Part shown: positions 1 to 64,000 of the stretch, one piece after another
How the letters are laid out: every line of letters begins with the position of its first letter
How positions within the stretch are numbered: the stretch's first letter is position 1
Source of the DNA: a virus
Taxonomy: Duplodnaviria; Heunggongvirae; Uroviricota; Caudoviricetes
Virus record (IMG/VR): IMGVR_UViG_3300009419_001390
DNA: 64,000 nucleotides
Direction: 5' to 3' (one strand)
Program-made: the position numbers and the translations under genes
Notes under the pieces: model-generated
Told to the model about the DNA's origin: nothing
The model's input: the letters and a program-made list of their open reading frames with translations, nothing else
Database searches by the model: none

Positions 1-85
1 AATAAATATATACTGTAAGTTATTGCTGTATGAAGCGGATAGAAAAGTGTTCTGGACGCGGGTTCGACTCCCGCCTGGTCCACCA
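1..85 (+). ncRNA. ssrA: tmRNA acceptor piece of a circularly permuted (two-piece) ssrA: T-arm, 3-prime acceptor strand, discriminator A and CCA; 5-prime end may lie upstream of window
   Basis: GGACGCGGGTTCGACTCCCGCC + CTGGTCC-A-CCA (54..85) is near-identical to the E. coli tmRNA 3-prime end; no complementary 5-prime acceptor strand within 80 nt upstream, but one lies 90 nt downstream. Confidence 0.6.
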
Positions 86-98
86 TAAGGAGATTGGT

Positions 99-173
99 AT
101 GAATGACAACCTGGGTAGTTTGGCGATAGGGGTAGTTGTTGTACTGGTAGTGTTTGCACTAGTCCTTTTATGA
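99..173 (+). CDS. hypothetical 24-aa hydrophobic peptide (MNDNLGSLAIGVVVVLVVFALVLL) inside the tmRNA intervening segment
   Basis: AAGGAG 6 nt upstream of ATG; single TM-like peptide; may be coincidental because permuted-tmRNA intervening segments are normally excised. Confidence 0.2.
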   Translation: MNDNLGSLAIGVVVVLVVFALVLL

Positions 174-174
174 T

Positions 175-428
175 GGGCCAGTCATGGTTTCGACAGGGCA
201 AAGAGTAAGCAAGTGGACAGCACGGTAAGGCAGAAACCGTAGGGTTGGGGGAACTCGGCCGTAGACGCAAAAAAAGTAAATGCAAAAGCAAATACACAAT
301 CTGGTGTTAAAGTAACAGTAGGCAAAGGTTTCCGTTTCGGCGGTTCCAAGTCTGCTCGCACTGAGGCAGCTTTCGCCTAAACAGCGAAACCAGCGGGGTA
401 GGACTTACCCTGTCAAATAAACAACCAT
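175..428 (+). ncRNA. ssrA: tmRNA coding piece: 5-prime acceptor strand GGGCCAG, D-loop analogue GGUUUCGACAGGG, tag reading frame ending ...TEAAFA-UAA (stop 378..380)
   Basis: GGGCCAG (175..181) pairs with CUGGUCC (75..81) including a G3·U70 wobble (alanine identity); downstream GGUUUCGACAGGG matches E. coli GGAUUCGACGGG; UAGAC-GCA resembles the E. coli resume context UAGUC-GCA; 3-prime boundary approximate. Confidence 0.5.
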
Positions 429-452
429 GGGCCTCCGGGCCCATTCTTTTCT
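429..452 (+). terminator. rho-independent terminator (GGGCCTCCGGGCCC + T-tract)
   Basis: GC-rich perfect hairpin followed by ATTCTTTTCT. Confidence 0.6.
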
Positions 453-499
453 AATACTTCTGTGAATTACATAATAACATTTTTTTCTATATTTTTTCT

Positions 500-528
500 T
501 GACGTTGTGTACACCTACTATCTAAGAT
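500..528 (+). promoter_or_regulatory. sigma70-like promoter TTGACG-18-TAAGAT
   Basis: -35/-10 hexamers with 18-nt spacer upstream of ORF 549..710. Confidence 0.35.
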
Positions 529-548
529 GTGTTGCAAAAGATAATGTG

Positions 549-710
549 ATGGGCGCCAGTTTCTGGAGCGTGGCCTGTTACCTACTTGGTAGTGTTGCAG
601 TTATCAGTTATACCACAAATCATTGGCTGCTTATTCCTGCCATGATAGGAGCATTCTGTGGAACCTTTGTAGGAATGAAGATCAAAAAACGACAATCCAA
701 GGACGAGTAA
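549..710 (+). CDS. small membrane protein (2 predicted TM helices); longer GTG-462 start possible
   Basis: ORF track 462..710; first ATG downstream of the predicted promoter is 549; hydrophobic segments. Confidence 0.35.
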   Translation: MGASFWSVACYLLGSVAVISYTTNHWLLIPAMIGAFCGTFVGMKIKKRQSKDE

Positions 711-718
711 ATACTGTT

Positions 719-1363
719 ATGAAACCCACCATCGCAATGTTTTTGTACCAGCCCAGGGCGTCTGTGCAATGCGGAAATGCAATGATGGAGGCCCTTTCCG
801 AGTATTATAAATTCAAAATCTTCACCAAGCAGAACATGGAAAAAGATTTCTTTGATGGCGTGGACATTGTGGCTTTTCCCGGAGGCGACGGGGATAGTGA
901 AAGCTATCATTTTCTAATGAAGCACCACGAACATCGAATCAAAAACTTTGTAAACAATGGCGGCCGATACCTGGGCATTTGCATGGGAGCCTACTGGGCA
1001 GGGTCCCATTACTTTGATATCCTAGACGGAGTGGATGCTGTGCAGTACATCACACAACCCAACACAGACACACGCCGCCCACATGCCAAGGCCTGCCCTG
1101 TAAACTGGCAAGGTGAAGATATGAAAATGTACTTCTATGACGGCTGTGCTCTGGCAGGCGATGAAAGCAAATTTGACACTGTTGCCCGTTACGCAAACGG
1201 TGACCCGATGGCCATATATCAGGATCGTATTGGAATAATGGGATGCCATCCTGAAAGCGAACAGTGGTGGTATGACATGCACAACTATCTCAAACCACAC
1301 TATCATAACGGCTATCATCATCAACTACTGTTAGACTTTACAAACGATCTAATGAAAAGATAA
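719..1363 (+). CDS. class I glutamine amidotransferase-like / peptidase C26-like protein
   Basis: GICMGAY nucleophile-elbow motif (G-x-C-x-G) and downstream GCHPE (His-Pro-Glu of the GATase triad). Confidence 0.5.
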
Positions 1364-1386
1364 ATACTTGCCAGGAGGACTCAACC

Positions 1387-1545
1387 ATGAAACAGAAAAA
1401 ACTTTTAGTTGAACTGTACAGGGCTTGCGTCGACCACGATGCCAAAAAGATTGCGGAGCTTCGTCAAGAAGAATTCCGCAAGATTGCGAAACACAAGGCC
1501 GAAGGCAAACCTTTTACACATAAATGGACTTTGGTAAGGATTTAA
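1387..1545 (+). CDS. hypothetical 52-aa basic protein
   Basis: AGGAGG SD 10 nt upstream of ATG; not in ORF track (<60 aa). Confidence 0.4.
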
Positions 1546-1597
1546 GTTCGTAACACAACTGTAATCTTTGTAACACAATGCTACGATAAATACTGCT

Positions 1598-2482
1598 ATG
1601 CAGAAAACTTATCGTAGCATTTTTATTTCTGACGTACACCTTGGCACCAGAGATTGCAAGGCAGAGCAACTCAACAACTTTCTCAAACACAACACATGCG
1701 ACACACTCTACATGGTAGGGGATATCATTGACGCATGGCGAATACAACAAAACAAATGGCGATGGAAACAAAGCCATACCAATGTGGTACGCAGAGTCAT
1801 GGGTCACGCCAAGCGCGGTACCCGTGTGGTGTATGTGGCAGGCAATCACGATGAGTTTTTAAGACCACTCATACCCCTGGGCATTGGCTTTGGCCTTATT
1901 GAAGTGTGCAATCAAACAGAACACATAGGTGTGGACGGCAAACACTATCTTGTGGTACACGGAGACTTGTTTGACGGCATTACTAGACTGGCCCCGTGGA
2001 TAGCATTTTTAGGAGACAAAGCATATGACATTGTTCTTAACCTCAACAATAAATTTAATTGGATTCGTCGCCGTATGGGTTTTGGGTACTTTAGCCTTAG
2101 CAAGTTTCTTAAGCACAAGGTCAAAAAAGCAGTAGACTTTGTGTTCAAGTTTGAAGAGAACTTGGCCAACTACTGTAAGAAGCGTGGCTTTGATGGTGTG
2201 ATCTGCGGACACATACATCACGCAGAGATAAAAGAAATCAATGGTGTCACATACATGAATGACGGCGACTGGGTTGAGTCATGCACAGCACTGGTAGAAC
2301 ATCATGACGGTCGCTGGGAAATTGTGACCTGGACCAAGGAGCATGACAATGTGGCTGATGATATTAATAGCGGTACACATCAACGACCCGCAAGATCAAC
2401 CCGGAAAAATAGAGCTGGTGTTTCCGGATCAACAGACCTGCCAGCAGGTGTTGAACACAATCACGTGGCAACTAAAGTTTAA
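1598..2482 (+). CDS. LpxH-like calcineurin-type metallophosphoesterase (UDP-2,3-diacylglucosamine hydrolase family architecture)
   Basis: FISDVHLG, GDIIDAW, GNHDE, GHIHH motifs co-linear with E. coli LpxH (IADLHL, GDLFEAW, GNRD, GHTHRP). Confidence 0.6.
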   Translation: MQKTYRSIFISDVHLGTRDCKAEQLNNFLKHNTCDTLYMVGDIIDAWRIQQNKWRWKQSHTNVVRRVMGHAKRGTRVVYVAGNHDEFLRPLIPLGIGFGLIEVCNQTEHIGVDGKHYLVVHGDLFDGITRLAPWIAFLGDKAYDIVLNLNNKFNWIRRRMGFGYFSLSKFLKHKVKKAVDFVFKFEENLANYCKKRGFDGVICGHIHHAEIKEINGVTYMNDGDWVESCTALVEHHDGRWEIVTWTKEHDNVADDINSGTHQRPARSTRKNRAGVSGSTDLPAGVEHNHVATKV

Positions 2483-2503
2483 GAATTTCAAGGTGGTAGC
2501 AGA

Positions 2504-3223
2504 ATGCAAGAAACAATCCTAAGTGAAAAAATTACAATCGTGATCCCTTGCAAGAACGAGGAGAATTACATTGGATACTTGTTATTACATCTACGCAATC
2601 AACTGATTGGTAGTACTAGAATTATTATTGCAGACTGTTCTACAGATAACACTCGAGAAGTGATTCAAAAGTTAAAGGGTAAATTGAATGTTGAAATCAT
2701 TGATGGTGGTCCAGTCAGCCAGGCCAAGAACCGCGGAGCTGCCTTGGTTACCACACCCTACATCTTGTTCATTGATGCTGATGTTCGCTTCTTCAATGTC
2801 AACACGATTCGTGATGCAGTAGCCAAATTGGAATCTAAGAACCTAGATCTACTAGGGCTGAACATCAAATGCTATGACAACGACAAACGTGCCAGCATTG
2901 GCTTTGCTGTGTTCAACGGTATCAATCGCGTTCTAAAACATTTCAGTCCATTTGCTGTGGGCGCATTCATGCTCACACGCAGAGACCGGTTTGAAGAGTA
3001 CGGCGGCTTTCCTGAGCAGATGTCAACTTCTGAAGACTACTTCCTATCTAGATGCTACAGCCCAAAAAAGTTTAGCATACTCAATCACTATTTTGGACAA
3101 GACAGCCGTAGGTTTAAGAAGATGGGCTATTTTGGTATGGCCAAGTACTTGGTCCAGAACTTTGTTAACCGCAACAACAAGAAGTACTGGGACAGTTTGG
3201 ACAACAGCAAATACTGGTCATGA
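2504..3223 (+). CDS. family 2 glycosyltransferase
   Basis: N-terminal ITIVIPCKNEE, DxD-like FIDADV, GT-A fold pattern. Confidence 0.6.
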   Translation: MQETILSEKITIVIPCKNEENYIGYLLLHLRNQLIGSTRIIIADCSTDNTREVIQKLKGKLNVEIIDGGPVSQAKNRGAALVTTPYILFIDADVRFFNVNTIRDAVAKLESKNLDLLGLNIKCYDNDKRASIGFAVFNGINRVLKHFSPFAVGAFMLTRRDRFEEYGGFPEQMSTSEDYFLSRCYSPKKFSILNHYFGQDSRRFKKMGYFGMAKYLVQNFVNRNNKKYWDSLDNSKYWS

Positions 3224-3246
3224 CAGTCGCTTTGGTGCCTTTTTAT

Positions 3247-3276
3247 TTGACATCAGTAGTAACCAGCATATATAAT
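3247..3276 (+). promoter_or_regulatory. sigma70 consensus promoter TTGACA-18-TATAAT
   Basis: perfect hexamers upstream of OMP gene pair. Confidence 0.6.
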
Positions 3277-3322
3277 CCATGTGTTGCGTAACAGCGCACA
3301 TTTTCAAAAAGGAAATTTTCAA

Positions 3323-3880
3323 ATGAAGAAGTTTATCGCATTGGCCGCACTATTGGCCGCAAGCACTGCCTTTGCAGGCGGTTTTGGCTCTGTTGAATAC
3401 AGTGGTCGTGACGGCGTTGATGGTACAGCAGATGCTCGTGCCACCAAGGTAACCATGGGCACAGATATCAATCAACTGTTGAAGGCCGATTTCAGTCTAC
3501 GTCAAAAGACCAACACTGACAACGATCTCAGCGACACACGCCTGGAAGGTGGCCTAACAGCCACGCAACCAATTGGCGGCACTGGGTTCAGCGTGTATGG
3601 TCGTGGTGCAGTGGGTGAGAAGTTCAAGACTTCGGCCAACTATACCTACTACTCAGTGGAGCCAGGCATCAAGTATGCGGTGACTCCGGCACTGAGTGTC
3701 AAAGCAGGCTATCGCTATCGTGCCGCACTAGACAGTGCAAACGCAGACACCACTCGTACATACCGTTTGGGTGCTGAGTATGCACTGACCAAGAACTACT
3801 TTGTTGGCCTAGGCTACGATCAAGTTCGCGGTGACAGCACATACAATGCTACCAACGTCGCTGTTGGTTTCAAGTTCTAA
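3323..3880 (+). CDS. small outer-membrane beta-barrel protein (signal peptide, C-terminal Phe), paralog 1
   Basis: MKKFIALAALLAASTAFA signal peptide; alternating amphipathic strands; terminal VGFKF typical of OMP beta-signal. Confidence 0.55.
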   Translation: MKKFIALAALLAASTAFAGGFGSVEYSGRDGVDGTADARATKVTMGTDINQLLKADFSLRQKTNTDNDLSDTRLEGGLTATQPIGGTGFSVYGRGAVGEKFKTSANYTYYSVEPGIKYAVTPALSVKAGYRYRAALDSANADTTRTYRLGAEYALTKNYFVGLGYDQVRGDSTYNATNVAVGFKF

Positions 3881-3902
3881 TCTAGAACTATTCAACCACA
3901 AC

Positions 3903-3926
3903 AGGGGCCTTGGCCCCTGTTCTTAT
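3903..3926 (+). terminator. rho-independent terminator (AGGGGCC-TTG-GCCCCT + T-rich)
   Basis: hairpin immediately after OMP-1 stop. Confidence 0.5.
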
Positions 3927-3936
3927 AGGAAAACTT

Positions 3937-4494
3937 ATGTTTAATCAATTAAAAAATGTTTTGCTACTACTAGCAATCACCACCGGAGTTGCACAAGCCC
4001 AGACCTTTGCTGGCATCAACAGCATGTTTGGAAAAAGTCCAACTGGCGCAACAGACACAGGATATCAGTTTGTTGTGGGTCATCGCATGGACAACGTTAT
4101 TGTTGATGCCATTGCTGAAACTGTGATTCCAGATGCTACCAAAGTTGCAATCAATCGACTGGAAGGTGGTGCGAGTTTGTTATTGCCCACTGGCACTGTA
4201 ATCACACCCTATGTGCGTACTGCTCTAGGAATCAAAACTGTGGGTGGCAATCAGTTTGCCTACTACAGTGCCGAACCAGGTGTGCGAATGGCCGTTGGAC
4301 CTGGCACTGCTAGATTAGGCTGGAGATATCGCAATGCAGTTGATGCTGACCAATACAATGACAACACACGTGGATGGCGTGCCGTTTATGTGTTGCACAT
4401 GTCCAAGACCTTGGATATCAACTTTGCCTATGAATCTGTTCGTGGTGATGCTAATTACGACGGAGTCATGACAGGCTTCACAGTACGATTTTAA
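3937..4494 (+). CDS. small outer-membrane beta-barrel protein, paralog 2
   Basis: signal peptide LLLLAITTGVAQA; same conserved blocks as 3323..3880 (EPG..A.GP, GWRYR, Y-x-x-VRGD); terminal TVRF. Confidence 0.55.
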   Translation: MFNQLKNVLLLLAITTGVAQAQTFAGINSMFGKSPTGATDTGYQFVVGHRMDNVIVDAIAETVIPDATKVAINRLEGGASLLLPTGTVITPYVRTALGIKTVGGNQFAYYSAEPGVRMAVGPGTARLGWRYRNAVDADQYNDNTRGWRAVYVLHMSKTLDINFAYESVRGDANYDGVMTGFTVRF

Positions 4495-4509
4495 TTGTGC
4501 CAAAAAGTC

Positions 4510-4537
4510 TTGACGAGCTTTTTTGTTCGTGTATAAT
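4510..4537 (+). promoter_or_regulatory. sigma70-like promoter TTGACG-16-TATAAT
   Basis: upstream of ahpC. Confidence 0.5.
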
Positions 4538-4572
4538 ATACACATTAATTCATTGTTATAGAGGAAATCAAA

Positions 4573-5112
4573 ATGAAAACAGTTGGACACAAGTTAGAAA
4601 AATTCGCAGTCACGGGTGTCAAGCCTGGACAGCCAGAAGATGCGTTCTTCGAAATTACAGATGAGAGCTTTCCCGGCAAGTGGAAGGTAATTGTTTACTA
4701 TCCAAAAGACTTCACATTCGTTTGCCCTACAGAAATTGTAGCCTACGACAAACTAACAGGTGACTTTGCCGACCGTGATGCAGTCCTGCTTACAGGTTCA
4801 ACAGACAATGAGTTCTGTAAAGTCAGCTGGCAAACAGCTCATGCTGATTTGAAGAAAATCACACACAACCAGTTCGCTGACACACAACGTGGCGAGTTGA
4901 GTCTTATCGATCAATTAGGAGTTTTCTATGCTCCAGCAGGTGCCGCACTTCGCGCAACATTCATCGTTGATCCAGACAACGTTATCCAACACGTTACAGT
5001 CAACAACTTGAACGTAGGCCGTAGCCCAGAAGAAACACTTCGTGTTCTTGATGCGTTACAAACTGGCGAGCTGTGTGCATGTAACCGTACAGTTGGCGGT
5101 GAAACACTTTAA
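4573..5112 (+). CDS. ahpC: peroxiredoxin (AhpC/TSA family, 2-Cys type)
   Basis: FTFVCPTEI peroxidatic-Cys motif; resolving Cys near C-terminus (ELCAC); length 179 aa. Confidence 0.8.
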   Translation: MKTVGHKLEKFAVTGVKPGQPEDAFFEITDESFPGKWKVIVYYPKDFTFVCPTEIVAYDKLTGDFADRDAVLLTGSTDNEFCKVSWQTAHADLKKITHNQFADTQRGELSLIDQLGVFYAPAGAALRATFIVDPDNVIQHVTVNNLNVGRSPEETLRVLDALQTGELCACNRTVGGETL

Positions 5113-5291
5113 TGTTAGAAATATTTCAACGAGGTGTTGAAACATTGCGACAGCCCGATCGTAATCCTAGATGTTATGAAATGACAGAACAGGAACGATT
5201 GGATCGTATTCGCGAGTGGAACAATCGTAATGTTTGGAACACCCCAGAACTTGCTGAAGAAGATGAACTGAACTTCTATCAAGGAGCATAG
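5112..5291 (+). CDS. hypothetical 59-aa protein, translationally coupled (TAATG)
   Basis: start overlaps ahpC stop; stop abuts next ATG; not in ORF track (<60 aa). Confidence 0.4.
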   Translation: MLEIFQRGVETLRQPDRNPRCYEMTEQERLDRIREWNNRNVWNTPELAEEDELNFYQGA

Positions 5292-5504
5292 ATGAAACAA
5301 CAATTACTTAGTGCATTGGAAGCAAACTTTTCAGCACAACTGACCAAGCACAAAATGAATGTGGAGATCATGTTGAACAACCCTATGGCCATTCATGATC
5401 ACACTGACTGGATGGCGGCTGTGGAAACTGAAATTGCGCACATTGCGGAATATGAAGATAAACTAGAAGTGTTGCAAAAATACTTTGTTTCTGGAAAATA
5501 TTAA
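5292..5504 (+). CDS. hypothetical 70-aa protein
   Basis: ORF track; packed between ahpC and ahpD. Confidence 0.45.
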   Translation: MKQQLLSALEANFSAQLTKHKMNVEIMLNNPMAIHDHTDWMAAVETEIAHIAEYEDKLEVLQKYFVSGKY

Positions 5505-5505
5505 A

Positions 5506-6015
5506 ATGAATTTTATTGAATCAGTAAAAGGTGCGTTACCAGACTACGCCAAAGATACAAAATTAAATCTAGATGCGGTGTTACTGCGTAGCACACTAGA
5601 CGCAGATGTGGCCATGGGATGTGCCGTAGCCGCACTGGCCGCAACAGGCAATGGCAAAATTCTGTCAGTAATTTTAGCAGATGCTCCTGTACATGCAGAG
5701 TCAGCAATGACAGCCGCCAGCATCATGGCACAGAACAACGTATGGTATCCCTATGTTGAAATGGCAGATGATGCCGCACTCAAAGGTTTGCCAGCACAGT
5801 TACGCATGAATGCTATTGCAAGTCATGGTGGAACTACCAAAGCAAACTTTGAAGCATTCTCGTTGGCCGCAAGTATTGTGGGCAAGTGTCACTTCTGTGT
5901 TAAGGCACACTATGACACATTGAAGAACTCAGAAGGCTACACAGTGGAACAACTTCGTGACATTGGGCGCATTGCATCAGTTATGAATTCAGTTGCTAAA
6001 GTTCTTAACAGTTAA
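5506..6015 (+). CDS. ahpD: alkylhydroperoxidase AhpD-like (carboxymuconolactone decarboxylase family)
   Basis: GKCHFCVKAH matches the AhpD catalytic signature C-H-[YF]-C-x-x-x-H; about 170 aa. Confidence 0.6.
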   Translation: MNFIESVKGALPDYAKDTKLNLDAVLLRSTLDADVAMGCAVAALAATGNGKILSVILADAPVHAESAMTAASIMAQNNVWYPYVEMADDAALKGLPAQLRMNAIASHGGTTKANFEAFSLAASIVGKCHFCVKAHYDTLKNSEGYTVEQLRDIGRIASVMNSVAKVLNS

Positions 6016-6026
6016 TTGGAGACAAA

Positions 6027-6446
6027 ATGTTAGAATGTTTGATACTCGGAGATTCAATAGCAGTGGGCACATCACAGGCTAGACCTGAGTGTGTTAGTTA
6101 CAGCAAAGGCGGATGGAATAGTTGGCAATGGAACAAGGACTATCTTTCCAAAGCATCCAACCAACCCTCCAAAACAATTATCATCAGTCTAGGTGCTAAT
6201 GATCATAAAGGTGTCAAGACAGAAGCAGAACTACGTAAAATGCGCGAAGCGATCAAAGGAGATCGTGTGTACTGGATTGATCCAGGACAGGATCGTAAAC
6301 CTATTCCACACGATGCAATCGTTCGGATTGCTAAAGAGTACGGGGATACAATCATTGCTCGACCTAAAAATCACATGAGTGCTGACGGTGTACATCCTAC
6401 TGGTACAGGATACAAAATAATTGCTGAGCAAACAAAAGGCAAGTGA
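6027..6446 (+). CDS. SGNH/GDSL-family hydrolase
   Basis: N-terminal LILGDSIAVG (GDS block I) and C-terminal SADGVHPT (DxxH block V). Confidence 0.55.
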   Translation: MLECLILGDSIAVGTSQARPECVSYSKGGWNSWQWNKDYLSKASNQPSKTIIISLGANDHKGVKTEAELRKMREAIKGDRVYWIDPGQDRKPIPHDAIVRIAKEYGDTIIARPKNHMSADGVHPTGTGYKIIAEQTKGK

Positions 6447-6640
6447 TGCAAGTGAGAGTAAAAGACAATCCAGAAGACATTGGCCGATGTGGTTGTGGTC
6501 GTAGTCCAACCGGCAAGTGTTGTGGCTGGCATGGTCTCACCGAAGATGAATACAAGAATGAACTTGAGCTGTACGAATACAAAAAGCAAGCACAGGGTCT
6601 TTGGAATGACAGTTGCACCAGTGGCAGATCTGAACAGTAG
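6446..6640 (+). CDS. small Cys-rich protein (CGCG...CCGWHG)
   Basis: TGATG coupling to upstream gene; six Cys in 64 aa. Confidence 0.4.
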   Translation: MQVRVKDNPEDIGRCGCGRSPTGKCCGWHGLTEDEYKNELELYEYKKQAQGLWNDSCTSGRSEQ

Positions 6641-6758
6641 GCCTCGTGAATTTCACTAGCCAAGATTAATGATTTCCTGGATATGATTTGACCATTTTTT
6701 GTCGTATAATCTTCATACATACTAAGACATCAACAGTATGTCATTCAAGGAGAAAATT

Positions 6759-6833
6759 ATGAAATGGTCTACACCAACTGCACAAGACATGCGTTTCGGC
6801 TTCGAAATTACCATGTACATTGCAAATCGTTAA
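6759..6833 (+). CDS. pqqA: PqqA-like peptide (coenzyme PQQ precursor), MKWSTPTAQDMRFGFEITMYIANR
   Basis: 24 aa; AAGGAG SD; conserved E-x-x-x-Y core and about 60 percent identity to Pseudomonas/Acinetobacter PqqA ([23 protein letters not shown]) from memory; own terminator. Confidence 0.6.
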   Translation: MKWSTPTAQDMRFGFEITMYIANR

Positions 6834-6853
6834 TTTGTTAACAAAAGTACTAG

Positions 6854-6884
6854 AAAAAACCCTTGTTGATCAAGGGTTTTTTTG
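6854..6884 (+). terminator. rho-independent terminator (AACCCTT-loop-AAGGGTT + T7)
   Basis: follows pqqA-like gene. Confidence 0.6.
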
Positions 6885-6897
6885 TGGCCAAAAACGG

Positions 6898-6926
6898 TTG
6901 ACCTAAATGGCTCATTTTGTTATACT
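6898..6926 (+). promoter_or_regulatory. conserved early promoter box cggTTGACC-17-TATACT (copy 1 of 3)
   Basis: 33/36 nt identical to copy at 51005..51033, related copy at 20594..20622. Confidence 0.6.
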
Positions 6927-6953
6927 GTATGCTAGACACTAAGGAAACGGCGC

Positions 6954-7322
6954 ATGAAAGCATTTTTAGAAATTACAGAATGGGCAGATACCCAGTTCAA
7001 CTGCAATCATGTGTACTGGATGGATGATGCCCGAAACAAGATGCATGCCTATGCTCGTTTTGGTAATCCCAAAGACACTCAGACATTCCGAGCACCAATT
7101 CAAATTGACACCCGCGGACGCAAGTTTGTGGAAGTGCGCAATGACATCTACAACTGGACTGATACAAAAGTTGAGGTCAGTGCCAACCCAACCTGGACCA
7201 TTGAGGGTAGCAAAGGCGCCAAATATGTTGTAGAAAAAGATGGTTCAGTGTATAATTGCACTTGTGCTGGTTTCAAATTCCGCGGTGCTTGCCGCCACAT
7301 CGAAGAGGTTCAAAATGCTTAA
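6954..7322 (+). CDS. SWIM zinc-finger domain protein
   Basis: C-terminal NCTCAGFKFRGACRH fits CxCx(n)CxH; AAGGAAA SD. Confidence 0.45.
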   Translation: MKAFLEITEWADTQFNCNHVYWMDDARNKMHAYARFGNPKDTQTFRAPIQIDTRGRKFVEVRNDIYNWTDTKVEVSANPTWTIEGSKGAKYVVEKDGSVYNCTCAGFKFRGACRHIEEVQNA

Positions 7323-8622
7323 ACCATGGGAAGTAATTGCAGAGCTGGAAGGCGACAACAGCCGCTTGATCAAAGAAGCAGTGGTTCGTCGTGAAAGCGA
7401 AAACGGCAACGATGAACTGTTCCGTGGCTTCCGTGCCGCATATGATGCCATGATCACCTTTGGTGTTAAAAAGGTAGAGCCCAAGACAGGCGACGGCAAG
7501 GGATTAAAAGCAGAACGTTTCTGGCGTGTGGCACAGGAATTGAGTGAGCGCCGACTCACTGGCAATGCCGCACAAACTGAAATCAATGTCATGCGCCAGG
7601 ACGCCACAGAAGCAGAATGGAACATGTGGTATCGACGCATCCTAATCAAGGACATGCGCTGTGGTACCAGCGACAGCACAATCAACAAACATGCCCACGA
7701 ACGTTATCATGTGCCTGTGTTCTCTTGCCAACTGGCACATGACGGTGCCAATCATGAAAGCAAGGTCACAGGTGAAAAGCTGATTGAAGTCAAGCTGGAC
7801 GGTGTGCGTGTGATTACTATTGTGTACCCAAATGGACAAGTAGATCAGTACAGCCGCAATGGCAAAGAACTGGTCAACTTTCCGCATGTGAAACAACAAC
7901 TGGCCAAACATGCCTCACTGTTTGCAGAACCCATGGTCTTGGACGGTGAGATTATGAGTGCAAGTTTTCAAGACTTGATGAAGCAAGTGCATCGCAAGAG
8001 TGATGTCAAAGCCAATGACGCCATGTTGAACTTGTTTGACATGTTGACCCTGCGTGAGTTCCAAGCAGGCGTAGGTGAGCAACGTCAAATTGATCGTAGC
8101 ACTACACTACGAGCCTGGTACGACAGCATTGAAGCACACATGCCAGATGTCACTGTGGTAGGACAAGAGCTAGTGGACTTGGATACTGCAAAAGGTTTGG
8201 CTCGCTTCAAAATGATCAATACGCAAGCAGTGGCAGGCGGCTTCGAAGGTATCATGATCAAAGATCCAGAAGCACGTTACGAAACCAAACGCACAGTGGC
8301 CTGGCTCAAGCAAAAGCCTTTTATTGAAGTGAGCTTGACCGTGGTTGGCTTTGAAGAAGGCACAGGCAAGAACGCAGGCAAACTGGGTGCCTTGATTGTG
8401 GAAGGTGTGGATGACGGTAAGACTATCCGTACCAATGTGGGCTCGGGTCTTACTGATGCCTTGCGTGAAACAATCTGGGGTAGCCAAGCTCAAGTGTTGG
8501 GTAGCATAGTTGAAGTTCGTGCAGATGCCGCAACACAGAATCAAGACAGCGACGGTGCGTGGAGCCTGCGCTTTCCGCGATTCAAAGGCTTCCGTGGTTT
8601 TGCAGTGGGTGAAAAGTTATGA
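7315..8622 (+). CDS. ATP-dependent DNA ligase
   Basis: KLDGVR adenylation motif (KxDG); about 435 aa; alternative upstream start 7240. Confidence 0.75.
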   Translation: MLKPWEVIAELEGDNSRLIKEAVVRRESENGNDELFRGFRAAYDAMITFGVKKVEPKTGDGKGLKAERFWRVAQELSERRLTGNAAQTEINVMRQDATEAEWNMWYRRILIKDMRCGTSDSTINKHAHERYHVPVFSCQLAHDGANHESKVTGEKLIEVKLDGVRVITIVYPNGQVDQYSRNGKELVNFPHVKQQLAKHASLFAEPMVLDGEIMSASFQDLMKQVHRKSDVKANDAMLNLFDMLTLREFQAGVGEQRQIDRSTTLRAWYDSIEAHMPDVTVVGQELVDLDTAKGLARFKMINTQAVAGGFEGIMIKDPEARYETKRTVAWLKQKPFIEVSLTVVGFEEGTGKNAGKLGALIVEGVDDGKTIRTNVGSGLTDALRETIWGSQAQVLGSIVEVRADAATQNQDSDGAWSLRFPRFKGFRGFAVGEKL

Positions 8623-8816
8623 CAGTATCTAGAGTTGTTGCACAAAATAACGAAATTTATAGACAGACAGAAATTAAAAAGTCAGACCAGCGGCATTCAG
8701 AAGGTGTTCAAGACGAGCGTAGAGTCAAACACAATCGAGAAATCGACGAGCAAAAAAGAATTGAAATGAATCAACAAATGAATCGTTCAGGACAAAATGT
8801 AGACAGGATGGCATAA
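8619..8816 (+). CDS. hypothetical highly charged 65-aa protein
   Basis: ATGA overlap with ligase stop. Confidence 0.35.
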   Translation: MTVSRVVAQNNEIYRQTEIKKSDQRHSEGVQDERRVKHNREIDEQKRIEMNQQMNRSGQNVDRMA

Positions 8817-9097
8817 TGGACAAAACAACAAATGAAGTAATGGATATTCTGCAAGAAGAATGTGCAGAAGTAATCCAAGCAGTGAGCAAGATCCGCAGGT
8901 TTGGCATTGACAATCACAAGCCCGGCAAGCCCAAGACCAACAGAGAGCACCTGGAAGAAGAACTGGGTGATTTGTATGCCATGATTGATATCCTACAGGA
9001 ACTGGATATTGTGAGCTGGTCAGGAATTGAAAAGGCCGCAGAAGCCAAACGTGAGAAATTGAAAACTTGGTCAAACATTTTTGAGGTCAAAGCATGA
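8816..9097 (+). CDS. mazG: MazG-like nucleotide pyrophosphohydrolase (small, paralog 1)
   Basis: EECAEVIQAV...EELGDLYAMIDIL EExxE/ExxD helix motifs. Confidence 0.55.
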   Translation: MDKTTNEVMDILQEECAEVIQAVSKIRRFGIDNHKPGKPKTNREHLEEELGDLYAMIDILQELDIVSWSGIEKAAEAKREKLKTWSNIFEVKA

Positions 9098-9246
9098 ACG
9101 AACAACTGGCACAAGCAGTAATCAATCTGCATGACATTGCACGACTTGTTGAACAACAACTTGGCAAAGGTGCATTGAGCGGGGATCTGCGCAAGTGTGC
9201 AGATCGCTTGCATTTGTTGAACAGTCCAATGAAAGCAACATTATGA
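9094..9246 (+). CDS. hypothetical 50-aa protein
   Basis: ATGA-coupled between flanking genes. Confidence 0.35.
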   Translation: MNEQLAQAVINLHDIARLVEQQLGKGALSGDLRKCADRLHLLNSPMKATL

Positions 9247-9545
9247 GCAGTATGGAAATTGTATATAACCAAGCACCAGATGACCTGGATGTGGACAGCC
9301 GCAATCGAGAGATTCGTAGCATGTTACATCACGGCGTGTGTGAAGTTACCTTTACCAAAGTAAACGGTGAAACACGAACCATGCCCTGTACTTTGGATAG
9401 CACCTTGCTACCACCACAGCCACTCCGAGAGTTTCACGAGACTCGTGTGTACAAGCCTGAGACGCTGAGTGTATGGTGCTTGGACAAAATGGAATGGCGT
9501 AGTTTCCGTGTTGCTAATGTAACACGGATTGTGAGGACGCAATGA
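9243..9545 (+). CDS. hypothetical protein
   Basis: ORF track 9195..9545 with coupled internal start. Confidence 0.4.
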   Translation: MSSMEIVYNQAPDDLDVDSRNREIRSMLHHGVCEVTFTKVNGETRTMPCTLDSTLLPPQPLREFHETRVYKPETLSVWCLDKMEWRSFRVANVTRIVRTQ

Positions 9546-9742
9546 CCTTAGAAGATCTACAACATATCTTTGATCGCCAGATAGAAGAAGGCACCGAGAA
9601 ACTGTACTTCATGCTGGTTGATGGTGCGGCTATGCCTGAGATTTTACGCCACCCTGCAGAGGATCTGGAGAAATTGTTGCCCATGCTATCAAGTTTTCAG
9701 TACGTTGGTTCACCTGCTGGCATACCGAGGTTTACTAAATGA
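9542..9742 (+). CDS. hypothetical protein
   Basis: ORF track, ATGA coupling. Confidence 0.4.
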   Translation: MTLEDLQHIFDRQIEEGTEKLYFMLVDGAAMPEILRHPAEDLEKLLPMLSSFQYVGSPAGIPRFTK

Positions 9743-10110
9743 CCAATGAAATTACAACAGAGATGCTGGACCGCAAGATTGCGTGGTGTGAGCAAAACGC
9801 ATTTTGGGGTCGAGGTTCTGACGTACAGCGTATGCAGGATTTCTACTTTGAAAAGACCCGAACCAGTGTAACCGAGGACTGGCCCGAAGCATTCACATTG
9901 CAGGAACTGGCTGATACTTTGGGTATAGAGCAAGTGCGGTATAGGATCTACTACAGCCAAGACAATCTCACTTGCCGACTGTTTGTGTTCCGCCCTCGTT
10001 GTACCTATTCCGAAGAGCAAAAGATGTTGGCCATGGGATTTGTACCGGCCAAAGATGGCGACACAGAAAACATCCCTGACCATCCAGTAGAGGAAGTAAA
10101 CAATGAATGA
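9739..10110 (+). CDS. hypothetical protein
   Basis: ORF track, ATGA coupling. Confidence 0.45.
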   Translation: MTNEITTEMLDRKIAWCEQNAFWGRGSDVQRMQDFYFEKTRTSVTEDWPEAFTLQELADTLGIEQVRYRIYYSQDNLTCRLFVFRPRCTYSEEQKMLAMGFVPAKDGDTENIPDHPVEEVNNE

Positions 10111-10285
10111 ACGATTGAAAAAACTAGCAACTGAAGCAATGATCCATATGGTCAGTGAACCGCGACTGGAGCAGTTTGACAAACTGATCATCCAGGACTG
10201 TATCCGTACCTTGATCAACAACGGCTACGATGATGCGGCCCGATGTCTGCAGGACACGCACTTTGGAATTGAGTATCCGGTATGA
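10103..10285 (+). CDS. hypothetical protein, N-terminus MNERLKKLATEA (paralog of next gene)
   Basis: ORF track; shared N-terminal motif with 10282..10455. Confidence 0.4.
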   Translation: MNERLKKLATEAMIHMVSEPRLEQFDKLIIQDCIRTLINNGYDDAARCLQDTHFGIEYPV

Positions 10286-10455
10286 ACAAAGAATTGAAAA
10301 AATTAGCACAACAAGCCGGTGCACCTGAAGAGGTGCTTGACGAGCTTTGGTTTGGTCTATTCTGTATGAAATTTGCAGATGTGATTCTTACCAACGCAGA
10401 ACAAGAAATGATCAAGATCAAAGCCAGGATACATGACTATGAACAAAAATCTTAA
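10282..10455 (+). CDS. hypothetical protein, N-terminus MNKELKKLAQQA
   Basis: ATGA overlap; 57 aa, not in ORF track. Confidence 0.35.
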   Translation: MNKELKKLAQQAGAPEEVLDELWFGLFCMKFADVILTNAEQEMIKIKARIHDYEQKS

Positions 10456-10645
10456 GATCAATTTGGTTGGAGTAGACAAGCTGGATGAACAGGTATTGGG
10501 CACACTAATTGACAGTCTTGTGGATCTTTACACTGTCAAGTTTGGATTGAAGATTGATCTTGATGAGCCCGAAGCACCTGTGTATGATGCAGAGGATGTG
10601 GACTTTGCAAAGAACTACTTGAAGAAATACAGGTTACCATCATGA
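10433..10645 (+). CDS. hypothetical acidic protein
   Basis: ORF track. Confidence 0.4.
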   Translation: MTMNKNLKINLVGVDKLDEQVLGTLIDSLVDLYTVKFGLKIDLDEPEAPVYDAEDVDFAKNYLKKYRLPS

Positions 10646-10905
10646 TTAAAAAACGAGCGTTAAGCGCCAGCCGAGATCCCAGTTTTCCTGGCACGGTGTT
10701 GGCCTTGCGTGGCAATGAACCCGAAGCTGGCAACATTGTGTTTCATGCTGGTACTGATATCGAAAGCAGTGAAATGCTCAAGATTACCAAGACGGGCTTT
10801 TATGTTCGTGGGAAACTGGTTGAACAGGATGACAAGGAAGCAGAAATAGTATATAATGCGTTTAAGGCGTTCTTGACCTACCATGCAATTACAAGGAGTT
10901 ATTGA
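10642..10905 (+). CDS. hypothetical protein
   Basis: ORF track; TGATG coupling at both ends. Confidence 0.4.
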   Translation: MIKKRALSASRDPSFPGTVLALRGNEPEAGNIVFHAGTDIESSEMLKITKTGFYVRGKLVEQDDKEAEIVYNAFKAFLTYHAITRSY

Positions 10906-11081
10906 TGATTAGACTATGGTTGGTATTTGCTATTCTTGCTGTTTTGATTCACCTGGGCATCACTGCCTGGAGAAACATGAATGGCATGGAACACTGGACT
11001 TTGACCAAGTCCGTGACGTACAGTGTGGGTGTTGCATTGCTGGCTGTTCTAGCAATGACTGTGATTGTAATTTTATTTTAA
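10905..11081 (+). CDS. small membrane protein (2 TM), 58 aa
   Basis: AAGGAG SD 7 nt upstream; preferred over alternative-frame track ORF 10916..11155. Confidence 0.45.
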   Translation: MIRLWLVFAILAVLIHLGITAWRNMNGMEHWTLTKSVTYSVGVALLAVLAMTVIVILF

Positions 11082-11090
11082 GGAAACATA

Positions 11091-11882
11091 ATGCGTATTT
11101 TGACTCTTTCCGTTCTTGCCGCGGCTGTGTTGGCAACAGGTTGTACTCGTATTGAAACGGGTGAAGTTGGTGTGCGAGTTGGTTTTGACCGCCAGGTTCA
11201 GCCAGGCGAACTCATGCCTGGCTCATTCAATCAAGTGTTGATCGGTGATGTGCTCACATTTCCTATCAAGGACGTGAATGTCACATTAGAGAACATGACT
11301 CCTGTGGCCAAAGACAACTCAACCATGAAAGACTTTGATGCAGTGGTTGTTTACAACATCAATCCACAGCAGGTCAGTGAATTGTACGCAACCAAGAACA
11401 AAGCATTCCACGCTGAGTTCAAAGGTGATACCTATGTGATGTACAACTACATTGTACAAAATGCTCGTAACGCTATCTACAAAGCCGCTCGTAAGTATGA
11501 GGCCTTGGACATGGCCGACAATCGCGGTGAAATGGAAAAGTTCATCCAAGACGAGATTGTTCGCAACTTGGCTGAAGAAAAGTTAGACGGTACTATTATG
11601 ATCAGCCAAGTGTTGATTCGTAATGTTGTGCCAGCTGACTCTGTGGTTGAAAGTGCTAACGCATTGGTTCGTTCAAAGAACGAATTGAAGCAGAAGGAAG
11701 TTGAAGTCAAAACTGCTGAAGCCGAATCGCGTCGTATGGCAGCACTGGCCAACAACTCAGGTGCAAGTATTGCATTCATGCAAGCACAGGCCATGTTGAA
11801 CATCTCAGAAGGTATCAAGAACGGTCAAGTGCAGACCATTGTGGTGCCCTCAAACTTCAACGCATTGATGATGCCTAAATAA
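11091..11882 (+). CDS. SPFH/band-7 (prohibitin/stomatin-like) lipoprotein
   Basis: lipobox LATGC; TGEVGVRVGF... SPFH-like core followed by coiled-coil; AAGGAAA SD. Confidence 0.5.
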   Translation: MRILTLSVLAAAVLATGCTRIETGEVGVRVGFDRQVQPGELMPGSFNQVLIGDVLTFPIKDVNVTLENMTPVAKDNSTMKDFDAVVVYNINPQQVSELYATKNKAFHAEFKGDTYVMYNYIVQNARNAIYKAARKYEALDMADNRGEMEKFIQDEIVRNLAEEKLDGTIMISQVLIRNVVPADSVVESANALVRSKNELKQKEVEVKTAEAESRRMAALANNSGASIAFMQAQAMLNISEGIKNGQVQTIVVPSNFNALMMPK

Positions 11883-11896
11883 CCAACAGGAAATAA

Positions 11897-12097
11897 ATGA
11901 CAGATGAAGCAATCAAAGCATTCCTGGCCAATGGTGGAGTAATCCAGCAAGTTGCGGTAGGAGTAAGTGGCATTCCAGAAGGGTCAACTTTTAACCCATG
12001 GGGTGCGCCGCGCAAAGCCGGCAGGCCGCCGGCGGCAGATAAGCCTGCGGTGGTAGAGCTTGATGAGTCCGATGACGAAACTCCAGGATCTGCTTAA
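11897..12097 (+). CDS. hypothetical protein
   Basis: ORF track. Confidence 0.35.
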   Translation: MTDEAIKAFLANGGVIQQVAVGVSGIPEGSTFNPWGAPRKAGRPPAADKPAVVELDESDDETPGSA

Positions 12098-12296
12098 CGA
12101 AGAAGCTCTGCTCTCTAACACAGGGCAGGGCGATTCTCGAGAACGTGCGGAACTGCATACCATTATTCGTTTGATGCGAGATGAAACTCGCCGGCCTCAT
12201 TGCTTTGGTGAGGATGATTGTAGTACAATAAGGCTCAGCCAATGTCCATGGAGAATGGATTGCGGTGCAGAAGCATACCACAATTGGGGAGGGTAG
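12060..12296 (+). CDS. hypothetical Cys-containing protein (start uncertain, possibly ATG 12072)
   Basis: ORF track. Confidence 0.3.
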   Translation: MMSPMTKLQDLLNEEALLSNTGQGDSRERAELHTIIRLMRDETRRPHCFGEDDCSTIRLSQCPWRMDCGAEAYHNWGG

Positions 12297-12434
12297 ATGG
12301 TACTTGAAATTATGATGTGGGGATTTTTTTCTGCTTGGGGATGGTTTGGTGCCAGCTATGTAAAGGATCAGGTTTGGCCACCCGATACGCCGCCAATCGA
12401 AAAGAAAATAGAACCAAAGGAACAAGCAAAATGA
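12297..12434 (+). CDS. small Trp-rich membrane peptide (45 aa)
   Basis: TAG-ATG abutting and ATGA coupling. Confidence 0.3.
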   Translation: MVLEIMMWGFFSAWGWFGASYVKDQVWPPDTPPIEKKIEPKEQAK

Positions 12435-12643
12435 CTACCAAGCAAACATCCTGGACTCTAGAAGTGCAAGAGGATCCAGAAACCGGAGACTGTGTACTTG
12501 AGTTTCCGCCCGAAATGTTGGAACAAGCAGGCTGGAAAGAAGGCGATACATTGATTTGGTCTGATCGCGGTGATGGTAGTTTTGAACTAAGCAAGAAAAC
12601 GGATGCATTTCGTCCAGATGATGTCAACGCAATCAAGCCCTAG
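12431..12643 (+). CDS. AbrB/MazE-like (swapped-hairpin) small protein
   Basis: AAGGAA SD; EFPPEMLEQAGWKEGDTLIWS resembles the looped-hinge AbrB/MazE core. Confidence 0.35.
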   Translation: MTTKQTSWTLEVQEDPETGDCVLEFPPEMLEQAGWKEGDTLIWSDRGDGSFELSKKTDAFRPDDVNAIKP

Positions 12644-12696
12644 TGCGTTATTAGTATATGCAGACACAACTGCATCTAACCCAAAAGGAAACTAAA

Positions 12697-12918
12697 ATGA
12701 AATCACTAGCCGTAGTAATCGCATCGTTGTTTGCAGTAAGCGCATTTGCCGCAGATGCACCCAAGGCTCCTGTAGCAACACCAGCAGTGACCAAAGCTGA
12801 CGCACCTGTTCCTGCCGCACTCAAGAAGGACGAAAAGAAGCCTGTCAAAAGTGATACAAAGTCGGGCGACAAAAAGGCTGCTACACCAGCTACACCAGCA
12901 CCAGCCGCTGGCAAGTGA
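12697..12918 (+). CDS. secreted Lys/Ala/Pro-rich small protein
   Basis: signal peptide MKSLAVVIASLFAVSAFA; low-complexity mature part. Confidence 0.5.
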   Translation: MKSLAVVIASLFAVSAFAADAPKAPVATPAVTKADAPVPAALKKDEKKPVKSDTKSGDKKAATPATPAPAAGK

Positions 12919-13016
12919 TATAGAGCACAGTGATGACGATGGTTACGATGAAATAACTTTCTACGTAGCATATCGTCGTCCTGAACTTGTACACAACAAA
13001 ACAAAACTAGACAACA

Positions 13017-13256
13017 GTGATCTCAGTGAACACGTTAAATTTAGGCTGTGGCTTGCGAGACAACTTGCACTTGCAAAGTACCAAGAAAAATGGGGCTGAT
13101 GTGGCTCCATTTTTTCTGAACAGACAACGAGATCAGCATAGCGAAATCCGTCAATGTTTGGAACGTAAATTAACCGCAGATCAGATAGCGCAACGGTTGC
13201 GGCTAGATCCTGATATTGTGCATAAATACCTAAGCACTTTAAGGAGCCCGCTATGA
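13017..13256 (+). CDS. putative small HTH protein (LTADQIAQRLRLDPDIVHKYL)
   Basis: ATGA coupling to downstream gene; start uncertain. Confidence 0.3.
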   Translation: MISVNTLNLGCGLRDNLHLQSTKKNGADVAPFFLNRQRDQHSEIRQCLERKLTADQIAQRLRLDPDIVHKYLSTLRSPL

Positions 13257-13462
13257 AGTATCTATTAACAGCAATCGCCATGATGTTTGCCCTGAGCACA
13301 TCAACTGTGTATGCAGAAGCTACTGTGAAGAAGGTTTGTAAAACAGACGAGAAAACCAAAAAAGAAGTTTGTAAAAACATCAAGGTCCACAAAAAAGCAG
13401 AAAAAGTAACTGAGGGCAGTCCAACTGATCCAGTGAAAAAAGAAGACAAGAAAAAGAAATAA
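13253..13462 (+). CDS. secreted Lys-rich small protein
   Basis: signal peptide MKYLLTAIAMMFALSTSTVYA; KKEDKKKK tail; terminator follows. Confidence 0.5.
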   Translation: MKYLLTAIAMMFALSTSTVYAEATVKKVCKTDEKTKKEVCKNIKVHKKAEKVTEGSPTDPVKKEDKKKK

Positions 13463-13468
13463 AAATTT

Positions 13469-13492
13469 AGCCCCGCAAGGGGCTTTCTTATA
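13469..13492 (+). terminator. rho-independent terminator (AGCCCC-GCAA-GGGGCT + TTCTT)
   Basis: perfect GC hairpin. Confidence 0.6.
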
Positions 13493-13555
13493 AGTATTAT
13501 TGTGACAACAGTCACAGCTCGTGTTAGACACACATCACACACAAAGGAGAAAAAT

Positions 13556-13783
13556 ATGAGCAAAACACCTTACGAGATCCGTCTCGAACTCTTGACCTTG
13601 GCCAAGGAAATCCTTGAAACACCTATTCACCAAAAACGAGTAGCACTCAACGATGAATATCATTCCAAACTGAATGATGCCAACCGAGGCACCCTTCCGT
13701 ACCCAACCATGCCTGATTTTCCGTCAACTACGGATATCATCAGCAAGGCCGAGGAACTGAAGAAGTTTGTTGACCAAGCATAA
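13556..13783 (+). CDS. hypothetical 75-aa protein
   Basis: AAAGGAG SD; terminator-like hairpin downstream (13795..13830). Confidence 0.45.
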   Translation: MSKTPYEIRLELLTLAKEILETPIHQKRVALNDEYHSKLNDANRGTLPYPTMPDFPSTTDIISKAEELKKFVDQA

Positions 13784-13892
13784 CGGTTAACAAACTGCAA
13801 GCAAGATTGTCAAAAGTCTTGCTTGTTTCATAGGTTTCAGCTATACTAGACAAATGCTGTTGTTACAGCTACTTTATAAAGGAAACTTAAAA

Positions 13893-14189
13893 ATGACACA
13901 TCAAACTAAAGCAATTCGCAATTTTGACCTAACTACCAAGCAAGGTAAACTATTCCAAGCCCTGGTACTAAAAGGCGAAACAATGAGCGAAGCCGAAATC
14001 AGCAAGCGTTTTGGCATCAAGAACCCAACTGCTACCATCAGCGTTATTCGTAACCGTGGTTATGCAGTTTACGCAAAAAGCCGCAAAGCCGGTAATGGCG
14101 TTCAGGTAACTGAGTATCGTCATGGCGAAGCCAGCCGCAAGATGGTTGCACTTGCATACAAAGCACAGTCTTTGGGCATCACAGTCTAA
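13893..14189 (+). CDS. hypothetical basic protein, possible DNA-binding
   Basis: AAAGGA SD; Arg/Lys-rich. Confidence 0.4.
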   Translation: MTHQTKAIRNFDLTTKQGKLFQALVLKGETMSEAEISKRFGIKNPTATISVIRNRGYAVYAKSRKAGNGVQVTEYRHGEASRKMVALAYKAQSLGITV

Positions 14190-14206
14190 TTAATTTTGGA
14201 CTAATC

Positions 14207-14233
14207 AAAGGTGCTTTAGGGCACCTTTTTTCT
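14207..14233 (+). terminator. rho-independent terminator (AAAGGTGC-TTTA-GGGCACCTTT + T6)
   Basis: hairpin + U-tract. Confidence 0.6.
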
Positions 14234-14261
14234 TGACCAGAATACCATTATCAACTATAAT
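14233..14261 (+). promoter_or_regulatory. sigma70 consensus promoter TTGACC-17-TATAAT; ATG 7 nt after -10 (leaderless candidate)
   Basis: perfect -10, near-perfect -35. Confidence 0.6.
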
Positions 14262-14267
14262 AGTCAC

Positions 14268-15089
14268 ATGCGAATAAATGTAATTTCTGATCTTCATCTT
14301 GAGTTTGGCGACCTAGAGTTGCCAGGCGGAGATGTGCTGATCTTGTCAGGTGATGTGTGCGAAAGCCGCACCTTGCTCAAGAACAAGTATGACCCAATGA
14401 ACATCATGACTGAAGTAGGAGATCCCAAGCGCCAAGATCGTGCTCAACGTTTCTTCATTGAAGAATGTGCCAAGTACCGCGAAGTTATCTATGTCATGGG
14501 CAACCATGAACACTATCACGGTCGCTATGACAAAACTGTGCATGAGCTCAAGGCCACTGTGCCTGACAATGTGTCAGTGCTGGAAAATGAATCAATTGAA
14601 ATTGATGGTGTGTTGTTCTTGGGTGCCACACTGTGGACTGACTGCAATCGCGGCAATCCCATGTGCATACAGGTGCTCAAGCATGGTATGAATGACTATC
14701 GTGCTATCACCAACAAAGCAGGCGCCATCTACCGCAAGCTGACTCCGCAGGATACCATGGAAACTCACATGCGTACCAAGGAGTATTTCAAGACCATGCT
14801 GGAACTGAATCGTGACAAGAAGGTGGTGGTTTGTACACATCATGCACCCAGCTACCTGAGTGTGCATGAGCACTACAAGCATGATACTGACATGAATGGT
14901 GGCTATGCATCGGACCTGAGCGAGTTCATACTGGATCATGAAAACATCCTGTTCTGGACACATGGACACATGCATGACCCCAGCGACTACATGATCGGAC
15001 AATGTCGTGTGATCTGTAACCCACGTGGCTACAGAGGATACGAACAGCAAGCAAATACATTTGACCCCACTGTGGGATTTGATATATAA
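14268..15089 (+). CDS. calcineurin-like metallophosphoesterase
   Basis: ISDLHLE, LSGDV, GNHEHY, CTHHAP, GHMHD phosphoesterase motifs. Confidence 0.6.
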   Translation: MRINVISDLHLEFGDLELPGGDVLILSGDVCESRTLLKNKYDPMNIMTEVGDPKRQDRAQRFFIEECAKYREVIYVMGNHEHYHGRYDKTVHELKATVPDNVSVLENESIEIDGVLFLGATLWTDCNRGNPMCIQVLKHGMNDYRAITNKAGAIYRKLTPQDTMETHMRTKEYFKTMLELNRDKKVVVCTHHAPSYLSVHEHYKHDTDMNGGYASDLSEFILDHENILFWTHGHMHDPSDYMIGQCRVICNPRGYRGYEQQANTFDPTVGFDI

Positions 15090-15104
15090 ATTTAGGAGAA
15101 CATT

Positions 15105-15680
15105 ATGGCAATCAAAATTACCCTTCGTAAAGCAAACGCTATTCAGCAAAACATCAACGACCTGTTGAAAAGTGTACAGGTCAAGCCTGTGGTTGAACTC
15201 AGCGAGTTTGTTGATACAGTGCAGACTCTGCAGGCCGCCAATGATGCGGTCATGGCCGCCGACGCTCGTCGCAGTGATCTATTGATGGCCCTGTACAGCA
15301 TTCGTGCAACTGTGGGCGTGGCCAACTTTCAAAGTGGCATTGGCAATCGTTTGAGCCACATTGCCTATGTTGACAAACGACTGCAACAACTGGATCAACT
15401 GACCAACGAAACTTCTAAAATGAAGGATCTGGCAATCATCACTGGTCAGTTGGAAAAGATTCGCAATCGTCGTGAAGAACATCGCATGTACGGCTATGAG
15501 AATACCGTGAGCACAGGTGTGCTACAACAAGCACAGATTGACAGCATCAGCGGCATCATGCGTGAGCTGAAAAAGCAAAAGCAAAAGTTAAACGACGAAG
15601 TTCTGGAGCTCAATGTTCGTACAGAAATTGAACTCACAGATGAAGTAGAAGCCGTTCTTGTAAAAGAAGGTATTCTGTAA
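15105..15680 (+). CDS. hypothetical coiled-coil-rich protein
   Basis: ORF track. Confidence 0.45.
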   Translation: MAIKITLRKANAIQQNINDLLKSVQVKPVVELSEFVDTVQTLQAANDAVMAADARRSDLLMALYSIRATVGVANFQSGIGNRLSHIAYVDKRLQQLDQLTNETSKMKDLAIITGQLEKIRNRREEHRMYGYENTVSTGVLQQAQIDSISGIMRELKKQKQKLNDEVLELNVRTEIELTDEVEAVLVKEGIL

Positions 15681-16042
15681 AGAGTAGTGAAGGCTGAAGA
15701 AGCAAGTAAAATTCTTGGAGCAATCCAGGCCAATGAAAGTAGAGGCAGCTGAATCTATAGGGTGCTAGGATTGCCTAGTGTCCTTGACGGGCGTGTGGAG
15801 GATGAGAGTGGCGACTGTGGACTGTGCCTCTTCCAAAAGAAGATTGTGCAATCTGCAAAAACTTAATGGATGACCCGCAAGGGTTGACCAAATCGTACCC
15901 TGGTGCAGTCGAGCCAAGTCATAGGGAATTTGTCCTTTGTTTCTCGGCAAATAACAGGGTCTCTGTTGATCGTCTTTCGTCTGCGTTGTTCTAGAAATTT
16001 TTCTAGTGTCAATTGTCCAGCCATGACTTGGCCACACACCGC

Positions 16043-16363
16043 CTAAACTTCTTGTTGGCTATAACTAAAAGTTGTATTGTGAGGATGGTATAATTCAAAT
16101 TGATCCATTGCAAACTTATGTTCTACTTCTAGCATGGATACAGCAAGTATAAATTTTGACATAGCAACATCATTTTCACATTGTTTGGTCATTACAATTT
16201 CAGTATCAGAAATTTCCACAGTGTCACATATTTTTTGTACTTCAACAAGTAGTTCTTGATTGGCCCGCTGAGCTGCCGCCCATTCTTCTGACACTGGATG
16301 GTCTAAAAACAAAAAAGGTTTGCTGTCCAATTTGGTGCATTTATACTGTAAAATTTTAGCCAT
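16043..16363 (-). CDS. hypothetical protein (one of only two clear minus-strand genes)
   Basis: AGGAG SD on minus strand 9 nt upstream of ATG. Confidence 0.5.
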   Translation of the reverse strand: MAKILQYKCTKLDSKPFLFLDHPVSEEWAAAQRANQELLVEVQKICDTVEISDTEIVMTKQCENDVAMSKFILAVSMLEVEHKFAMDQFELYHPHNTTFSYSQQEV

Positions 16364-16406
16364 AGTAATTGACTCCTATATTGTATTTATGCTAAAGTGT
16401 TGCACT

Positions 16407-16799
16407 ATGGCATATCAAATCTATTCAAATTCTGCACCAACCCTAAGCAATGTAACCCTTAACACAACCTACTCAGGCGCTGGACTATATCAAGTGACCG
16501 GAACTGGTGGGTCTGGTGGGTACACACTAGCAACTGGCAGTACGAACGGCACCTGGGCCAGCATTAACACCGGCACTACCACACCATCAATTCAAGTAAA
16601 AGGCGATGCAGAATTCGAAGGCAAGGTAATGATAAATGGCCAGGACCTAGCAGAAACCTTACAAACCATTAGTACCAGACTGGCCATCTTGGTTCCTGAT
16701 TCCAAACTACTAGACAAATACGAAGCCTTAAAACAAGCATACGAACACTACAAAACTCTAGAGGCACTGTGTGTTGAGCAAAATAACCCTGACAAATAG
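16407..16799 (+). CDS. small Thr/Gly/Ser-rich fibre-like protein
   Basis: GTGGSGGYTLATGSTNGT low-complexity then coiled-coil; start chosen at first ATG after putative promoter. Confidence 0.4.
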   Translation: MAYQIYSNSAPTLSNVTLNTTYSGAGLYQVTGTGGSGGYTLATGSTNGTWASINTGTTTPSIQVKGDAEFEGKVMINGQDLAETLQTISTRLAILVPDSKLLDKYEALKQAYEHYKTLEALCVEQNNPDK

Positions 16800-16983
16800 C
16801 AGTGGCTCATGGTACCTAAACGCTGGTAGAGTCACTAGAGAAGAACGGGCAGAATTGATTGCCTGGTGCTTTGAAATGTGGGGGCCAGGGTGGGGAGAAG
16901 TGGACACCAGTTTGGATACCACTGTGTTTATATTCCCGCGATTGGCGCATGCCAATTGGTTCATGCTTAAATGGGTAGATTGA
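16771..16983 (+). CDS. LKW-family small protein 1 (ends FMLKWVD), GTG start
   Basis: shares W...W...F-x-F...D...F-x-LKW pattern with the following eight ORFs. Confidence 0.4.
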   Translation: MLSKITLTNSSGSWYLNAGRVTREERAELIAWCFEMWGPGWGEVDTSLDTTVFIFPRLAHANWFMLKWVD

Positions 16984-17009
16984 CAAAATAAGTAATAGTA
17001 TGCTATAAT
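16980..17009 (+). promoter_or_regulatory. sigma70 consensus promoter TTGACA-18-TATAAT; ATG 7 nt after -10
   Basis: perfect hexamers. Confidence 0.6.
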
Positions 17010-17015
17010 TGTACT

Positions 17016-17195
17016 ATGACAACCATAATCTTAACAGACGCAGATAAAGCCACCCAAGCCGGCGCATGGGCAGTGAAAAATATTGGATACAAACACTGGC
17101 AACTTAGTTTGGAAAGTCTATTCCATAACACACAGTATCATTTCAAATTCACGCACAAAAAAGATGCCATGTTATTTTCTCTCAAGTGGTCGTAA
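17016..17195 (+). CDS. LKW-family small protein 2 (ends FSLKWS), 59 aa
   Basis: not in ORF track (<60 aa); family motif. Confidence 0.45.
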   Translation: MTTIILTDADKATQAGAWAVKNIGYKHWQLSLESLFHNTQYHFKFTHKKDAMLFSLKWS

Positions 17196-17449
17196 TGAAC
17201 TCAGCACAAACACGCAGACATCGCAGGGCATTCCGTCAATTAGAACATAGTGTACTAATCGACGCTAAGAAACACAGAGACGCCGGTGCATGGTGCCAGC
17301 AACAGTTTGGCAAGCGTTGGGAAGCTATAGGTAAAAACACCGACGGTGCGTGGTGTATGTTTTGGGCAGGTCGAGACAATCACGACAAATATATATTTCA
17401 TTTTGTCGAAGAACGAGATAAACTGATATTTACACTGAAATGGCTATGA
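17195..17449 (+). CDS. LKW-family small protein 3 (ends FTLKWL)
   Basis: TAATG coupling; family motif. Confidence 0.5.
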   Translation: MNSAQTRRHRRAFRQLEHSVLIDAKKHRDAGAWCQQQFGKRWEAIGKNTDGAWCMFWAGRDNHDKYIFHFVEERDKLIFTLKWL

Positions 17450-17898
17450 TTATACCTAACAAACTCAAACTCACACATCGTGTGTTAAAAAATGTTGCCA
17501 AGCCTGTCACCTTTGAGGATGCACGGCCACTCATGCGCTTGGCCACCATGATGCACCAGTTTATGACTGACAGTGATGCAATTGGCTTGGCTGCACCACA
17601 GGTAGGCATCAGCCGCAGAGTGTTTGTGATGAGTGTTAACGGATTGACCAGGACCTGTTTCAATCCTGAATTTTCTGATGCCACAACAGATCAACTGTTT
17701 GAATGCCAGGAAGGTTGTTTAAGTTTTCCCGATGAATATGTACTTACACATCGTCCAAGAAAGATCTGGGCCAGATATCAAGACATACACGGTGACTGGC
17801 ATGAAGAAGAACTAGAAGAACTTGCCGCTGTGTGCTATCAGCATGAGCTGGATCACTTGAATGGAGTAACCATGCATGATCGTCATGATCAAGGATGA
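17440..17898 (+). CDS. def: peptide deformylase
   Basis: GLAAPQVG, EGCLSFP and QHELDHLNG motifs (PDF motifs I-III). Confidence 0.8.
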   Translation: MAMIIPNKLKLTHRVLKNVAKPVTFEDARPLMRLATMMHQFMTDSDAIGLAAPQVGISRRVFVMSVNGLTRTCFNPEFSDATTDQLFECQEGCLSFPDEYVLTHRPRKIWARYQDIHGDWHEEELEELAAVCYQHELDHLNGVTMHDRHDQG

Positions 17899-18118
17899 CA
17901 GCTTGCCGTTTCCTGCACACTGGACACAGGTGTTTATGCCTTGGGAACGCATGCTGAAACAACGCCCTAACTGTCATGACTTGACCAATTGGGTGAATGA
18001 GTATGCAGGATTTGGTAGATATCAGTTGCGTGGACCAGAGTGGAATCCTACCGCAGGTTTTTTGTTTTACTTTGAAGATGCAAGAGACGCAGAGGTTTTT
18101 ATACTGAAATGGCTATAA
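17876..18118 (+). CDS. LKW-family small protein 4 (ends FILKWL)
   Basis: family motif; start may be an internal ATG (17885/17894). Confidence 0.45.
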   Translation: MIVMIKDDSLPFPAHWTQVFMPWERMLKQRPNCHDLTNWVNEYAGFGRYQLRGPEWNPTAGFLFYFEDARDAEVFILKWL

Positions 18119-18315
18119 AGTTTGTTCGAGAAAAAATGACACTACGTGTGGTTGAGGGATTGGCCAACTACAGTAGTCCCGGGTACACACAAAATGTACT
18201 GGATAAAATTGGGGAATGGTGTTATGAACATAGATGTGGCCGGCGAACCAGTTACGATACATTCAAGTTTCGCCACGAAAAAGATATGACAGCATTTTTG
18301 CTAAAATGGGGGTAG
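18109..18315 (+). CDS. LKW-family small protein 5 (ends FLLKWG)
   Basis: family motif. Confidence 0.45.
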   Translation: MAIKFVREKMTLRVVEGLANYSSPGYTQNVLDKIGEWCYEHRCGRRTSYDTFKFRHEKDMTAFLLKWG

Positions 18316-18316
18316 C

Positions 18317-18526
18317 ATGCAGATAGTTACACTTCCGTTCCGGGAAGGCAGCGCAGAACAAGAATCTCACCGTGGCGTGACTATTTCTCGCTGGCTCAAA
18401 GAACAAGGCATTGTCATGGGTCGAGACTACACCTGGCGTGTGGATCAAAACAATCGCGAACTGCAATTCATGTTCAATGGCGATGCAGAAGCCTGGGCAA
18501 CCATGCTGACCATAAAAGAACTATGA
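18317..18526 (+). CDS. LKW-family small protein 6 (divergent, ends LTIKEL)
   Basis: same size and position in array; degenerate motif. Confidence 0.4.
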   Translation: MQIVTLPFREGSAEQESHRGVTISRWLKEQGIVMGRDYTWRVDQNNRELQFMFNGDAEAWATMLTIKEL

Positions 18527-18741
18527 TCACTATTGCTGTTGAACCATTCTACGACAAACTACAAGAGTATCACCGTGACCACAAGATCGATGTGGAGTTC
18601 TGGGAGTGGATCAAACGTGACTACGGTGCGTATCAGGTGTGGATCAAAAGCAATCCCACATCGGTGGGCGAAAAAGAAGCGGCAGGGTTGTTGTTTGGTG
18701 AAGACGAAGAAGCCACGCTGTTTACACTAAAATGGAGCTAG
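18523..18741 (+). CDS. LKW-family small protein 7 (ends FTLKWS)
   Basis: family motif; ATGA coupling. Confidence 0.45.
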   Translation: MITIAVEPFYDKLQEYHRDHKIDVEFWEWIKRDYGAYQVWIKSNPTSVGEKEAAGLLFGEDEEATLFTLKWS

Positions 18742-19043
18742 ATTTAGAACAGGAACTCATGCAGAATCTTGCCAAAGAGATGGCTGAGCAAATAGATCGT
18801 GAGATTATCAACAACTTGCTTTGGGAGGCAACCTTGGAAGAATGCGCAGACTGGACTCCAGTAGAATTAAAATGGGAAAAAGGCAAAGACACAAGTTACT
18901 TTTGGAATGAAGCATGTGCCTGGGCTGTGGAAAACTTTGGACTTCCGGGCGAAAATTATGTAACACATCCCACCGAAGACAACATGTTGTTCTTGTTCAA
19001 AAACAAAGAACATGCTATACTAATGACACTCAAATGGATCTAG
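18732..19043 (+). CDS. LKW-family small protein 8 (ends MTLKWI)
   Basis: family motif. Confidence 0.45.
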   Translation: MELDLEQELMQNLAKEMAEQIDREIINNLLWEATLEECADWTPVELKWEKGKDTSYFWNEACAWAVENFGLPGENYVTHPTEDNMLFLFKNKEHAILMTLKWI

Positions 19044-19044
19044 C

Positions 19045-19284
19045 ATGAAACACCATGAACTCACACATGCAGAATGGAACCGAATCCGTGAACAACTTCG
19101 CGCAGAATTTGGGCAAAGCATGATCATGCTACGAGGTCGCATGCGTGACGAACTGGGATTCATGCCTCGTGAACACCGTCCATGGGTTCCAAAAATGGAT
19201 GGCGGGCACTGGGGTGAAACAGAGATACACATTGACTTTTACACGGAGCAGGCCAGGACTTGGTTCCTACTGAAATTTGTATGA
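19045..19284 (+). CDS. LKW-family small protein 9 (ends FLLKFV)
   Basis: family motif variant. Confidence 0.45.
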   Translation: MKHHELTHAEWNRIREQLRAEFGQSMIMLRGRMRDELGFMPREHRPWVPKMDGGHWGETEIHIDFYTEQARTWFLLKFV

Positions 19285-19739
19285 AGATTACCGAAGAACA
19301 AATTCGTGAACTTGCTGGCATATTTGATGATATCATTACCAGCGACAGCGATGCAGTAAAAAGCGCCTTTCACAGACTGGCATTTTTAAGTTCGCTGGCA
19401 CAACAGAAAAAAGAAGAACCCGGGCCATTCTCTGACATGGTAACAAGACTGGACTGGATGGAACGTGAAATGACAGAAATGAAACGTGACATACAGATAC
19501 TGCAAAACAACGGGCAGAGTGATTTGTTTACCAGTTCTGACAATACCACTGATATGACATTAAATCTCAGTGGAATCATGGCAGGACCTCTCAGTGTTAT
19601 TGGCAGTGGCAGCGGCAGCACAATGCTCGGTGGACATAACTATGTTAACATTGCTCCGCTGACATCAAATGATATTGTGAGTCTTGGTAGCATGGATCTC
19701 AGCACTATCACTTTAACGGACACAGGAAACAACAAATAA
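19281..19739 (+). CDS. hypothetical protein with acidic/coiled-coil N-half and Ser/Gly-rich C-half
   Basis: ATGA coupling. Confidence 0.45.
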   Translation: MKITEEQIRELAGIFDDIITSDSDAVKSAFHRLAFLSSLAQQKKEEPGPFSDMVTRLDWMEREMTEMKRDIQILQNNGQSDLFTSSDNTTDMTLNLSGIMAGPLSVIGSGSGSTMLGGHNYVNIAPLTSNDIVSLGSMDLSTITLTDTGNNK

Positions 19740-20584
19740 TGGCACAACATTCTCAATACTGGAGCAACACCAAATTCGCAGAGTGGATCCGCGGTGTGGT
19801 AAAACCACATGCACTGACCAGCGAAGGTTGGGATGAGTGGAATGACGAAGCACAACGAGCACATCCTGTTCGCTACTGGATTGCTGAAGAAGCACTGGAC
19901 TGGCTACAAGACTTTGTGACTTGGCCTGTAAGGAAACTCTATGATATCAAGTACTATATTAACAATCGTTGGATCACTCGCACTCATGCTCTTACTGCAC
20001 ACCCTCGAAACATCAAAAGGGGCGAGTGGTGTGATGTTGGCAATCGTTTCCTTCCTTGTCTTTTCAATGAGCTTGTGGATTTTGTTGAAGTAGAATTGGC
20101 ATGGTGGCACCTGGTATGGGAAGGCAAAGAACTCAGAGCCAAATACAACATGCCTTGGTGGGCGGCAGGCTGGTGGCGTGTGCGTGTGTGGCGCTGTCCT
20201 CAGGCAGGACTAGACAACCTAGAATGGCAAAGCAAACTGGTCATGGATCAGCAGTACGGAGTGTCACCCACCGATCCAAATTTTGGCAAGCCTACACCAC
20301 AAGCCGAAAAAGCTATAGAAATCTTGACCTTGTATCGCTGGTGGACCGAAACTTATTGCAATCGACCAGACGCACATGATGCCAGTGGGTGGAGTGCAGT
20401 AAGCGAACAGATTCGCAAAGAAAATGGTGGCAAATGGAGCCTAAGTCAACCCAAGAGCAAGGCTCTGCGAAATGCTCAAAATCGTGCAATCAAACGTGCT
20501 AACCAAATTGAAAAATTCTATGAAAAAGAAGATGAGCAAATGATGATCCGTTTGATCCGCATACGCAACGGACTTTGGACTTAA
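19739..20584 (+). CDS. hypothetical Trp-rich protein (281 aa)
   Basis: TAATG coupling; long ORF. Confidence 0.5.
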   Translation: MAQHSQYWSNTKFAEWIRGVVKPHALTSEGWDEWNDEAQRAHPVRYWIAEEALDWLQDFVTWPVRKLYDIKYYINNRWITRTHALTAHPRNIKRGEWCDVGNRFLPCLFNELVDFVEVELAWWHLVWEGKELRAKYNMPWWAAGWWRVRVWRCPQAGLDNLEWQSKLVMDQQYGVSPTDPNFGKPTPQAEKAIEILTLYRWWTETYCNRPDAHDASGWSAVSEQIRKENGGKWSLSQPKSKALRNAQNRAIKRANQIEKFYEKEDEQMMIRLIRIRNGLWT

Positions 20585-20593
20585 AAATGCCGG

Positions 20594-20622
20594 TTGACCA
20601 TATTTCTTTTTTGTGTTATACT
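20594..20622 (+). promoter_or_regulatory. early promoter box cggTTGACC-17-TATACT (copy 2)
   Basis: same hexamers and upstream CGG as 6898 and 51005. Confidence 0.55.
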
Positions 20623-20639
20623 AATTATACTTGTAAACT

Positions 20640-20993
20640 ATGGATACGATAATGGAAATTTTTACAATTTTGGGAGTAGCATGGGCATTGTTACTTGCAC
20701 TGAGATTTATTGTTGAACGTGCAGAATTCAAAAATAAAATTGAATTGGTCAAAACAGAAGCAGACAAACGCATTCGCATTGTGCAACTGGAAAAGATCGC
20801 AACACAAGGCAATTTGATCTTGGCCTATGATGGCGAAAACAACGACTTTCTCGGACAAGGTGCCACAGTGCAAGAAGTTAAAGAATCTATCATGTCTCGT
20901 TATCCTGAAAAATTCTTTATACTTGAGGACAAAGTGTTTTCTAAAATACAAGATCAACTGGAGGTCCAAATTGGAAATTCAAACTCCCGCTGA
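20640..20993 (+). CDS. membrane-anchored hypothetical protein
   Basis: N-terminal TM helix. Confidence 0.45.
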   Translation: MDTIMEIFTILGVAWALLLALRFIVERAEFKNKIELVKTEADKRIRIVQLEKIATQGNLILAYDGENNDFLGQGATVQEVKESIMSRYPEKFFILEDKVFSKIQDQLEVQIGNSNSR

Positions 20994-21327
20994 AGGGATC
21001 TTACTGCACAAGGACTTTGGTGATGCTCGATTCTATACAGTTCCGTGTGACTGCTGTTCAACTGATTGCGCCCACGACGTCTGCATTGAAGCAGATGAAA
21101 CAGGAGTCACGGTCACAACATACACCACACAAAAAACCAACTGGTGGAGCCGAAACCGTTGGCAAATCATTTGGGAACTGCTTACAAGAGGCTATGTCAA
21201 ATATGAAGCCTCCATCATTATGACACCTCAGGCGGCCTACAACTATTCTGCTGTGCTACAAAGTGCTAGCAAGGATGTGGAAATATTCCGTCGTCAACGT
21301 CAAGCCAAAGTAAATTCTAAAAAATGA
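20971..21327 (+). CDS. hypothetical Cys-containing protein (TTG start after GGAGG)
   Basis: track ORF 20827..21327 overlaps upstream gene; GGAGG-6nt-TTG gives a non-overlapping start. Confidence 0.35.
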   Translation: MEIQTPAEGILLHKDFGDARFYTVPCDCCSTDCAHDVCIEADETGVTVTTYTTQKTNWWSRNRWQIIWELLTRGYVKYEASIIMTPQAAYNYSAVLQSASKDVEIFRRQRQAKVNSKK

Positions 21328-21596
21328 TCTACATCAATGTTGGTTTAAGTAACCCCTGGGGCCGACCCTTTGCCAATCTATGGAATCGGTCAGGCCTGAT
21401 CACCGACCACCTGGCCTGGGAAGCAGAGCTGTTGCAAACACGCACACTGATTGGATTTGAATTCAGTTATACTCGGCGACAAAGCCATGCTGGGCTTACC
21501 CTAGAACTAGCTGTGTTTGGTCACAGCATATCTTTCCAAATCTACGACACACGCCATTGGAATCACGTAACTGGCGCATGGGAAGTGCATCTATGA
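21324..21596 (+). CDS. hypothetical protein
   Basis: ATGA coupling. Confidence 0.4.
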   Translation: MIYINVGLSNPWGRPFANLWNRSGLITDHLAWEAELLQTRTLIGFEFSYTRRQSHAGLTLELAVFGHSISFQIYDTRHWNHVTGAWEVHL

Positions 21597-21733
21597 TTGA
21601 GTTTTTGCATGCTGTTGAATGGTTCATCTACGGCGCCATTGTGGGTTATTTTGCACACCCTGTTTGGCATCTGTTGACAAAAATTGTACAAGAAGCTAAA
21701 ATAGCTAAAGATGAGTGGAGAAACCCAAAATGA
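21593..21733 (+). CDS. small membrane peptide (46 aa)
   Basis: ATGA coupled at both ends. Confidence 0.3.
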   Translation: MIEFLHAVEWFIYGAIVGYFAHPVWHLLTKIVQEAKIAKDEWRNPK

Positions 21734-22107
21734 CAATGCACCTTGCACATCCTAGTTTGAGTCTTACTGGCAAAAAGCGCGGTAAGAAAAAGTTTGCATC
21801 AGCGGCTCATGCAGCCAAGGCACGTGAGCTGGATGACAGTTGGTCTGCTCTTATGGCCAAGTGGGGTCCTGCCAAAGTAGCGCCTGCACCCAAGAAACAA
21901 AAATTAGACTACAAACTAACTGTGCCCGCCGAGCGTAGCACACGACACATTCCTAGTAGAGATACTGGTGGTAATGCTACTCTAGCACCTGCCAAGGTCT
22001 ATACTGGCACTATGGTAAAAGGCATTGCTACAATGCACAAGTCAAACGCAGTGCCGGTCTTTTCAGATCAAGAAGCGATTGACATAAGTAAAATGCGCCG
22101 TGGATAA
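21730..22107 (+). CDS. hypothetical basic protein
   Basis: ATG after coupled stop. Confidence 0.4.
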   Translation: MTMHLAHPSLSLTGKKRGKKKFASAAHAAKARELDDSWSALMAKWGPAKVAPAPKKQKLDYKLTVPAERSTRHIPSRDTGGNATLAPAKVYTGTMVKGIATMHKSNAVPVFSDQEAIDISKMRRG

Positions 22108-22135
22108 CGGCTAACATATAGGAGAAGGTGCCCCT

Positions 22136-22357
22136 GTGGCTAAAGAAGGATTTGTTAATGTAACTGGTGTGGTAGAAGAAGTACTGCCCAATGCTACATT
22201 CCGAGTGGCACTCGAAAATAGCCAACATAAAATAATTGCGTATCTTGGCGGCAAATTACGCCAAAATAATATCAAAGTGCTCATGGGCGACACAGTTGAA
22301 CTAGAAATGAGCCCGTATGATTTGTCCCGCGGTAGGATCATATATCGTACTAAATAG
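22136..22357 (+). CDS. infA: translation initiation factor IF-1
   Basis: near full-length similarity to bacterial IF-1 (GVVEEVLPNATFRVALENS...MSPYDLSRGRIIYR); GTG start; AGGAGAAGG SD. Confidence 0.8.
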   Translation: MAKEGFVNVTGVVEEVLPNATFRVALENSQHKIIAYLGGKLRQNNIKVLMGDTVELEMSPYDLSRGRIIYRTK

Positions 22358-22361
22358 TCGT

Positions 22362-22925
22362 ATGAGTACCATACGACAACTAATTTCACTTGTGGAAAGC
22401 AAGGAAAAGAAAGATCTTGTGCAGGCAACATTGCCTTACAAACGCACAGATCTTGATCCTGTGAAATCCAAAGATACCCTGGACTATCACTACGGCACGT
22501 TGTATCGAGGTTATGTTGATCGATACAATGCCGGCGAAGGCGATGCAGACTTCAACGAAGCAGGTGCGTTTCTACACAACATATATTTTACACAACTACA
22601 ATCACCTGTGTCTGGCAACAAACCTGAAGGCGCCAGTGCAGAACTGATCAATCGTAAATTTGGTACATATCTTGATTTCCAAAAACAACTGGAAAAACAA
22701 GCCATGAGCATACAAGGGTCAGGCTGGGTGTATCTCAGCAGATCTGGCGAAATCAAAACAATCAAAAATCATCAGATCAAAAAAGACATTGCACTGCTAA
22801 TAGATTGGTGGGAACATGCCTGGGCACTGGATTATCAAGCAGACAAGGCCAAATACTTAAAAAATATATGGCGTATTATAAACTGGGAAACTGTGAATCG
22901 AAGAATATATGGAGGCATCAAATGA
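22362..22925 (+). CDS. Fe/Mn superoxide dismutase homolog
   Basis: LPY...YHYG...YV N-domain and [13 protein letters not shown]-domain; all four metal ligands (His, His, Asp, His) alignable to E. coli SodA. Confidence 0.6.
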
Positions 22926-23251
22926 ATATACTAGAACTCAATCCTAGTGCAGTGGAAAAAATTCGGGACATCCTGGCCGAGGAAAACAATCCCAAGATTA
23001 AACTGCGCATATTTGTGCAGGGCGGAGGGTGTTCGGGTATGCAGTATGGCTTTACCCTAGACGAAGAAACCAACGAAGATGACTTTACTATGGATTTCGA
23101 CGGTGTTCCGTTGTTGGTAGATAGTATGAGCAGTCAGTACTTACAAGGGGCTACAGTGGATTATAAGGAAGATCTCATGGGGGCAGAATTCAAGATAATC
23201 AACCCTAATGCGCAAACTTCATGTGGTTGCGGTAGCAGTTTCAGCGTCTAA
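22922..23251 (+). CDS. iron-sulfur cluster insertion protein (IscA/ErpA/HesB family)
   Basis: [11 protein letters not shown] and C-terminal SCGCGSSF motifs. Confidence 0.7.
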
Positions 23252-23280
23252 AAGCCAAATTCCTTTATCCCAACACCTTC

Positions 23281-23288
23281 ATAAATAT
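23281..23288 (+). promoter_or_regulatory. T4-type late promoter-like motif ATAAATAT, 19 nt upstream of fibre gene ATG
   Basis: matches TATAAATA core; same spacing at 30585. Confidence 0.35.
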
Positions 23289-23306
23289 CAAATATGAGGG
23301 TGAATA

Positions 23307-26300
23307 ATGTCTCAGCAGATAATAGATATTGGTAGTGGCGCTGGTGCGGGGGATGGCGATGATCTTCGCACGGCGTTTGACAAAGTCAACCAAAACTTCG
23401 CTAACATCTACAGCGGAAATGTAGCAGTTCAAGCCAACACGTTGGTGTATTCCGTTGCTGGAAAACAAGGTAATGTACAGCTAGCATGGTTTGACGTAAC
23501 TGGTGTAGCAAGCAATGTTGACGTAAGCCAACTGCGTTCAAGTATGGCAGCAAATTCTGCCGCTGATCGAGCCTACACTGACGCCGCAATAAGCAGTCTG
23601 GGCCCATTGCCCAATATAACTGTAACCGGCGGCACCATTGCCAATGCTACCATTAGCAATGCCGAAATCACTGCTGGTAACATCACAGTAACCAACACAG
23701 CCACTGTGAATGGCGCATTGGTTGTAGACGGTCCCGCTTCGGTCACCGAAAACCTTGTGGTTGGACAAACCCTCACAGTCAACACCCTGAGATTCTCTGA
23801 CAACAGTAGTATGAACACTGTTGTTAACCTAACACCAATCAGCAATGCTGTGTTGGGTGCTAATGCACGTGTGGCCGCAGCCAATGTTGAAATTGGCAAC
23901 CTACGTGCCAATATTGAAGCGGCAAATTCCAGCATTGTATCTGTGCAAAGTAGCATCACTACTTTAACATCAAATGCTACCACTCAAGCTCTGGCAATTG
24001 GAGCAGTGACCAGCAATGTCAGCGTACTACTATCCAACGTCAGTAGTGTCTGGAGCAATGCTGTTTCTCAAGCTGTCCAGATCAATGCTCTTAGAGCAAA
24101 CATTAACGCAGCCAATGCCATAATCACCAGTGGTGTTGTGACCACTGCACAAATGTCAGCGGCCAACGTTGAAATTGACAATCTACGTGCCAACGTCACA
24201 GCAGCCAATGCGGCCATAGTTTCTTTGAGAGCACAAACAGATGCCAACGCAGGTGCTCAACACAATAGTATTGCAGGCATACGTGCCAACGTCACAGCAG
24301 CCAATGCGGCCATTGTAACAGCAAATTCTGCGCTCAAGGCTTATACTGATTCAGCAATCAGCAGTTTGACTACTAGCACCAGTGGCAACGCTGGTGTGCA
24401 AGCATTGGCAATCAATTCTCTACGTGCCAACATTGCCGCGGCCAATTCAGCTATTGCCGCCGCAAACATAACAGTTGCCAACATACAGATATCTGAACTA
24501 CGTGCCAACATTGATGCGGCCAATGCAGCCATTGCGGCTGTTACTGTAGCATGGACTGCCAATGCCGCAACACAAGCAACACAAATTAACACGCTCACAG
24601 CCAATGCTGGGGCCCAGACTACCAGTCTAAATATTCTCACAAGCAATGCGTCAGCACAAGGCAGTGCTATCAGTTCTTTGCAGGCCAACATTGCCGCGGC
24701 CAATGCAGCCATTGCCGCAATCGCAGTACCCAATTTATCAGGCAACGTTTTGGTTGGCAACATCCAAGGTTACCATGGCAACTTTAGCGTGGTGTCTGGC
24801 ACTGTGCAAACTGCCGCACAGCCAAACATTACCACAGTTGGTACTCTTGGCAACCTGGTGGTCTCCGGCAATATCACTGCTGGCAGAGTAACTGCATCTG
24901 TTGTTGATGGCACATTGACCAATGGTGTACAAGCAGGTATCACCGGCGTTGGTACGCTTGGATCGTTGACCGTGACAGGTAATGTCACAACTGGAAATGT
25001 AAGTGGTACTACAGGTACATTTACCAACATTGTTGGAAACTTGCTCACAACTGCACAACCAAATATTACCACAGTTGGTACTCTTGGTTCGCTTGCTGTG
25101 ACAGGCAATATTGATTCTGGCAACATCAACACCCTTAATGCCAACATTGCCACAAACCGATTGACAGCTAATACTGTGGCTGGCACTTTGATTACTCCGG
25201 TACAAACCAACATCACTCGAGTTGGTACATTGGTCAACTTGGCTGTTACTGGCAATACCACCAGCGGGAATGTAACTGCTTCTGGTACGGTACAAGCTGC
25301 TGGACTTTCGGGTACTGTATTAACAGCCGAACAACCTAACATTACCACAGTTGGTAATCTCACAAGCCTAATAGTAGTTGGCAACCTAGGTGTTATTGGA
25401 AACATAATCAATTCTGTCAACAGTGCCATAGTAATTGGCACTGTGGTTAGTGATTTTACTCTAGCAAACACATTAGTTTCTAGCAACATTAGTGGCACAC
25501 TATTCACTGCTCAGCAACCCAATATAACCAGCGTTGGCACACTGACATCAATTACCACCAGTGGCAATCTTGTGGCATCCAATGTTGTTGCCAACACACA
25601 AATATCAGCCCCTACACTGGTTGGTAACTTGACTGGTCCTACTGCCACAATATCCGGCAATATTCTTTCAGGCAATGTTTGGGTCCTGGGCAGAATATAT
25701 GCAGATGGCAACATTGACGGCAATATTGTTAACGCCACGGTGGGCATCAAGACTGAGGAGGTATTTGCCAACATTGGTTATTTTACTGATCTTAACGGAA
25801 CAGTTAAAACCAATGCACAACCATTCATTACCGCTATTGGTACCTTGTCAGCATTGTCAGTTGATGGCCCAGTTAGTATTACTGGTAGTCAATTTGTAGC
25901 ACAAGATTTTTATGTTACCGGAAACTTGTTTGTAAACGGCAACACCACCACGGTCAGCGCAGGCAATGTAACCACCAGCGACAAAGACCTAACACTGGCC
26001 AATGGTGCTGTCAACTCAACCGCCGCACGTGGTTCTGGTATACTTATTGGTCAAGGCGGAGCATACGGTAATCTAACCATTTATGATGGTGTATGGACCA
26101 CACCAAACGCATTTGCCATTGCAGGCAATGTGAGTACAGGCAATGTAAGTGGCTCTAAAGGATCGTTCAGCATTGTTGGCGGAACACTAGAAACAGCCGC
26201 ACAGCCAAATATCACAAGCGTTGGTACACTGACTTCTGTTACAACAACCGGTGCAGTGACAGCAGCCAACATTACAGTAGCTGGCGCTACAATACAAGAC

Positions 26301-29300
26301 ATAAACGCAACCAACGGTAACATCCAAATATTACGACCAGAACATGTGTTTGCGTCTGGGAACGTAATAGCCACAGTTGGTGAATTTACTGGCCTGTCAG
26401 GTTCGTTGCGTACAGCACTACAACCAAACATTACTCAAGTTGGTACACTAGGCACATTGTCTGTAACAGGCAATGTTGGCACAGGCAATGTAAGTGGCAC
26501 TACTGGATCATTTACCAATATTGTTGGAACTGTTCTCACTGCATCACAACCCAACATCACCACTGTTGGTAATCTTGGCAATTTGAATGTAACTGGCACA
26601 GCAACCGTTGGCGGATTGGTAATCCAAGGCGGTGGTGCAGGATCTGCATTTGCTGTAGAGAATATTACCGCTACAGCAAATCTAACAACTTCTAATCTAA
26701 CAGTGACTGGTATTGCCAATTTGGTTAGCTTTACTGGTACTGTTCTAAACAACGCACAACCTTTCATTACCAGTGTAGGCACTTTGACTACCTTGGATGT
26801 GACTGGCAATGTTGATGCAGGCAATGTCAATGCCACAACTGGTCATTTTGCAAATGTCACTGCTACAACTTTAGTACGTGGTGAAAATGTATCTGCCAAT
26901 GCCAATGTCACTGCAACAAATGGTGTGTTTACCGATGTGTATGGTACACTACAAACTGCTAGTCAAACAAATATCACGTCAGTTGGCACATTAATTTCAC
27001 TTGGCGTGACAGGCAATGTCACAACTGGCAACGTTAGTGGCGCAACTGGTACATTTACCAACATACGCGGTGCCGTGCTTGATGCCAGCCAAACCAACAT
27101 CACTACTATTGGTACACTGTCTGGATTGGCAGTAACTGGCACAACTGCACTTGCAAATGTAACTGCCAATGGTGCAACATTCAAAGACATCAATGCAACT
27201 TACGCCAATATTGGCTCAGAGGCAAACATTGCTGGTAACGTAACTGCTGGTAACATCAGCGCAAGCAAAGGCACGTTTACACAAGTACAAGGCACACTAC
27301 AAACCAATTCGCAACCTTTTATTACTGAAGTTGGACTGTTAGGGAATCTAGATGTTGCTGGCACTGTACTAGCCCCTGCAGTTGGTAATGTTAGTACTCT
27401 ACTGCGTGGTTACATAGTCAACAACTTCCAACCAAATATCACTGAACTTGGTGCATTGACATCGTTGTCAGTTATTAATGTGGTCAACACTGCAAACATC
27501 ACTGCTGCCGGTGCAGTGTTGCGTGACTTGAATGTTACCACAGCAAATATTACGCTTGAAGCAAACATTGGTGGAAATGTAACATCAGCCAATATCAGCG
27601 CATTCAAAGGCACCTTTACACACATAGACGGAACACTGCTAACAAATGCACAACCGTTTATAACCAGCATTGGCACTTTGCCAAATTTGAGCGTAACTAG
27701 TAATATTGGTGTAGGCAATGTCAATGCTGTGTCCACAAACACAACTGGTAACTCTGTATCAGCCAACACACAGGTAACTGGCACAGCACAAATTGCCAAC
27801 TTGACAGTGTCTGGAAACACTGCGCTGGTCAACAATGTAAATGCACTGAGCAGTTTGAATGTGACTAATCAGTTGATTGTGTTGGGTTCCAATGTAAATG
27901 CATTCAGCGCCAACTTCCAGGCAAGTTCTGCGTCAATCACAAACACACTGTCAGTTGACACATTGTTTGTTAGATCAACAGCGGAATCAATTGAGGCAGC
28001 AACTGGAGCATTGCAAGTTGCTGGTGGCCTTGGTGTAGTTGGAAACGTAAGCGTTGATGGACTCATTACTTCACAAGGTAATTTACGTTCAGCCAAAAGT
28101 CTTGAAGTACTAGACAGTGCATTTATTGGTAATTCTATCTATCTAAATGACATTGGTGGCGGTGGCGGAACAGGAATTTATTCTAACGTAGCAAACGTTT
28201 CACTATTCCCAAGTTCTGTTACTAATCTTGATATTGGTGGCGAAGCAACATTGATCAATGTTGGTGCTATTAGCGGATTGGGTATCACTAGAGTTCGCAA
28301 CAACCTGTTGGTTGATGGATCTTTCTTTATTGCTACAGTTGGTAATATAGGCTCTGGCAACGTCACGGTCAACAACGATCTGCGTGTGCTCAACAATGCA
28401 AACGTAATCAACTCATTTACTACCAACACGTTGACTGCAACAAACAGTACATCCGGCAGCGTCACAGCCAACGTTGTTACTGTGGCTGATGTTGTTACTG
28501 TGGGTAATCTTTCAGCGGCAGCAAATGCAACTAGTTTGAGCACCGGGGCATTACGAGTGCGCGGTGGTATAAGTGCTACTGGCAATATCATTGTTGGTTT
28601 TGGTAACGTAGGTTACAATGCTGGTAAAGAAATTGTTTACATCAACAGCAACGTTGCACAGATAACAGCAGCCAATATCCAACAGCTAAGTGGTGCCTTG
28701 CAGGTACGAGGCGGCGCATCAATTGGTGGTAACCTGTATGTTGCTGGTGAAGCGACCATTATTGGTAACGTGAACTTCACAGCGTTCTTGGCAGCATCTA
28801 TCAACAACACACCAATTGGCAATGCAACACCCAGCTCAGGTGCATTTACCACGCTGGCGATTGGCGCAGGAAACGTTCGCCCACCATCACGTCCAGCAAT
28901 CAGTTTTGATTTTGCAAACAGTCGCAAACTAGATACAATATTGAATTTTTCTAGAACTGGGACAGCCACATATTATGATGCAAGAGGATTCCTGGTCACT
29001 GCTCCTAGTCAGACACCTAGATTTACCTATGATCCTAGCACATTGCGTTCACGTGGTATTCTTATTGAAGAGAGCCGCACAAACTTGTATAGAGAAAGCA
29101 ACAGCTTTGGCAATGCCAATGTATACACCACTTTGCAGGCATCAATCACAACAGTAGCACATGCTACCTCAAGTCCGGATGGAAACTATAATGCTTTCAA
29201 ATTGGTAGAAGATAGTAGTACCGGTCTTCATGCTGTTTATCAACAGGCGCCTTATGTTCCAACAATATCAGCTGGTACCACATACACAGCCAGTGCGTTT

Positions 29301-30140
29301 GTCAAACGCGGAGAACGAGATCAAGTGTCATTGGTTTTCTTTGCTGAGTCAAACCCAGCAATATTTGACTTGACCAATGGAACAATTGATTTCCAAGGAC
29401 CTGACTATCGCAGTAGCATGCAAACATTGGCCAATGGCTGGTACCGTATCCAAAGTACCATAAACAAAACCAATACCAGCGGCAACGTGGCAATTGCATC
29501 AGCAACAGGTGGATCAGTTTACTATACTGGCAATGGCACCAATGGCGTGTACATTTATGGATTCCAAGTGGAAGAAGGCGGATTTGCGACCAGTTATATT
29601 CCAACCACAACCATTGCCAACACACGCAGTTCAGAAAGCCTAACAGTTTCTAGCATTGAATTTTTACGCCGTTACAACCAAGTTGAAAACAGTGTGTTGG
29701 TTGATGCCACGCTAGACTACAATCCTAGCACATTGGTAGACAACAATAGACGTAGCACTATTGTCAGTTTCAATGATGGTACTGCAAGCAATCGCATTGC
29801 AATCCTGGCAGAAACTAAATCAGCCACTGCTGAACGCACAGCTAATTTAATTATTGTCAAAGCTGGCACAGTGGAATCCAATGCCAATATTACGTTAGGC
29901 AACTTGACCACTGTGGTCAACAACAACCGACTGGCTTCATATTTCCAGTCTGGCACATTGGCCACTGCGGCCAATGGAACTGGCACAACAACTGCTGTGG
30001 CCGGCAACGTAAGCTCATCTATCAATACAATGAATATTGGCAGTGGCCCAGGAACTAACTTTATCAACGGTACTATTGCAAAAATACAGGTATGGCCAGC
30101 ACTGGTCACTGGATCGCAATTATCTACACTAACACAATAA
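23307..30140 (+). CDS. giant tail-fibre protein (2277 aa) with conserved N-terminal anchor motif, LRAN-x-AAN repeats, about 40-aa TAAQPNITTVGTLGSL repeats, and GALxVxGGxGIxGNxYV motifs
   Basis: GAGGGTG SD; N-terminal IGSGAGAGDGDDLRTAFDKVNQNF shared with two other fibre genes; extreme Thr/Asn/Gly/Val/Ala bias. Confidence 0.7.
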   Translation: MSQQIIDIGSGAGAGDGDDLRTAFDKVNQNFANIYSGNVAVQANTLVYSVAGKQGNVQLAWFDVTGVASNVDVSQLRSSMAANSAADRAYTDAAISSLGPLPNITVTGGTIANATISNAEITAGNITVTNTATVNGALVVDGPASVTENLVVGQTLTVNTLRFSDNSSMNTVVNLTPISNAVLGANARVAAANVEIGNLRANIEAANSSIVSVQSSITTLTSNATTQALAIGAVTSNVSVLLSNVSSVWSNAVSQAVQINALRANINAANAIITSGVVTTAQMSAANVEIDNLRANVTAANAAIVSLRAQTDANAGAQHNSIAGIRANVTAANAAIVTANSALKAYTDSAISSLTTSTSGNAGVQALAINSLRANIAAANSAIAAANITVANIQISELRANIDAANAAIAAVTVAWTANAATQATQINTLTANAGAQTTSLNILTSNASAQGSAISSLQANIAAANAAIAAIAVPNLSGNVLVGNIQGYHGNFSVVSGTVQTAAQPNITTVGTLGNLVVSGNITAGRVTASVVDGTLTNGVQAGITGVGTLGSLTVTGNVTTGNVSGTTGTFTNIVGNLLTTAQPNITTVGTLGSLAVTGNIDSGNINTLNANIATNRLTANTVAGTLITPVQTNITRVGTLVNLAVTGNTTSGNVTASGTVQAAGLSGTVLTAEQPNITTVGNLTSLIVVGNLGVIGNIINSVNSAIVIGTVVSDFTLANTLVSSNISGTLFTAQQPNITSVGTLTSITTSGNLVASNVVANTQISAPTLVGNLTGPTATISGNILSGNVWVLGRIYADGNIDGNIVNATVGIKTEEVFANIGYFTDLNGTVKTNAQPFITAIGTLSALSVDGPVSITGSQFVAQDFYVTGNLFVNGNTTTVSAGNVTTSDKDLTLANGAVNSTAARGSGILIGQGGAYGNLTIYDGVWTTPNAFAIAGNVSTGNVSGSKGSFSIVGGTLETAAQPNITSVGTLTSVTTTGAVTAANITVAGATIQDINATNGNIQILRPEHVFASGNVIATVGEFTGLSGSLRTALQPNITQVGTLGTLSVTGNVGTGNVSGTTGSFTNIVGTVLTASQPNITTVGNLGNLNVTGTATVGGLVIQGGGAGSAFAVENITATANLTTSNLTVTGIANLVSFTGTVLNNAQPFITSVGTLTTLDVTGNVDAGNVNATTGHFANVTATTLVRGENVSANANVTATNGVFTDVYGTLQTASQTNITSVGTLISLGVTGNVTTGNVSGATGTFTNIRGAVLDASQTNITTIGTLSGLAVTGTTALANVTANGATFKDINATYANIGSEANIAGNVTAGNISASKGTFTQVQGTLQTNSQPFITEVGLLGNLDVAGTVLAPAVGNVSTLLRGYIVNNFQPNITELGALTSLSVINVVNTANITAAGAVLRDLNVTTANITLEANIGGNVTSANISAFKGTFTHIDGTLLTNAQPFITSIGTLPNLSVTSNIGVGNVNAVSTNTTGNSVSANTQVTGTAQIANLTVSGNTALVNNVNALSSLNVTNQLIVLGSNVNAFSANFQASSASITNTLSVDTLFVRSTAESIEAATGALQVAGGLGVVGNVSVDGLITSQGNLRSAKSLEVLDSAFIGNSIYLNDIGGGGGTGIYSNVANVSLFPSSVTNLDIGGEATLINVGAISGLGITRVRNNLLVDGSFFIATVGNIGSGNVTVNNDLRVLNNANVINSFTTNTLTATNSTSGSVTANVVTVADVVTVGNLSAAANATSLSTGALRVRGGISATGNIIVGFGNVGYNAGKEIVYINSNVAQITAANIQQLSGALQVRGGASIGGNLYVAGEATIIGNVNFTAFLAASINNTPIGNATPSSGAFTTLAIGAGNVRPPSRPAISFDFANSRKLDTILNFSRTGTATYYDARGFLVTAPSQTPRFTYDPSTLRSRGILIEESRTNLYRESNSFGNANVYTTLQASITTVAHATSSPDGNYNAFKLVEDSSTGLHAVYQQAPYVPTISAGTTYTASAFVKRGERDQVSLVFFAESNPAIFDLTNGTIDFQGPDYRSSMQTLANGWYRIQSTINKTNTSGNVAIASATGGSVYYTGNGTNGVYIYGFQVEEGGFATSYIPTTTIANTRSSESLTVSSIEFLRRYNQVENSVLVDATLDYNPSTLVDNNRRSTIVSFNDGTASNRIAILAETKSATAERTANLIIVKAGTVESNANITLGNLTTVVNNNRLASYFQSGTLATAANGTGTTTAVAGNVSSSINTMNIGSGPGTNFINGTIAKIQVWPALVTGSQLSTLTQ
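24186..24313 (+). repeat. exact 32-nt direct repeat (cgtgccaacgtcacagcagccaatgcggccat) at 24186..24217 and 24282..24313, in frame, within fibre gene
   Basis: read directly from sequence. Confidence 0.7.
24780..27700 (+). repeat. degenerate tandem repeat of about 117-123 nt (about 40 aa) inside the fibre gene
   Basis: recurring ...CAACCAAATATTACCACAGTTGGTACTCTTGG... blocks. Confidence 0.5.
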
Positions 30141-30152
30141 TGGAATCAACGC

Positions 30153-30569
30153 ATGCCTGATCAAAATTTAATCATTGGACCACTACCAAATCAAGTACCC
30201 ACCAACGGCGACCTCGGTGGGCTGGCTTACATGGATCCAGATCCTTATGTAAACACCCGGTCAATAAATGTGGTGGCGCCAACGGCTACAACCACTGTGC
30301 TGGACAATTTTGCTATATCACAAAGCCGTACAGCCAAGTATGTTGTTCAAGCAACTTATAGCACTGTGGTTTATGCCAGTGAAATTCTGCTGACACACGA
30401 CGGTACCTATGTTTACACCACAGAGTTTGCTCGTTTAACCAACCAGCCAACCAGCCTGCTGGCAACATTTGATGCTGTTATTGCCGGCGATGTAATAAAT
30501 TTCCGTTTTACCAATAATGTTGGGCAAGATGTTACAGTGACCGCAACTCGCATTGCCATTAACTCTTGA
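30153..30569 (+). CDS. small fibre-associated protein (138 aa), beta-rich
   Basis: position between fibre genes. Confidence 0.4.
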   Translation: MPDQNLIIGPLPNQVPTNGDLGGLAYMDPDPYVNTRSINVVAPTATTTVLDNFAISQSRTAKYVVQATYSTVVYASEILLTHDGTYVYTTEFARLTNQPTSLLATFDAVIAGDVINFRFTNNVGQDVTVTATRIAINS

Positions 30570-30584
30570 GGTCAGGATTGAGCA

Positions 30585-30592
30585 ATAAATAT
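30585..30592 (+). promoter_or_regulatory. late promoter-like motif ATAAATAT, 18 nt upstream of ATG
   Basis: same motif and spacing as 23281. Confidence 0.35.
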
Positions 30593-30609
30593 GCAGATAG
30601 GACACAGAA

Positions 30610-31533
30610 ATGGCAATAAGTGAAATTAATGTAGGGTCTACACCAAACGACGGAACTGGTGATAGTATCCGTGATGCTTTTTCCAAGGTAAACGACAATT
30701 TTGTTTTCCTTGACGATGCACGACAAAATTTAACCACAGGTAATCTCACTGCCACAGGCAATATTGCTTTAAGAGCCAGCGTTCCAAGTTATTGGACTGG
30801 TACATACTTTCTTAATGGGGTACAAATAGCCACAGTAGGCACATTGTTCTCGGGTGGTACAGTTAGTGATCCAACTCAGTTTCAAGCATCCACACCCAGC
30901 ACCAGTAACACATCAGGTGCAGTGGTAATTTCTGGAGGTTTGGGTGTAGGTGGATCATCGTACCTGAGTTCACTGTTTGCTAGACAAGCCACAATTGAAT
31001 TAAGTTTAAGTGCCGCTACACTAACTGTTCAGGGTGTGACTGACCTAATAGGTTCGGTAAGTACTGGTGCATTAGAAACTGATGGAACCTATGACGTGAC
31101 TGGTAACGTCACAATTGGTAACATTTCTGCACTTGCATCAAACACAAACAAAAGAAGTGTCACAGCATCCTTTGGAACATTTTCTGAAGTAACTGGGACA
31201 TCACAAACTGCCGCACAACCAAATATTACTTCGCTAGGAACTCTCACAAGTCTAGCAGTGACTGGTAATATTTCTGCGGCAAATATAACTTTAACCTGGG
31301 GACAGGTCACAGCTAGACAAGCAGTCATTACCGGCAATGTAAGTGTCGGAGCTAATCTTGTGGTGCAAGGAACTGCATCGCTTGCTGGTAATATCACTGC
31401 TGGTAACATTAGTGCAAATATTGGTAGCTATAGCAGCCTAACAGTAAATACTATCCCAACAGTTAAAAGTGTAACAACAAGAGAATACGTAACAGCTACC
31501 GTGGTGGGCTTCGCCATTGGGCTGGGATCATAA
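30610..31533 (+). CDS. tail-fibre protein (307 aa) with the shared N-terminal anchor motif
   Basis: VGSTPNDGTGDSIRDAFSKVNDNF N-terminus; TAAQPNITS repeat; GAVVISGGLGVGGSSY motif. Confidence 0.6.
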   Translation: MAISEINVGSTPNDGTGDSIRDAFSKVNDNFVFLDDARQNLTTGNLTATGNIALRASVPSYWTGTYFLNGVQIATVGTLFSGGTVSDPTQFQASTPSTSNTSGAVVISGGLGVGGSSYLSSLFARQATIELSLSAATLTVQGVTDLIGSVSTGALETDGTYDVTGNVTIGNISALASNTNKRSVTASFGTFSEVTGTSQTAAQPNITSLGTLTSLAVTGNISAANITLTWGQVTARQAVITGNVSVGANLVVQGTASLAGNITAGNISANIGSYSSLTVNTIPTVKSVTTREYVTATVVGFAIGLGS

Positions 31534-31548
31534 ATTGGAGTAGATTAA

Positions 31549-34500
31549 ATGGCAAAAAAGCAACTTAGGAAGTATAGTTTCACCCCCGGAGCAGCCGGTG
31601 TTGGTTATGTAGTGGTCGAAGGAAAACAAGACCAATACAAGCTACTGCTGATAACCAACGTGACTCGAGGAGTTATTCTTTACAACTTTGCCGACACACA
31701 GAACACAGCGGTTACTGTAACATACAAACCCGGTGGTATTAAAACTACAACGGCAGATTCATCTGTTGTAACCTACGACGATGTTCCAATTGGCAGCGGT
31801 GTAGTAGGCACTGCGGTTATACAAAATACACCAGGCCAAGGTGAAACCACAATTAGATTTGACGGAATAAGCACCACAGGACACAGCGCCAATGATGAAC
31901 TGAGTATCTTCGTTGAAGAAGCATATCAAATGGTTCGTGCATGGAATGACTTTGGCACTGACGCAATTGAACGTCAGCGTGTGGCCAACCCCCAATCACA
32001 GATTGACGCTGACTTTGAATACGGACTACAAGCCACCAAATGGCAAGGCTTTGAGCTTGTTCAGCAGTATCCTAGTGTGTACGAAATTCCTGGTTCAGAA
32101 TTAAACATCAGTGACATCACATCAGACAACGCTATTCCAAGTTTGATCACTGTTACCACCAGCAGCGGTCATGGCATGAACATTAACGATCCAATTACTG
32201 TACAAGGCATTGACGTCAATACTACTGGATTTACTCGAGCACAAGGAACAACTATTCTTGCTAGTAATACTGGTGTTACTTCGTTTACTTACTATGCCAA
32301 AGGACAAGTCACTCCACTGGCAGGCGCAGGAACCAGTATCATAAGTCCTCGTATAATCATAAGAAAAGGTGGTTTTTTCTCTGGTGCCAATCTGTCAGTC
32401 TCTCAGTTTACTAGCAACAACGGAACTCCAAGTTCAGTAACAATTACCTTTGGCTCCTCGCATGGTTTTGTGCCAGGCATGCCATTGCTGATTGGTGGTG
32501 ATCCAGCATTCAACTCAAATCAATTTACAAATTTGATTGGGTCATATTATGCCAACTCAATTCCTACTCCAAGCACTGTGGAATTTACTGCTCGCGGACT
32601 GGTAAACATTCCTAGCACAGTGGCCCCAAACGGCAGCAACTTGTTAACAGTCTACACACGCAACGACGGATTCTTTACACATCGTCCTGGAGATGGTGGT
32701 GTGCTCATGGGCACAGCAAGTGCCATACATGGTGCAAGTACAACTCGTCAAAGCAAAAAATACTTTCGGTATCAGTCTGGTAAGGGCTTGTTGTACACCA
32801 CTGGTGTACTGTTTGCGCCAAACTATGACATTACCAGTATTGTAATTACCAACCCACCTGCACAAGGTGCAGGTTCTGCAATCCTGCGTATCACCACAGC
32901 TATTCCACACGGTTGCCAAATTGGTGCAGTTGTGCGAGTTACTGGTTGCGTGGATTCTGCAACTTCGTCTGGATTTAATGCACAATACACTGTTCTAAGT
33001 GTAGAAAGCGATGTACAACTTAATGTGCTTGCCTCTCAGTTGATCACTGGATCAGCTGCCGATATCGCAGGCGTGCCTAAACTGTATATGTATCAGTGGA
33101 ATGGTGCATGTATTCGTACAGGCCCACATGATGACGCCAATGGTATGTTCTTTGAATATGACGGACAAAACTTCAACGTTGTCAAGCGTACTAGTACGCT
33201 TCAATTGGCAGGTACTGTGACATTTACACCAGATTCAAATGCACTAACTGGTATTGGATCATTGTGGACCAATCAATTGAAAATTGGTGATCGTGTGGTC
33301 ATCAAAGGCATGGTTCACAAGGTAAACTTTATTACTTCTGCAACTAGTATTTCTGTTACTCCAGACTATCGTGGTGCAACAACAACCAGTGGTAACTACA
33401 TGTTCAAAGTGCAAGAAGTACGTGTGAAGCAAGCAGACTTTAACTACGATCCTGCAGACGGCACAGGACCGTCAGGTTATAAGATGGATCCTAACCACAT
33501 GCAGATGATTGGTATTCAGTTTACCTGGTACGGTGCTGGTTTTATGGATTTTATGGTACGTGGCAGCGATGGTAATTTTATTATCCTGCACCGCATGAAA
33601 CAAAACAACGTGAACGTAACTGCTTCTATGCGTTCAGCCAACTTACCAGTTCGCTATGAAGTTAACAATGAAGCATCCAATGGTGTGGTACAGTTGAAAA
33701 CCATTGGTGGACTTGATCCTGCTTCCAGTAGTTGTGCAGTAAGTGATGCTAGTTTCTTGCCAGACACTGGTTTTATCTACATGAACTATGAGTTAATTAG
33801 ATATGCCAGCATCAATCGCAACGATTTACCATTTCCAATTCTCAACAGCTTGACTCGTTGTGCGGCGGCCAACGTGTTTATTGGAGGCTCTTATAGAACC
33901 ATCCACGGTCGACCAGTTCCGCAATCCCATGCTTCAGGATCGGGTATAGAACTAGTAAGTTTAACAGCCAGTCCAAACATGAGTCACTGGGGTAGTTCAT
34001 ATATCATGGACGGCGGTTTTGATCTAGATCGTGGTTATGCGTTCTCGTATACTAGAGCGTCAACACCAATTACTTCTACACAAAGCTCAGCATTTGGTAT
34101 TAGGCTTGCCCCTAGTGCGTCCAACGGATTGGTTGGAGACTTGGGTGTGCGTGAATTGCTTAACCGTGCTCAATTGTTGCTACAAAACATTGACGTCACA
34201 GTGGGCAATGCCTCAGTGACTGATGGTGTGCGTAGTGCAGTTCAAGCTAATTGTGTAATTGAAGCTAACTCTGCTATTCTTGTACAGGGAATTTTGAATC
34301 CCAGCAATTATTCAAACAACGAAACCTGGACTGTGTTAAACAAAACAGCCACTGGTAACCAGCCTAGTTTTACACAAATTGCAGAAGTTCCTAGTTTCAG
34401 TTCTGGCACATCTGCAGCACCGGGCGAAAAAATCTTTGAATTTATTGCAAGTCCAGGACAATTGAATCAATTGGATTTGACAGGAATCAAGGAATTGACG

Positions 34501-34647
34501 CAGAGTGCTGTGGGCGGACGTGGTACGTTTCCAAATGGATCTGACAGCTTGTACATCACTCTAGCACTTTATCCAACTGGTACGCAACCACCTAGAATCA
34601 TGGGAAATGTGAGTTTGACGCTACGATGGAACGAAGCGCAGGCCTAA
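31549..34647 (+). CDS. large structural protein (1032 aa), baseplate or fibre component
   Basis: position in fibre module; upstream ATAAATT + TGGAG. Confidence 0.5.
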   Translation: MAKKQLRKYSFTPGAAGVGYVVVEGKQDQYKLLLITNVTRGVILYNFADTQNTAVTVTYKPGGIKTTTADSSVVTYDDVPIGSGVVGTAVIQNTPGQGETTIRFDGISTTGHSANDELSIFVEEAYQMVRAWNDFGTDAIERQRVANPQSQIDADFEYGLQATKWQGFELVQQYPSVYEIPGSELNISDITSDNAIPSLITVTTSSGHGMNINDPITVQGIDVNTTGFTRAQGTTILASNTGVTSFTYYAKGQVTPLAGAGTSIISPRIIIRKGGFFSGANLSVSQFTSNNGTPSSVTITFGSSHGFVPGMPLLIGGDPAFNSNQFTNLIGSYYANSIPTPSTVEFTARGLVNIPSTVAPNGSNLLTVYTRNDGFFTHRPGDGGVLMGTASAIHGASTTRQSKKYFRYQSGKGLLYTTGVLFAPNYDITSIVITNPPAQGAGSAILRITTAIPHGCQIGAVVRVTGCVDSATSSGFNAQYTVLSVESDVQLNVLASQLITGSAADIAGVPKLYMYQWNGACIRTGPHDDANGMFFEYDGQNFNVVKRTSTLQLAGTVTFTPDSNALTGIGSLWTNQLKIGDRVVIKGMVHKVNFITSATSISVTPDYRGATTTSGNYMFKVQEVRVKQADFNYDPADGTGPSGYKMDPNHMQMIGIQFTWYGAGFMDFMVRGSDGNFIILHRMKQNNVNVTASMRSANLPVRYEVNNEASNGVVQLKTIGGLDPASSSCAVSDASFLPDTGFIYMNYELIRYASINRNDLPFPILNSLTRCAAANVFIGGSYRTIHGRPVPQSHASGSGIELVSLTASPNMSHWGSSYIMDGGFDLDRGYAFSYTRASTPITSTQSSAFGIRLAPSASNGLVGDLGVRELLNRAQLLLQNIDVTVGNASVTDGVRSAVQANCVIEANSAILVQGILNPSNYSNNETWTVLNKTATGNQPSFTQIAEVPSFSSGTSAAPGEKIFEFIASPGQLNQLDLTGIKELTQSAVGGRGTFPNGSDSLYITLALYPTGTQPPRIMGNVSLTLRWNEAQA

Positions 34648-34663
34648 TACGTTTTTCAGTTCC

Positions 34664-34670
34664 ATAAATA
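34664..34670 (+). promoter_or_regulatory. late promoter-like motif ATAAATA
   Basis: 18 nt upstream of ATG 34688. Confidence 0.3.
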
Positions 34671-34687
34671 CATAAAATGGAACACAC

Positions 34688-37600
34688 ATGGCAAAAATAA
34701 CATGGGTCACTCCGCAAGGAGATCTTGGCACATATCCAGAAAATGTAGAATTCAGCTTCCTGTTGGAAGCTGATGATCCACTGGCTCCGGATTCTGATCT
34801 AGGGTTTGATCCTAGAAACAGCCTGACTGGCAACGGTATTCCCAATCAAGTAACTGTTGAAATTGAAACCAACAAAACTCGTTGGCAAGTACAGTCGTTG
34901 AATTTACCAGGTTTTGCCAGTGTCGGAGCATTTCCTAATGATCAAAATCCCAATCGCATCACTGCTCAGCCAATTGATGCACAGTATCCCTATCGCGGTG
35001 GCCGCAACAAAGTAGCAGAAACATTTACTCCATTACCATTGGGTCCAATTGGCATCAGTGCAGTTGGCGTGGTATTATTTGGACCGGCTGCGGATATACG
35101 TGTCCCAGGACTAAACAACACAGTATGGAACGTGAATGCCAATGTTGCAGATATATTTGGTGAAGACCAATTTGGCGGATACCCACAGCCAAACGGTATG
35201 TATCATTATCATGACACAAAATTTATCAACAGCAATGCCTGGGGTAACATAGATCAATGGAAAGACGGATATCGTCATGCCAATGGACACAGCAAGATAA
35301 TAGGCTGGGCCGCTGACGGTTATCCTATATATGGTCCATATGGATATATCAATCCAATGTCTGCAAGTGCTATTGTTAGAATGCAGTCAGGTTATACTGC
35401 TGTGGCCAGTGACAATCGTCCACGACCTGCCGCTGTAAAAATACCCTCAGGACGCTATGAATTTGCAAAAGTTCCTGTGACTGAAACCACAGGACTATTT
35501 CCTGGACAACGCATACGCGGTCCATGGCCTGAAGACAAGATAAGAATTATTGCAGTATACAACAACGAAATATTGCTCAACCAAGTCTTGCCAACAGAAA
35601 TTCGACCAGGAGTTAGATTATCAGCATATTGGCCAATTGGTGTGTTTGTTGAAGACTATCAGTATACCGCTCCGCAAGGAACCAGCTTGGATCCTAGCAA
35701 TGGCAGATATTGTGTGACTCCTGAGTTTCCTGCAGGAACTTACGCATACTTTTCAACAGAAGATGTGAATAGTGAACCAGTGTATCCTTACATGGTAGGC
35801 CCAAATTACTACGGTGACATCACGCCAGATGACATACCTGGTGTGGCAAATATTGAACCAGCTCCGTCAACCTTGACCTATACCATACTCAGCGGTAGTT
35901 TGCCAATTGGCATTCAACTGCGCAGAGATGGACTAATTTATGGTTTCCCCTCAGTCACTACCATAGGCGTTAGTGACGTAAGAGAATATTCTTTTACTGT
36001 TCGTGCAACAAATACCATTGGTCAAATTGCAGATAGAACTTTTGTTATTTCTATCAACAACATTGTTCCTCCACAGATTCTCACAACTGGTATTAGAGGC
36101 GAAGGTGTTGGACAAACAATTGGCAATATTGATCTTGCGTTTACAAACATTGGATTAGGATACTTTTCTACCAATGTGAGTATAGCAATTAGCGATCCAG
36201 ACATCATAGGCGGAGAACCTGCTGTTGCTGGCAAAGTGTATCTTCACGCCAACGGAGCTATTAAAGCTGTTGGTTTGGTAAGTTCCGGCACTGGCTATAC
36301 TTCATTGCCTACCATTGGCATCACTGGCGGTAACACAGTTGCGGCAAGTTGTACAATTACATCACTAACTAAATCAGGTAGAGAAAATCTTGGTTATTAC
36401 TTTGATGGTGATTATGTTGACATAAAAATTAACGCACTTGAAATCAGTCCTACTGGAATACTGCAATGGCAAGTATCGCAAGGTTCGTTGCCGCCAGGAT
36501 TGGTAATTGATCAAACTGGCCGTATTAGTGGATTTGCACAAGCGCCGGCCAGACCTGGCGATGTTGGTACAGCGGCATATGATGTTGGGCGGTATGATCA
36601 ATTTGTTTATGATTTTGAAGGTGCGGCAGACAGTCGTGTGTATCTTTTCAATCTTCGTATTTTTGATGGCATTAACTATGTTGATCAACGATATCGTCTG
36701 GGCATATACGACAAAACTTATTTCCTTGTTGACAATGAATTAATTACCGCTGACTCTACTCGTTACACTGCGGACCGAGACGGCTACCAATATCCAAGCA
36801 TTGTTACTGCCAGTACCACGTTGCCACCAGTGCGACAAGGACAACAATATGCATATCAATTTCAGTCGTATATTTCTAATCCCAACTTAGAAGTCAAATG
36901 GAGTGTAAATGCAGGAGGCCCTGCAAGGTTTGATCAAGGAGCCAGTCCCAATCCCGACGATAATAATCGATTCTTTACCGTGGTGCCATACGACGATCGT
37001 AGCTTTGACCAAACTGATTTAAGTTTACCAGGAGGAATTTTCCTAGATGGCGACACCGGTTGGCTACTTGGAAGAATTGGCACAGTAACACAAGCAGAAA
37101 GCACTTACGAATTTACTGTAACGGCCTATGTTGAAGTTCCAATTTCTCAATCAACAACCAGTATTCGTCGCAGTCAACCAGTTAAATTCAGCATTACTGT
37201 ACTGAGTGACATTAAAGAAACTGTTACTTGGCTATCACCCAGTGATCTTGGCACCATTGACAATGGTCAGATCAGCAGTGTTGCTATCGAAGCATCAACC
37301 AATAAAAATAGTACACTGACCTACAAAGTAAAAAGTGGACAGTATCTGCGTGTTCCGCAAGGGCTTAATTTACAGAGCAACGGATTACTCAGTGGACGAA
37401 CTACCTTTGACTACTTTAGCATGGATCGTAGAAACAGCGAAATTACTTTTGATAGTGAAAGTAATACCTATGACAGCAAATATGTGTTTACTGTGATAGC
37501 TCAGGACGCCACTGGGTCAGTCTACGACGAAAAAGAATTTACTCTTACAGTTACAAATGTAAACAAGAAGCCCTACGAAAATCTTTATCTAAAGGCTCTG

Positions 37601-40414
37601 TTGCCGGCAGCACTGCGCCAAGTATTTCGTTCAATCGTAACTGACGAAAGACTCAGCAGTGAGGATATTATCTATAGGCTTGGAGATCCGTATTATGGAA
37701 TACATCTAGACTTGACCATGCTGGTCCAAGCAGGTATTCGTGCAGAAACTGCATCAGCATTTGTAGATGCAATGTCCAATTATCACTACGATAAAAAGAT
37801 TAATTTTGGCACAATTAAAAAAGCAGTGGCCAGATACACCAATGGTGATGTCAAGTATGAAGTTTTATACGTTGAAGTGTTTGACTACAACAACAAAAAT
37901 CTTCCAGGAACCACAGTTGCATTACCTAGTGGGCAACCAAGAGTGCTTGGATCTGTAGATGATCCAGTTTTGACGTCAGATGATTTTCAGTACGTGGCAG
38001 ACAGCGTGACACGAAACGAAGACTTTGGATTGGTGACTGATCCACAAATCATTGGAGACACACAGGTTTATTCTAACTCATTTGCAAATATGCAAAATGA
38101 AATTGAACAAGGCATTGGCTACGAGTTTCAAGGTGCTTTGCCCGAATGGATGCAGAGTATTCAACCCAGTACCGGAGTTCCGCTGGGATTTGTTCGTGGA
38201 CTAGTACTAGCATATGCCAAACCCGGACAAGGTGATAAATTACTCTATCGTTACACAGCCGCACTAACACAAAGCGGATATGGTGTGGTAGACATTATGA
38301 ACACCTTTAAGTTTGTTGCAGATAGATATCAGTGGGATAGAACTCTCAGCGTCAACTACGATCCCGAAAGTGGAAGTTTTGTTCCAAGTCAAACAACAAC
38401 ATTTGACAGGATCCCTAGTGCAGGTATTGTCGAAAAAGGCGCATGGATCAACCGCGATAGTGGTATTAGTACAGACCTGCTGAGTATTGTTTATGGATCC
38501 GGATCTTATGTTGCTGTGGGTCGAGACAGCAGAGTGCTAGTTAGTACCAGCGGTACAAACTGGAATATTGAATCACAAAGGATTAGTTTAAGTTACGCAT
38601 CAGCATTGATATCAAATCTTGCAATTGGTGGCACAACAATAGTATTGCCATACACATCAAAGATCAGTATTGATGACGAAGTATTACAATCATCAGTATT
38701 TGAAACAGATACTCGTTGTTATATAAATTCAGTTGACAATGCTGTGAGATTAAGTGCTAATCTTGCAAATGCTTTGCCCAGTGGCACAGGGCTAGAATTC
38801 ATTGACTACAGAGGTGGCGGAAGATATTATGCTACCACAAGCAACATAACATCAGCTGGTACCAGTGTTTTATTTGTTGACAATGTTACTAATCTAAGTG
38901 CCGGCTACGGAGTTATTGTTAGAGGCATTGATATTGCAAATGCCGCTGTGGTTACTGCTAATATTGGATTGACAGTGACACTCAGCAATGTCACAACCTA
39001 TCAAATTCCAAGTGGAACAAAAGTAACTTTTGACAACTTGCAAGGTCAAATTGAAATACTAACCACCACTGGAACAACCCCAGCTGGTAATTCTCAAATT
39101 ACATTCACCAGCCTGGGCAATGTCACAACAGGATTTTATCCAAGGCTCACCGCAATTCCCACAGCAACAACCACGCAGTCGTTGTTTACCTATGCAGAAC
39201 TAAGTGAAGCATCAAACAGTTTGGTGTTGCGTAATACCGAGATTGAATTCACGCACAGACTCACTGCGCCTGCAACTGTTGGGGCAACCACACTGTATTT
39301 TAGTAACACTGACCAACTGTCGTTGGGAACTGAAATTTTTGCTGTGAGCACAGAAAGCAACACCACAAACAACGCACATTGGGCCGCTTTGAATCCAGCC
39401 GGAAACACCTTGTATATCACTGTTCCCTACAGTGCAATCAATGGTGATATATTTCGAGGCATGCGTGTGGTAGGACCAGGGCTACCAGCAAGTGCTATAC
39501 TATCAGAGATTGCCGGAAATGCCACAGTGGCCAATTTAACGTTGAATTTTACAAGTTCTACTGTGGCAGCACAGGCCAATGTTGCAATTTCATTCTTGAC
39601 ACCAACTGTTGTGTCGGCCGGAACAACTATAATTGGAAAAAATTCAACCAGTATTTCTTTAAGCAGTCCAATTACTGCTAACATAGGACTTGGTGCAGAT
39701 TCAACAATTGAATTTGGTCTCACTGGAGTCGCACTTACCAATGTTATATTTGATGGTCAACGATTTGTTGCAGTAGGAGACCGAGGATTGATCATTGACA
39801 GAGAAATTGGATCAAGAACCTGGAATCAGCGACTTGGATTAGTGTACGGGGATCTCAAAGCCATTGGTCATAGAAGCTACTATTCTGGAAACAATCTACA
39901 ATACACATATGTGGCTGTTGGCAACGAAGGTGCTGTGATTCGTAGCACCGATCTCAACACATGGAGTTTGCCTATTGCTACCCTAGCAAACCGTACTTTG
40001 AACTCTGTTGCCCACAATTATGGGCAATGGGTTGCTGTTGGCGAAGGTGGACAAATTATTACCAGTACTGACGATGGACTATCGTGGACCTTGGACAATA
40101 CCACAACAGAACTTAATCTGTACGATGTTGCATACTTTGGACAATGGATTGCGGTTGGAGACAAAGGATATGTTTATCTGCGTAGTCAAAACAGCAATAC
40201 CTGGACCAGATACAACGTTGGTGCCAGCGATAGCCTACGCAGTATTGCATTTATCAATAATGTAATTTACCTGGTTGGCGCTAGAGGAACCATTGTGTCT
40301 AGCCTGGAAGGAACAAGTGGACCGTGGCAGATAGATTCACAAACAACAGACTCAATGGCATCAGCCGTGGAGCAAGTACACCAGTTGCAATTGGTGCATC
40401 GGGTGTTATTTTAA
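34688..40414 (+). CDS. very large fibre/structural protein (1908 aa) with YHYH domain and C-terminal BNR/Asp-box beta-propeller; reading frame probably continues into 40324..41019 after a -1 shift
   Basis: MYHYHD...GHSKIIGWAADGYPIYGPYGY (YHYH-domain signature); ITSTDDGLSWT Asp-box at 40064..40087. Confidence 0.55.
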   Translation: MAKITWVTPQGDLGTYPENVEFSFLLEADDPLAPDSDLGFDPRNSLTGNGIPNQVTVEIETNKTRWQVQSLNLPGFASVGAFPNDQNPNRITAQPIDAQYPYRGGRNKVAETFTPLPLGPIGISAVGVVLFGPAADIRVPGLNNTVWNVNANVADIFGEDQFGGYPQPNGMYHYHDTKFINSNAWGNIDQWKDGYRHANGHSKIIGWAADGYPIYGPYGYINPMSASAIVRMQSGYTAVASDNRPRPAAVKIPSGRYEFAKVPVTETTGLFPGQRIRGPWPEDKIRIIAVYNNEILLNQVLPTEIRPGVRLSAYWPIGVFVEDYQYTAPQGTSLDPSNGRYCVTPEFPAGTYAYFSTEDVNSEPVYPYMVGPNYYGDITPDDIPGVANIEPAPSTLTYTILSGSLPIGIQLRRDGLIYGFPSVTTIGVSDVREYSFTVRATNTIGQIADRTFVISINNIVPPQILTTGIRGEGVGQTIGNIDLAFTNIGLGYFSTNVSIAISDPDIIGGEPAVAGKVYLHANGAIKAVGLVSSGTGYTSLPTIGITGGNTVAASCTITSLTKSGRENLGYYFDGDYVDIKINALEISPTGILQWQVSQGSLPPGLVIDQTGRISGFAQAPARPGDVGTAAYDVGRYDQFVYDFEGAADSRVYLFNLRIFDGINYVDQRYRLGIYDKTYFLVDNELITADSTRYTADRDGYQYPSIVTASTTLPPVRQGQQYAYQFQSYISNPNLEVKWSVNAGGPARFDQGASPNPDDNNRFFTVVPYDDRSFDQTDLSLPGGIFLDGDTGWLLGRIGTVTQAESTYEFTVTAYVEVPISQSTTSIRRSQPVKFSITVLSDIKETVTWLSPSDLGTIDNGQISSVAIEASTNKNSTLTYKVKSGQYLRVPQGLNLQSNGLLSGRTTFDYFSMDRRNSEITFDSESNTYDSKYVFTVIAQDATGSVYDEKEFTLTVTNVNKKPYENLYLKALLPAALRQVFRSIVTDERLSSEDIIYRLGDPYYGIHLDLTMLVQAGIRAETASAFVDAMSNYHYDKKINFGTIKKAVARYTNGDVKYEVLYVEVFDYNNKNLPGTTVALPSGQPRVLGSVDDPVLTSDDFQYVADSVTRNEDFGLVTDPQIIGDTQVYSNSFANMQNEIEQGIGYEFQGALPEWMQSIQPSTGVPLGFVRGLVLAYAKPGQGDKLLYRYTAALTQSGYGVVDIMNTFKFVADRYQWDRTLSVNYDPESGSFVPSQTTTFDRIPSAGIVEKGAWINRDSGISTDLLSIVYGSGSYVAVGRDSRVLVSTSGTNWNIESQRISLSYASALISNLAIGGTTIVLPYTSKISIDDEVLQSSVFETDTRCYINSVDNAVRLSANLANALPSGTGLEFIDYRGGGRYYATTSNITSAGTSVLFVDNVTNLSAGYGVIVRGIDIANAAVVTANIGLTVTLSNVTTYQIPSGTKVTFDNLQGQIEILTTTGTTPAGNSQITFTSLGNVTTGFYPRLTAIPTATTTQSLFTYAELSEASNSLVLRNTEIEFTHRLTAPATVGATTLYFSNTDQLSLGTEIFAVSTESNTTNNAHWAALNPAGNTLYITVPYSAINGDIFRGMRVVGPGLPASAILSEIAGNATVANLTLNFTSSTVAAQANVAISFLTPTVVSAGTTIIGKNSTSISLSSPITANIGLGADSTIEFGLTGVALTNVIFDGQRFVAVGDRGLIIDREIGSRTWNQRLGLVYGDLKAIGHRSYYSGNNLQYTYVAVGNEGAVIRSTDLNTWSLPIATLANRTLNSVAHNYGQWVAVGEGGQIITSTDDGLSWTLDNTTTELNLYDVAYFGQWIAVGDKGYVYLRSQNSNTWTRYNVGASDSLRSIAFINNVIYLVGARGTIVSSLEGTSGPWQIDSQTTDSMASAVEQVHQLQLVHRVLF

Positions 40415-41019
40415 GTGAAAGTCCTAGCTTTACTGTCAACTGGGCAGTGCGTAACATTGCATTTGACAAGTTTAATTTTGTTGCTGTGGGTAATCTTGAA
40501 GAACAGGGTTATAGAGTACAGGATGGAGATACATTGATATTTGTACAACAAGAAGGATTTGGTGGCTTGAATGATGGGTGGAATCTGTACAGTGAAACAT
40601 TTGGTGATGAACCAGGTTCCGCGCTTGGATTTGATACCAGCACCTTTGATCAGTACACTGTGATTCCAGGCTATACTGAAAGCACAAGCGATAGCAGTCT
40701 AAGCAATCAACGTGCTGGAATTTGGAAAGTGATAATCAATGCAAATAATATTGTAACTTTACAATTCCAACGACAAGTCCTGCCTGGGCAAGTAGTTAAT
40801 GTAACTAGCGAAACTAGCAAACTGTTCTATGACCCGCAAATCAAGGCAGGAAAAACTGTACCAGAATACAGTTTGATCAGCACTTTGTTGCCCGACAGCA
40901 CACAAAACACTAGTTTTGACACTGAAGGAACTCGCTTTAGCAGTAACAGAGACAACTTTACCGAACCCGGAACTCTGGATAAATACCTTAAGTTCCCCAA
41001 AACCGGAGTATTTAGATAA
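40324..41019 (+). CDS. C-terminal continuation of the 34688 gene in the -1 frame (or separate 231-aa propeller-like protein)
   Basis: sequence continues the blade pattern (NGISRGASTPVAIGASGVILSE vs preceding SLRSIAFINNVIYLVGARGTIVSS); overlaps upstream ORF by 91 nt. Confidence 0.4.
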   Translation: MADRFTNNRLNGISRGASTPVAIGASGVILSESPSFTVNWAVRNIAFDKFNFVAVGNLEEQGYRVQDGDTLIFVQQEGFGGLNDGWNLYSETFGDEPGSALGFDTSTFDQYTVIPGYTESTSDSSLSNQRAGIWKVIINANNIVTLQFQRQVLPGQVVNVTSETSKLFYDPQIKAGKTVPEYSLISTLLPDSTQNTSFDTEGTRFSSNRDNFTEPGTLDKYLKFPKTGVFR

Positions 41020-44000
41020 TGGCCAGCTTAGTAAACCCGTTTAATATTAATGGTAATTACCCTATCGCAGGGCAAGACAATGACAGTCAAGGCTTTCGCG
41101 ATAACTTTACCAACATCAAAAACAACTTCATCTTCATTAAACAAGAAGTTGAAGACATGCAATCCAAAGTAATTTTGAAGAGTGCGCTGTCAGGCAGTTC
41201 GCTAGACAACAACTTTTTGGGTTCGCAGGTAAAAAACATTCAAACTAAAAACCAGAGTGAAACTGTGTATGACTGGGGCGAAGTTGGCGGTGCCACTGCA
41301 ACAGAAATCCAGCTTGATCTTGCCCTAGGTAACATTCATAAAATCAATGCTACAGGTGCTATCAAGATCAACTCAGTTATTAAAAACTTTCCAGCAGCAT
41401 TGCAGTATGCAAGAATTTTATTATACATCAACATTTCCAGTGTTACCAATACCCTGGAATTGCCAAGTACACTGACTACCGACACTGCCAGTTTGCCTGG
41501 CTTGCGTGTTATTGCCAGTAGCAAACTGGTTACATTTACAGATCCAGGAGACTATATTTTTGAATTTAGTTCTGTTGACTCTGGGACTACTGTGTTTGTT
41601 CGTGAACTAACAAAAGGTAATCCAGTATTCCGTGATCCTAATTTTTACATGGCGGGCATTGGAGAATATGCCACACCAACACTGAGACTCGGCTGGGGCA
41701 ACCTATTCCCAATTAGTGCTAGAATTGACACAGTAACCAAGAGCGGTACAGACACATTCAGTGTGCGTGGCGGTATAACGTCATTTATGAACTTTGCTGA
41801 TAGTGGTAACAGTCCACTAGATATGAAAACAGCTGGTTTCTCAGTTGCAAAGAGTCGTACCACTGATACAGGTGCTGGCTGGGATGGCAGTAACGAAACT
41901 GTTATTAACAGTGGAGATTACATTGGCTATTTTAATTCTCTAGCTTACACAAACAGAACTGACGGCTCAGGCAACAAGAATTACCAACAAATGGCCTTGA
42001 TTGGTATGTATGCGTCAGGGTCGAACACCAGTTATGGCCTTGGCGGTAATATTGTTATATCTACCAAACGTGATGGCGGAAACATTGCACCTGCAATGAC
42101 CATTGACCAAAATCAAAACGTTGTGTTCCTTGGCAACGTTCAGGTTGACGGTGTACAAACAATTATCAATTCAACAATACTTTCTGTTGACGACAAAAAT
42201 ATTGTAGTAGCACAAGGCGCAGATCCGTCGGCTCCAAGTCAAAGCAATTCAGCTGGTATTATTGTAGATGGTGTATTTGCAAATATTCTTTATTTTGCAG
42301 ATGATGCTACACTATCTGCAAACATTCGCGATCGTTGGCACACCAACAAAGCATTTAGCATTGATGCAACTACCACATCTACATCAAGTGAAACCGGAGC
42401 ATTGGTTGTTGCTGGTGGTGTTGGTATTGCAGAAAATCTATCTGTGGGTGGATCATTTGCGTTAACATCAGCAACTGAAGCAACTAATACGACTACTGCG
42501 GCGTTTGCATTGTCAGGCGGTTTGGCCACAGCTAAAAATATTATTGCTGGTGGAAACTTGCTTGCTAATGCCACAACTGTTGCCAGCAACTTAGTATCAG
42601 GTACATTCCAAGTCAGTGGTGGAGCTGCCATCCGTGGTAACTTGTACATTGGTGGGCAACAAGCACCAGGCACCGGTGGTGTTACACAAACTGGATTATA
42701 TGTTCTATCATCATCATTGAGTGGCAATACCGCAAGCGGAGCATTGGTAGTTAAAGGCGGTGCTGGTATTGCTGGTAACGTGTATCTAGCTGATGCAAGT
42801 TCTGCCAATGGTGTTGTGGTTTCTAGTACACTAAATGTACCTGGAACAATGATGTACTATAGCTCATCAGCTTCAGACGGTAATGTACTGGCCCGCACAA
42901 ACACTGCGGCTTTTAGAGTAGCAGGTGGATCAATTCTTGAAGGCAACGTGATCATTGGTGCTGGTAGTACCATAGGTTCACGTGGTCGGTTGTTTATTGA
43001 CAATGCACAAAACGTTGATGTAGGTGATATTAGAACCGGCGGCGTGGTACTGGGCAATACGGCAGCTATTGTGGGCATGAGTGTAAGTGGTGATATGAAC
43101 GTTGGTACTGATAACTCAGGAACCATTTATATTATCAACAAAGAAGCTGCACTTGGTACTCCAACAACTGGTATTTTAACTCCATATGTACCAACCAAGA
43201 TATCCAGTGATCCAGTGTATGGATCACTTACATCTAGAGGTGGCATAAACATATTTGGCGATACTTTCATTGGTCAACCACACGGCGAGACCGATATCAA
43301 TATATCCGGTACCTGGAGTGGAGCACCAAACGGTGATACCAAAGGTCAAGTTGGTACTCCTGCTATTTTGGCTGCTAACCCATATTATGGTACACCGTTT
43401 GGTGCAGCCAGTGGTAACTTGGTTATCCAAAGTGGTACAAGATCATTTAACTTTACTAGCGGTGCATTGCAGATCAAACAGGTTACCTGGGCAGATGGTA
43501 GTACTAGCGATGGCGGTGCTGGTATTGCTGGTAATTTATATGTTAACTCGGCAGCATTCTTGGGCGGGTTTGGCGTAAGCAGTAACTTTGCAAACCTTGT
43601 TGCCGCAAGTTCTACAGAATCCACAGATGCATTCACAAATCCAAACGGATCATTTGTTGCACTGGGTGGTGCTGGTATCAAACGACGTCTAAACGTAGGT
43701 GGTAACGTTGTTATTCAAAGCGGATCGTTAGCAACATTTGCCACTGGTGCTCCGTCTACCGGTGCATTGATATTGACTGGTACAGGTGGTATTGCCGCAG
43801 GTGGTACTATCATTGCTGGTTCTGGTATGAGCACTGGTAACTTGTTGATTGCCGCAGGCGGTACATCCACAACACCGTTGCAATTGACCACTGGTACACT
43901 AAACACTTCAGCAGTGGCAGGAGCTCTCGAATTCCAAAGCGGTATCTGGTACGCTACTCCTTCTGCAAGCAGTCGCGGTATCCTAAATACTTCTCACTTG

Positions 44001-44579
44001 TTTATATTGAGTGCCAACTCAAGTTTGAACTCTGGATCAACTATCAGTGCTACCAATACTGGTTATGGTATTTTTGGTGGATCGACTGGTACCGGCACAG
44101 CAGGACAGTTCAATGCTGTGGCAGGAACCACGTACCAATTTGAACTCAAAGTTCTACTTGGCACCAGTGGCACACCTGCATCATCAACCATGCAGTTTTC
44201 GTTTGGTGGAACAGGCACTGCGGCCACCTACAACTGGTTCCAGTATCAAACAACCTGTGCCAACCTTAACTATGTGTCTGGCTCTGGCACTGTGCAGTTC
44301 AGCGGATTGGCCAGCAACATTGCTATACAAACCTTTGCAGGTACCACAACAGTGCCTACTGCTACCAGTGGCGTGGTTATATCAGCACAGCAAACAGCAA
44401 ACAAGGTGCTAGAAGTAAATGGTATCATTAGCGTGAACACAGCTGGTACCATTTTACCACAAGTGTCTTTTGGCAGTGCGCTTGGTGTTATTGTACAAGC
44501 ATTGCCAGGCAGTTATTGGAAACTTACTCCAATTGGCGGCTCAAGTACATTTGGTGTTGGTAACTTTGTAACATCATAA
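41019..44579 (+). CDS. tail-fibre protein (1186 aa) with the shared N-terminal motif and GALVVAGGVGIAENL repeats
   Basis: GQDNDSQGFRDNFTNIKNNF N-terminus; multiple GAL-x-V-x-GG-x-GI-x-GN motifs; TAATG coupling. Confidence 0.6.
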   Translation: MASLVNPFNINGNYPIAGQDNDSQGFRDNFTNIKNNFIFIKQEVEDMQSKVILKSALSGSSLDNNFLGSQVKNIQTKNQSETVYDWGEVGGATATEIQLDLALGNIHKINATGAIKINSVIKNFPAALQYARILLYINISSVTNTLELPSTLTTDTASLPGLRVIASSKLVTFTDPGDYIFEFSSVDSGTTVFVRELTKGNPVFRDPNFYMAGIGEYATPTLRLGWGNLFPISARIDTVTKSGTDTFSVRGGITSFMNFADSGNSPLDMKTAGFSVAKSRTTDTGAGWDGSNETVINSGDYIGYFNSLAYTNRTDGSGNKNYQQMALIGMYASGSNTSYGLGGNIVISTKRDGGNIAPAMTIDQNQNVVFLGNVQVDGVQTIINSTILSVDDKNIVVAQGADPSAPSQSNSAGIIVDGVFANILYFADDATLSANIRDRWHTNKAFSIDATTTSTSSETGALVVAGGVGIAENLSVGGSFALTSATEATNTTTAAFALSGGLATAKNIIAGGNLLANATTVASNLVSGTFQVSGGAAIRGNLYIGGQQAPGTGGVTQTGLYVLSSSLSGNTASGALVVKGGAGIAGNVYLADASSANGVVVSSTLNVPGTMMYYSSSASDGNVLARTNTAAFRVAGGSILEGNVIIGAGSTIGSRGRLFIDNAQNVDVGDIRTGGVVLGNTAAIVGMSVSGDMNVGTDNSGTIYIINKEAALGTPTTGILTPYVPTKISSDPVYGSLTSRGGINIFGDTFIGQPHGETDINISGTWSGAPNGDTKGQVGTPAILAANPYYGTPFGAASGNLVIQSGTRSFNFTSGALQIKQVTWADGSTSDGGAGIAGNLYVNSAAFLGGFGVSSNFANLVAASSTESTDAFTNPNGSFVALGGAGIKRRLNVGGNVVIQSGSLATFATGAPSTGALILTGTGGIAAGGTIIAGSGMSTGNLLIAAGGTSTTPLQLTTGTLNTSAVAGALEFQSGIWYATPSASSRGILNTSHLFILSANSSLNSGSTISATNTGYGIFGGSTGTGTAGQFNAVAGTTYQFELKVLLGTSGTPASSTMQFSFGGTGTAATYNWFQYQTTCANLNYVSGSGTVQFSGLASNIAIQTFAGTTTVPTATSGVVISAQQTANKVLEVNGIISVNTAGTILPQVSFGSALGVIVQALPGSYWKLTPIGGSSTFGVGNFVTS

Positions 44580-44582
44580 TCA

Positions 44583-44612
44583 TTGACTTCTAGGTTGGGT
44601 TAGTGTTATACT
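44583..44612 (+). promoter_or_regulatory. sigma70-like promoter TTGACT-18-TATACT
   Basis: upstream of mazG paralog 2, AGGAG SD follows. Confidence 0.55.
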
Positions 44613-44631
44613 AGCCCAACTAGGAGTTAAA

Positions 44632-45078
44632 ATGACAATCGACTTAAACAAATATTCTGAGTTCGTTGGTGCTGTGACCAGCGAACCTTCTCGTGATCTA
44701 ACCACATTCATAGATCGGCTAGATCAGCTGGACGGTAACTATGAACTGTTTGAAGGCGAGACTGAATTGCGACATGGTCCAGATATCAATGTACCACTGT
44801 TGCTCACAGCATGTTTAGGACTTGCCGCAGAATCGGGTGAGTTCATTGAAATTCCAAAGAAAGTGTTCTTCCAAGGCAAACCGCTAACAGAAGAAAATGT
44901 ATTCCATATGAAACGAGAACTGGGTGATGTCATGTGGTACTGGGTCAATGCTTGTAGAGCTTTGAACCTAGATCCAAACGAGGTCATTGCAGAGAACGTA
45001 AATAAACTGAAGGCTCGTTACCCAGGTGGTGAGTTTGACGTAAACCATAGCGAAAATCGACAACAAGGAGATATCTAA
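44632..45078 (+). CDS. mazG: MazG-like nucleoside triphosphate pyrophosphohydrolase (paralog 2)
   Basis: LGLAAESGEFIE and KRELGDVMWYWVNACRAL motifs. Confidence 0.6.
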   Translation: MTIDLNKYSEFVGAVTSEPSRDLTTFIDRLDQLDGNYELFEGETELRHGPDINVPLLLTACLGLAAESGEFIEIPKKVFFQGKPLTEENVFHMKRELGDVMWYWVNACRALNLDPNEVIAENVNKLKARYPGGEFDVNHSENRQQGDI

Positions 45079-45266
45079 TGTCAAGTGTACAAGTAATCAA
45101 AGATGCCGTGGATGCATGGATCAAAGAAGATGATAAATTTACCGCAGGCAACAATGCCGCAGGTACTCGTGCTCGCAAAGCACTAGGTGAATTGGGCAAA
45201 GCAGTCAAAGCACGCCGCAATGAAATCACTGCTGAGAAAAACGCACGTAAAGAAGCCAAGGCCTAA
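45078..45266 (+). CDS. Lys/Ala-rich histone H1-like DNA-binding protein
   Basis: AGTRARKALGELGKAVKARRNEITAEKNARKEAKA low-complexity basic tail. Confidence 0.4.
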   Translation: MSSVQVIKDAVDAWIKEDDKFTAGNNAAGTRARKALGELGKAVKARRNEITAEKNARKEAKA

Positions 45267-45268
45267 TT

Positions 45269-45508
45269 GTGTTTCACCCCCTGGCACCTAATATTTCTGA
45301 ACTCAAAGATGATGAGCTTTATGCTAAAATCACTGAGCTTGGAAACAAAATGAACTCTGCATATCGATCAGGGTCAGGGGATGTGCTACGACAAATGCAG
45401 ATGTTGTTGTCACACTACCAAGAAGAACTGGCTGTGCGCAATCGCAAAAAGCTAGAAGAACTTGAAAAAAATAACAACAACTTCAAAAATATTATCAACA
45501 TAAAATGA
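45269..45508 (+). CDS. hypothetical coiled-coil protein
   Basis: ORF track. Confidence 0.4.
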   Translation: MFHPLAPNISELKDDELYAKITELGNKMNSAYRSGSGDVLRQMQMLLSHYQEELAVRNRKKLEELEKNNNNFKNIINIK

Positions 45509-46017
45509 AACGTGATCAATTTGGATTGAGCCATGCAAGCGAAAGCGAGCTTTGCGAGCTATTGTATGCTCAGCCCAGTCTAGACCTTACACAATTTTTG
45601 GTTGATGATCCCACTGTGTTTAACCATGCAGTCCGGTCATTGTTCGTTGACATCCCAGCTCTAAAAACCTACAAGCCCTACGATGTAACAGTTGAAGAGT
45701 TTGATCAATATCAGCAAGCACAATGGCACATGCCCGAGCAATATGTGAATTTTGATATTGCTCAATGGACACTGGATCAATGCACCACAGATGAAGAACT
45801 GCAACGTGTGGGACAAGAATTGCTCATGTACCAAGAGCGTGACGCTTTCATGCTCTTGCGCTACATGAAGTATCTGGTAGATGTCATGCGAGAAAATGGT
45901 ATTGTTTGGGGAGTAGGGCGTGGATCTAGTGTGAGCAGTTTTGTACTGTACAAGTTGGGCGTTCATCGTATCAACAGCTTGTACTATGATTTAGACCCCG
46001 CCGAGTTCCTCAAATAA
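45505..46017 (+). CDS. orphan fragment homologous to the DNA polymerase III alpha (DnaE) GPGRGS region
   Basis: FMLLRYMKYLVDVMRENGIVWGVGRGSSVSSFVLYKLGV...DLDPAEF aligns with DnaE [45 protein letters not shown]; ORF ends right after. Confidence 0.4.
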   Translation: MKRDQFGLSHASESELCELLYAQPSLDLTQFLVDDPTVFNHAVRSLFVDIPALKTYKPYDVTVEEFDQYQQAQWHMPEQYVNFDIAQWTLDQCTTDEELQRVGQELLMYQERDAFMLLRYMKYLVDVMRENGIVWGVGRGSSVSSFVLYKLGVHRINSLYYDLDPAEFLK

Positions 46018-46021
46018 ATAG
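46015..46021 (+). promoter_or_regulatory. late promoter-like motif ATAAATA
   Basis: 21 nt upstream of ATG 46042, CAGGAGAG SD. Confidence 0.3.
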
Positions 46022-46041
46022 CATACACAGGAGAGTTAATT

Positions 46042-46467
46042 ATGTCAAAAGTATATAGAACAGCACAGGGCAAAGCCATCAATATGGATGCATTGCGTGT
46101 GCAAAACGAAAAAGTAATTGCTGTAGGCAACATGAAAATCAATGCCGCTGGCGATGAGCTTGGCCCAGGTGGCGTAGTTACACGTACTCGAGACCAAGTC
46201 ATGAAAGAGTACTACGACAGCAATGCTGTGTATACCAAAGAAAAAGTTGATGAGCGTCGCGATGAGCCACAACAACCACGCAGTCAAAAAGCTGAAGCAG
46301 AGCACGTGGACTTCCCAGCAGACATCATGGAACAAGATGCGGCCATGGATGAAGTTGATGTTCCAAAACTACGCGGTAATCTTGCAGATGCTGTGGCCAA
46401 AACTGCCAAGGTTGAGCAAAAACTTCTTACACCAAAAAAACCAAGTTCAGGACCAACGAGGATCTAA
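46042..46467 (+). CDS. hypothetical late protein
   Basis: ORF track; late motif + SD. Confidence 0.45.
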   Translation: MSKVYRTAQGKAINMDALRVQNEKVIAVGNMKINAAGDELGPGGVVTRTRDQVMKEYYDSNAVYTKEKVDERRDEPQQPRSQKAEAEHVDFPADIMEQDAAMDEVDVPKLRGNLADAVAKTAKVEQKLLTPKKPSSGPTRI

Positions 46468-46890
46468 ATGAGTGAAATGCTACCACTAGGCGAAGGATTG
46501 TTTCCAGCAATGGGATCAATGCGAATAAGGCACAAAATCAGTAAGCTGGCTCCGTTAAAGGACAAAGTACTTGTTCGCGACATGAACTTCAGCGGACGCA
46601 AATTATCAAGTGGTATTGTGTTACTTGGCGATGATAAAACAACAGCTGGTATTCGTCCTCGTTGGGCGCAGGTATATGCTGTGGGACCAGAGCAAACAGA
46701 AGTCACATCTGGACAATGGATCATGGTTGAACATGGTCGTTGGAGCCGCGGTATTGACATTGAAATCAACGATGAACAATTCACTCTACGTCTTGTTGAT
46801 CCCAAAGCTATCATGTTTGTTAGTGACAACGAGCCCGACATTGATGATACTCTGAGCAGTGCTGTTCAGGCAGAAAGCAAGACTAGATAA
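46468..46890 (+). CDS. groES: co-chaperonin GroES-like (Cpn10); start may be an internal ATG (46510/46519)
   Basis: KLAPLKDKVLVR...SGIVLLGD...AQVYAVGP co-linear with GroES IRPLHDRVIVK...GGIVLTGS...GEVLAVGN. Confidence 0.55.
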   Translation: MSEMLPLGEGLFPAMGSMRIRHKISKLAPLKDKVLVRDMNFSGRKLSSGIVLLGDDKTTAGIRPRWAQVYAVGPEQTEVTSGQWIMVEHGRWSRGIDIEINDEQFTLRLVDPKAIMFVSDNEPDIDDTLSSAVQAESKTR

Positions 46891-47036
46891 TGCCAATGTA
46901 CGAAGCTGTGGTGCGTACACCCGAAGGCGAAAAGAAGCAACGGGTGTGGGCACCGGATATGAAAACTGCTCGTCACCTGTTGGAACAAGAGTACGGCATT
47001 AAAAATGTTCCATATCAACCAAAAATAGTTCCTAAC
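46890..47036 (+). CDS. hypothetical 48-aa protein
   Basis: TAATG coupling; not in ORF track. Confidence 0.3.
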
Positions 47037-47047
47037 TAATAATTCCT

Positions 47048-47290
47048 ATGGGATTCCGCAAACCTAACTTAGAAGATGCTTACTCGGTGATACGTAATTC
47101 ATTGGTTGAAATAAATTCGCCATATAATGACGGTTTCACCGGATTCGCTTGCAAACAAGAACTATATCAGTTAAAATGTTGGTTAGAGGATGCTTACGAC
47201 AACTTACCAAATTTTGATGGAGAAGACGCATGGGAACAGGAACGGATAGTACAGATATTAAAGAGGAAGCCAAAAAACGTTCACACGTGA
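47048..47290 (+). CDS. hypothetical protein
   Basis: ORF track. Confidence 0.4.
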   Translation: MGFRKPNLEDAYSVIRNSLVEINSPYNDGFTGFACKQELYQLKCWLEDAYDNLPNFDGEDAWEQERIVQILKRKPKNVHT

Positions 47291-47697
47291 TGGCTAAACT
47301 ATATCGAGGTTCTCTTGATATACTGCGCACCAAACACGAAATTCTAAGCAACAGTCTTATTGGACATGTTCGTAGTTTTGATCGAGACGCAGAAGAAAAA
47401 GATTATGCCTACGTTGAAAGCATGGGCTTTTGGCGCATGCTGGTAGAATTAATATTCCAAGTGTATGTACAGGTCAGTTTGTGCGTGGGCATACTGTTGG
47501 TGGTACTGCTGGTAATCTTTGCTTGGCCAATTCGATTCATGGTCGAAGCATTTTCTGGTAGTCTTTTTGCAAGTCACAAAACTATCTACGCATACGAACC
47601 ACATATACAACCAACCATGGACCCTGCGCCCGAACCAGCTGATACAAAAGTAGTTCGTCGCATGGTGTACGAAGAAACAAAGGTACCTAAAAAATGA
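47290..47697 (+). CDS. membrane protein (central TM segment)
   Basis: TGATG coupling; hydrophobic core LLVVLLVIFAWPI. Confidence 0.4.
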   Translation: MAKLYRGSLDILRTKHEILSNSLIGHVRSFDRDAEEKDYAYVESMGFWRMLVELIFQVYVQVSLCVGILLVVLLVIFAWPIRFMVEAFSGSLFASHKTIYAYEPHIQPTMDPAPEPADTKVVRRMVYEETKVPKK

Positions 47698-47915
47698 GAT
47701 TCAAACTAGACATTCCTGCTAACCCTGTTCAAGGGGATACCACAGCATGGAAACCAGTATTCTTACTGTTCCCAAAACAAATTGAAAATCAAATTGTTTG
47801 GCTTGAGACCGTGAAGTATCGTAAAATATACATGATCAAACAACGTCCTACCAAAGCCGGCCCTGTGCTTGGCGGTGCGTGGGAACATGAATGGAAGTTA
47901 CCGGAGAACGTATGA
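47694..47915 (+). CDS. hypothetical protein
   Basis: ATGA coupling both ends. Confidence 0.4.
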   Translation: MRFKLDIPANPVQGDTTAWKPVFLLFPKQIENQIVWLETVKYRKIYMIKQRPTKAGPVLGGAWEHEWKLPENV

Positions 47916-48829
47916 AAGAATTGTGGGTAGAAAAATACCGTCCCAAGACCATGGGCGAATATGTGTTCATTGATGACACACAGCGTGATCAAGTTGCGGC
48001 TTGGGTCAAAGATGGACACATCCCACATTTGTTGCTGAGTGGAGGTCCTGGCACTGGCAAGACCACACTAGCACGTATGCTGATCAATGAGCTCAAGATT
48101 GACGAATACGATGTGATGCAGATCAATGCCAGTAACGAAACCAAGGTTGAGATCATGCGTGACAAGGTACTTGGCTTTGCAAGTACCATGCCGTTTGGTG
48201 AGTTCAAAGTTATCCTGTTAGACGAGGCAGACTATCTAAGTCCCAACTCACAGGCATTGTTGCGTAATGCAATGGAAACATATCACGCCAGTGTGCGTTT
48301 TATATTCACTTGCAATGCGCCACACAAGATTATTCCTGCACTGCATTCACGGTGCCAGGGTTTTCATATTGCCAAACAGGATCATACAGAGTTTACAGCT
48401 AGAGTGGCCACTGTGTTGGTAACAGAAGGCATTGATTTTGATATTGACACACTGGACAGTTATGTCAAAGCAACATATCCTGATCTGCGTAAATGTTTGA
48501 ATCTGGTGCAATTGAACGGACAAGATGGCGCTCTCAAGAAACCACGTGAAGGTGACAAGTCTGTAAGTGACTGGAAACTTGACACTGTGGAACTGTTCAA
48601 ATCTGGCAAAATTCGCGAAGCACGTCAATTGCTATGCACACAAGCGGCTCCAGAAGAAATGGAAGATGTATTCCGTTGGATGTATGACAACGTCGACATC
48701 TGGGGCAAAACACCAGAACAACAAGACTCTGCTATCTTAATCATTCGCAAAGGTTTGGTCAACCATACCATGTGTGCTGATTCTGAAATCAATTTGAGTG
48801 CTACAATAATTGAGCTTACACAACTTTAA
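47912..48829 (+). CDS. sliding-clamp loader AAA+ subunit (T4 gp44 / RFC small subunit-like)
   Basis: Walker A GGPGTGKTT, Walker B ILLDEAD, SRC motif (HSRCQGF). Confidence 0.75.
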   Translation: MKELWVEKYRPKTMGEYVFIDDTQRDQVAAWVKDGHIPHLLLSGGPGTGKTTLARMLINELKIDEYDVMQINASNETKVEIMRDKVLGFASTMPFGEFKVILLDEADYLSPNSQALLRNAMETYHASVRFIFTCNAPHKIIPALHSRCQGFHIAKQDHTEFTARVATVLVTEGIDFDIDTLDSYVKATYPDLRKCLNLVQLNGQDGALKKPREGDKSVSDWKLDTVELFKSGKIREARQLLCTQAAPEEMEDVFRWMYDNVDIWGKTPEQQDSAILIIRKGLVNHTMCADSEINLSATIIELTQL

Positions 48830-49938
48830 TGCAAGACTTTGAAATACTTGAACCTTTCCCTGGTCCTGAAAGCAAGATGTCTTTTTTGCTGGATTGGGAG
48901 CTCACTCTCAAGTGTAACCTAGATTGTTCCTACTGCGGCGATGGTCATGACAACAGCACCAAACATCCACCTGTTGCGGAATGTCTAGAAACCATTGACT
49001 TTATGTACAAGTACGTGGATCTCTATATGCAACATAGAATTCGTGGCTTGCAAAGAGTGGTTCTAAATGTGTATGGCGGAGAAAGTCTGCATCATCCAGA
49101 TATTGTCCAGGTGCTAGAACAGGTACGTGCTCGATACCAACCTTATCGAGACCGTTGGAATCTGTGTATAACCACCACAACCAATGCCATTGTTAGTTCA
49201 GCCAAGCTGGAAAAAATCATTCCATTGATTGATGAATTTACAGTAAGCTATCATACAGAATCCACAGACAAGCAAAAAGATCTGTTTAGAAAAAATATAC
49301 TTCAAATCAAAGCCGCTGGCAAAGATATAAAATGTGTGGTGCTGATGCATCCACAAGGCGAATTATTTGATGATGCTCAGCACATGGTCAGCTGGCTGGA
49401 AAAAAATCAAGTTAGACTATTGCCGCGTCAATTGGACCATCAAGAACCTGAAAAATACACTTACAAAGAGCACCAAGTGGTATGGTTTGATAAATTATAC
49501 AACAAAAGCAGTTACGGAGTTGATGTTCAATTGCCTGCAGGAGATACGGATCTAACGCAGACTGGACGAAGCTGTTGTGGTGGCAAACAGCTTTGTGGGG
49601 ATAATAATTTTACCCAACGTCACAGTTTTGTAAACAATGTTTTCACTGGCTGGAGTTGTTCAGTCAACTGGTTCTTTTTATTTGTCAAACAGGTAACAGG
49701 ACATATATACACCAATAGAGATTGTCAGATGAATCTTGAAGGAACTGTGGGTCCAATTGGGCATTTAGATCGCACCCAACAACTGCTGGAAACTCTGGAA
49801 CAACAATTGACTACTGGCACTGTTCCAGTTATTACTTGTGCTAAAAAAATCTGCTATTGTGGATTGTGTGCGCCCAAAGCACAAACCAAAGATCAGTTTG
49901 TAGAAATGTTCAAAAAATATCAAGGAGTAAAAACGTGA
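48829..49938 (+). CDS. radical SAM enzyme with Cys-rich C-terminal (SPASM/twitch-like) region
   Basis: CNLDCSYC (CxxxCxxC) and GGE(S) motif; C-terminal SCCGGKQLC...CAKKICYCGLC. Confidence 0.6.
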   Translation: MQDFEILEPFPGPESKMSFLLDWELTLKCNLDCSYCGDGHDNSTKHPPVAECLETIDFMYKYVDLYMQHRIRGLQRVVLNVYGGESLHHPDIVQVLEQVRARYQPYRDRWNLCITTTTNAIVSSAKLEKIIPLIDEFTVSYHTESTDKQKDLFRKNILQIKAAGKDIKCVVLMHPQGELFDDAQHMVSWLEKNQVRLLPRQLDHQEPEKYTYKEHQVVWFDKLYNKSSYGVDVQLPAGDTDLTQTGRSCCGGKQLCGDNNFTQRHSFVNNVFTGWSCSVNWFFLFVKQVTGHIYTNRDCQMNLEGTVGPIGHLDRTQQLLETLEQQLTTGTVPVITCAKKICYCGLCAPKAQTKDQFVEMFKKYQGVKT

Positions 49939-50378
49939 GTAAAGAAAAAGGCATTTATTTGGTAGCAAAATATTTCATGAAGCCGCAGGCGCATGTGAAC
50001 ACTAGCAAAGCAGGATGGATGGACAACCCAGAAAACATTCGCTGGGACGAACAAATGCTGGTCACTCGCGGGCTCAAATCCAAAGACAACAGTGCTCAAG
50101 TTATTTTGAATTTAAGCGAAAAGTCTGTTGTGCGCAACACCTTCACGCAAGGTAAAACATTCGACGAAGTTTTTATCTACTTTCTAAACGGTTACAGTCA
50201 ATACTTGGTTCCTGTTATGGGACAGCTGGATCGTGAATATCTTGAAGCAATTGCCGCAGAACTGCAAACACAATTGCCTCCAGAAACAATGACAGATGAA
50301 GAAATGAAAGCCGCACAGGCTGCACAATCTTCCAACCAAATCGTTGACGCAGAGTATGAAGAAGTTAAAGCTGAGTGA
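49935..50378 (+). CDS. hypothetical protein (GTG start, AAGGAG SD)
   Basis: GTGA overlap with the radical SAM stop. Confidence 0.4.
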   Translation: MSKEKGIYLVAKYFMKPQAHVNTSKAGWMDNPENIRWDEQMLVTRGLKSKDNSAQVILNLSEKSVVRNTFTQGKTFDEVFIYFLNGYSQYLVPVMGQLDREYLEAIAAELQTQLPPETMTDEEMKAAQAAQSSNQIVDAEYEEVKAE

Positions 50379-50676
50379 AAGCGGACAGCGAGGGTGGTTT
50401 GTGGGTGACTTTCCTGAAGCTGTGCATCGCACCAAGGACTTTGAAGTAAACTGGCAGACCAACGCTCGCCAGCACAGTCCCACACACTATCACAAAATTG
50501 TTACAGAAATACAGTTGGTAACTCGTGGACGCATGATGGTGAATGGTATTATTTTTGAAGCCGGTGACATTTGTGTGCTTGAGCCTGGGGATATGAGTCA
50601 AATACACATCCTGGAAGAAACTGACACAGTAGCCATTAAATTTCCATCTGTGCCCGACGATAAATATTTGTTATGA
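50356..50676 (+). CDS. cupin-fold protein
   Basis: GWFVGDF...HYH...GDICVLEPGD...AIKFPS cupin-like motif pattern. Confidence 0.45.
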   Translation: MKKLKLSESGQRGWFVGDFPEAVHRTKDFEVNWQTNARQHSPTHYHKIVTEIQLVTRGRMMVNGIIFEAGDICVLEPGDMSQIHILEETDTVAIKFPSVPDDKYLL

Positions 50677-50918
50677 TGCACCCAAAATTTCTAAAGGCAA
50701 TGAAGGCACCCAAGAAGCGGGCAGTGGATCCTCTTGCTCCACCACGCCCAAACTTGCTTTCACATGACAAAGAAATTCGTGGAATGAAAACCACTGGCGA
50801 ACTTGCTATGCAACAAATCATGAACTTGCAAGATCAGGTACACAAGCTAGAACGCAAACTAGCCCGCCAAACCAGCTACTTAGACGCCCTACACCGCCAG
50901 TCCGTGCTTAAAAAATAA
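50673..50918 (+). CDS. hypothetical basic/coiled-coil protein
   Basis: ATGA coupling. Confidence 0.4.
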   Translation: MMHPKFLKAMKAPKKRAVDPLAPPRPNLLSHDKEIRGMKTTGELAMQQIMNLQDQVHKLERKLARQTSYLDALHRQSVLKK

Positions 50919-51004
50919 GCAGAAGTAGCACTTTTGCAACATTTTTGGGCAAAAAACCCTTATAAATCAATGACTTACAGCACCTGAAAAGTGCTGTAAA
51001 ACGG

Positions 51005-51033
51005 TTGACCCAAATGGCTCGTTTTGCTATACT
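51005..51033 (+). promoter_or_regulatory. early promoter box cggTTGACC-17-TATACT (copy 3)
   Basis: aaaacggttgacc.aaatggctc.ttttg.tatact shared with 6891..6926. Confidence 0.6.
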
Positions 51034-51063
51034 ATATTCATAGTAAACAAATAAGGAGCTGAA

Positions 51064-51297
51064 ATGACTGAATTCGAAAAAAACTGCTACGGTATAACAG
51101 AAGCTGATATCCGTGAAGAATACATGGAATCAATTACTGCTAGATTCAGCGGACTGGAAATGGTTGCAATGGGTGTGCTGAGTGATGCACAAGAACTGTT
51201 GGCAATGGGCCGTTCAGATGCCGCTCGCAAGCAGATGAACATTGCAAAATTTATCCTGTCAGAAATGATGGAAGCTCGTCGTTCAGTGGAGGCTTAA
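51064..51297 (+). CDS. hypothetical protein
   Basis: AAGGAG SD. Confidence 0.45.
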   Translation: MTEFEKNCYGITEADIREEYMESITARFSGLEMVAMGVLSDAQELLAMGRSDAARKQMNIAKFILSEMMEARRSVEA

Positions 51298-51298
51298 T

Positions 51299-51580
51299 AT
51301 GAAACAGAATCATACCATGTACATCTACAAAACGGACCGTCGTACAAAAACTGGCGAGCGTCTGTTCAGTACTACAGTTTGGCAAAACCGTGATGCGGCT
51401 GAAATGCGCCGTGAAGTGCGTGAACTGCAATATCAACTGTACCCTACCAGCCAGTTCCGCATTGAGTTCCATCCTACCACTGTGACTGTGAAGAACTTGA
51501 TGACTGGCAAAGATATCCAAATTGATCGTGACACTCCTTGGTGTTGCAACCCGGCGTCTGAAACTTATTGGAGCATGTGA
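51299..51580 (+). CDS. hypothetical protein
   Basis: ORF track. Confidence 0.4.
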   Translation: MKQNHTMYIYKTDRRTKTGERLFSTTVWQNRDAAEMRREVRELQYQLYPTSQFRIEFHPTTVTVKNLMTGKDIQIDRDTPWCCNPASETYWSM

Positions 51581-51582
51581 AC

Positions 51583-52269
51583 ATGGCCAAGACCTACAAG
51601 ATTGAATCCCGTAAACTGGTTGCCCTGGCTTTTGCGGCTCAGCGTGTGAATGGTGCCATGTACAAAGACAATCTTTTCTTTGACACCAGCAAGGATGCGG
51701 TTGTTGAAGTGGTTCCAAACAAGACCTTGATGTTCAACAGTTTTGCAATCGAACCCGGTAGCAATCCAGAGCTGGTACCCACAGACGAAGACTTTGCACA
51801 AGCAGATGCGGCTATCAGTGCTATTCAGGGTGACGTACTGATCAAGAAACTTGCAGATCGCCGTGTTAATGATTTCCAATTCAAACTCAGTGAAACAATC
51901 AGTCAGCCCACTTGCACCCAACGTGACTGCGGCTTGGTTGCGTTTGTGCCCAAGACCTATGTTGGCATGCTAGAGCGCCAGGAAAAAACTGAAGCCAAAA
52001 TTGTGTTGGCCAGTACCAGTGAGTATCTGGGCCGTGTGGGTGAAAAACTACAACTGGATTTTGTTCTAATTGACAGCCGTTACCTTCAGCAGTATAATTG
52101 CTACTCTGTTACAGGGCATGATGATAATGGCAACATGGTTAGTTTTTTGACTGCGCACCAGTCACTGGCCCAAAGCGGACGCATTGCTGGCAAGGTCAAA
52201 CGTATTGAACAAAGCCCGTATCACAATGGCGCCAAGGTAACCCAACTGAATTTTGTAAAGGCAATATAA
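51583..52269 (+). CDS. hypothetical protein (about 228 aa)
   Basis: ORF track 51568 with ATG at 51583. Confidence 0.45.
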   Translation: MAKTYKIESRKLVALAFAAQRVNGAMYKDNLFFDTSKDAVVEVVPNKTLMFNSFAIEPGSNPELVPTDEDFAQADAAISAIQGDVLIKKLADRRVNDFQFKLSETISQPTCTQRDCGLVAFVPKTYVGMLERQEKTEAKIVLASTSEYLGRVGEKLQLDFVLIDSRYLQQYNCYSVTGHDDNGNMVSFLTAHQSLAQSGRIAGKVKRIEQSPYHNGAKVTQLNFVKAI

Positions 52270-52658
52270 TGGAATTTGAAAAAAAAGTAAATTGGCAGAC
52301 TCACACCGGCGGTAATGGCCTGTGGAGCAAAGAGCAAAAAGCCGTTACCATCCTTGAGGTATCTTTACGCAATGTCAATGACGAGGGTGACTTCGGCGAA
52401 CTGTGTGCAAGATTCGACACCAAGACTTGGAACTGTGATGCCGACGGACTGATCTATACAGACAATATCTGGCTTGATGAGTTTCGTGCTCTCATGCGTA
52501 GCCTGGGTTTTACTCGTGCCGCTGTGAACGACATCAGCTTTAGCGAACAAGGCATGCAAGGTTGTAACTTTGTGAGCATGGATGTGGGCGAGAATTTCAT
52601 GCGTGAAGTAGAACCCATGTATCGTTTTACCATTAACAAAGAGGCTATCAATGCTTGA
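52269..52658 (+). CDS. hypothetical protein
   Basis: TAATG coupling. Confidence 0.4.
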   Translation: MEFEKKVNWQTHTGGNGLWSKEQKAVTILEVSLRNVNDEGDFGELCARFDTKTWNCDADGLIYTDNIWLDEFRALMRSLGFTRAAVNDISFSEQGMQGCNFVSMDVGENFMREVEPMYRFTINKEAINA

Positions 52659-52938
52659 TTTTAGTGATTACCATATTCCCGATCATACGCAGACTGCGCT
52701 GACAGACTATATTGAGCGTGGTATTCCTGTGGGCGGATTCTTGCATGCTGTACTCAGCAACGATCTTTTTGGTGCTGTGGGCCGTGCTGACGCACAAAAT
52801 TTGCCCGCACTCAAGGACATCACCGGCTGGATTTTTATGCAGGCTCCGCAGGGCAGTTGGGGTAGTGAAGCCCTGGTACTTCGTTGGATACAAGAACATC
52901 CTTCAAAGAAGTCAAGAGGTCCAAAAGATATTGCATAA
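52651..52938 (+). CDS. hypothetical protein
   Basis: overlapping start. Confidence 0.4.
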   Translation: MLDFSDYHIPDHTQTALTDYIERGIPVGGFLHAVLSNDLFGAVGRADAQNLPALKDITGWIFMQAPQGSWGSEALVLRWIQEHPSKKSRGPKDIA

Positions 52939-52962
52939 TCTGCGATTGTCTGTTACACTTGG

Positions 52963-52970
52963 TATAAATA
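52963..52970 (+). promoter_or_regulatory. perfect T4-type late promoter motif TATAAATA upstream of dnaK
   Basis: exact 8-mer. Confidence 0.4.
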
Positions 52971-52973
52971 TTT

Positions 52974-53002
52974 GTACGTGGATGCCACTGCGGTCCACGT
53001 AC
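52974..53002 (+). promoter_or_regulatory. perfect 9-bp inverted repeat (GTACGTGGA-N11-TCCACGTAC) in the dnaK leader
   Basis: read from sequence; sits between promoter motif and AAGGAG SD. Confidence 0.5.
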
Positions 53003-53029
53003 AAAACCATTTGTTTAAGGAGATAAAAA

Positions 53030-54964
53030 ATGGGCAAAATCATCGGTATCGATCTGGGTACCACAAACTCGTGTGTTGCCGTAATGGAAGGCAACGTTCC
53101 AAAAGTAATCGAAAACAGCGAAGGCGCACGTACTACCCCTAGTATTGTAGCATACGCCAATGACGAAGTCTTGGTTGGTGCAAGTGCAAAACGTCAGGCT
53201 GTGACCAATTCAAAGAACACCATCTACGCCGCCAAGCGTCTGATTGGTCGTAAGTTCAAAGAAGACGCTGTGCAGAAAGACATCGATATGATGCCTTTCA
53301 AAATTGTTGAAGCTAAAAATGGTGATGCTTGGATCAGCGCCAACAACAGCGAACTAGCACCACCGCAAATCTCAGCTGAGGTATTGCGTAAAATGAAACA
53401 AACTGCTGAGGCATACCTTGGCACAGAAGTAACCCAAGCAGTTATCACAGTTCCTGCTTACTTCAATGACTCACAACGTCAAGCAACCAAAGACGCAGGT
53501 AAAATTGCAGGCCTAGAAGTGTTGCGTATCATCAATGAACCAACAGCGGCGGCTCTTGCTTATGGCATGGACAAAGCCACCAAGAAGGATGCCAAGATTA
53601 TTGTTTATGATCTAGGTGGCGGCACATTTGACGTATCGGTCATTGAAATTGCCAACGTGGATGGTGACAAACAGTTTGAAGTTCTTGCTACCAATGGTGA
53701 CACATTCTTGGGCGGTGAAGACTTTGACCAACGCATCATGGACTACTTGGTTGAAGAGTTCCAAAAAGAATCAGGTGTTGATCTAAGCAAGGACACACTG
53801 GCACTGCAACGTCTAAAGGACAGCGCAGAAAAGGCCAAGATTGAACTGTCTAGCAACACACAAACAGAAATCAACTTGCCTTATATCACAGCTGATGCAA
53901 GCGGTCCCAAGCACATGGCAATCAAACTAAGTCGTAGCAAGCTGGAAGGCTTGGTAACAGACTTGGTAGAACGTTCAATTGAACCATGCCGCATTGCTCT
54001 CAAGGATGCAGGCCTAACTACTGCCGACATTGACGACATTATCCTTGTTGGTGGACAAACACGCATGCCCATGGTACAAGGCTACGTGGAAAGTTTCTTT
54101 GGCAAGGCACCACGCAAAGACGTGAACCCAGGCGAAGCAGTGGCCGCGGGTGCGGCTATCCAGGGTGCTGTGTTGGCTGGAGACAAAACGGATGTTCTAC
54201 TCCTAGATGTCACACCACTCTCACTGGGTATCGAAACGCAAGGTGGAATTATGGCCAAGGTTATTACCAAGAACACAACCATTCCTACCAAGCAAACACA
54301 AGTGTTCTCCACAGCCGAGGACAATCAACCTGCGGTAACTATCAAGGTACATCAAGGTGAACGTGAAATGGCTCAGCACAACAAACTGTTGGGCGAGTTC
54401 AACTTAGAAGGTATTCCACCTGCCGCACGTGGCACACCGCAGATTGAAGTTACATTTGATGTGGACGTAAACGGTATCCTCAAGGTAAGTGCCAAAGACA
54501 AAGTCACAGGCAAGAGCAACAACATTACTATCAAGGCCAATTCAGGTCTGACAGAAGCCGAAATTGCACAGATGGTTGCGGATGCAGAAGCTAATGCCGA
54601 AGCTGACAAGAAGCAACGTGAACTGGTTGAGACTCGAAATGCGGCTGAACATCAAGTGTGGGGAGTTGAGAAAAATCTCAAGGAGCACGGTGACAAACTA
54701 TCTGAAGAAGAGCGCGAAGCAATTAAAACTGCCTTGCACGATTTCAAGAAAGTGCTGTCAGATGAAACAGATCCAGACAAGATCAATGAAGCTCTGCAGG
54801 CATTTGTACCAAAAGCCATGCCATTGTTTAACCTAGCCGGTCAAGCCGAAGAGGAAAAACAAAAGGCTGATGCTGAAGAAGTTAAATCCAAGAAGGAAGG
54901 CAAAGACGATAATGTAGTTGATGCTGAATTTACGGAAGTCAAAAAAGACGAAGAGTCTAAATAA
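53030..54964 (+). CDS. dnaK: molecular chaperone DnaK (Hsp70)
   Basis: [36 protein letters not shown] and full-length Hsp70 architecture ending in Glu/Lys-rich tail. Confidence 0.9.
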
Positions 54965-55008
54965 ACAACAAGGGGACTTAGGTCCCCTTACTTATTTCAA
55001 GGTATTAT

Positions 55009-55596
55009 ATGAATAATCGAACGATACTAACAGACTGCGATGGCGTGTTGTTGGATTGGGAATGGGCGTTTGGTATCTGGATGCAAGAGCGTGGTTATGT
55101 GCAACGACCCAATGCAAAAGACTATTACACAATACATGACCAATTTGACAATCTAACTTGGACAGAAGCCAAAAAGTTTACCCGGCTGTTTAACGAGTCG
55201 GCTGCTATAGGATTCCTGCCGCCACTAAGAGATAGCGTGTACTGGGTACGGCGATTAAACGAGGAACTTGGCTACAGGTTTATTTGCATTACCAGCCTCT
55301 CAACTGACGTAAATGCACAAAAACTACGCCGCATGAACCTAGAGAAATACTACGGTGATGTGTTTGATGATGTGGTTTGTTTGGAGACAGGCAGTGACAA
55401 ACATGAAGCACTTGACAAGTTTGCAGGCACCGGCCACTGGTGGATAGAAGATAAGCCAGAGAATGCCGATGTGGGCTTCGAGCGCGGGCTTAGAAGCATC
55501 TTAATTGAACACGGGCATAATATGAAGCATACATGCCCGTATCCAATTGTTAAGAATTGGAAGGAGATTTTTGAAATAGTCTCCGCCAAAGATTAA
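55009..55596 (+). CDS. HAD-superfamily 5-prime(3-prime)-deoxyribonucleotidase-like (NT5C family)
   Basis: DCDGVLLDW motif I, ICITS motif II, late K...D(D) motifs. Confidence 0.5.
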   Translation: MNNRTILTDCDGVLLDWEWAFGIWMQERGYVQRPNAKDYYTIHDQFDNLTWTEAKKFTRLFNESAAIGFLPPLRDSVYWVRRLNEELGYRFICITSLSTDVNAQKLRRMNLEKYYGDVFDDVVCLETGSDKHEALDKFAGTGHWWIEDKPENADVGFERGLRSILIEHGHNMKHTCPYPIVKNWKEIFEIVSAKD

Positions 55597-56363
55597 ACTT
55601 CTTTATAAATCTTTAGCACCTCCAGCACAGCAGGGTGACGATGTACGTCTCGCCCTGTTAATTCGCATCCAGCAACGTACTGGCTTTTTTGGTACTGTTC
55701 AACCAAGTGTCTAAAATCCAGTAGTCCGTTGTCTGGATCTGCACGGTCGGCCTGACGAGTGTCGCCTGTTACCACCATCTTGGAACCTTCACCTAAACGA
55801 GTCAACAGCATTTTCATTTGCCCGGGTGTGGCATTTTGCATTTCATCTGCGATGATAAATGCGTTCTTAAATGTCCGTCCTCGCATGTATGCCAGTGGAG
55901 AAATCTCAATCTGTTGGTCTTCTAGCATACGGGTGATTTCCTGAGGTCTATAGTACTCCTTCATGATATCAAAAATTGGTCTCGTCCATGGTTCCATCTT
56001 TTGATTGATGTCCCCTGGTAAAAACCCATGTTGTTCATCATCCACACCCACTGCTGGGCGAGTGACCACAATTTTGCTGATACTGCCATTACGCATAGCA
56101 CGTACTGCGGCAATAACAGCCAGCATGGTTTTACCCGTGCCCGCAGGTCCTGTGGCAAAAACAATCATCTTGCTTTCGTCTTTTAATAGGTCTATGTAAA
56201 TTTCCTGGTTACGGCTCTTAGGAATTAGAACCGGTTCTCTGCGCTGATGTGAATACTCTTTGAAGCTGATAGTGTTGTCTTGAGTTGGTTGTACTGCAAG
56301 ACGTTGTTTCCGTTTAGACAAATCTGACTCCCCTGTCGTTGATGTAATGTAGATGTTTTTCAT
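55593..56363 (-). CDS. phoH: PhoH-like ATPase
   Basis: Walker A GPAGTGKT and the conserved PhoH core (AVIAAV...IVVTRPAV...GFLPGD); ATG 56363 preferred over TTG 56387. Confidence 0.8.
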   Translation of the reverse strand: MKNIYITSTTGESDLSKRKQRLAVQPTQDNTISFKEYSHQRREPVLIPKSRNQEIYIDLLKDESKMIVFATGPAGTGKTMLAVIAAVRAMRNGSISKIVVTRPAVGVDDEQHGFLPGDINQKMEPWTRPIFDIMKEYYRPQEITRMLEDQQIEISPLAYMRGRTFKNAFIIADEMQNATPGQMKMLLTRLGEGSKMVVTGDTRQADRADPDNGLLDFRHLVEQYQKSQYVAGCELTGRDVHRHPAVLEVLKIYKEV

Positions 56364-56515
56364 GTTTGCCTTGGCTAGACTTGGCAAACAAGTCTACATG
56401 AATATTTACGGATACCTGTCTATGGTGTAATGTGTAACGTTTAGATTCTGCAAATAACAATAAGTATTAGGCTATCCAGGATTTTTTCAACAATGCCCAG
56501 CTATTAGGCACCAGC

Positions 56516-56522
56516 ATAAATA
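56516..56522 (+). promoter_or_regulatory. late promoter-like motif ATAAATA
   Basis: 15 nt upstream of ATG 56537. Confidence 0.3.
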
Positions 56523-56536
56523 GCTATAAAGGGTAG

Positions 56537-57334
56537 ATGATGAGTCAATACACCAACAAGTTTACAATAGTAATAAGTGCGCCACAAGGTGCGCTAGCTG
56601 AGCATCTGGCCGCATTACTAGAATACACTGTTAATCACAGCGACACCAGTGTAAACCTTCAAGTTCAAAACCCATTTGCCCGGTCAAGTCAAACATTCTT
56701 TCATGACCTAGAATACTTGTACAAACAACAAGATGTACAAACATCCTTTATTGAGTTTGTAAACAACTGGACTGGGGAATTGCCAATTGAGCCAGAAAAT
56801 CGTGTGGTAGTAACATCTTTGCCAGTTCAAGACATTGTTGGATTATTTCCAAACTGTAAAATTATAAAAATAGCCACCACTGCGGAAGACGCCAATCAAT
56901 TGGGTTTTAATTATTTTGTACGTGAAACAAATTTGGCCAAACAAGCAGGCAGAGACCAGCATCTAATAGAAGTTTACAAAATGAAAGCCAAAAGATTTTT
57001 TGGACTGATCAATGTAGAGCCAGACTGGGATGCTATTTTAACTGATCCCATGATACTGGACCAGTTTCCTGTGCAGTGTGTGATACGACATTTTGCACGT
57101 GATCACAGGGTGGCGTTAGCGGCCAGCACAGAAACCAATTTAGATTCTGCACTGATTGTAAATTTCTCAGAGCTGGGTGACGTGACTCTAAGAAATCATG
57201 CGACCGCTAATGCTCGTGCTATTGCTGAAATCTATGAATTCATAGGAGTACATGCAACCCAAGAACTAGAAGTTGTACAAAACACCTGGGTTGATTTCAT
57301 GAACAGTTTCACTCCGTATCACGCTATAGAGTAA
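56537..57334 (+). CDS. hypothetical protein (265 aa)
   Basis: ORF track. Confidence 0.5.
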   Translation: MMSQYTNKFTIVISAPQGALAEHLAALLEYTVNHSDTSVNLQVQNPFARSSQTFFHDLEYLYKQQDVQTSFIEFVNNWTGELPIEPENRVVVTSLPVQDIVGLFPNCKIIKIATTAEDANQLGFNYFVRETNLAKQAGRDQHLIEVYKMKAKRFFGLINVEPDWDAILTDPMILDQFPVQCVIRHFARDHRVALAASTETNLDSALIVNFSELGDVTLRNHATANARAIAEIYEFIGVHATQELEVVQNTWVDFMNSFTPYHAIE

Positions 57335-57360
57335 CTAAATAAGGGTAATGGACAAATAAT

Positions 57361-57906
57361 ATGGCGGCATCACTTAAAGACATTATTGAAAATACCAAGG
57401 ACATCTACATGACAGATAGTGCCTTGAATACCCTGCTGGATTTTGAGAGAGTACTAGACGAGCTTGATCTCTATGCTTTTGAAAACTGGAAAAAGGGCGA
57501 GTTAGTCGAAGGCCCCACTATTGAAAAGTATTTTGTAACTTGCATTTTCATGTGGCCCTACAAGCTCATGCCTGACCCACGTGGCGCAGAGCGACTGGCA
57601 GAATACGACTGTGAGATTCGCTACAAGCGAGATCACTTGGAAAACCCCAGACAAGTTAAAGGGCCTGATGACTACGAAGAAGGCACACATTATCCCAAGA
57701 TGGATCAAAAGCCAATTTGGTTAGTGGAAATTGTAATGCCCAAGAAACTAATTTCAGATATCAATCAAGGTAGCCTGGAACTAGAAAATGACACAGTGGA
57801 TCTAGAAGACGTAGACCAAGCGTATGAAACAGGTGCAGATGATGACGTTAATCGTACTCCTGACGCACAAGGCGGTCCCAGTGGTGTAACAGGAGCCGCA
57901 GTATGA
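57361..57906 (+). CDS. hypothetical acidic protein
   Basis: ORF track. Confidence 0.45.
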   Translation: MAASLKDIIENTKDIYMTDSALNTLLDFERVLDELDLYAFENWKKGELVEGPTIEKYFVTCIFMWPYKLMPDPRGAERLAEYDCEIRYKRDHLENPRQVKGPDDYEEGTHYPKMDQKPIWLVEIVMPKKLISDINQGSLELENDTVDLEDVDQAYETGADDDVNRTPDAQGGPSGVTGAAV

Positions 57907-58433
57907 GTATCGAACGCGGAGACCTAAAGCGACTGGTTCATAACGAAATACACATTGACGAGTTTGAAAGCAAACTTGGAAAAAATCGTGATGTTGTGGT
58001 ATTGAGTTTCAAAGTTGCTGGCAAAGCACCAGGCCAGGACATATGTGCCTTTGTAGAAAGAGGCTATGACTGGATATTAGACGCAGACGTTAGCTCTGGC
58101 GAAATGAACGACGGCGATTACATTGTGTTTGTTGAACTGCCTCGAGACCAAGACTGTGTTTCTCATATTATGGAGATGATGGCAGACCTTATGAATCTCA
58201 CTGAACAAGAACTAACTGACTATCGTGTGCGCTATCGTCATGACCAAACTGACAACAGCCTAGACGAGGAAACACTAAGACGAATGATTCCAGCATCGGC
58301 CACTGAGTACGATGCTAGATATGGCAAGAAAGAAATTGACAGCCTAAAAACTGCATCTGGTATGAAAGTTGATACCAAAGCACCAAAGAATGAATACACC
58401 GAAAGCCTGCGAGTTGCAGCCGGCATACTTTAA
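57903..58433 (+). CDS. hypothetical protein
   Basis: ATGA coupling. Confidence 0.45.
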   Translation: MSIERGDLKRLVHNEIHIDEFESKLGKNRDVVVLSFKVAGKAPGQDICAFVERGYDWILDADVSSGEMNDGDYIVFVELPRDQDCVSHIMEMMADLMNLTEQELTDYRVRYRHDQTDNSLDEETLRRMIPASATEYDARYGKKEIDSLKTASGMKVDTKAPKNEYTESLRVAAGIL

Positions 58434-58446
58434 TTAAGGAGCGGAA

Positions 58447-59076
58447 ATGAGTTTCAAATTTGATTTTACTGAAGCAAAGCTAAGACAGATTCTAGTAGGA
58501 GCACCACACGTGGATCAGTGGTTCCTGGCATTACAAGAAATTTTACCTGACTATGAGATTGACACCGCAGAGCGTGTGGCATGCTTCCTGGGGCAGACTG
58601 CACATGAGTCAGGTGGCTATCGTGCGCTACGTGAGAACCTAAACTATTCTGACAAAGGCCTAATGGGCATTTTCAAGAAGTATTTTCCTACACAGGAAAG
58701 CACAGTGGGTTATGTTCGTCAGCCAGAAAAAATTGCCAACAAGATCTACGCCAACCGTATGGGCAACGGTGACGAACGTTCCGGCGATGGCTGGAAGCAT
58801 CGTGGTCGTGGCTTGATTCAATTGACTGGCAAGTCAAACTATCAGGCATTTGCTGAATCAATTGAATGTTCACTTGAAGAAACAATTGAATTCTTAGAAA
58901 CCTACGAAGGCGCTGTGCAATCAGCTTGCTGGTTCTGGGAAAGCAACAATCTCAATGTTCAAGCAGATAAAATGGATATTAAATTACTGACCAAGAAGAT
59001 CAACGGTGGCTACATTGGGCTGGAAGATCGTATCAAGCATATTAATCATGCTTGTCATGTGCTGATTGGACACTGA
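58447..59076 (+). CDS. endolysin, glycoside hydrolase family 19 (chitinase-like lysozyme)
   Basis: FLGQTAHESGG and GRGLIQLTGKSNY GH19 catalytic motifs; AAGGAG SD. Confidence 0.65.
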   Translation: MSFKFDFTEAKLRQILVGAPHVDQWFLALQEILPDYEIDTAERVACFLGQTAHESGGYRALRENLNYSDKGLMGIFKKYFPTQESTVGYVRQPEKIANKIYANRMGNGDERSGDGWKHRGRGLIQLTGKSNYQAFAESIECSLEETIEFLETYEGAVQSACWFWESNNLNVQADKMDIKLLTKKINGGYIGLEDRIKHINHACHVLIGH

Positions 59077-59078
59077 TC

Positions 59079-59609
59079 ATGTTTGGCACACTAAGCTGGT
59101 TCATGGCTTTGTTGCCTGACAGCCTGCTGATGTGGATATTCTATGCCTGCTTTTTTGCAGGCATTGCCTTGATCCTAGCCAGCTGGTTCGTGAGTTTTAT
59201 TCCGCTGATCAATCGCTACCGTTTTCCTACGCAGATTGTTGGAATCTTGGCATATGGCCTGGGTGCGTTCTTGCTAGGCGGACATGGTATTGAAATGACC
59301 TGGCGCGAGCGTGTGGCTGAACTTGAAAAGAAAGTTGCTGCCGCAGAAGCCAAGAGTCAACAGGTCAACACTGTGATTGAAACCAAGATAGTAGAAAAAG
59401 TAAAAATTATCAAAGAAAAAGGACAGAAGCAGATTGAGTATATTGATCGTGTGGTCAAAGGTGACACAACAGAAATCACCAGAGACATGAGCGAACAAGA
59501 GCGCCAGGTATTTTTGGCCAAGCAAAAACAGCTAGAAGATTCAATTAAAAATTGTCCTGTTCCTGAGATAATTGTTGAAGAACTCAATAAGGCAGCTGAA
59601 CCAAAATGA
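59079..59609 (+). CDS. inner-membrane spanin-like protein or holin-like membrane protein (N-terminal TM helices + periplasmic coiled-coil)
   Basis: two N-terminal hydrophobic helices then charged coiled-coil; TGA-ATG coupled to endolysin. Confidence 0.4.
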   Translation: MFGTLSWFMALLPDSLLMWIFYACFFAGIALILASWFVSFIPLINRYRFPTQIVGILAYGLGAFLLGGHGIEMTWRERVAELEKKVAAAEAKSQQVNTVIETKIVEKVKIIKEKGQKQIEYIDRVVKGDTTEITRDMSEQERQVFLAKQKQLEDSIKNCPVPEIIVEELNKAAEPK

Positions 59610-59872
59610 AACTATATTCAATTTTACTTGTAACTTTGTTAACAGGATGTTCAACCACAGTTCCAGTGGTTATGAAATTCCCAGACATACCTCCTTCTCT
59701 AAATGAAAAGTGCCCAGCACTGAAAAAGATCGAAGGCAAAACTGTTAGCATTGTAGATTTGCATAAGACTGTGGTAGAGAACTACACTCAGCATCATGAA
59801 TGCGCGGCCAAGGTTGAAGCCTGGGTTGAGTGGCACAGGACACAAAAACAGATATATGAGAGCGTAAAATGA
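59606..59872 (+). CDS. outer-membrane spanin-like lipoprotein
   Basis: lipobox LLTGCS; small Pro-containing periplasmic domain; ATGA coupling. Confidence 0.5.
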   Translation: MKLYSILLVTLLTGCSTTVPVVMKFPDIPPSLNEKCPALKKIEGKTVSIVDLHKTVVENYTQHHECAAKVEAWVEWHRTQKQIYESVK

Positions 59873-60270
59873 AACGTCTATTGTTGATATTGTTGCCATT
59901 GTTGTTGTCAGGTTGTGCTGTGTGGGATGCATACTTCATGGCCAAATTTGATGTCAATGAATATCAGTACATATCTCGTATACGCACACATGCTGAAATT
60001 GGTAAAGATCTATGCGGTACCGATGCTGTGAAAAACGAGGTGCGTTATATCTATGTTGTTGCTAGTGAGTACAAAAACTATGCTGAACATATTCCACGCA
60101 ACAAAGACAGCTTTGAACTGGCTGACACGTTGACCAAGATAACCGACGAGTTCCACAAAAAATACCAAAGCGACAAGCCGCCCAGCGTGGCTTATTGTAA
60201 AGCCAAGTTTTCAGCAATTGAGCGCAGTTCAGAAAATATACAAAAGGTAATAGGAGCCAAGCCGCGATGA
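59869..60270 (+). CDS. lipoprotein (lipobox LLSGCA)
   Basis: signal peptide + Cys; ATGA coupling. Confidence 0.5.
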   Translation: MKRLLLILLPLLLSGCAVWDAYFMAKFDVNEYQYISRIRTHAEIGKDLCGTDAVKNEVRYIYVVASEYKNYAEHIPRNKDSFELADTLTKITDEFHKKYQSDKPPSVAYCKAKFSAIERSSENIQKVIGAKPR

Positions 60271-60530
60271 AAGCACAAGACATATTAGACAGTATTCACA
60301 GTACAGAAACACAAGATCCTGTTGCCGCGCAACTGGCTGCACAACTGGCAGAATACACTCAACAGTTCCAAACAGGTGAACTGAGCAATGAAGAATATCA
60401 AGAACTGGTAGCAGATTTACAAGTTGAACATCTAATAAACAGCAAATGCTCAGACCTTGCTGCCAAAGAAAGGTTAAATACAATATGTACTGCTGTGCTC
60501 AATGCAGCCAGCATGTTATCTAGCATATAA
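60267..60530 (+). CDS. hypothetical acidic protein
   Basis: ATGA coupling. Confidence 0.4.
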   Translation: MKAQDILDSIHSTETQDPVAAQLAAQLAEYTQQFQTGELSNEEYQELVADLQVEHLINSKCSDLAAKERLNTICTAVLNAASMLSSI

Positions 60531-60542
60531 GGTAAAAATAAA

Positions 60543-60803
60543 ATGATACAAGAACTTAACAAAAACAACCTAGACGCATTTGTCAGCCAAGGCGGATGGG
60601 TCGGCGACATAGCAAGCAAGACTAAAAATCTTGTGCGCTTGTACGAAAGCAAAGAAATGCCAACAGAAGCATTGATTCACATGCTTACTGAAATGATGAA
60701 AATGACTTCTGCAACTGCAACACCAGAAGAAATTCTTCGCAAGGACGACCTCAATGGGGTGACCACGGCAATTCTTGAAGACGCAAAAGCCGCATGGGCG
60801 TAA
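60543..60803 (+). CDS. hypothetical protein
   Basis: ORF track. Confidence 0.4.
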   Translation: MIQELNKNNLDAFVSQGGWVGDIASKTKNLVRLYESKEMPTEALIHMLTEMMKMTSATATPEEILRKDDLNGVTTAILEDAKAAWA

Positions 60804-60813
60804 GGAGTAAGCA

Positions 60814-61377
60814 ATGGCATTAATTGATTCAGTATTAAATTTAGTAAACAAACAACCAAAAGATCCGGACGCACCAAAGCCTCCAGTGGGTTCACGTTCA
60901 GAACGTGAAGCAAAATTAAAAGACAAAGCAGGTATGGTTATTTCTATCTTTGCTTTGTTACTAGCAGTCAACGCATGGTACGGTGGCAAACTATCCAGCA
61001 CAGTATTAAACAATACTCTAGGTGCCAACAACACCTGGGCACAATATCAAGCCAAAGCAGGTCGTGGTGTTAGCTACGAGATTGCGGCCAAGACAACAGC
61101 TGATCCAAAAATCAAAGCAGAATTCATGGCCGAGAAAGAACGCATGGATGCTGACAAGAAAGAAATTGCTGTCAAAGCAAGAGAGATGGAAGCCGCTAGA
61201 GAAGAAGCCAAAAAGTCCAGTCCATGGATTGGTTATGCAAGTACCGCGTACCAGCTGGCTATTGTTGTGTTATCAGCAAGTATCCTTGCAGTTAGCATGG
61301 CCATGTTCTGGGGTAGTTTTGCTGTAGCAGGTTTTGGAATACTGTTGAGTCTCAACGGTTTATTCCTCTGGTTCTAA
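60814..61377 (+). CDS. membrane protein (TM helices at about residues 40-60 and C-terminus)
   Basis: hydrophobic segments; charged coiled-coil loop. Confidence 0.45.
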   Translation: MALIDSVLNLVNKQPKDPDAPKPPVGSRSEREAKLKDKAGMVISIFALLLAVNAWYGGKLSSTVLNNTLGANNTWAQYQAKAGRGVSYEIAAKTTADPKIKAEFMAEKERMDADKKEIAVKAREMEAAREEAKKSSPWIGYASTAYQLAIVVLSASILAVSMAMFWGSFAVAGFGILLSLNGLFLWF

Positions 61378-61398
61378 TCAAATTAAAGGAGCATTCAA

Positions 61399-61890
61399 AT
61401 GCCAATCGGAAAACAAATTGCAGACCTAGGTGACACAGGCGATGCAGATCAAAAACTTTTAGGTGGACTACCACCTACTACATCACCAAGTGGATTTGGT
61501 GCAGTAACACCCAGCTTTGGGGCCGTGGCAGCAACATCAGCACCGCAACCTCAAGCCGCGCCACAAGGATACGCACCAGACCGCACAGCCAGTGCAGCCG
61601 CGGCAGTGGCTGGTGGTGCTGAAAGCACTGTGGCCAATACCAACACAGACTGGATCAACAACAAGTGGCGTCCAGCAATGGGTTGGTTGTACATGACAAC
61701 TTGTTTCATGGACTTTGTAGTTTTTCCAATTCTTTGGAGCATTTTACAAACTGTTCAAGGTGGCCAAGTCACAAGTCAGTGGCAACCACTGACACTGCAA
61801 GGCGCAGGCCTGTATCATATTGCCATGGGTGCTGTGCTTGGTATTGCCGCATATGGTCGTACCAAAGAAAAACTCGGCGACAAGCAGTAG
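61399..61890 (+). CDS. membrane protein (Ala/Pro-rich N-terminus, 2-3 C-terminal TM helices), holin-like candidate
   Basis: AAAGGAG SD; hydrophobic C-half. Confidence 0.45.
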   Translation: MPIGKQIADLGDTGDADQKLLGGLPPTTSPSGFGAVTPSFGAVAATSAPQPQAAPQGYAPDRTASAAAAVAGGAESTVANTNTDWINNKWRPAMGWLYMTTCFMDFVVFPILWSILQTVQGGQVTSQWQPLTLQGAGLYHIAMGAVLGIAAYGRTKEKLGDKQ

Positions 61891-61918
61891 CCAAATAAGT
61901 AATTGCATAAACAAGTCA

Positions 61919-61947
61919 GCGGAAATTGCCTAACAAGGGATTTCCGC
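61919..61947 (+). terminator. hairpin GCGGAAAT-N13-ATTTCCGC (weak U-tract)
   Basis: 8-bp perfect stem immediately before a promoter. Confidence 0.35.
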
Positions 61948-61976
61948 TTGACACATGGTTAATTAACGTGTAAACT
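61948..61976 (+). promoter_or_regulatory. sigma70 promoter TTGACA-17-TAAACT; ATG 61983 lies 7 nt after -10 (leaderless candidate)
   Basis: perfect -35, good -10. Confidence 0.55.
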
Positions 61977-61982
61977 ATGCGC

Positions 61983-62801
61983 ATGGACTACTATTCAACA
62001 CTAGGTGTTCCCAAAGGAGCATCTGAAGACGAAATTAAAAAAGCATACCGAAAACTGGCTATGCAACATCACCCTGATCGCGGTGGTGATCAAAACAAAT
62101 TCCAAAAGATTCAAGAAGCCTACGACACACTGGGCAATGCACACAAACGGCAACAGTATGACAACCCACAGCCGCAAGGCTTTGGTGGTGATGGCTTTCA
62201 CTTTCAATTCAATGGTGGAAGTGGGTTTGAGGATATTTTTGCCCAATTTGGATTTGGTGGGCCATTCCAACAGCAACGCAAGAATAAAGATTTACGAATA
62301 CAGATTGAATTGGACCTGGTTAGCACTTTGCATGATCAAAACAAAACGGTCAGTGTACAAACCACTACTGGCACTAGAGAAACTGTACAAGTAAACATTC
62401 CACGTGGAATTAGATCTGGACAACAAATGCGTTTCCCAGGACTGGGTGACAACATGTTCAATACCATTCCACGTGGTGATCTTTTTGTACATTTTGCAGT
62501 AAGGCCAGATCCACAATTTGATGTTGAAGGAGACGATGTTGTGTATCATTCAGTGATTGATGCATTAGATGCAATCACTGGCACAACAATTGATGTTCCA
62601 AATCTTGAAAGTAAAGTATATCGCATGACAGTGCCTGCAGGAACAACACATGGCACTAGAATGCGTTTGCCCAACCAAGGATTGTATAACCTTAACCAAC
62701 CTACTCGCGGGCACTTGATTGTAGAAATACAGTTGAGTGTCACTGCCAGAACCAGTGATGAAGCTGTTAGATTAGCTCAGCAACTTAAATCATTAAACTA
62801 A
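61983..62801 (+). CDS. J-domain co-chaperone, CbpA/DnaJ-like (J domain + DnaJ C-terminal domains, no Cys-rich zinc finger)
   Basis: DYYSTLGV...HPDR (HPD motif), Gly/Phe-rich linker, DnaJ_C-like repeats; alternative ATG 61977. Confidence 0.75.
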   Translation: MDYYSTLGVPKGASEDEIKKAYRKLAMQHHPDRGGDQNKFQKIQEAYDTLGNAHKRQQYDNPQPQGFGGDGFHFQFNGGSGFEDIFAQFGFGGPFQQQRKNKDLRIQIELDLVSTLHDQNKTVSVQTTTGTRETVQVNIPRGIRSGQQMRFPGLGDNMFNTIPRGDLFVHFAVRPDPQFDVEGDDVVYHSVIDALDAITGTTIDVPNLESKVYRMTVPAGTTHGTRMRLPNQGLYNLNQPTRGHLIVEIQLSVTARTSDEAVRLAQQLKSLN

Positions 62802-62822
62802 ATATTTTGGTAAAGGAACCAA

Positions 62823-64000
62823 ATGATACAAGCAAATCCAGAGATTGAGTTAATCATTAATGCTGCCGGCGAAAACGCCAAACGACACAAACACGAGTAT
62901 GTGACGCTAGAGCACCTTTTATTTGCAATCATCAATTATAAACCCTTTGGTGATCTGCTACGAAGCTATGGCACTGAAATAGACGTCATGCTTGATGAGT
63001 TGGAAATCTATAACAATCGTCTTGACACAGGTAACCTGTATTACGAAGAAGACTATCAGCCTAAGAAAACCCATGCACTTGAACGTGTGTTTAACCGTAG
63101 CCTGACACAGGTATTGTTTAGCGGTCGTAATCACATGCAGGTCATGGATTTGTTTTTGAGTCTAACTGGTGAACAAAACAGCCATGCCGCATACTTTATT
63201 ATCAAGTACGGAATTGATCGTGCCAAGTTTATTGAGTACTATAATGATCACTACAAAGAAGGCAGTAGTCGCAAGAATGCGGGAAAGCAAAGAGCATTGG
63301 AAATCTTAAAAGAATACTGCGATGACTTGAATGAACTTGCTAAACAAGGAAAAATTGATCCAGTGATTGGGCGTGAACACGAGCTAGAAGAGATTGCTCA
63401 TGTGTTGGCCAAGCGAAACAAATCAAACGTGCTCATGGTTGGTGATGCTGGTGTTGGCAAGACTGCGATTGCAGAAGGACTTGCACGTAAAATTATCAAA
63501 GGCGAAGTTCCTGACTATCTGCGTGACTACACAGTGTTTAATCTAGACATTGGCAATCTACTGGCAGGCTCAAAGTATCGCGGAGAGTTTGAAGAAAAAC
63601 TACGTGATGTTATCAAAGCATTGAACACTCGTGGCAAAAGTATTTTGTTTATTGATGAAGCGCATCAAATGCGTGGTGCAGGATCTGGATCTGGTAGCAA
63701 TGTAGACTTTGCTAACATGATCAAGCCAGCATTGACCAAAGGTCGCATTAAGGTTATTGCATCAACCACATGGGAAGAATATACACAGAGTTTTGAAAAG
63801 GATCGTGCGCTCATGCGCCGCTTCTATAGACTCACAGTGGATGAACCAACTCCTGCTGTGGCCAAAGATATCCTGCGCGGTCTGCGTTCACACTTTGAAG
63901 AATTCCATGGCGGAGTAATTGATGACTTTGCAATTGATGCCGCAGTTGAACTAAGTGTTCGTTATCAAACTGACAAGAAATTACCGGACAAGGCAATTGA
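62823..64000 (+). CDS. clpA: ClpA-like Clp/Hsp100 AAA+ chaperone, partial (runs off window end)
   Basis: Clp_N repeat (TLEHLLFAII), GREHELEE, Walker A GDAGVGKTAIAEGLA, STTWEEYTQSFEKDRALMRRF; closer to ClpA than ClpB over the visible part. Confidence 0.7.
   Translation, partial: MIQANPEIELIINAAGENAKRHKHEYVTLEHLLFAIINYKPFGDLLRSYGTEIDVMLDELEIYNNRLDTGNLYYEEDYQPKKTHALERVFNRSLTQVLFSGRNHMQVMDLFLSLTGEQNSHAAYFIIKYGIDRAKFIEYYNDHYKEGSSRKNAGKQRALEILKEYCDDLNELAKQGKIDPVIGREHELEEIAHVLAKRNKSNVLMVGDAGVGKTAIAEGLARKIIKGEVPDYLRDYTVFNLDIGNLLAGSKYRGEFEEKLRDVIKALNTRGKSILFIDEAHQMRGAGSGSGSNVDFANMIKPALTKGRIKVIASTTWEEYTQSFEKDRALMRRFYRLTVDEPTPAVAKDILRGLRSHFEEFHGGVIDDFAIDAAVELSVRYQTDKKLPDKAI

Follow-up and report, generated by a model that had tools for sequence, protein, structure and literature searches.

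A stand-alone pqqA cassette in a probable large myovirus, a candidate phage supply of PQQ precursor peptide to its host

Background

Bacteria turn the small peptide PqqA into the cofactor PQQ, the Glu and Tyr of its motif becoming PQQ itself, and it is the PQQ-dependent XoxF/MxaF dehydrogenases that drive the oxidation of methanol by OM43, LD28 and allied betaproteobacteria of marine and lake waters. A functional analogy for a phage copy of such a peptide is offered by cyanophages, where psbA re-supplies a fast-consumed host component and the pho-box-controlled pstS keeps a site for the host regulator. The likeness is one of function only: pathway and hosts differ, and what is carried here is a substrate peptide, not an enzyme or a transporter.

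Viral PqqA has been described in the Lake Baikal viral population VP_266 (Coutinho et al. 2020, PMC7678222), and virus-encoded pqqA is listed in reservoir-sediment viromes by a 2026 study (PMC13188868), which overturns the view, voiced in the initial annotation of the DNA studied here, that phage pqqA was undescribed. VP_266 resembles our locus in that pqqA sits on a virus, in its case one predicted to infect methylotrophic betaproteobacteria, and was read as a PQQ-boosting auxiliary gene; it differs in also encoding a methanol dehydrogenase, which our locus does not accompany (PMC7678222). Where the two papers deal with pqqA they report its presence, without promoter, regulation, prevalence or cultured phages.

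Two further groups of relatives are relevant. Methylophilaceae carry 3-12 pqqA copies per genome and a single pqqBCDE (Beck et al. 2014, PMC4109929), and the orphan copies of Methylophilaceae and Burkholderiales share with our locus both the gene family and the arrangement as a free-standing unit, made up of operator, promoter, short ORF and strong hairpin and lacking a neighbouring pqqB. Our copy differs in being phage-borne, and its nearest relative is an operon-linked Comamonadaceae PqqA (22/24 identical residues), not the Methylophilaceae variant (14/24). The second group consists of cultured methylophages, which, as described below, also have a stand-alone pqqA of 23-24 codons; their peptides are 59-71% identical to ours, and they belong to other lineages with pqqA at other genome locations (in Venkman and MEP301 it lies on the strand opposite to its neighbours). 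We found no mention of pqqA in the Melnitz and Venkman papers.

Here we analyse a 64,000-nucleotide stretch of viral DNA (hereafter the window) and propose, with a probability of roughly 0.7, that it derives from a large myovirus carrying a complete, host-derived pqqA cassette (operator, promoter, ribosome-binding site, ORF and terminator) that would supply precursor peptide to the PqqBCDE of the host. Compared with the published work that we found, the prevalence of viral pqqA, its unannotated presence in cultured methylophages and an operator shared by hosts and phages are new.

Results and discussion

A PqqA-family peptide gene with its own expression signals

Translation confirmed the 24-codon ORF with a PqqA-type core that the initial annotation had pointed out: Glu16 and Tyr20 form the E-x3-Y motif within an FGFEITMY context, and the length of 24 amino acids agrees with that of PqqA peptides (about 20-40 aa, with a conserved Glu-x3-Tyr). 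Both PqqA profiles, suggested earlier as a check, matched the peptide full-length, PF08042 (Pfam) with 35.2 bits (E = 1.2e-8; cutoff 21.1) and TIGR02107 with 36.9 bits (E = 2.2e-9; cutoff 20). Such E-values (1e-8 to 2e-9 per protein) are beyond chance even with the several thousand short ORFs of a 64-kb sequence. Judged by these profile matches, the ORF encodes a genuine member of the PqqA family (Table 1). A sequence search of the PDB with the peptide gave no match. We rejected a longer reading from the ATG at 6738 in favour of a start at 6759, since the upstream ATG has no ribosome-binding site and the homologues begin with MKW or MW.

Table 1 Features of the pqqA cassette (positions in the window)
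Feature	Position	Strand	Evidence
Operator box 1, 17-bp palindrome CTCGTGAATTTCACTAG	6643..6659		19.5 bits, bacterial-trained matrix
Operator box 2, degenerate, TTAATGATTTCCTGGAT	6666..6682		2.6 bits, rank 11 in the window; weak alone
-10 hexamer TATAAT of the pqqA promoter	6705..6710	+	direct reading; position conserved in related viral cassettes
5'-UTR hairpin ACAUACU...AGUAUGU, tentative	6717..6741	+	7-bp stem, -4.7 kcal/mol, z = -0.4
Shine-Dalgarno AAGGAG, 6 nt before ATG	6747..6752	+	direct reading; AGGAG conserved in cassette alignment
pqqA, 24-codon PQQ precursor peptide MKWSTPTAQDMRFGFEITMYIANR	6759..6833	+	PF08042 and TIGR02107 above curated cutoffs
Intrinsic terminator, 13-bp stem, 5-nt loop, T-run (U7)	6853..6884	+	folding, -17.4 kcal/mol, z = -2.8

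The signals first seen around the ORF, i.e., a consensus Shine-Dalgarno sequence, an own TATAAT element and an intrinsic terminator directly downstream, were all recovered, the -10 element standing without a canonical -35. Most of the related viral cassettes in the alignment have TATAAT, TACAAT or TACACT at the -10 position. No canonical -35 was present at 16-18 nt from this hexamer (a TTGACC at 6688-6693 is only 11 nt away), and for this reason the promoter scanner did not call the promoter; our own call is defined by the -10 hexamer and its conservation only. The terminator (stem arms 6853-6865 and 6871-6883) has the expected G+C-containing stem-loop followed by a U-run, and was missed by the terminator scanner because its A-run and T-run pair with each other. 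Hairpins downstream of pqqA are general, with a mean z of -2.3 in viral copies (among the matches listed) and of -3.9 in bacterial ones. The tentative 5'-UTR hairpin was discarded as a defining part of the cassette, its z-score in the window being not significant alone, and across loci there is a modest trend: the 5'-UTRs of 113 viral cassettes (among the matches listed) fold with a mean z of -1.07 relative to shuffles, vs -0.02 for a control region.

Directly 3' of the pqqA terminator lies a near-consensus sigma-70 promoter (6898-6926, + strand; TTGACC, 17-nt spacing, TATACT, and TG before the -10) that precedes a SWIM-finger gene (6954-7322); a similar TTGACC occupies the same place in the related viral contig L102.

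Viral pqqA in cultured phages and metagenomes

The initial annotation had also proposed to look for the peptide in other phages, and it turned out to be widespread. A tblastn search of 50,697 phage records recovered pqqA-type ORFs in nine cultured Methylophilales phage genomes, i.e., Melnitz (four genomes, 71% identity), P19250A, Venkman, MEP301, MEP401 and MEP402, and the gene was unannotated in all five of the cultured methylophage records inspected. On IMG/VR contigs we searched with degenerate DNA patterns. The FGFE[IV]TMY pattern matched at least 120 contigs, and the window-type C-terminus DMRFGFEITMYIAN also at least 120, many of them 100-365 kb long and eight shared with the first set, so that both scans together yield at least 230 distinct viral contigs with a stand-alone pqqA. 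Every complete match among those listed is a PqqA ORF of 21-26 codons, or of 22-26 codons with the FGFE[IV]TMY pattern, three loci being cut at the 5' side by the contig edge. The Pseudomonas/Acinetobacter-type core RIGFEVTMY was found in only two viral contigs. Within the phage lineage of the window, gene callers had called pqqA in only one of six metagenome contigs. Owing to its length of only about 72 nt the gene is skipped by gene callers, and catalogues of viral metabolic genes consequently undercount it.

The surroundings of the gene in the cultured phages are diverse. In Melnitz (MZ577097.1) pqqA occupies 76134-76205 between hypothetical genes and a tRNA-Leu, overlain by an opposite-strand hypothetical CDS (MelnitzEXVC044M_152) that is probably a mis-call. 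In P19250A a gene with a diguanylate cyclase/phosphodiesterase annotation lies just upstream of it, and an orphan pqqA of Methylophilus rhizosphaerae has an 802-aa GGDEF/EAL protein encoded behind it; this shared neighbour may be a trace of the host locus that yielded the phage copy.

Viral pqqA is under purifying selection like the bacterial copies. Unique viral ORFs (among the matches listed) gave a pS of 0.58-0.67 and a pN of 0.09-0.21, i.e., a pN/pS of 0.15-0.32, and bacterial copies gave 0.18-0.21; after removal of the eight codons fixed by the search pattern, the ratios were 0.25-0.54 in viruses (among the matches listed) vs 0.31 in bacteria. The similarity of these ratios indicates that the peptide is kept in viruses about as strongly as in bacteria.

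These data bear on the alternative that survives best, although we regard it as unlikely, namely that pqqA is a neutral hitchhiker, i.e., recently acquired host DNA in a hypervariable island that plays no role in infection. The gene indeed sits at the edge of a variable island, the window's 2522-6669 being replaced by other content in L102, and its neighbours vary widely among viral loci. However, a recent and neutral arrival agrees poorly with selection equal to that on bacterial copies and with synonymous sites near saturation (pS about 0.55-0.67), with the spread of pqqA over phages of unrelated types (35-44 kb isolates, the myovirus Melnitz of 141 kb and contigs of more than 200 kb), or with the retention of operator, Shine-Dalgarno sequence and terminator while the surrounding non-coding sequence diverged.

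Stand-alone pqqA and a distant radical-SAM gene

The absence of pqqB/C/D/E from the window, noted at the outset, was upheld by tblastn with the PqqB/C/D/E proteins of the Albidiferax pqqABCDE operon (NCBIfam-verified with 421, 327, 106 and 522 bits, respectively), which returned noise only (best E = 0.067); the window's pqqA is not adjacent to a pqqBCDE operon. Likewise, none of these genes was found in the flanks of 234 distinct viral pqqA loci (122 and 120 loci, eight shared; among the matches listed). The window has no ORF of methanol-dehydrogenase size besides a full-length DnaK. Lack of pqqBCDE does not disqualify the gene, since 58 bacterial copies, each followed by more than 1.5 kb of sequence, are likewise orphans without pqqB and since Methylophilaceae serve their several copies with one pqqBCDE (PMC4109929).

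One gene could be thought to supply a maturase. A radical-SAM protein is encoded at 48829-49938 (+ strand), directly after the clamp loader, with a CX3CX2C motif, a Cys-rich SPASM/twitch-like C-terminus and 27% identity to the core of Methylophaga PqqE. It matched generic radical-SAM core models at about 25 bits and several peptide-maturase families weakly, and it gave no match to the PqqE model TIGR02109 at E <= 0.001 (cutoff 381 bits; the true PqqE scores 522). No homologue was detected in the 50,697 isolated phage records, pqqA carriers included, or in the flanks of viral pqqA loci (among the matches listed). We therefore rejected it as a phage PqqE, there being neither a PqqE-model match nor co-occurrence with pqqA elsewhere.

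The same protein is the main support for the idea that the peptide, instead of being converted to PQQ by host enzymes, serves as substrate of a phage enzyme making another product, or as a decoy for host PqqD/PqqE. Its motif, its Cys-rich C-terminus, its resemblance to the PqqE core and its weak matches to peptide-maturase families fit such a role, but its failure against the PqqE model, its distance of 42 kb from pqqA and the lack of homologues in isolated phages and viral pqqA flanks speak against it. Moreover, the window encodes no PqqD-like protein, and the viral peptides exactly mirror host PqqA variants, as would be expected if host enzymes used them. We consider another product or a decoy peptide quite improbable, and retain supply of precursor to the host pathway as the preferred reading.

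A Fur-box-like operator upstream of pqqA

Box 1 belongs to a Fur-box-like family, CT[AC]ATGA-WWW-TCAT[GT]AG, that is common to the upstream regions of bacterial and viral pqqA and found at the same position in both. About 7-10 nt after the full box a half-site often follows, again upstream of bacterial and viral pqqA alike; in the window this is box 2, with an intact left half-site that overlaps the expected -35 region. The succession of full box and half box recurs in the pqqA promoters of Albidiferax, Rhodoferax and Methylopumilus and in viral relatives. The motif TTAATGATT, considered as the shared element, was dropped, as it corresponds to the degenerate second box and the strong site is the one at 6643-6659.

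The matrix used for scoring was built from 47 bacterial pqqA-upstream sites alone. Box 1 is its top site in the whole 64-kb window, the runner-up reaching 10.2 bits. Among the matches listed, 79% of 117 viral upstream regions exceeded the 95th percentile of the controls, and in the second (window-type) viral set 69% of the matches listed exceeded the 99th. In the cultured methylophages the operator scored 19.4 bits in Melnitz, 14.4 in Venkman, 9.3 in P19250A and 6.8 in MEP301. The best match to the Fur consensus was also enriched upstream of pqqA in comparison with control windows of the same loci (p = 2e-17 for viral and 2e-20 for bacterial loci). We take the Fur-box consensus to be the AT-rich palindrome GATAATGATAATCATTATC and its core TAATGATAATCATTA, which the operator core matches in the same dyad register. 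The consensus of the operator family, CTAATGAWWWTCATTAG, shares this core and its best instances match 14-16/19 positions of the Fur consensus, whereas the window site matches the E. coli Fur consensus at only about 9-11/19, despite its high score with the lineage matrix.

Across 852 kb of bacterial loci, 65 sites scored at least 14 bits, of which 62 precede a pattern-type pqqA and one a GTG-start pqqA. The remaining two, a small sample, precede tonB (TonB_C, E = 1.4e-16; operator at L129 6370-6386, tonB being divergent from pqqA) and hemP (E = 6.6e-16; operator at L171 331-347), both on contigs of bacterial MAGs. As Fur regulons classically include the iron-uptake genes tonB and hemP, a Fur-family protein is the most economical reading for the candidate regulator of the pqqA operator, a reading drawn from these two non-pqqA sites only, and their position suggests that pqqA belongs to an iron-responsive regulon of these bacteria. 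Among the papers searched, we found none linking pqqA with a Fur box, or iron status with PQQ synthesis; in the account of PMC11317620, orphan pqqA copies respond to metal availability. We tentatively postulate, at less than even odds, that pqqA and with it PQQ output belong to a Fur-type iron regulon of Methylophilaceae and Comamonadaceae, and that phages repeatedly took the whole metal-responsive cassette, so that infected cells would make the phage-encoded precursor under the host's own iron-status signal.

A conserved operator might also be the functional element itself, in place of the peptide: the many copies of a Fur-type box on a replicating phage genome could titrate out the regulator of the host and thereby lift the repression of its iron regulon. 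That no other site of this type in the window scores as high as 6643-6659, and that most viral cassettes (among the matches listed) have the operator conserved, agrees with this, but the ORF is under purifying selection at the protein level, MEP402 retains the ORF without a recognisable box, and one or two sites per genome make a weak decoy, so we give titration very little credence and return to the peptide as the functional product.

Genome context

Nearly all ORFs of the window lie on one strand and its GC content is uniform (42-47%). The ORF at 31549-34647 codes for a structural protein of the virion (phrog_5838, E = 5e-214) that shares about 44% identity with T4-like cyanophage proteins, two ORFs of 2277 and 1908 aa match tail, baseplate and virion-structural families, and the clamp loader (47891-48829) has its closest relative, 56% identical, in the 287-kb Pseudomonas jumbo phage PA5oct. 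The window thus belongs to a large and probably jumbo myovirus of mosaic affinities. A megablast of positions 1-25000 against isolated phages gave no match. Independent metagenomes have at least 14 contigs of the same phage lineage, including one of 115 kb. In three of these independent contigs (L243, L244 and L246) the PqqA peptide is identical; in L243 and L244 pqqA and the 120 nt upstream are identical to the window as well, and a further two contigs show 3 nt differences within the ORF. In relatives, the region from tmRNA to pqqA lies deep inside viral contigs of 148-166 kb. Taken together, the virion and tail proteins, the jumbo-phage-like clamp loader, the uniform GC and the internal position in relatives place pqqA in a real phage genome and not in a host flank or contamination.

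The least credible alternative, that the left window end is host chromosome beside an integrated element and pqqA an ordinary bacterial orphan, could draw on the tmRNA gene at 24-310 (tmRNA genes being common integration sites) and on host-like genes between it and pqqA (OMPs, AhpC/AhpD and GT2), but fails against the uniform GC and strand bias, the phage replication genes directly after pqqA (ligase at 7240, MazG), the small same-strand ORFs that continue upstream of the tmRNA in L243 and L244, the deep internal position of this region in relatives and the tmRNA-like sequence carried by 43 of 120 viral pqqA loci (among the matches listed).

Several neighbouring genes deserve description in their own right. 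The tmRNA gene (+ strand) is of the permuted two-piece type (Rfam RF04321, 97.3 bits, E = 1e-17) and was not reported by ARAGORN; the tmRNA-like sequences of the window-type viral loci are found near pqqA, in L067 and L073 at 0.2-0.9 kb upstream. The hypervariable island (2522-6669) has a counterpart in L102 (2545-5087) that differs in length and genes, and its flanks are 73-87% nucleotide-identical to that contig, with a metallophosphoesterase on the left and pqqA, the SWIM gene and the ligase on the right. Within the island, upstream of pqqA, a peroxiredoxin AhpC (4573-5112) and an AhpD-family alkylhydroperoxidase (5485-6015; both + strand; Pfam, NCBIfam) form a pair that resembles an oxidative-stress module and recurs in 5 of 120 related viral loci (among the matches listed). 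Two adjacent small proteins (3281-3880 and 3910-4494, + strand) resemble outer-membrane beta-barrels; the first matches Pfam OMP_b-brl and has homologues in 17 of 120 related viral loci (among the matches listed), and the second has a signal-peptide-like N-terminus and no family match. Far downstream, at 53030-54964 (+ strand), a full-length Hsp70/DnaK is encoded (Pfam HSP70, 842 bits), and DnaK homologues flank four related viral pqqA loci (among the matches listed).

Host and proposed role

The peptide itself offers a clue to the host. It is identical to Albidiferax PqqA at 22/24 positions and to that of Rhodoferax or related Burkholderiales at 21/24, vs 14/24 for the common Methylophilaceae variant, and the MRFGFE[IV]TMY type as such is found mainly in Methylophilaceae, Methylophaga and other Burkholderiales. 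Similarly, the peptide of P19250A, a phage of LD28, is the common Methylophilaceae variant, found without change in Ca. Methylopumilus (L174). Phage-encoded peptides thus follow the variants of the hosts, which fits the use of phage peptides by host PqqD/PqqE. For the window, the peptide type suggests a Comamonadaceae-like host, and with it the presence of pqqBCDE in that host. The 44% GC of the window is compatible with such a host, as PA5oct-type phages also lie far below their hosts in GC. A tblastn of the DnaK against phage records was uninformative on this point, the top matches being probably bacterial contamination in those records. A methylotrophic or pseudomonad-like host had been suggested initially: a link of such phages with methylotrophs is borne out by the nine cultured Methylophilales phages, but the pseudomonad-like part is not, given the betaproteobacterial type of the peptide and the near absence of RIGFEVTMY from viral contigs.

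The original proposal of an auxiliary metabolic gene remains the best explanation of family match, phage context and occurrence in nine cultured methylophages, and from these lines of sequence evidence the following course may be envisaged. The source of the cassette would be a betaproteobacterial host (order Burkholderiales as GTDB defines it, Comamonadaceae- or Methylophilaceae-like), from which the phage captured it. During infection the cassette would be transcribed by host RNA polymerase, its peptide bound by host PqqD, Glu16 and Tyr20 cross-linked by host PqqE, and the cross-linked peptide matured to PQQ by host PqqB/C plus a protease. The phage copy could in this way maintain or increase the PQQ available to periplasmic quinoprotein dehydrogenases (XoxF/MxaF for methanol, and those for alcohol and glucose), so that energy would still be generated as the expression of host genes declines. 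Less certainly, the operator would be bound by a host Fur-type regulator and the phage copy follow the iron-status logic of the host.

Why a phage would carry the precursor alone can be understood from stoichiometry, as one PqqA peptide is consumed per PQQ. As cited in PMC11317620, PqqA availability was reported to be rate-determining in Methylovorus MP688, a member of Methylophilaceae; together with the one-to-one consumption, this implies that an additional phage copy would sustain or raise PQQ, and with the multiplied pqqA copies of the hosts it makes precursor supply a plausible lever. Counting against it, the same paper cites pqqA as dispensable in Methylorubrum extorquens AM1, where the orphan copies were not examined.

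Conclusions

A phage gene for the consumable precursor alone suggests that infected cells are limited by their supply of PqqA, and the Fur-box-like operator common to hosts and phages suggests that PQQ synthesis is linked to iron status. Cultured pairs of pqqA-carrying phages and their hosts exist (Melnitz or Venkman with OM43 strain H5P1), which makes the idea directly testable. If the tentative iron-regulon proposal is true, infection would be coupled to the control that metals exert over the oxidation of methanol and alcohols, and perhaps also to the acquisition of metals if PQQ plays a part in it.

Follow-up and report, generated by a model that had tools for sequence, protein, structure and literature searches.

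Between nt 16771 and 19284 of the window, as we call the whole 64,000-nt stretch of viral DNA that was analyzed, nine ORFs of 59 to 103 aa follow one another on the plus strand. A peptide deformylase gene (def; Pfam Pep_deformylase, E value 7e-39) is inserted after the third, and nine of the ten consecutive genes in this block belong to one protein family. The coordinates, lengths, and C-terminal endings given in a preliminary description of the sequence were all confirmed, as was the position of def. The genes are designated m1 to m9, and the domain shared by their products is called here the LKW domain.

16771 to 16983, plus strand: m1, 70 aa, GTG start, family member, ending FMLKWVD
16980 to 17009, plus strand: sigma-70-type promoter, TTGACA-18 nt-(TG)TATAAT, 12 of 12 consensus positions
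17016 to 17195, plus strand: m2, 59 aa, minimal domain, ending FSLKWS
17195 to 17449, plus strand: m3, 84 aa from the ATG at 17195, ending FTLKWL
17440 to 17898, plus strand: def, peptide deformylase, start at 17440 or 17446
17876 to 18118, plus strand: m4, 80 aa, ending FILKWL
18109 to 18315, plus strand: m5, 68 aa, ending FLLKWG
18317 to 18526, plus strand: m6, 69 aa, divergent member, ending LTIKEL
18523 to 18741, plus strand: m7, 72 aa, acidic, ending FTLKWS
18732 to 19043, plus strand: m8, 103 aa, net charge -13, ending MTLKWI
19045 to 19284, plus strand: m9, 79 aa, most divergent putative member, ending FLLKFV

The tight packing and the overlapping, translationally coupled junctions described earlier were also found. 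At three of the junctions (m3 to def, m4 to m5, and m7 to m8), the overlap is 10 nt and the downstream ATG lies inside the Lys-Trp codons AAATGG. The m1 gene and the upstream 130-aa ORF share 29 nt, and the TGA stop codon of m1 falls within the -35 box of the m2 promoter. The ATG at 17195, which matches the orthologues, is a more likely start for m3 than the previously listed GTG at 17186; the protein has a conserved Arg-rich N terminus, MNSAQTRRHRRAFRQLEH, followed by the domain. An alternative start at ATG 17885 may give m4 a length of 77 aa. In m8, a 36-residue N-terminal helix precedes the domain. The pI values of the paralogues span 4.3 to 9.8; five of the nine are acidic (pI 4.3 to 5.5), and m2, m3, and m5 have a pI above 9.

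Each of the first two members had been credited with a promoter of its own, which is true of m2 but not of m1. The m2 ATG starts 6 nt past the -10 hexamer, and the promoter, with a spacing of 5 to 6 nt, is kept in eight related loci. From the promoter abutting the start codon, we infer that the m2 transcript is leaderless. Near-consensus promoters number seven on the coding strand versus none on the other (~0.9 expected per strand). Since the promoter is of the host sigma-70 type, the array is most likely expressed early; from m2 onward, transcription would start at this conserved promoter and translation would proceed by coupling.

Profile searches supported the kinship of the nine ORFs as a tandem paralogous family well beyond chance. 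In leave-one-out HMM searches of all 744 window ORFs, m1 to m5, m7, and m8 were each the top match outside the training set, with E values of 2e-3 to 5e-9 (m1, 1.8e-3; m2, 5e-9; m4, 3e-4). The m6 product ranked first without reaching significance (E value 0.36), and m9 was not recovered among the 744 ORFs. An independent HMM, built from 75 distant, unrelated metagenomic homologues and m2 and searched against 911 ORFs, matched all nine (E values 6e-18 to 1.2e-3). The matches to m1 to m5, m7, and m8 had E values of 2e-6 to 6e-18 (m1, 5e-14; m4, 1.6e-9), the weakest matches were m6 (1.4e-4) and m9 (1.2e-3), and the best window ORF outside the array had an E value of 0.25. The assignment of all nine to one family is thus clear for seven members, with m6 and m9 being divergent. 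The latter is matched by the family profile only in its β3-α2 half and is probably a divergent family member, weakly tied to the others. ORFs at 9739 to 10107, 5103 to 5288, and 57539 to 57721 were weak candidates for further members and never reached significance.

The LKW domain is defined by a match to a profile of unrelated members, the order β1-α1-β2-β3-α2, the motifs W-C-x-E-x-F-G, F-x-F, and D-A-x-x-F-x-L-[KR]-W, and a protein end 0 to 2 residues past the Trp; m6 falls within this definition, with a substituted ending. The family comprises at least 248 clusters at 50% identity (representatives, E value of ≤1e-3). Except for three partial and likely spurious matches in long proteins, the matching proteins are 43 to 134 aa long, and their domain lies at or a few residues from the C terminus. 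A second protein search, with a 76-member profile, retrieved 30 metagenomic proteins only. Pfam-A, PHROGs v4, NCBIfam 20, PADLOC 2.0, and PDB sequences gave no significant match to the shared domain: in the nine window proteins it never scored better than an E value of 0.02 against curated families, and no such family was matched by more than one of 76 diverse members. A DUF3081 match to m2 (E value 0.063) was seen with only one of the 76 and is regarded as noise. The best PDB match to the family profile (E value 0.17) covered helix 1 only, and curated thresholds were reached solely by def and by the N-terminal helix of m8 (Pfam Gp23). No description of the family was found in the literature. 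These phage proteins of ~60 residues form a family that is widespread and had not been described before.

AlphaFold2 modeled m2 with a pLDDT of 94.3 as β1 (residues 2 to 6), α1 (9 to 22), β2 (28 to 35), β3 (38 to 45), and α2 (48 to 58), and the domain in the m8 model (pLDDT, 93.0) is the same, showing the shared fold for which a structure prediction had been suggested. The modeled domain, of ~55 to 60 residues, resembles a ferredoxin-like sandwich that lacks the fourth strand. No Foldseek match to the PDB was better than an E value of 0.16, and the matches in BFVD were uncharacterized proteins from uncultured phages. The conserved residues are W-C-x-E-x-F-G in helix 1, F-x-F in strand 3, and D-A-x-x-F-x-L-K-W in helix 2; from the sequence pattern and the secondary structure, they appear to form the hydrophobic core and to cap the helices. 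Paralogues differ from one another at the remaining positions, in net charge, and in their N-terminal extensions. RRM, ACT, and KH domains and the de novo LHD29-type sheet heterodimers share a likeness of architecture with the LKW domain, with no evidence of homology. Compared with ferredoxin-like and split β-α-β folds, it lacks the fourth strand and shows 2 to 13% identity, and RNP, GXXG, and ligand-binding motifs are absent.

The array is carried by a jumbo phage, which matches to PHROGs families of the clamp loader (phrog_168; E value 1e-73), the baseplate wedge, and virion proteins indicate to be T4-like. Eight of the nine paralogues have orthologues in related phage contigs of 240 to 374 kb; orthologues of m3 are present in closer relatives and absent from loci L001 and L003. 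Other phages carry comparable arrays: L083 has at least 10 members within 5.7 kb, four of the five complete genes of L084 are family members, the 359-kb phage contig L085 has at least 12 members, and an HMM scan revealed at least 8 in the cultured Sinorhizobium phage Phosso. A megablast search with the region found no match among 50,697 phage records, neither m8 nor the distant member P0147 matched the phage collection in tblastn, and the family consensus gave a single match (E value 0.2), which the HMM showed to be the Phosso array. A Phosso member retrieved itself only.

The array had been regarded as a lineage-specific amplification under diversifying selection, and neither part of this claim was upheld. 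The family, with its 248 or more clusters, occurs in tandem arrays in every context examined. For all nine genes, dN/dS is 0.05 to 0.25 at dS of up to 2 (m1, 0.06 to 0.14; m9, 0.11 to 0.16), the same range as for def (0.04 to 0.06) and the flanking genes (0.02 to 0.19); these are gene-averaged values, which could miss positive selection at a few surface sites. Even the divergent m6 is strongly conserved across 27 orthologue clusters. The paralogues are old, distinct orthogroups, and purifying selection acts on each of them.

Gene content within the array is mosaic. The flanking genes, encoding a metallophosphatase and proteins of 191 and 281 aa, are syntenic in L001, L003, and L087 to L091, and L085 retains only the metallophosphatase gene. 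Between these conserved flanks, the number, order, and identity of the members differ among relatives, and the gene order of L091 is rearranged. Within one genome pair, the per-gene dS ranges from 0.13 to 2.4. One exchange could be delimited to the following elements.

17427 to 18118, plus strand: def-m4 exchange cassette, 692 nt, 94.9% nucleotide identity to L003 positions 5988 to 6679
17396 to 17447, plus strand: direct repeat D1, left copy, 3' end of m3
18065 to 18116, plus strand: direct repeat D1, right copy, 3' end of m4

The flanks of this cassette are only 67 to 71% identical to L003 or cannot be aligned, and dS is 0.14 to 0.17 for def and m4 compared to 0.7 to more than 2 for their neighbors. 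Both edges lie inside the LKW-coding 3' gene ends, and the cassette is bracketed by the D1 copies, which are 71% identical over 52 nt and have the same last 14 nt (ACTGAAATGGCTAT). Because the exchange took place at LKW-coding gene ends, def probably came into the array there together with m4. More generally, this clear exchange and the overall mosaicism suggest that the arrays evolve as cassettes of gene size are exchanged and genes are gained, lost, and reordered, with the conserved LKW-coding 3' ends serving as putative recombination joints.

In the hyperplastic regions (HPRs) of T4-like phages, small early genes are shuffled at promoter-early/stem-loop (PeSL) motifs (Comeau, Arbiol and Krisch 2014, PMC4122927). 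The LKW array resembles these regions in being found in a T4-like phage, in its small co-oriented accessory ORFs between conserved genes, in its host-type, putatively early promoters, and in the gene-by-gene variation of content between close relatives. Foreign genes (def and a carbamoyltransferase gene) are likewise inserted in the array, and a terminator-tail-plus-promoter composite precedes the neighboring metallophosphatase gene. This PeSL-like composite, GCACC-TTTTTT-TTGAC, was seen upstream of that gene only, and the space ahead of the m2 promoter is too short for a stem-loop. Unlike T4 HPRs, the array is dominated by one family (nine of ten consecutive genes in the window and up to 12 or more members in relatives), and its promoter lies so close to the start codon that the mRNA would be leaderless. 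Moreover, the breakpoints of the one resolved exchange lie in coding 3' ends rather than in an intergenic PeSL, and no PeSL composite was found at the def-m4 exchange points. The best reading is that the array is an early accessory block of a T4-type hyperplastic region, its early timing being suggested by the promoter.

Small early gene clusters for host takeover or counter-defense include the host-takeover module of SPO1 and the polymorphic internal-protein (IPI) locus of T4. As in these clusters, the array has many short genes in a row, strong promoters for the host RNA polymerase, variability between relatives, and a presumed action on host proteins. However, SPO1-type clusters consist of unrelated proteins and the proteins of the IP locus share only an N-terminal capsid-targeting peptide, whereas the members of the array, with their putative roles, share one folded domain. 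A host-takeover or antidefense role for these putative effectors, as proposed in the preliminary description, is plausible, although searches of Pfam, PHROGs, and the PDB pointed to no antidefense family. The paralogues would act early in infection as small stand-alone binding modules, each with its own host or phage macromolecule, in host takeover or counter-defense. We consider it somewhat probable, taken as a whole, that this is an early accessory array of such modules, shuffled by exchange and kept under purifying selection.

A nucleic-acid-binding role is an unlikely alternative, in which the LKW domain would be a small truncated RRM-, KH-, or ferredoxin-like module regulating transcription, translation, or RNA stability. 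The fold neighbors include the RNA- or ligand-binding RRM, KH, and ACT domains, and a nucleic-acid or small-molecule role is therefore possible; the β3-α2 motif, F-x-F-x-x-E-x-D-A-x-x-F, also resembles the RNP1/helix-2 pattern of RRMs. However, the four-stranded β4-β1-β3-β2 sheet of RRMs, whose face bears the aromatic and basic residues of RNP1/RNP2, was not found, nor was any family-wide conserved basic or aromatic surface motif. The high pI of m2, m3, and m5 favors nucleic-acid binding and the acidity of five members, m8 in particular, argues against it. The N-terminal helix of m3 would bind an RNA hairpin like the N proteins of phages: m3 and ~39 orthologue clusters retain the basic N terminus MNS-x-Q-x-RR-x-x-R-x-x-R-x-L, similar to the arginine-rich motif of lambda and P22 N. 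However, a phmmer search of the PDB with this N terminus did not retrieve N peptides, the boxB-like GNRNA hairpins on the plus strand (8 versus ~2.3 expected) have no recurring sequence, and an Rfam search of positions 14000 to 23000 found nothing.

Some members could instead be related to the capsid, as packaged internal proteins or as early mimics of segments of the major capsid protein that engage host factors or capsid-sensing immunity. Residues 3 to 36 of m8 resemble the helix at about residues 286 to 319 of T2/T4 gp23 (15.1 bits; maximum of 5.1 in 2,600 shuffles). The comparison was made with these phages, since no gp23 hallmark motif (GVQPM, or a second copy of the [IV][DN]RE[IV][IV] helix motif) occurs in the window. 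The protein scores above the gathering cutoff of Pfam Gp23 (PF07068; E value 1.3e-5; 25.3 bits versus 24.4), with the match limited to profile positions 168 to 212 of 376 and the first 44 residues of m8, and it also matches phrog_138. Two genes in related arrays (L085:7252-7608, 34.6 bits, and L083:1022-1327, 26.6 bits) start with the most conserved gp23 segment, T4 residues 93 to 135 ('...VRRAIPNLIAFDICGVQPM...'). In the literature (PMC3014915), this segment is described as the Gol region; its binding to EF-Tu triggers the Lit protease. However, the likeness to gp23 concerns fragments of 30 to 45 residues (34 in the m8 helix) on an unrelated small domain, and binding to EF-Tu or a sensor is purely hypothetical. 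The m8 protein is not a full-length HK97-fold capsid protein (~400 to 520 aa), its remainder being the LKW domain. Only one of the nine window genes has such a segment, and the two Gol-like chimeras are not significant against the family profile. No T4-type capsid-targeting sequence is evident at the N termini, and the sigma-70 promoter favors early over late, structural expression. Taken together, a capsid-related function seems improbable.

An extension of these observations, which we regard as speculative and equally doubtful, is that the LKW domain is a carrier scaffold displaying short N-terminal bait peptides early in infection. The array would then be a decoy library whose variety comes from cassettes exchanged at the conserved gene ends that encode LKW. 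Candidate baits would be the gp23 spine-helix mimic of m8, the Gol-region copies in related arrays, and the Arg-rich N-like helix of m3. The capsid-derived baits would preoccupy host factors or immune sensors, such as EF-Tu/Lit-type or capsid-sensing receptors, that otherwise recognize the major capsid protein.

A role together with peptide deformylase, in the processing of nascent chains or at the ribosome exit, had also been suggested for the family. In the window and in the relatives closest to it (L001, L003, and L087 to L089), def lies within the array, def and m4 move as one cassette, and a weak m4-like ORF lies ~260 nt downstream of the distant def locus L011. However, 77 of the 80 def loci from IMG/VR lack a family member within 6 kb (two have one, and one case is weak), and no def was found in the examined stretches of L083, L084, L085, L090, L091, L092, or the Phosso arrays. 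Two related lineages among the loci examined, L085 and L090/L091/L092, thus have the array without def; L091 has an m4 orthologue without def, and the gene after def in L001 is m5-like rather than m4. L090 and L091 carry a carbamoyltransferase gene at a different slot, and the array is therefore a hot spot for insertion. Co-occurrence largely refutes the partnership, which is very improbable, and def is an accessory passenger in the array, not a functional partner.

That the ORFs are chance or frame artifacts or decaying pseudogene copies, as their short length, the overlaps, and the lack of database family matches might suggest, is refuted to near certainty by orthologues in related contigs and from many independent metagenomes, the low dN/dS, the confident models, and the profile matches from unrelated sequences.

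The genomes of jumbo phages consist mostly of "hypothetical" small genes. Hundreds of these now fall into a single fold family, which has a clear signature, a confident structural model, and a characteristic genomic behavior: tandem arrays, exchange at conserved gene ends, and the capture of auxiliary genes such as def. The analysis also disposes of the supposed functional link to deformylase or the ribosome, which was attractive but mistaken. A further feature of this phage group, independent of the family, is that early transcripts seem to be leaderless. With Phosso, a cultured carrier exists, which makes experiments on the family possible. Should capsid-peptide decoys or RNA-binding regulators turn out to be among its members, the family would represent a new class of early phage effectors.

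Nine small ORFs are present on the plus strand at positions 16771 to 19284, as the preliminary description had reported, and a bona fide peptide deformylase (PDF) gene, def (Pfam E value of 7e-39), lies after the third of them, also as described. The C-terminal endings listed for the nine products were all correct, and their shared domain is here called the LKW domain. The genes and three of their junctions are as follows.

16771-16983, plus strand: m1, GTG start
17016-17195, plus strand: m2
17186/17195-17449, plus strand: m3, alternative starts
17440-17898, plus strand: def, between m3 and m4
17876/17885-18118, plus strand: m4, alternative starts
18109-18315, plus strand: m5
18317-18526, plus strand: m6
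18523-18741, plus strand: m7
18732-19043, plus strand: m8
19045-19284, plus strand: m9
17438-17449, 18107-18118, and 18730-18741, plus strand: AAATGG junctions at the ends of m3, m4, and m7

Alignment of m1 to m9 revealed a helix 1 motif, W-[CA]-x-E-x-[FIW]-G, in which the Trp is invariant, a common F-x-F strand, and D-A-x-x-F-x-L-K-W at the extreme C terminus. When leave-one-out HMMs were run against all 744 stop-to-stop ORFs in the window, m1 to m5, m7, and m8 were each the best nontraining match (E values of 2e-3 to 5e-9), m6 was the best match without reaching significance, and m9 was not recovered. An independent profile, for which m2 was combined with 75 distant homologues from metagenomes, matched all nine (E values of 6e-18 to 1.2e-3; 911 ORFs), and no other ORF in the 64-kb window had an E value below 0.25. 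The resemblance among the nine ORFs exceeds chance, and these searches bear out their proposed paralogy.

With the nine-sequence profile as the query, a word-indexed search retrieved 169 proteins. The 120 best of these 169 matches comprised orthologue groups of m1, m2, m3, m5, m6, m7, and m9 (55% to 100% identity). They are encoded on metagenome contigs that reach 374 kb in length, and not one of the 120 carried a name or a Pfam domain. The orthogroups of m3, m6, and m9 are large, with 39, 27, and 20 clusters, respectively. When the nine genes were compared by the Nei-Gojobori method with their counterparts in the related contigs L001, L003, and L087 to L092, dN/dS was 0.05 to 0.25, with dS ranging from 0.13 to more than 2; the flanking genes and def (0.04 to 0.06 in close relatives) were in a similar range. 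These ratios, together with the conserved orthologues in related contigs, rule out the possibility that the ORFs are frame artefacts. They also argue against pervasive diversifying selection, of which the amplification had been called typical. Each paralogue is an old gene that has been maintained separately.

When 1.84 billion cluster representatives were scanned exhaustively with HMMER, 248 proteins matched at an E value of ≤1e-3. The matches are 43 to 134 amino acids long, with the domain at the C terminus or a few residues short of it, except for three partial matches in long proteins, which are likely spurious. None of 76 diverse members matched Pfam, PHROGs, or NCBIfam, a profile search found no match among PDB sequences, and PADLOC gave no match for the nine window proteins. 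The AlphaFold2 model of m2 has the order b1-a1-b2-b3-a2 (pLDDT, 94.3), and that of m8 consists of a 36-residue N-terminal helix followed by the same domain (pLDDT, 93.0), in agreement with a shared fold. Foldseek found no match among PDB structures below an E value of 0.1, and the only good matches in BFVD were uncharacterized proteins of uncultured phages (best E value, 9e-4; 36% identity). The conserved positions are mostly aromatic or aliphatic or lie at helix caps and, judged from this pattern, look structural. The charge of the paralogues varies widely (pI 4.3 to 9.8).

Some members carry N-terminal additions. The Arg-rich N terminus of m3, MNSAQTRRHRRAFRQLEH (residues 1 to 18; window positions 17195 to 17250), is conserved among m3 orthologues and may resemble the boxB-binding arginine-rich motif of the lambda and P22 N RNA-binding proteins. 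A phmmer search against PDB did not confirm this likeness, and a search for boxB-like hairpins turned up none that recurs. We consider it unlikely that the array proteins bind nucleic acid. Capsid-peptide mimicry, which we regard as less probable still, is suggested by similarities to the T4 major capsid protein gp23. Residues 3 to 36 of m8 (window positions 18738 to 18839) exceed the gathering score of Pfam Gp23 (E value of 1.3e-5) and also match phrog_138. With a four-protein gp23 profile, the same segment scored 15.1 bits at approximately residues 286 to 319 of T2 gp23, whereas the best of 2,600 composition-matched shuffles scored 5.1 bits; the m8 helix corresponds to approximately residues 286 to 319 of T4 gp23. 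Two small array genes in related contigs (L085, 7252 to 7608; L083, 1022 to 1327) start with a copy of the gp23 segment that is conserved best, T4 residues 93 to 135 (34.6 and 26.6 bits, respectively; PDB 6uzc, E value of 2e-3). According to reviews, this segment is the Gol region, through which gp23 binds EF-Tu (PMC3014915).

Judged by its gene content, the source of the window is a T4-like jumbo phage, because a clamp loader and baseplate wedge proteins are encoded. Its close relatives are contigs of 243 to 374 kb, and no near relative was found among 50,697 deposited phages. Wherever the context of a family gene was visible, the gene was part of an array of tandem copies. There are at least 10 members on the 5.7-kb contig L083, four of the five complete genes of L084, at least 12 members and no def on the 359-kb contig L085, and at least 8 tandem members (2866 to 8914) in the cultured 469-kb Sinorhizobium phage Phosso (PV764938.1), all annotated as hypothetical. 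The Phosso array is at the genome start, and between its members lie tRNA genes and an ORF resembling histidyl-tRNA synthetase. As a cultured carrier, Phosso, with S. meliloti as the host, is a possible experimental system.

In the relatives of the window phage, the array slot is kept between a metallophosphatase block and a 281-amino-acid gene, and its content varies. In L001, two members precede def and about ten small genes follow it. In L091, the members run m1, m2, m6, m7, an extra member absent from the window, m4, and m3; this contig lacks def and m5 and has a carbamoyltransferase gene at another position. The L090 and L091 arrays hold this gene (Carbam_trans_N; L090, 6431 to 7375; L091, 6427 to 7371) instead of def, in a different slot; one of the two contigs is a 374-kb relative, and the other is nearly identical to it. 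In L092, the m6-m7 pair is duplicated (2706 to 3136 and 4338 to 4768). Compared to L088, m2 and m7 are 98% and 97% identical, whereas m3 and m9 are 68% and 63% identical, and m9 is 94% identical to that of L091. Divergence across the array is mosaic, gene by gene.

The placement of def had been taken as a hint of a role at the ribosome exit or in nascent-chain processing, and such a partnership is essentially refuted, even though def sits within the array. Only 2 of 80 IMG/VR phage PDF loci have family members within 6 kb of def (L003 and L004, two contigs with identical family matches), a third contains a weak m4-like ORF, and def-free arrays exist (e.g., L085 and L091). Moreover, the segment covering def and m4 (17427 to 18118, 692 nt) is 94.9% identical at the nucleotide level to L003 5988 to 6679, whereas its flanks are 67% to 71% identical or unalignable, and def follows an m2-like gene in L003 but m3 in the window. 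On the left, the segment begins within the final 22 nt of the family gene that precedes def; on the right, it stops at the end of m4. Since a high-identity segment thus lies amid divergent flanks, with its edges in family gene ends, def plus m4 is a cassette that moved by exchange. The link between the array and def is positional, not functional. In the window, the 3' ends of m3 and m4 are direct repeats of each other over 52 nt (17396 to 17447 and 18065 to 18116), including the identical ACTGAAATGGCTAT. The conserved LKW-coding 3' ends look like recombination joints, which suggests homologous exchange at these gene ends. Analogous shuffling, mediated by promoter-early/stem-loop (PeSL) motifs, is known in the hyperplastic regions of T4-like phages (PMC4122927); here, in contrast, the joint is coding sequence.

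The preliminary description had assigned a promoter to each of the first two members. This holds for m2, which is preceded by a sigma-70 promoter matching the consensus at 12 of 12 positions (TTGACA, 18 nt, TG-TATAAT; 16980 to 17009), and not for m1, which has no promoter of its own. The -35 box contains the m1 stop codon, and only 6 nt separate the -10 hexamer from the ATG of m2. Because this gap is too short for a Shine-Dalgarno sequence, the m2 mRNA is probably leaderless. The promoter and a 5- to 6-nt gap to the ATG are kept in eight related loci, with a variable spacer sequence. The coding strand has seven near-consensus promoters and the minus strand has none, with ~0.9 expected per strand. 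The metallophosphatase gene has the same layout as m2 (ATG 5 to 6 nt after the -10 hexamer; 14233 to 14270, against 16980 to 17018 for m2), with GCACC-TTTTTT ahead of its promoter in a PeSL-like terminator/promoter composite. The promoter-abutting-ATG layout is kept at homologous sites in L088, L089, L087, L090, L091, L092, L001, L003, and L085 and would imply early mRNAs that are leaderless.

The proposed start/stop overlaps were confirmed, and the downstream genes are coupled. At the m3-def, m4-m5, and m7-m8 junctions, the next ATG sits in the Lys-Trp codons AAATGG, giving a 10-nt overlap that also occurs in the arrays of L001, L083, L085, and L091. ATGA overlaps of 4 nt join m6 to m7 and m9 to the next gene, and the remaining junctions are overlaps or gaps of 1 nt.

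The auxiliary gene set of the window phage and its relatives is unusual. The window encodes an Fe/Mn superoxide dismutase (SOD; 22317 to 22925), an SPFH/Band-7 protein (11091 to 11882), an ATP-dependent DNA ligase (7240 to 8622; 36% identical to its best phage match), and a radical SAM protein (48829 to 49938). Around the SOD gene, an IF1-like (eIF-1a domain) protein is encoded in L001, L085, and L087 to L089, and an Fe-S biogenesis protein in L001 and L087 to L089 but not in L085. The only clearly opposite-strand gene close to the array (16043 to 16363, minus strand, 106 amino acids) has no family match; its position is kept in relatives, and it diverges from a promoter-like region (16369 to 16398).

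Blocks of small early accessory genes are well known in large virulent phages. The protein family, its breadth, the single-family arrays, and the coding-sequence recombination joints are undescribed in the libraries and literature searched. The outcome is a solid new family rather than a surprise; among the leads, the gp23-fragment chimeras and the apparently leaderless early promoters stand out as the most intriguing. On the best-supported reading, the nine genes encode small accessory proteins that belong to a single undescribed fold family, and their array lies in a hyperplastic region of a T4-like jumbo phage. A host-type promoter would probably drive their early production, each member being conserved for a role of its own, and cassette exchange would diversify the array, the same process having brought def in. 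The likeliest function would be that of a binding module in host takeover or counter-defence.

Follow-up and report, generated by a model that had tools for sequence, protein, structure and literature searches.

The locus at 22136–23251 raises the question of why a phage should carry, in this order on the plus strand, genes for a translation initiation factor (infA), a 187-aa Fe/Mn-type superoxide dismutase (SOD) homolog and an Fe–S cluster carrier (erpA), and whether the three belong together. Within the window (the whole 64,000-nt stretch of DNA that was analyzed, ~44% G+C) nearly all genes read rightwards, as does this operon, which sits just upstream of the tail module; genes matching phage tail, baseplate-wedge and virion structural families lie just downstream of it. 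The reading that we favor, with reasonable rather than strong confidence, is that the SOD homolog and ErpA constitute a phage module protecting and re-supplying Fe–S clusters in oxygen, and that IF-1 is a genuine, mechanistically separate protein whose gene shares the operon. The region comprises the following features:

21674–21702, plus strand: sigma-70-like promoter match (TTGACA-17-TAAAAT, 11/12 of the consensus), upstream of the operon
21715–22107, plus strand: basic 130-aa protein, function unassigned (phrog_27048, PHROG match 2.1e-29)
22136–22357, plus strand: infA, translation initiation factor IF-1 (73 aa, GTG start; AGGAGAAGG at 22120–22128)
22357–22377, plus strand: 8-bp RNA hairpin enclosing the SOD start codon, directly after the infA stop
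22362–22925, plus strand: compact Fe/Mn-type SOD homolog (187 aa, ATG start; examined by Pfam, alignments, AlphaFold, Foldseek and dN/dS)
22922–23251, plus strand: erpA, A-type Fe–S cluster carrier (109 aa; GGAGG at 22911–22915; NF010147 and Pfam matches)

Together these genes make up a conserved accessory operon with the order basic protein, infA, compact sodFM, erpA. The basic gene, also present upstream of IF-1 in ~25 related loci, probably opens the operon as its first gene; its product has no match in Pfam or NCBIfam. The infA stop codon (TAG, 22355–22357) lies four nucleotides short of the SOD ATG at 22362 (this being the start, and not the longer-ORF start at 22317), and the SOD stop overlaps the erpA start as ATGA (22922–22925). 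An earlier note on this DNA had described the genes as translationally coupled: the junctions are indeed tight and of the coupling type, and from them we infer co-translation. The two control signals constitute evidence at the level of pattern. The putative promoter is a consensus match only, in a region where promoter-type matches are no more numerous than in shuffles; the predicted hairpin has a free energy of −11 kcal/mol (z −3.2), with 3 of 200 shuffles equally stable. Because conservation of the hairpin stops at the nearest relatives (L005 and L006), we rejected the idea that it acts as a general coupling device and treat it as a local feature. An ORF is also present on the minus strand at 22111–22431; the plus-strand genes alone account fully for the region. 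All three genes are under purifying selection and so are not chance ORFs, with dN/dS of 0.017–0.045 for the SOD homolog (0.017 and 0.045), 0.05–0.16 for IF-1 and 0.13 for ErpA; the SOD homolog is the most constrained.

The identities that the earlier note had given to the three genes are supported by coordinates and profile scores alike. IF-1 exceeds the equivalog cut-off of TIGR00008 (96.7 bits against 61.15, covering residues 3–71) and matches Pfam eIF-1a (PF01176) at 3.2e-21. It is a genuine initiation factor, whose probable effect is to bias or sustain initiation by the ribosomes of the host. ErpA likewise exceeds the NF010147 equivalog cut-off (160.7 bits against 117) and matches Pfam Fe-S_biosyn at 1.1e-20; the ligand cysteines Cys36, Cys101 and Cys103 can be read from its translation (GGGC36SG and SC101GC103GSSF), which suggests an ordinary three-cysteine carrier that would transfer clusters to apo-proteins. 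The description of these genes as host-like does not extend to recent copying from a host: ErpA is ~53% identical to its enterobacterial counterparts, IF-1 shares no more than 57% identity with any protein of the phage collection, and the SOD homolog falls in a clade nearly confined to phage contigs. Phage infA had also been called uncommon, and this holds, but IF1 in huge phages has already been published (PMC7162821); the gene here is one more translation factor in huge phages and in itself not new.

For the SOD homolog, both Pfam domains exceed their gathering scores (Sod_Fe_C 7e-24, Sod_Fe_N 5.5e-9), the N-terminal match being limited to profile positions 6–41 of 82, and the protein falls far below the NCBIfam equivalog cut-offs (86.2 against 348 bits for SodB, 49.5 against 363 for SodA). 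Its residues were compared by HMMER alignment to solved SODs and by two MAFFT alignments (85 and 16 sequences, drawn from the clade and from canonical enzymes), in which sequences of E. coli SodA, SodB and human SOD2 served solely as rulers. HMMER and MAFFT agree in placing H43, H72, D148 and H152 on the FeSOD ligands H26, H73, D156 and H160 (H72 with a one-residue gap), bearing out the claim that all four metal ligands are retained. Also kept are Y51 (the equivalent of Tyr34), Trp122, Trp150 and the dimer-bridging Glu151, and an invariant His137 occupies the C-terminal water-coordinating position; the N-terminal position that is Gln in SodFM2 enzymes is Ala69. Throughout the clade the ligands, Tyr34, the bridging Glu, Trp122 and the C-terminal His are invariant down to ~35% identity. 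The metal site is complete, and the protein most likely still dismutates superoxide.

The two-domain SodFM fold (an N-terminal α-hairpin and a C-terminal α/β domain) is recovered by Pfam, AlphaFold and Foldseek. The AlphaFold model has a pLDDT of 89 and a pTM of 0.85, with residues 1–14 disordered, and Foldseek ranks active SODs highest (TM 0.77–0.84), namely B. fragilis SodFM2, archaeal enzymes and human MnSOD. Only two SodFM entries exist in the viral structure library; one, at 65% identity, already bears the name “superoxide dismutase”. Relative to cellular enzymes the N-terminal α-hairpin is ~20 residues shorter and two C-domain loops are 4–5 residues shorter, and a conserved 22-aa N-terminal extension, in which E12 and L19 are invariant, is without counterpart in the aligned cellular SODs.

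Fungal mitoribosomes contain SOD-fold subunits, and the plastid RNA polymerase proteins PAP4 and PAP9 are among the sequence matches of the phage protein to solved structures. A structural or regulatory association with the machinery of translation or transcription, in the manner of PAP4/FSD3, PAP9/FSD2 or the mitoribosomal subunits, would also suit the adjoining IF-1 gene, the IF-3 and S21 genes near the SOD homolog of Vibrio phage 2.275.O and the S21 gene near that of PA5oct, together with the placement of the SOD start codon in a hairpin directly after the infA stop. We nevertheless consider such a role highly improbable: the best structural matches are free, active SODs (the Foldseek top 50 consists solely of genuine SODs, with zero ribosomal chains), the full catalytic site is strongly constrained, and most relatives have no translation gene as a neighbor.

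What does depart from canonical enzymes, as far as the alignments can tell, is the substrate gateway together with the dimer contact, both of which appear remodeled. The gateway residue His30 is replaced by Leu47 (a loss that the earlier note had correctly recognized) and His31 by Tyr48, turning the HXXXHH motif into HXXXLY; Tyr163, the cross-dimer partner of His30, is replaced by Ala155, and Glu151 is kept. These changes covary, such that in the 85-sequence alignment sequences with Leu30 almost always lack Tyr163 and those with His30 almost always have it. The segment standing in place of HHTKHH had been described as unusual, which is true of its second half (His30 to Leu, His31 to Tyr) but not of “YHYG”: this is an ordinary Fe-type motif, at which B. 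fragilis SodFM2 reads IDYHYGKHLQTYV, and is therefore not unusual.

Mutants of human MnSOD bear on what such a gateway might cost. There, H30V lowers k1 ~300-fold and blocks the funnel, so that Leu at position 30 could give a slow enzyme; H30N or Y166F lowers k1 ~7-fold, the double-mutant loss is less than multiplicative, and Tyr166, the counterpart of Tyr163, cooperates with His30 (PMC9208312). Since these data cut both ways, SOD activity of the predicted phage enzyme would be likely and its rate uncertain. As regards the metal, of 13 assayed enzymes that carry a C-terminal His 9 preferred Fe, and the cambialistic S. aureus enzyme has Leu at D-2 (PMC10172142). The D-2 position of the SOD homolog is Leu (L146), and our best guess from its second-sphere residues is an enzyme that would be Fe-preferring or cambialistic.

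A further possibility is that the SOD homolog dismutates poorly or not at all and was recruited as a metal-binding partner of the Fe–S machinery, either to donate or hold iron or to shield the carrier or scaffold locally. We regard this as unlikely: Tyr34, the water-coordinating His, Trp122, Trp150 and the bridging Glu, which matter for catalysis and not for metal holding, are all kept, and we know of no SodFM protein that acts as an iron donor. Some observations would fit it, namely the joint loss of the His30–Tyr163′ hydrogen-bond partners across the clade, the near-abolition of k1 by a hydrophobic replacement of His30 in human MnSOD (PMC9208312), the conserved N-terminal extension that cellular enzymes lack, and the linkage of the clade to three different Fe–S systems. 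A bolder proposal, which we hold to be quite unlikely, would make the whole clade a dedicated partner of viral Fe–S assembly and carrier proteins and not mainly a bulk superoxide scavenger, with the N-terminal peptide docking to guard or load nascent clusters, or with an altered metal chemistry. If true, it would add a new functional class to an ancient enzyme family, and to Fe–S biogenesis a component peculiar to viruses.

More than 587 IMG/VR viral contigs carry relatives of the SOD homolog, and metagenome assemblies have them on contigs as long as 355–360 kb, which places the window in a widespread, uncultured jumbo-phage lineage. At the DNA level, a search of 21500–24000 against phages returned a single 65-nt match of chance size, and the phage is therefore without a close cultured relative; a tblastn search of phages with the 1186-aa structural protein returned zero matches. 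The source is an uncultured tailed jumbo phage, probably of freshwater, with freshwater Betaproteobacteria as its possible hosts.

Across 185,579 species genomes of bacteria and archaea, relatives of at least 39% identity are found on only five contigs, all of them from metagenome-assembled genomes (MAGs) and labeled Burkholderiaceae, Polaromonas, Methylophilaceae and, for two from the same bin, Haliscomenobacter. Both Haliscomenobacter contigs repeat the gene order of the window, the Methylophilaceae contig has phage-type neighbors, and the remaining two are short fragments, one with erpA directly after the SOD gene; the five contigs are mis-binned. With so few cellular occurrences, the compact SOD clade looks essentially phage-specific. 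Expression of one cultured member is suggested by the database record of PA5oct gp223 (41% identity), which includes an ESI-MS/MS note; ESI-MS/MS identified 93 virion-particle-linked gene products in that phage (PMC7318152).

The neighborhood of the SOD gene was surveyed in the best 80 viral loci of the >587 contigs; these share 60–87% SOD identity and, being the best-scoring, are not independent samples. Seventy-two had enough flank for the carrier count, and IF-1 was counted over 76. In 59 of the 72, the strand of the SOD gene also encodes an A-type carrier no more than 2 kb downstream of it (32 ErpA-type, 27 divergent IscA-type), with IscU also within 2 kb downstream in 27 loci, whereas IF-1 stands immediately upstream in only 20 of the 76. 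The unit that is conserved is thus the SOD gene with its carrier, and not the trio that the earlier note had grouped as a cluster; the placement of IF-1 in this operon is best read as a lineage-specific arrangement with no mechanistic link.

Other genes adjoin the SOD gene in individual loci. In L006, the nearest viral relative, a 4Fe-4S ferredoxin separates the SOD gene from ErpA, two loci have IscU–IscA near the SOD gene (L056 and L054), and SufB–SufC follow a frameshifted SOD copy in L090; a Dps-like ferritin lies near the SOD gene in L171 and an alternative oxidase after it in L044. These neighbors are interchangeable, and all are iron- or oxygen-related. The linkage to a carrier persists in more divergent relatives: at 42% SOD identity (P0143) the whole order is kept (IF-1, SOD, a small ORF, carrier and a giant protein), and at 37% (P0165) the carrier overlaps the SOD gene by 4 nt, with a Dps-like ferritin nearby. 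We also considered whether Fe–S linkage is universal in the clade and rejected this: no Fe–S gene stands beside the SOD homolog in P0127, in P0139 (on a 356,683-bp contig), in PA5oct or in Vibrio phage 2.275.O. ClpS is near the SOD homolog in PA5oct, Vibrio phage 2.275.O and L168, and S21, IF-3, Hsp20 or FtsH are also close to it in PA5oct or the Vibrio phage.

Phage gene order can persist by descent without functional coupling, and the three genes might do separate jobs (IF-1 in translation, the SOD homolog in general oxidative stress, ErpA in general Fe–S supply), kept together by inheritance in a stress and translation accessory island. The low frequency of IF-1 at these loci, the Fe–S-free surroundings in P0127 and P0139, and the carrier-less company of S21, IF-3, ClpS, Hsp20 or FtsH in PA5oct, Vibrio phage 2.275.O and L168 are all what such an account would predict. 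We find it doubtful all the same: the SOD–carrier link outlasts both a swap of carrier type (ErpA-type against IscU plus IscA-type) and divergence to 37–42% identity, with frames that often overlap or nearly abut, and the other genes inserted there are again iron- or oxygen-related.

Fe–S protection, the reading that we favor, also finds candidate participants elsewhere in the window:

4573–5112, plus strand: AhpC-like peroxiredoxin (Pfam AhpC-TSA 2e-19; TIGR03137 108 bits, below cut-off)
5485–6015, plus strand: AhpD-family alkylhydroperoxidase (TIGR00777 1e-33, below cut-off)
48829–49938, plus strand: radical SAM/SPASM-like protein, candidate Fe–S client (CX3CX2C at residue 29, 15 Cys; Pfam Radical_SAM 26.4 bits, slightly under the 29.5 cut-off)

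In the mechanism that we propose, the phage SOD would shield Fe–S clusters from superoxide, ErpA would re-supply them during a long infection in oxygen, and the AhpC/AhpD pair would remove the H2O2 that the SOD makes; the beneficiaries would be phage and host Fe–S enzymes, for instance the phage radical SAM/SPASM protein. An SOD feeding peroxide to a peroxiredoxin, an Fe–S carrier and an Fe–S client form a coherent set, to which this physiological role is assigned provisionally. The earlier suggestion that the carrier could supply Fe–S proteins fits with the radical SAM/SPASM-like gene in the window and with the ferredoxin, IscU or SufBC genes that adjoin the SOD gene in related phages. DnaK and DnaJ genes are present in the same window; the Hsp70 (53030–54964) was considered as the Fe–S chaperone HscA and rejected, as it scores 980 bits as DnaK, above cut-off, and falls below cut-off as HscA.

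Fe/Mn SODs are among the best-studied metalloenzymes, and His30 and Tyr166 are regarded as near-universal catalytic residues. A large and strongly conserved clade without His30 and Tyr163, and with the rest of the active site intact, offers a natural experiment on the proton-relay/gateway model. Its repeated pairing with interchangeable Fe–S genes suggests that jumbo phages of oxic freshwater protect Fe–S metabolism during infection, which would be a testable addition to viral auxiliary functions. The individual genes are of known kinds; what is new is the compact, His30-less, nearly phage-only clade and its recurrent pairing with Fe–S genes. A literature search on phage Fe/Mn SODs returned only papers on poxvirus Cu/Zn SOD homologs, and within the literature searched no paper addresses a His30-less compact phage SOD clade or its systematic pairing with Fe–S genes.

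Set beside known systems, the ErpA of the window resembles E. coli and other proteobacterial ErpA in its score above the equivalog cut-off, its length, its three ligand cysteines and its ~53% identity to the enterobacterial proteins; it differs in being phage-encoded, with a start that overlaps an SOD stop, and we know of no linkage between erpA and sod genes in cellular genomes. The IF-1 genes of huge phages (Al-Shayeb et al, 2020, PMC7162821; Lak phages; Sinorhizobium phage Phosso) have in common with this one a full-length bacterial-type product and a very large genome, whereas infA in the window is embedded in an operon with an SOD and an Fe–S carrier.

Cellular SodFM enzymes (B. fragilis SodFM2, PDB 8avl/8avm; archaeal and actinobacterial SodFM3/4) share with the SOD homolog the fold, the four ligands, Tyr34, the bridging Glu and Trp122; SodFM3/4 also share the C-terminal water-coordinating His, and SodFM4 the loss of the last His of HXXXHH (PMC10172142). 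The phage clade differs from all of these in having Leu for His30, Ala or another non-Tyr residue for Tyr163 and no N-terminal Gln, and in its shorter hairpin and loops, its 22-aa N-terminal extension and its nearly phage-only distribution. The SodFM1–5 groups of Sendra et al (2023) are defined by the water-coordinating residue, SodFM4 being the one that lost only the last His of the motif and has long N-terminal helices of the tetrameric type, and viruses are unmentioned there (PMC10172142). The phage protein comes nearest to SodFM4 in having the C-terminal His and lacking that last His, but His30 is lost too and the hairpin is ~20 residues shorter; with HXXXLY and a hairpin shorter than in any aligned group, the clade therefore fits none of SodFM1–5 by motif.

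The closest cultured parallels are PA5oct gp223 and NVP2275O_049 of Vibrio phage 2.275.O, which belong to the same compact clade (~41% identity, Leu at position 30, short hairpin) and differ in having no adjacent Fe–S carrier; the annotations given to these two are hypothetical, sodB or Mn/Fe SOD. Environmental viromes contain phage auxiliary Fe–S assembly genes of the IscU and SufA/IscA types. The locus described here resembles these in encoding Fe–S biogenesis components on a virus, and differs from them, as far as the searched literature goes, in pairing such a component systematically with a dedicated SOD.

At its upstream end, the operon that carries the SOD homolog probably begins with the gene for a very basic protein (phrog_27048, without a match in Pfam or NCBIfam), which is conserved together with infA in ~25 related loci and is preceded in the window by a candidate promoter. 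At the downstream end, 55 nt separate the end of erpA from the start of a giant tail protein gene; no terminator-like site was found between these two genes in the window, and the order of carrier then giant protein recurs in the related loci L004, L169 and L171.

Features of the window and, where a locus number is given, of relatives carrying the SOD homolog
2504-3223, family-2 glycosyltransferase
3281-3880, outer-membrane beta-barrel-like protein
4573-5112, AhpC-like peroxiredoxin, below equivalog cut-off
5485-6015, AhpD-family alkylhydroperoxidase, below equivalog cut-off
11091-11882, SPFH/Band-7 protein
21674-21702, candidate σ70-like promoter, strong match, preceding the basic-protein gene
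21715-22107, plus strand, 130-aa very basic protein, directly upstream of infA
22362-22427, plus strand, N-terminal extension of the SOD homolog (residues 1-22), conserved across the phage clade
23307-30140, tail protein of 2277 aa, rich in the repeat '..AQPNITxVGTLG..'
44632-45078, MazG-like pyrophosphatase
47891-48829, RFC-like clamp loader, adjoining the next gene
48829-49938, radical SAM/SPASM-like protein with 15 Cys in all and a CX3CX2C motif at residue 29
53030-54964, full-length DnaK
61977-62801, DnaJ-like co-chaperone without the central part of the DnaJ profile
L006 ~6566-6894, 4Fe-4S ferredoxin, adjoining the SOD homolog
L018 ~6562-6886, minus strand, ~95-aa ORF in the SOD-ErpA gap
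L044 6532-7119, alternative oxidase, adjoining the SOD homolog
L090 5494-7655, SufB-SufC, adjoining the SOD homolog
L171 1331-1798, Dps-like ferritin, adjoining the SOD homolog

The gene order of the window (basic protein, IF-1, SOD, ErpA, repeat-rich tail protein) is also that of two contigs assigned to a Haliscomenobacter MAG (L087, NZ_JBBAKG010000049.1; L088, NZ_JBBAKG010000036.1), which are probably jumbo-phage DNA mis-binned there.

Among the relatives, the genes beside the SOD homolog vary. Of 66 related loci, 35 (L018, L056, L076 and L025 among them) encode a UV-damage endonuclease of the UvdE type just ahead of the SOD homolog; the window has none at that position. The 340-nt SOD-ErpA gap of ~12 relatives (L018, L076, L027, L045, L048, L057, L059, L072, L078, L084, L013 and L040) holds a conserved minus-strand ORF of ~95 aa with a four-Cys pattern (..FRCDCCQGVFKRDKG..YHVCGNCDAKKFAQ..), for which a Pfam match was not found. 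The SOD copy of L090 is frameshifted in its N-terminal half, reflecting either a pseudogene or an assembly error.

Elsewhere in the window, the radical SAM/SPASM-like gene starts on the final base of the clamp-loader stop codon (48829). Assignment of the chaperone as HscA was rejected, its score of 980 bits exceeding the DnaK equivalog cut-off. The AhpC-like and AhpD-family genes lie near one another; their products could form a phage-encoded pair removing peroxide and complementing the SOD homolog.

The N-terminal extension of the SOD homolog carries the motif (I/F)R..I.L(V/L)E, with E12 and L19 invariant in the phage clade, and is predicted to be disordered in the structure model; the cellular SODs in the alignment lack this extension.

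Follow-up and report, generated by a model that had tools for sequence, protein, structure and literature searches.

Programmed frameshifts are known in phage tail and baseplate genes (lambda G/GT type), and the locus described here shares with the lambda G/GT tail assembly chaperone and with dnaX the -1 relation of two overlapping ORFs, here in a phage tail/baseplate cluster. It also resembles the single-base-indel ORF breaks of metagenome assemblies, in which adjacent same-strand ORFs overlap in different frames, both ORFs match one continuous protein and the one-nucleotide lesion is private to one assembly. In its domains, the encoded protein recalls the YHYH proteins of T4-like cyanomyoviruses (annotated as gp7 'baseplate wedge initiator' or 'baseplate wedge subunit') through its N-terminal YHYH domain, its PHROG matches, its very large size and its place among giant structural genes. 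It recalls Ycf48/PSII_BNR (PF14870; 2xbg, 5ojr) through its blade consensus, a Pfam score close to the cut-off and the top fold matches of the AF2 model of an 88%-identical relative.

The window, a stretch of 64,000 nucleotides from a Caudoviricetes virus, carries ORFs 34688..40414 (+ strand, 1908 aa) and 40324..41019 (+ strand, 231 aa), and their coordinates confirm that the second is shifted to frame -1 with respect to the first, as the sequence-only reading of this DNA had stated. Our analysis indicated that the two ORFs are parts of one 2110-codon virion/baseplate structural gene, broken in this contig by the absence of a single C.

Position of the frame break

The earlier proposal that the two ORFs belong to one gene agrees with the protein comparisons. 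The -1-frame product is clearly homologous to the C-terminal end of the single long proteins of relatives (tblastn E = 1e-33 to 1e-14), with 88% identity to the relative P0001, a similarity much too strong to be accidental. The propeller-blade pattern is indeed carried on in the -1 frame. However, the proposed position of the switch, 40343..40354, has to be revised, because alignment with the protein and DNA of relatives places the true break about 30-40 nt further upstream. In the DNA alignment, a single C is absent beside C40314, so that the window reads GGA-ACA-AGT where every relative reads GGA-ACC-AAG; the one-base deletion site is thus 40313..40315 (+ strand; ACA-AG in the window against ACC-AAG in all relatives). 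At the protein level, relatives read ...SLEGT-KWTVADRFTNNRLNG..., whereas the window has LEGT in frame 0, with ACA at 40313-40315, and needs the -1 frame for KWTVADRFTNNRLNG, with AAG at 40315-40317.

Because the switch lies upstream, at 40313-40317, the frame-0 residues SGPWQIDSQTTD, which had been taken as the end of a blade, are already out of frame, and their W resembles the blade tryptophan by chance. The junction had been placed some 30-40 nt too far downstream because this wrong-frame tryptophan made the tail look like a blade end, a caution for any reading from sequence alone, since a chance tryptophan in the wrong frame can shift the inferred junction. A TAG in the -1 frame at 40300..40302 (+ strand) sets the upstream limit for any frame switch, and the permissible zone is therefore 40303..40414. 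Nothing in the relatives corresponds to the out-of-frame tail of the 1908-aa ORF (40316..40414, + strand), which consists of 32 codons (SGPWQIDSQTTDSMASAVEQVHQLQLVHRVLF) and a stop. The GTG at 40324..40326 (+ strand), assigned mechanically as the start of the 231-aa ORF, is an internal Val codon in relatives, and it would be relevant only if the deletion were real and translation restarted there.

When one C is added, ORF 34688..40414 and the -1-frame ORF ending at 41019 fuse into an uninterrupted gene of 2110 aa. Its 5' part (34688..40315, + strand, frame 0) comprises codons 1-1876, from Met1 to Thr1876 (ACA 40313-40315), and matches the near-identical contig L011 except at position 40019. 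Its 3' part (40315..41019, + strand, -1 frame) runs from Lys1877 (AAG 40315-40317) to Arg2110, with the stop at 41017-41019. It supplies the propeller with the last strand of one blade and with its final blade, and it also encodes a conserved C-terminal domain, about 200 aa long (NDGWN ... KYLKFPKTGVFR). The downstream gene of 1186 aa (41019..44579, + strand) has an ATG that shares one base with the TAA of the repaired gene (TAATG), and the same arrangement and an identical protein are found in L010 and L011.

The gene in near-identical assemblies and in relatives

Two contigs nearly identical to the window span the site. L010, the Logan assembly of SRR5818248, corresponds to window positions 38049..45262 at 99.97% identity; it has the extra C and a continuous ORF, and the deletion is the sole indel in the 7215 nt compared. 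L011, a 256-kb contig (ENA ERZ27245771), corresponds to 34633..55078 at 99.956% identity with 8 substitutions; it likewise has the extra C, the gene is called as 2110 aa, and the deletion is again the sole indel, in 20,447 nt. The exact 2110-aa protein of L011 is also recorded on a JGI/ENA contig of 371,055 nt, while the 1908-aa product occurs on one contig only in the protein collection and the exact 231-aa product is absent from it. Over the roughly 31 kb compared with the near-identical contigs L011 and L015, no further indel was found. The window also carries private substitutions. At 40019 (+ strand), 294 nt upstream of the deletion, it has T where L010 and L011 have G, so that Asp1778, which occupies the D/N-G position of a propeller blade, becomes Tyr; a further private SNP is 45843C. 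The exact junction pattern with one or two bases at the site gave no match in viral_contigs or metagenome_contigs, and no paper was found in the literature on SRR5818248.

The same continuity was observed at greater distances. The sequence-only reading had suggested a comparison with orthologous genes, and this comparison found one continuous gene in the orthologues and no case of two genes with the same overlap. Of 16 members seen in the 90%-identity cluster, 13 have the full length (12 of 2110 aa and one of 2109 aa), and LEGT(K/N)W is read continuously in 14 members, namely these 13 and one that is N-terminally shorter. P0001-P0007 (42-88% identity) are continuous over the break site, and L001-L006 and L017 (30-65%) each have a single unbroken long ORF, of which the homologous segment forms the C-terminal end. 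In the comparison with L007 (86% nucleotide identity), the deletion is the only unpaired indel. Two apparent exceptions were discarded: the frame jumps of L008, which might have been a second independent frameshift, fall at runs of N in the scaffold, and the gene of P0138 (1519 aa), a candidate natural truncation, stops 10 nt from its contig end. No true internal truncation was found in the other members of the cluster. Megablast searches of 39400-41400 and 44000-64000 against deposited phages gave no match, and tblastn against the same phages found only distant propeller or YHYH proteins of cyanophages, Limnohabitans phages and Actinomycetia phages. The deletion is private to the window contig, and the gene is unbroken in all of the relatives that span the site.

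Domain organization and the predicted effect of the break

In the 2110-aa protein, a YHYH domain in the N-terminal region is followed by Ig-like repeats, and a Ycf48-like beta-propeller in the C-terminal region is followed by a conserved terminal domain. The YHYH domain (PF14240) covers aa 110-245 with E = 1.9e-31 and 110 bits against a cut-off of 25. The 5' part also holds a He_PIG Ig-like domain and, from about aa 1685, Ycf48-like propeller blades with the consensus x-VAVG-xxG-x-I-xxS-xDG-xx-W; a blade-like unit may also be present some 400 aa upstream of these. Against the gathering cut-off of 27 bits, PSII_BNR (PF14870) scored 21.5 for the whole ORF, 26.7 for the repaired C-terminal segment and 29.7 for the truncated segment alone. 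No Pfam or PHROG family was found for the middle and the C-terminal domain. The label 'fibre' given to the protein earlier does not fit these results, as its matches are to YHYH-domain virion structural and baseplate-wedge-subunit families. The matches to gp7-like and wedge proteins are partial: aa 40-378 show 30-40% identity to proteins annotated as gp7-like (by name only) in S-ShM2, S-SSM4, S-CAM9 and others, and PHROG 708/2885 baseplate-wedge-subunit matches extend over about 70 residues.

The fold was assessed on an AF2 model of P0001, a relative 88% identical to the window protein. In this model, residues 13-248 have a pLDDT above 88 and are predicted to form a beta-propeller of four-stranded blades, and the top PDB matches are the Ycf48 structures 2xbg and 5ojr (E ~4e-8). 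The C-terminal domain of about 200 aa has a pLDDT below 50. The break corresponds to residues 211/212 of the model, within the confident propeller (pLDDT >88 to about residue 248), so that it severs the propeller before its last blade and drops the most conserved C-terminal domain. Most columns that are invariant in the family alignment fall within the lost region, which is also the best conserved segment among distant relatives. Because the break falls inside the confidently modelled propeller and the best conserved segment is lost, the truncated product should be defective, as judged from the model of P0001.

Recoding and separate genes

If programmed -1 ribosomal frameshifting or transcriptional slippage occurred at or near 40313-40354, the full-length protein would be produced, with the 1908-aa form as a second product. 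The geometry, a -1 overlap of 112 nt in a phage tail/baseplate module, is the one observation in favour of such a scenario, and the sequence around the break speaks against it. The heptamer X_XXY_YYZ is absent in any frame from 40295..40414, the switch point being GGA-ACA-AGU, and 40303..40414 contains no homopolymer of at least 4 nt except TTTT at 40409, far from the break. Read from the sequence, a tRNA moving from ACA to AAC, or from GGA to AGG, would re-pair poorly. The downstream RNA (40318..40420, folded without pseudoknots) is no more stable than its shuffled versions, with an MFE of -23.8 kcal/mol where shuffles average -23.0 (z = -0.24). In addition, the two-frame layout is absent from the contigs of 99.96-99.97% identity and from all of the orthologues spanning the site, and the frame-0 tail is unconserved junk. 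Because the C is missing only in this contig, an assembly error or a private mutation is indicated rather than ribosomal frameshifting. Programmed frameshifting is effectively refuted by the comparison with relatives, and we consider it very improbable. At the peptide level, ...SSLEGTKWTVADR... would mark a frameshift product and ...SSLEGTSGPWQIDSQ... the truncated form.

Another reading is that the locus holds two overlapping genes that are truly distinct, one for a long structural protein and one for a small protein downstream, and the mechanical ORF with its GTG start at 40324 counts in its favour. However, in every relative checked (about 30) the homologous segment is an in-frame part of the upstream protein, and similarity crosses the break; the exact 231-aa product has no copy in the protein collection, and no orthologue with a conserved stop and restart was found. 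This scenario has almost no probability in our view.

Origin of the deletion

The three explanations proposed from the sequence alone, namely an error, an unconventional recoding site and a recently split gene, have not fared equally: recoding is not supported, for want of the layout in relatives, of a slippery site and of a stimulatory structure, while an error and a recent split are both still in contention. We favour, by a modest degree of confidence, a sequencing or assembly indel over a true allele. Under this explanation, one C would have been lost (ACC-AAG to ACA-AG at 40313-40317) during sequencing or assembly of the metagenomic contig, and the phage itself would therefore make the full-length 2110-aa protein. 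The lesion is found in one assembly, while other assemblies made independently from what is essentially the same genome do not have it, the pattern expected of an artefact. Misassembly through DNA repeats between blades was rejected, as 39300-40800 contains no direct repeats of at least 14 nt.

Some observations count against an artefact. Apart from the deletion, the contig is very clean; the C was lost from a CC dinucleotide, which, unlike a long homopolymer, is not a classic error hotspot; the blades share no DNA repeats through which misassembly might have arisen; the private SNPs point to a slightly different haplotype; and the non-conservative D1778Y change is only 294 nt away.

The deletion could instead be real and private to the strain, a recent null or split allele, for example in a defective or host-range variant, and we regard this as a substantial possibility that falls somewhat short of an even chance. 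The phage would then make a truncated protein of 1908 aa, with 1876 native and 32 junk residues, that lacks the last blade and the C-terminal domain. A restart at GTG 40324, which is preceded at a distance of 10 nt by the SD-like AAGGAA (40308-40313), might give a separate fragment of 231 aa as well. That near-identical contigs, compared over about 31 kb, revealed no other indel is in line with a real deletion. So are the private SNPs 40019T and 45843C, which mark the window as a slightly different haplotype that could hold a real mutation, with D1778Y being a second private and radical change in the same propeller. De Bruijn assemblers require several supporting reads for a k-mer path, which also counts for a real allele. 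On the other hand, such an allele is known from one contig only, the rest of the cluster is without true internal truncation, and strong counter-selection would be expected, because the lost region has most of the invariant columns and the closed propeller would be opened.

If the deletion is real, the strain might even be viable, with the propeller protein made in two pieces that reassemble, a body of 1908 aa and a product of 231 aa translated from a restart at GTG 40324, or with a phage that tolerates the loss of the last blade and terminal domain; this is improbable, although it would provide a natural split or truncation variant of a baseplate or receptor-side protein, linked to D1778Y and possibly a host-range variant. 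A real deletion would be of minor interest, as one instance of a phage baseplate protein with a private null or split allele. The main consequence is for annotation: the ORFs of 1908 and 231 aa should be entered as one structural gene of 2110 aa, or as a frameshifted pseudogene if the deletion is true, and not as a case of recoding.

Comparison with known systems

Unlike lambda G/GT and dnaX, the locus has no slippery site and no stimulatory structure, and its layout is not shared even by a contig with 99.97% nucleotide identity. The short product has an unconserved junk tail, and the gene does not encode a chaperone. It differs from the usual single-base-indel breaks of metagenome assemblies in having its lesion at a CC dinucleotide, not in a long homopolymer, and on a contig that shows no further indels. 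Sequence identity to Ycf48 is about 16%, and here the propeller is a domain in a 2110-aa virion protein rather than a photosystem assembly factor. Finally, only the N-terminal 380 aa or so and the propeller blades match the cyanomyovirus YHYH proteins, and the gene is carried on contigs of jumbo-phage size (256-371 kb), to which no deposited phage is a close match in DNA.

The reading frame break and its position

The 1908-aa ORF (34688..40414, + strand) and the 231-aa ORF (40324..41019, + strand, GTG start) overlap, and the latter lies one base back in frame relative to the former. Pfam searches revealed in the 1908-aa ORF a YHYH domain (PF14240; aa 110-245, E = 1.9e-31), a He_PIG Ig-like domain and, near the C-terminus, repeats of the form x-VAVG-xxG-x-I-xxS-xDG-xx-W with a weak PSII_BNR/Ycf48 score. 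As a sequence-only reading had proposed, propeller-blade units go on past this ORF in the translation of the -1 frame, which is that of the 231-aa ORF.

When a conceptual fusion of both ORFs was compared with a large protein collection, seven specific relatives were retrieved (P0001-P0007, 42-88% identity); each aligns continuously over the junction, where they read ...GARGTIV(T/S)SLEGT-KWTVADRFTNNRLNGISRG.... In the window, frame 0, that of the 1908-aa ORF, gives ...SSLEGT, with Thr encoded by ACA at 40313-40315, and the -1 frame, which is closed upstream by TAG at 40300-40302 and open only after it, gives KWTVADRFTNNRLNG, with Lys encoded by AAG at 40315-40317. Because the homology of the relatives passes to the -1 frame after LEGT, the frame-0 residues SGPWQIDSQTTD, previously read as the end of a blade, are already out of frame, and the switch, formerly placed at 40343..40354, lies ~30-40 nt further upstream. 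L007, the 1410-nt contig that encodes P0001, shows 86% identity to the window over 1391 nt, and the sole unpaired gap is at GGAA-CAAGTGG in the window, against GGAACCAAGTGG in L007. Insertion of one C at the break results in a product of exactly 2110 aa. Since the relatives are continuous and one added C restores this length, the proposal that both ORFs form one gene with a -1 relation is upheld.

Continuity in relatives and tests for recoding

The suggested comparison with orthologous genes revealed one continuous gene in P0001-P0007, L001-L006, L010, L011 and L017, and that the two ORFs are truly separate genes is barely credible. In the six viral contigs L001-L006 (32-38% identity), the homologous segment forms the C-terminus of a single uninterrupted ORF (981-1399 aa); in L017, a metagenome contig (65% aa identity), a single tblastn segment covers the site inside one long ORF. 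The 90%-identity cluster of the 1908-aa product has 28 members; among the 16 listed in two listings, 12 have a length of 2110 aa and one of 2109 aa, and LEGT(K/N)W... is uninterrupted in all 13 of these full-length members and in an N-terminally shorter one (1992 aa).

Assembly artefacts in L008, L016 and L012 imitate split or truncated forms of the gene or its neighbours. The frame jumps of L008 (1..4974) are not a second frameshift, as scaffold N-runs shift the frame, and the 1519-aa cluster member on L016 (8560..8570) is not a natural truncation: the gene, whose tail diverges, stops 10 nt before the contig end. Between L012 and the window, the only differences are at the divergent end of the L012 contig (1..90) and at 45843.

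An unconventional recoding site had also been considered. First, no X_XXY_YYZ heptamer was found in any frame of the permissible zone (40303..40414), confirming the earlier remark that a classic slippery heptamer is lacking, and the only run of at least 4 identical bases there is TTTT at 40409, distant from the break defined by homology. Second, as read from the sequence itself, GGA-ACA-AGU at the break gives tRNAs no plausible way to re-pair in the -1 frame. Third, RNA folding downstream of the break gave no stimulatory structure better than shuffled sequence (z = -0.24). In addition, a recoding signal missing from 99.97%-identical genomes would not amount to a conserved mechanism. On these grounds, programmed frameshifting at the break is very improbable. 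We conclude that a single-base deletion private to one contig interrupts what is a single gene, and that "recoding event" is excluded as a label.

Near-identical genomes and the origin of the deletion

The Logan contig L010 (SRR5818248) carries the 1186-aa protein of the downstream gene unchanged and was located through it. Over window 38049..45262 it is 99.97% identical and differs twice, by G for T at 40019 and by an additional C at the junction. The upstream ORF of L010 is unbroken as far as the contig end. L011, from a 256,244-nt ENA contig (ERZ27245771), has a gene call of 2110 aa; it is 99.956% identical to window 34633..55078, from which it differs by eight substitutions and, as the sole indel, the one at the junction. 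The exact L011 protein is also recorded on a 371,055-nt JGI/ENA contig, and the same length is recorded for the longest contig with copies identical to the window's proteins of 2277, 1032 and 1186 aa. The only record of the window's 1908-aa product is a JGI/IMG contig of 136,870 nt.

The private G-to-T change at 40019, where L010 and L011 both have G, replaces Asp1778 by Tyr; this residue occupies the D/N-G position of a propeller blade. It and the deletion are two private, damaging changes close together in the same domain. Four of the eight substitutions relative to L011 lie within 126 nt (54007..54132) of the DnaK-like gene, two of them altering the protein (Thr/Ala, Gly/Asp); recombination over a short stretch, or a variable loop, may account for this cluster.

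As a biological feature, the deletion is most probably not real. We give an artefact of sequencing or assembly slightly better than an even chance, because the allele is unique to one contig and should carry a high fitness cost; metagenome assemblies normally contain an occasional single-base indel. That the deletion is instead real, a private null or split allele, is a serious possibility, its chance falling somewhat short of even. In favour of a real allele, the contig is clean apart from the junction, the comparison with L015 (11.1 kb, ENA ERZ27245867; window 21439..32576) being free of indels, and no further indel occurs over the ~31 kb compared. Also in its favour, the site is only a CC dinucleotide, with no repeats that might mislead an assembler; the window represents a slightly distinct haplotype (private SNPs at 40019 and 45843); and one of these SNPs, 294 nt before the deletion, makes the radical Asp-to-Tyr change at a conserved position of a blade. 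If the allele is real, translation might conceivably restart at GTG 40324, downstream of AAGGAA (40308-40313).

Effect of the break on the protein

In the AlphaFold2 model of P0001, residues 13-248 are confident (pLDDT above 88) and form a beta-propeller, with the Ycf48 structures 2xbg and 5ojr as best PDB matches. The junction corresponds to residues 211/212 of this relative, within the propeller and before the last blade. One isolated unit resembling a blade, SIVYGSGSYVAVGRDSRVLVSTSGTNWNIES (window about 38480..38580, aa about 1266-1298), precedes by ~400 aa the six contiguous blades, which begin at aa about 1685; it may belong with them as the seventh blade of a Ycf48-like propeller, set apart by a large insertion.

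The propeller is followed by a domain of about 200 aa, which holds most invariant columns of the family alignment and is the sole part common to the gene and its most distant relatives. This C-terminal end of the repaired protein (window 40700..41016) is the most conserved part of the family, with the motifs NDGWN, PGY, NQRAG-W, TRF and KYLKFPKTGVFR. No Pfam or PHROG family matched it, and its model, built on a shallow alignment, had low confidence (pLDDT below 50); the domain is a candidate for attachment. The truncated product would comprise 1876 native residues and 32 junk residues and is expected to be defective, because the closed propeller and the conserved end would be lost.

Identity of the gene and its genome

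The 1186-aa gene that follows starts within the stop codon of the repaired gene (TAATG, 41017..41021). L007, L010 and L011 show the same overlap, which suggests translational coupling within a structural operon. The window is part of a jumbo-phage-sized genome, with near-identical contigs of 256,244 nt (ENA) and 371,055 nt (JGI/ENA), and the relative L017 (65% aa identity) lies on a contig of 373,949 nt. Megablast of window 39400-41400 and 44000-64000 against 50,697 deposited phage records gave no match.

The auxiliary genes, labelled from precomputed Pfam tables of near-identical loci, are unusual. Those in 22136..23251 encode an eIF-1a-like protein (22136..22357), Fe superoxide dismutase (22317..22925) and an Fe-S biosynthesis protein (22922..23251); those in 44632..46890 encode MazG (44632..45078), an Hc1 histone-like protein (45078..45266), a DNA_pol3_alpha fragment (45505..46017) and a protein with a faint Cpn10/GroES match (46468..46890). 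An AAA/RuvB_N clamp-loader-like protein (47912..48829) and a weak radical SAM match (48829..49938) occupy 47912..49938, and a full HSP70/DnaK homologue of 644 aa lies at 53030..54964.

The gene had been called a fibre gene, a label that its N-terminal matches do not bear out, as they point to baseplate wedge or virion structural proteins. Its N-terminal roughly 380 aa show 36-40% identity to T4-like cyanophage proteins annotated as gp7-like "baseplate wedge initiator/subunit" and also have hits to PHROGs of virion structural and baseplate wedge proteins; no family was matched by the protein's middle part. The neighbouring genes encode further giant structural proteins (2277, 1032 and 1186 aa), and the likeness of the window's structural proteins to those of T4-like cyanomyoviruses is only distant.
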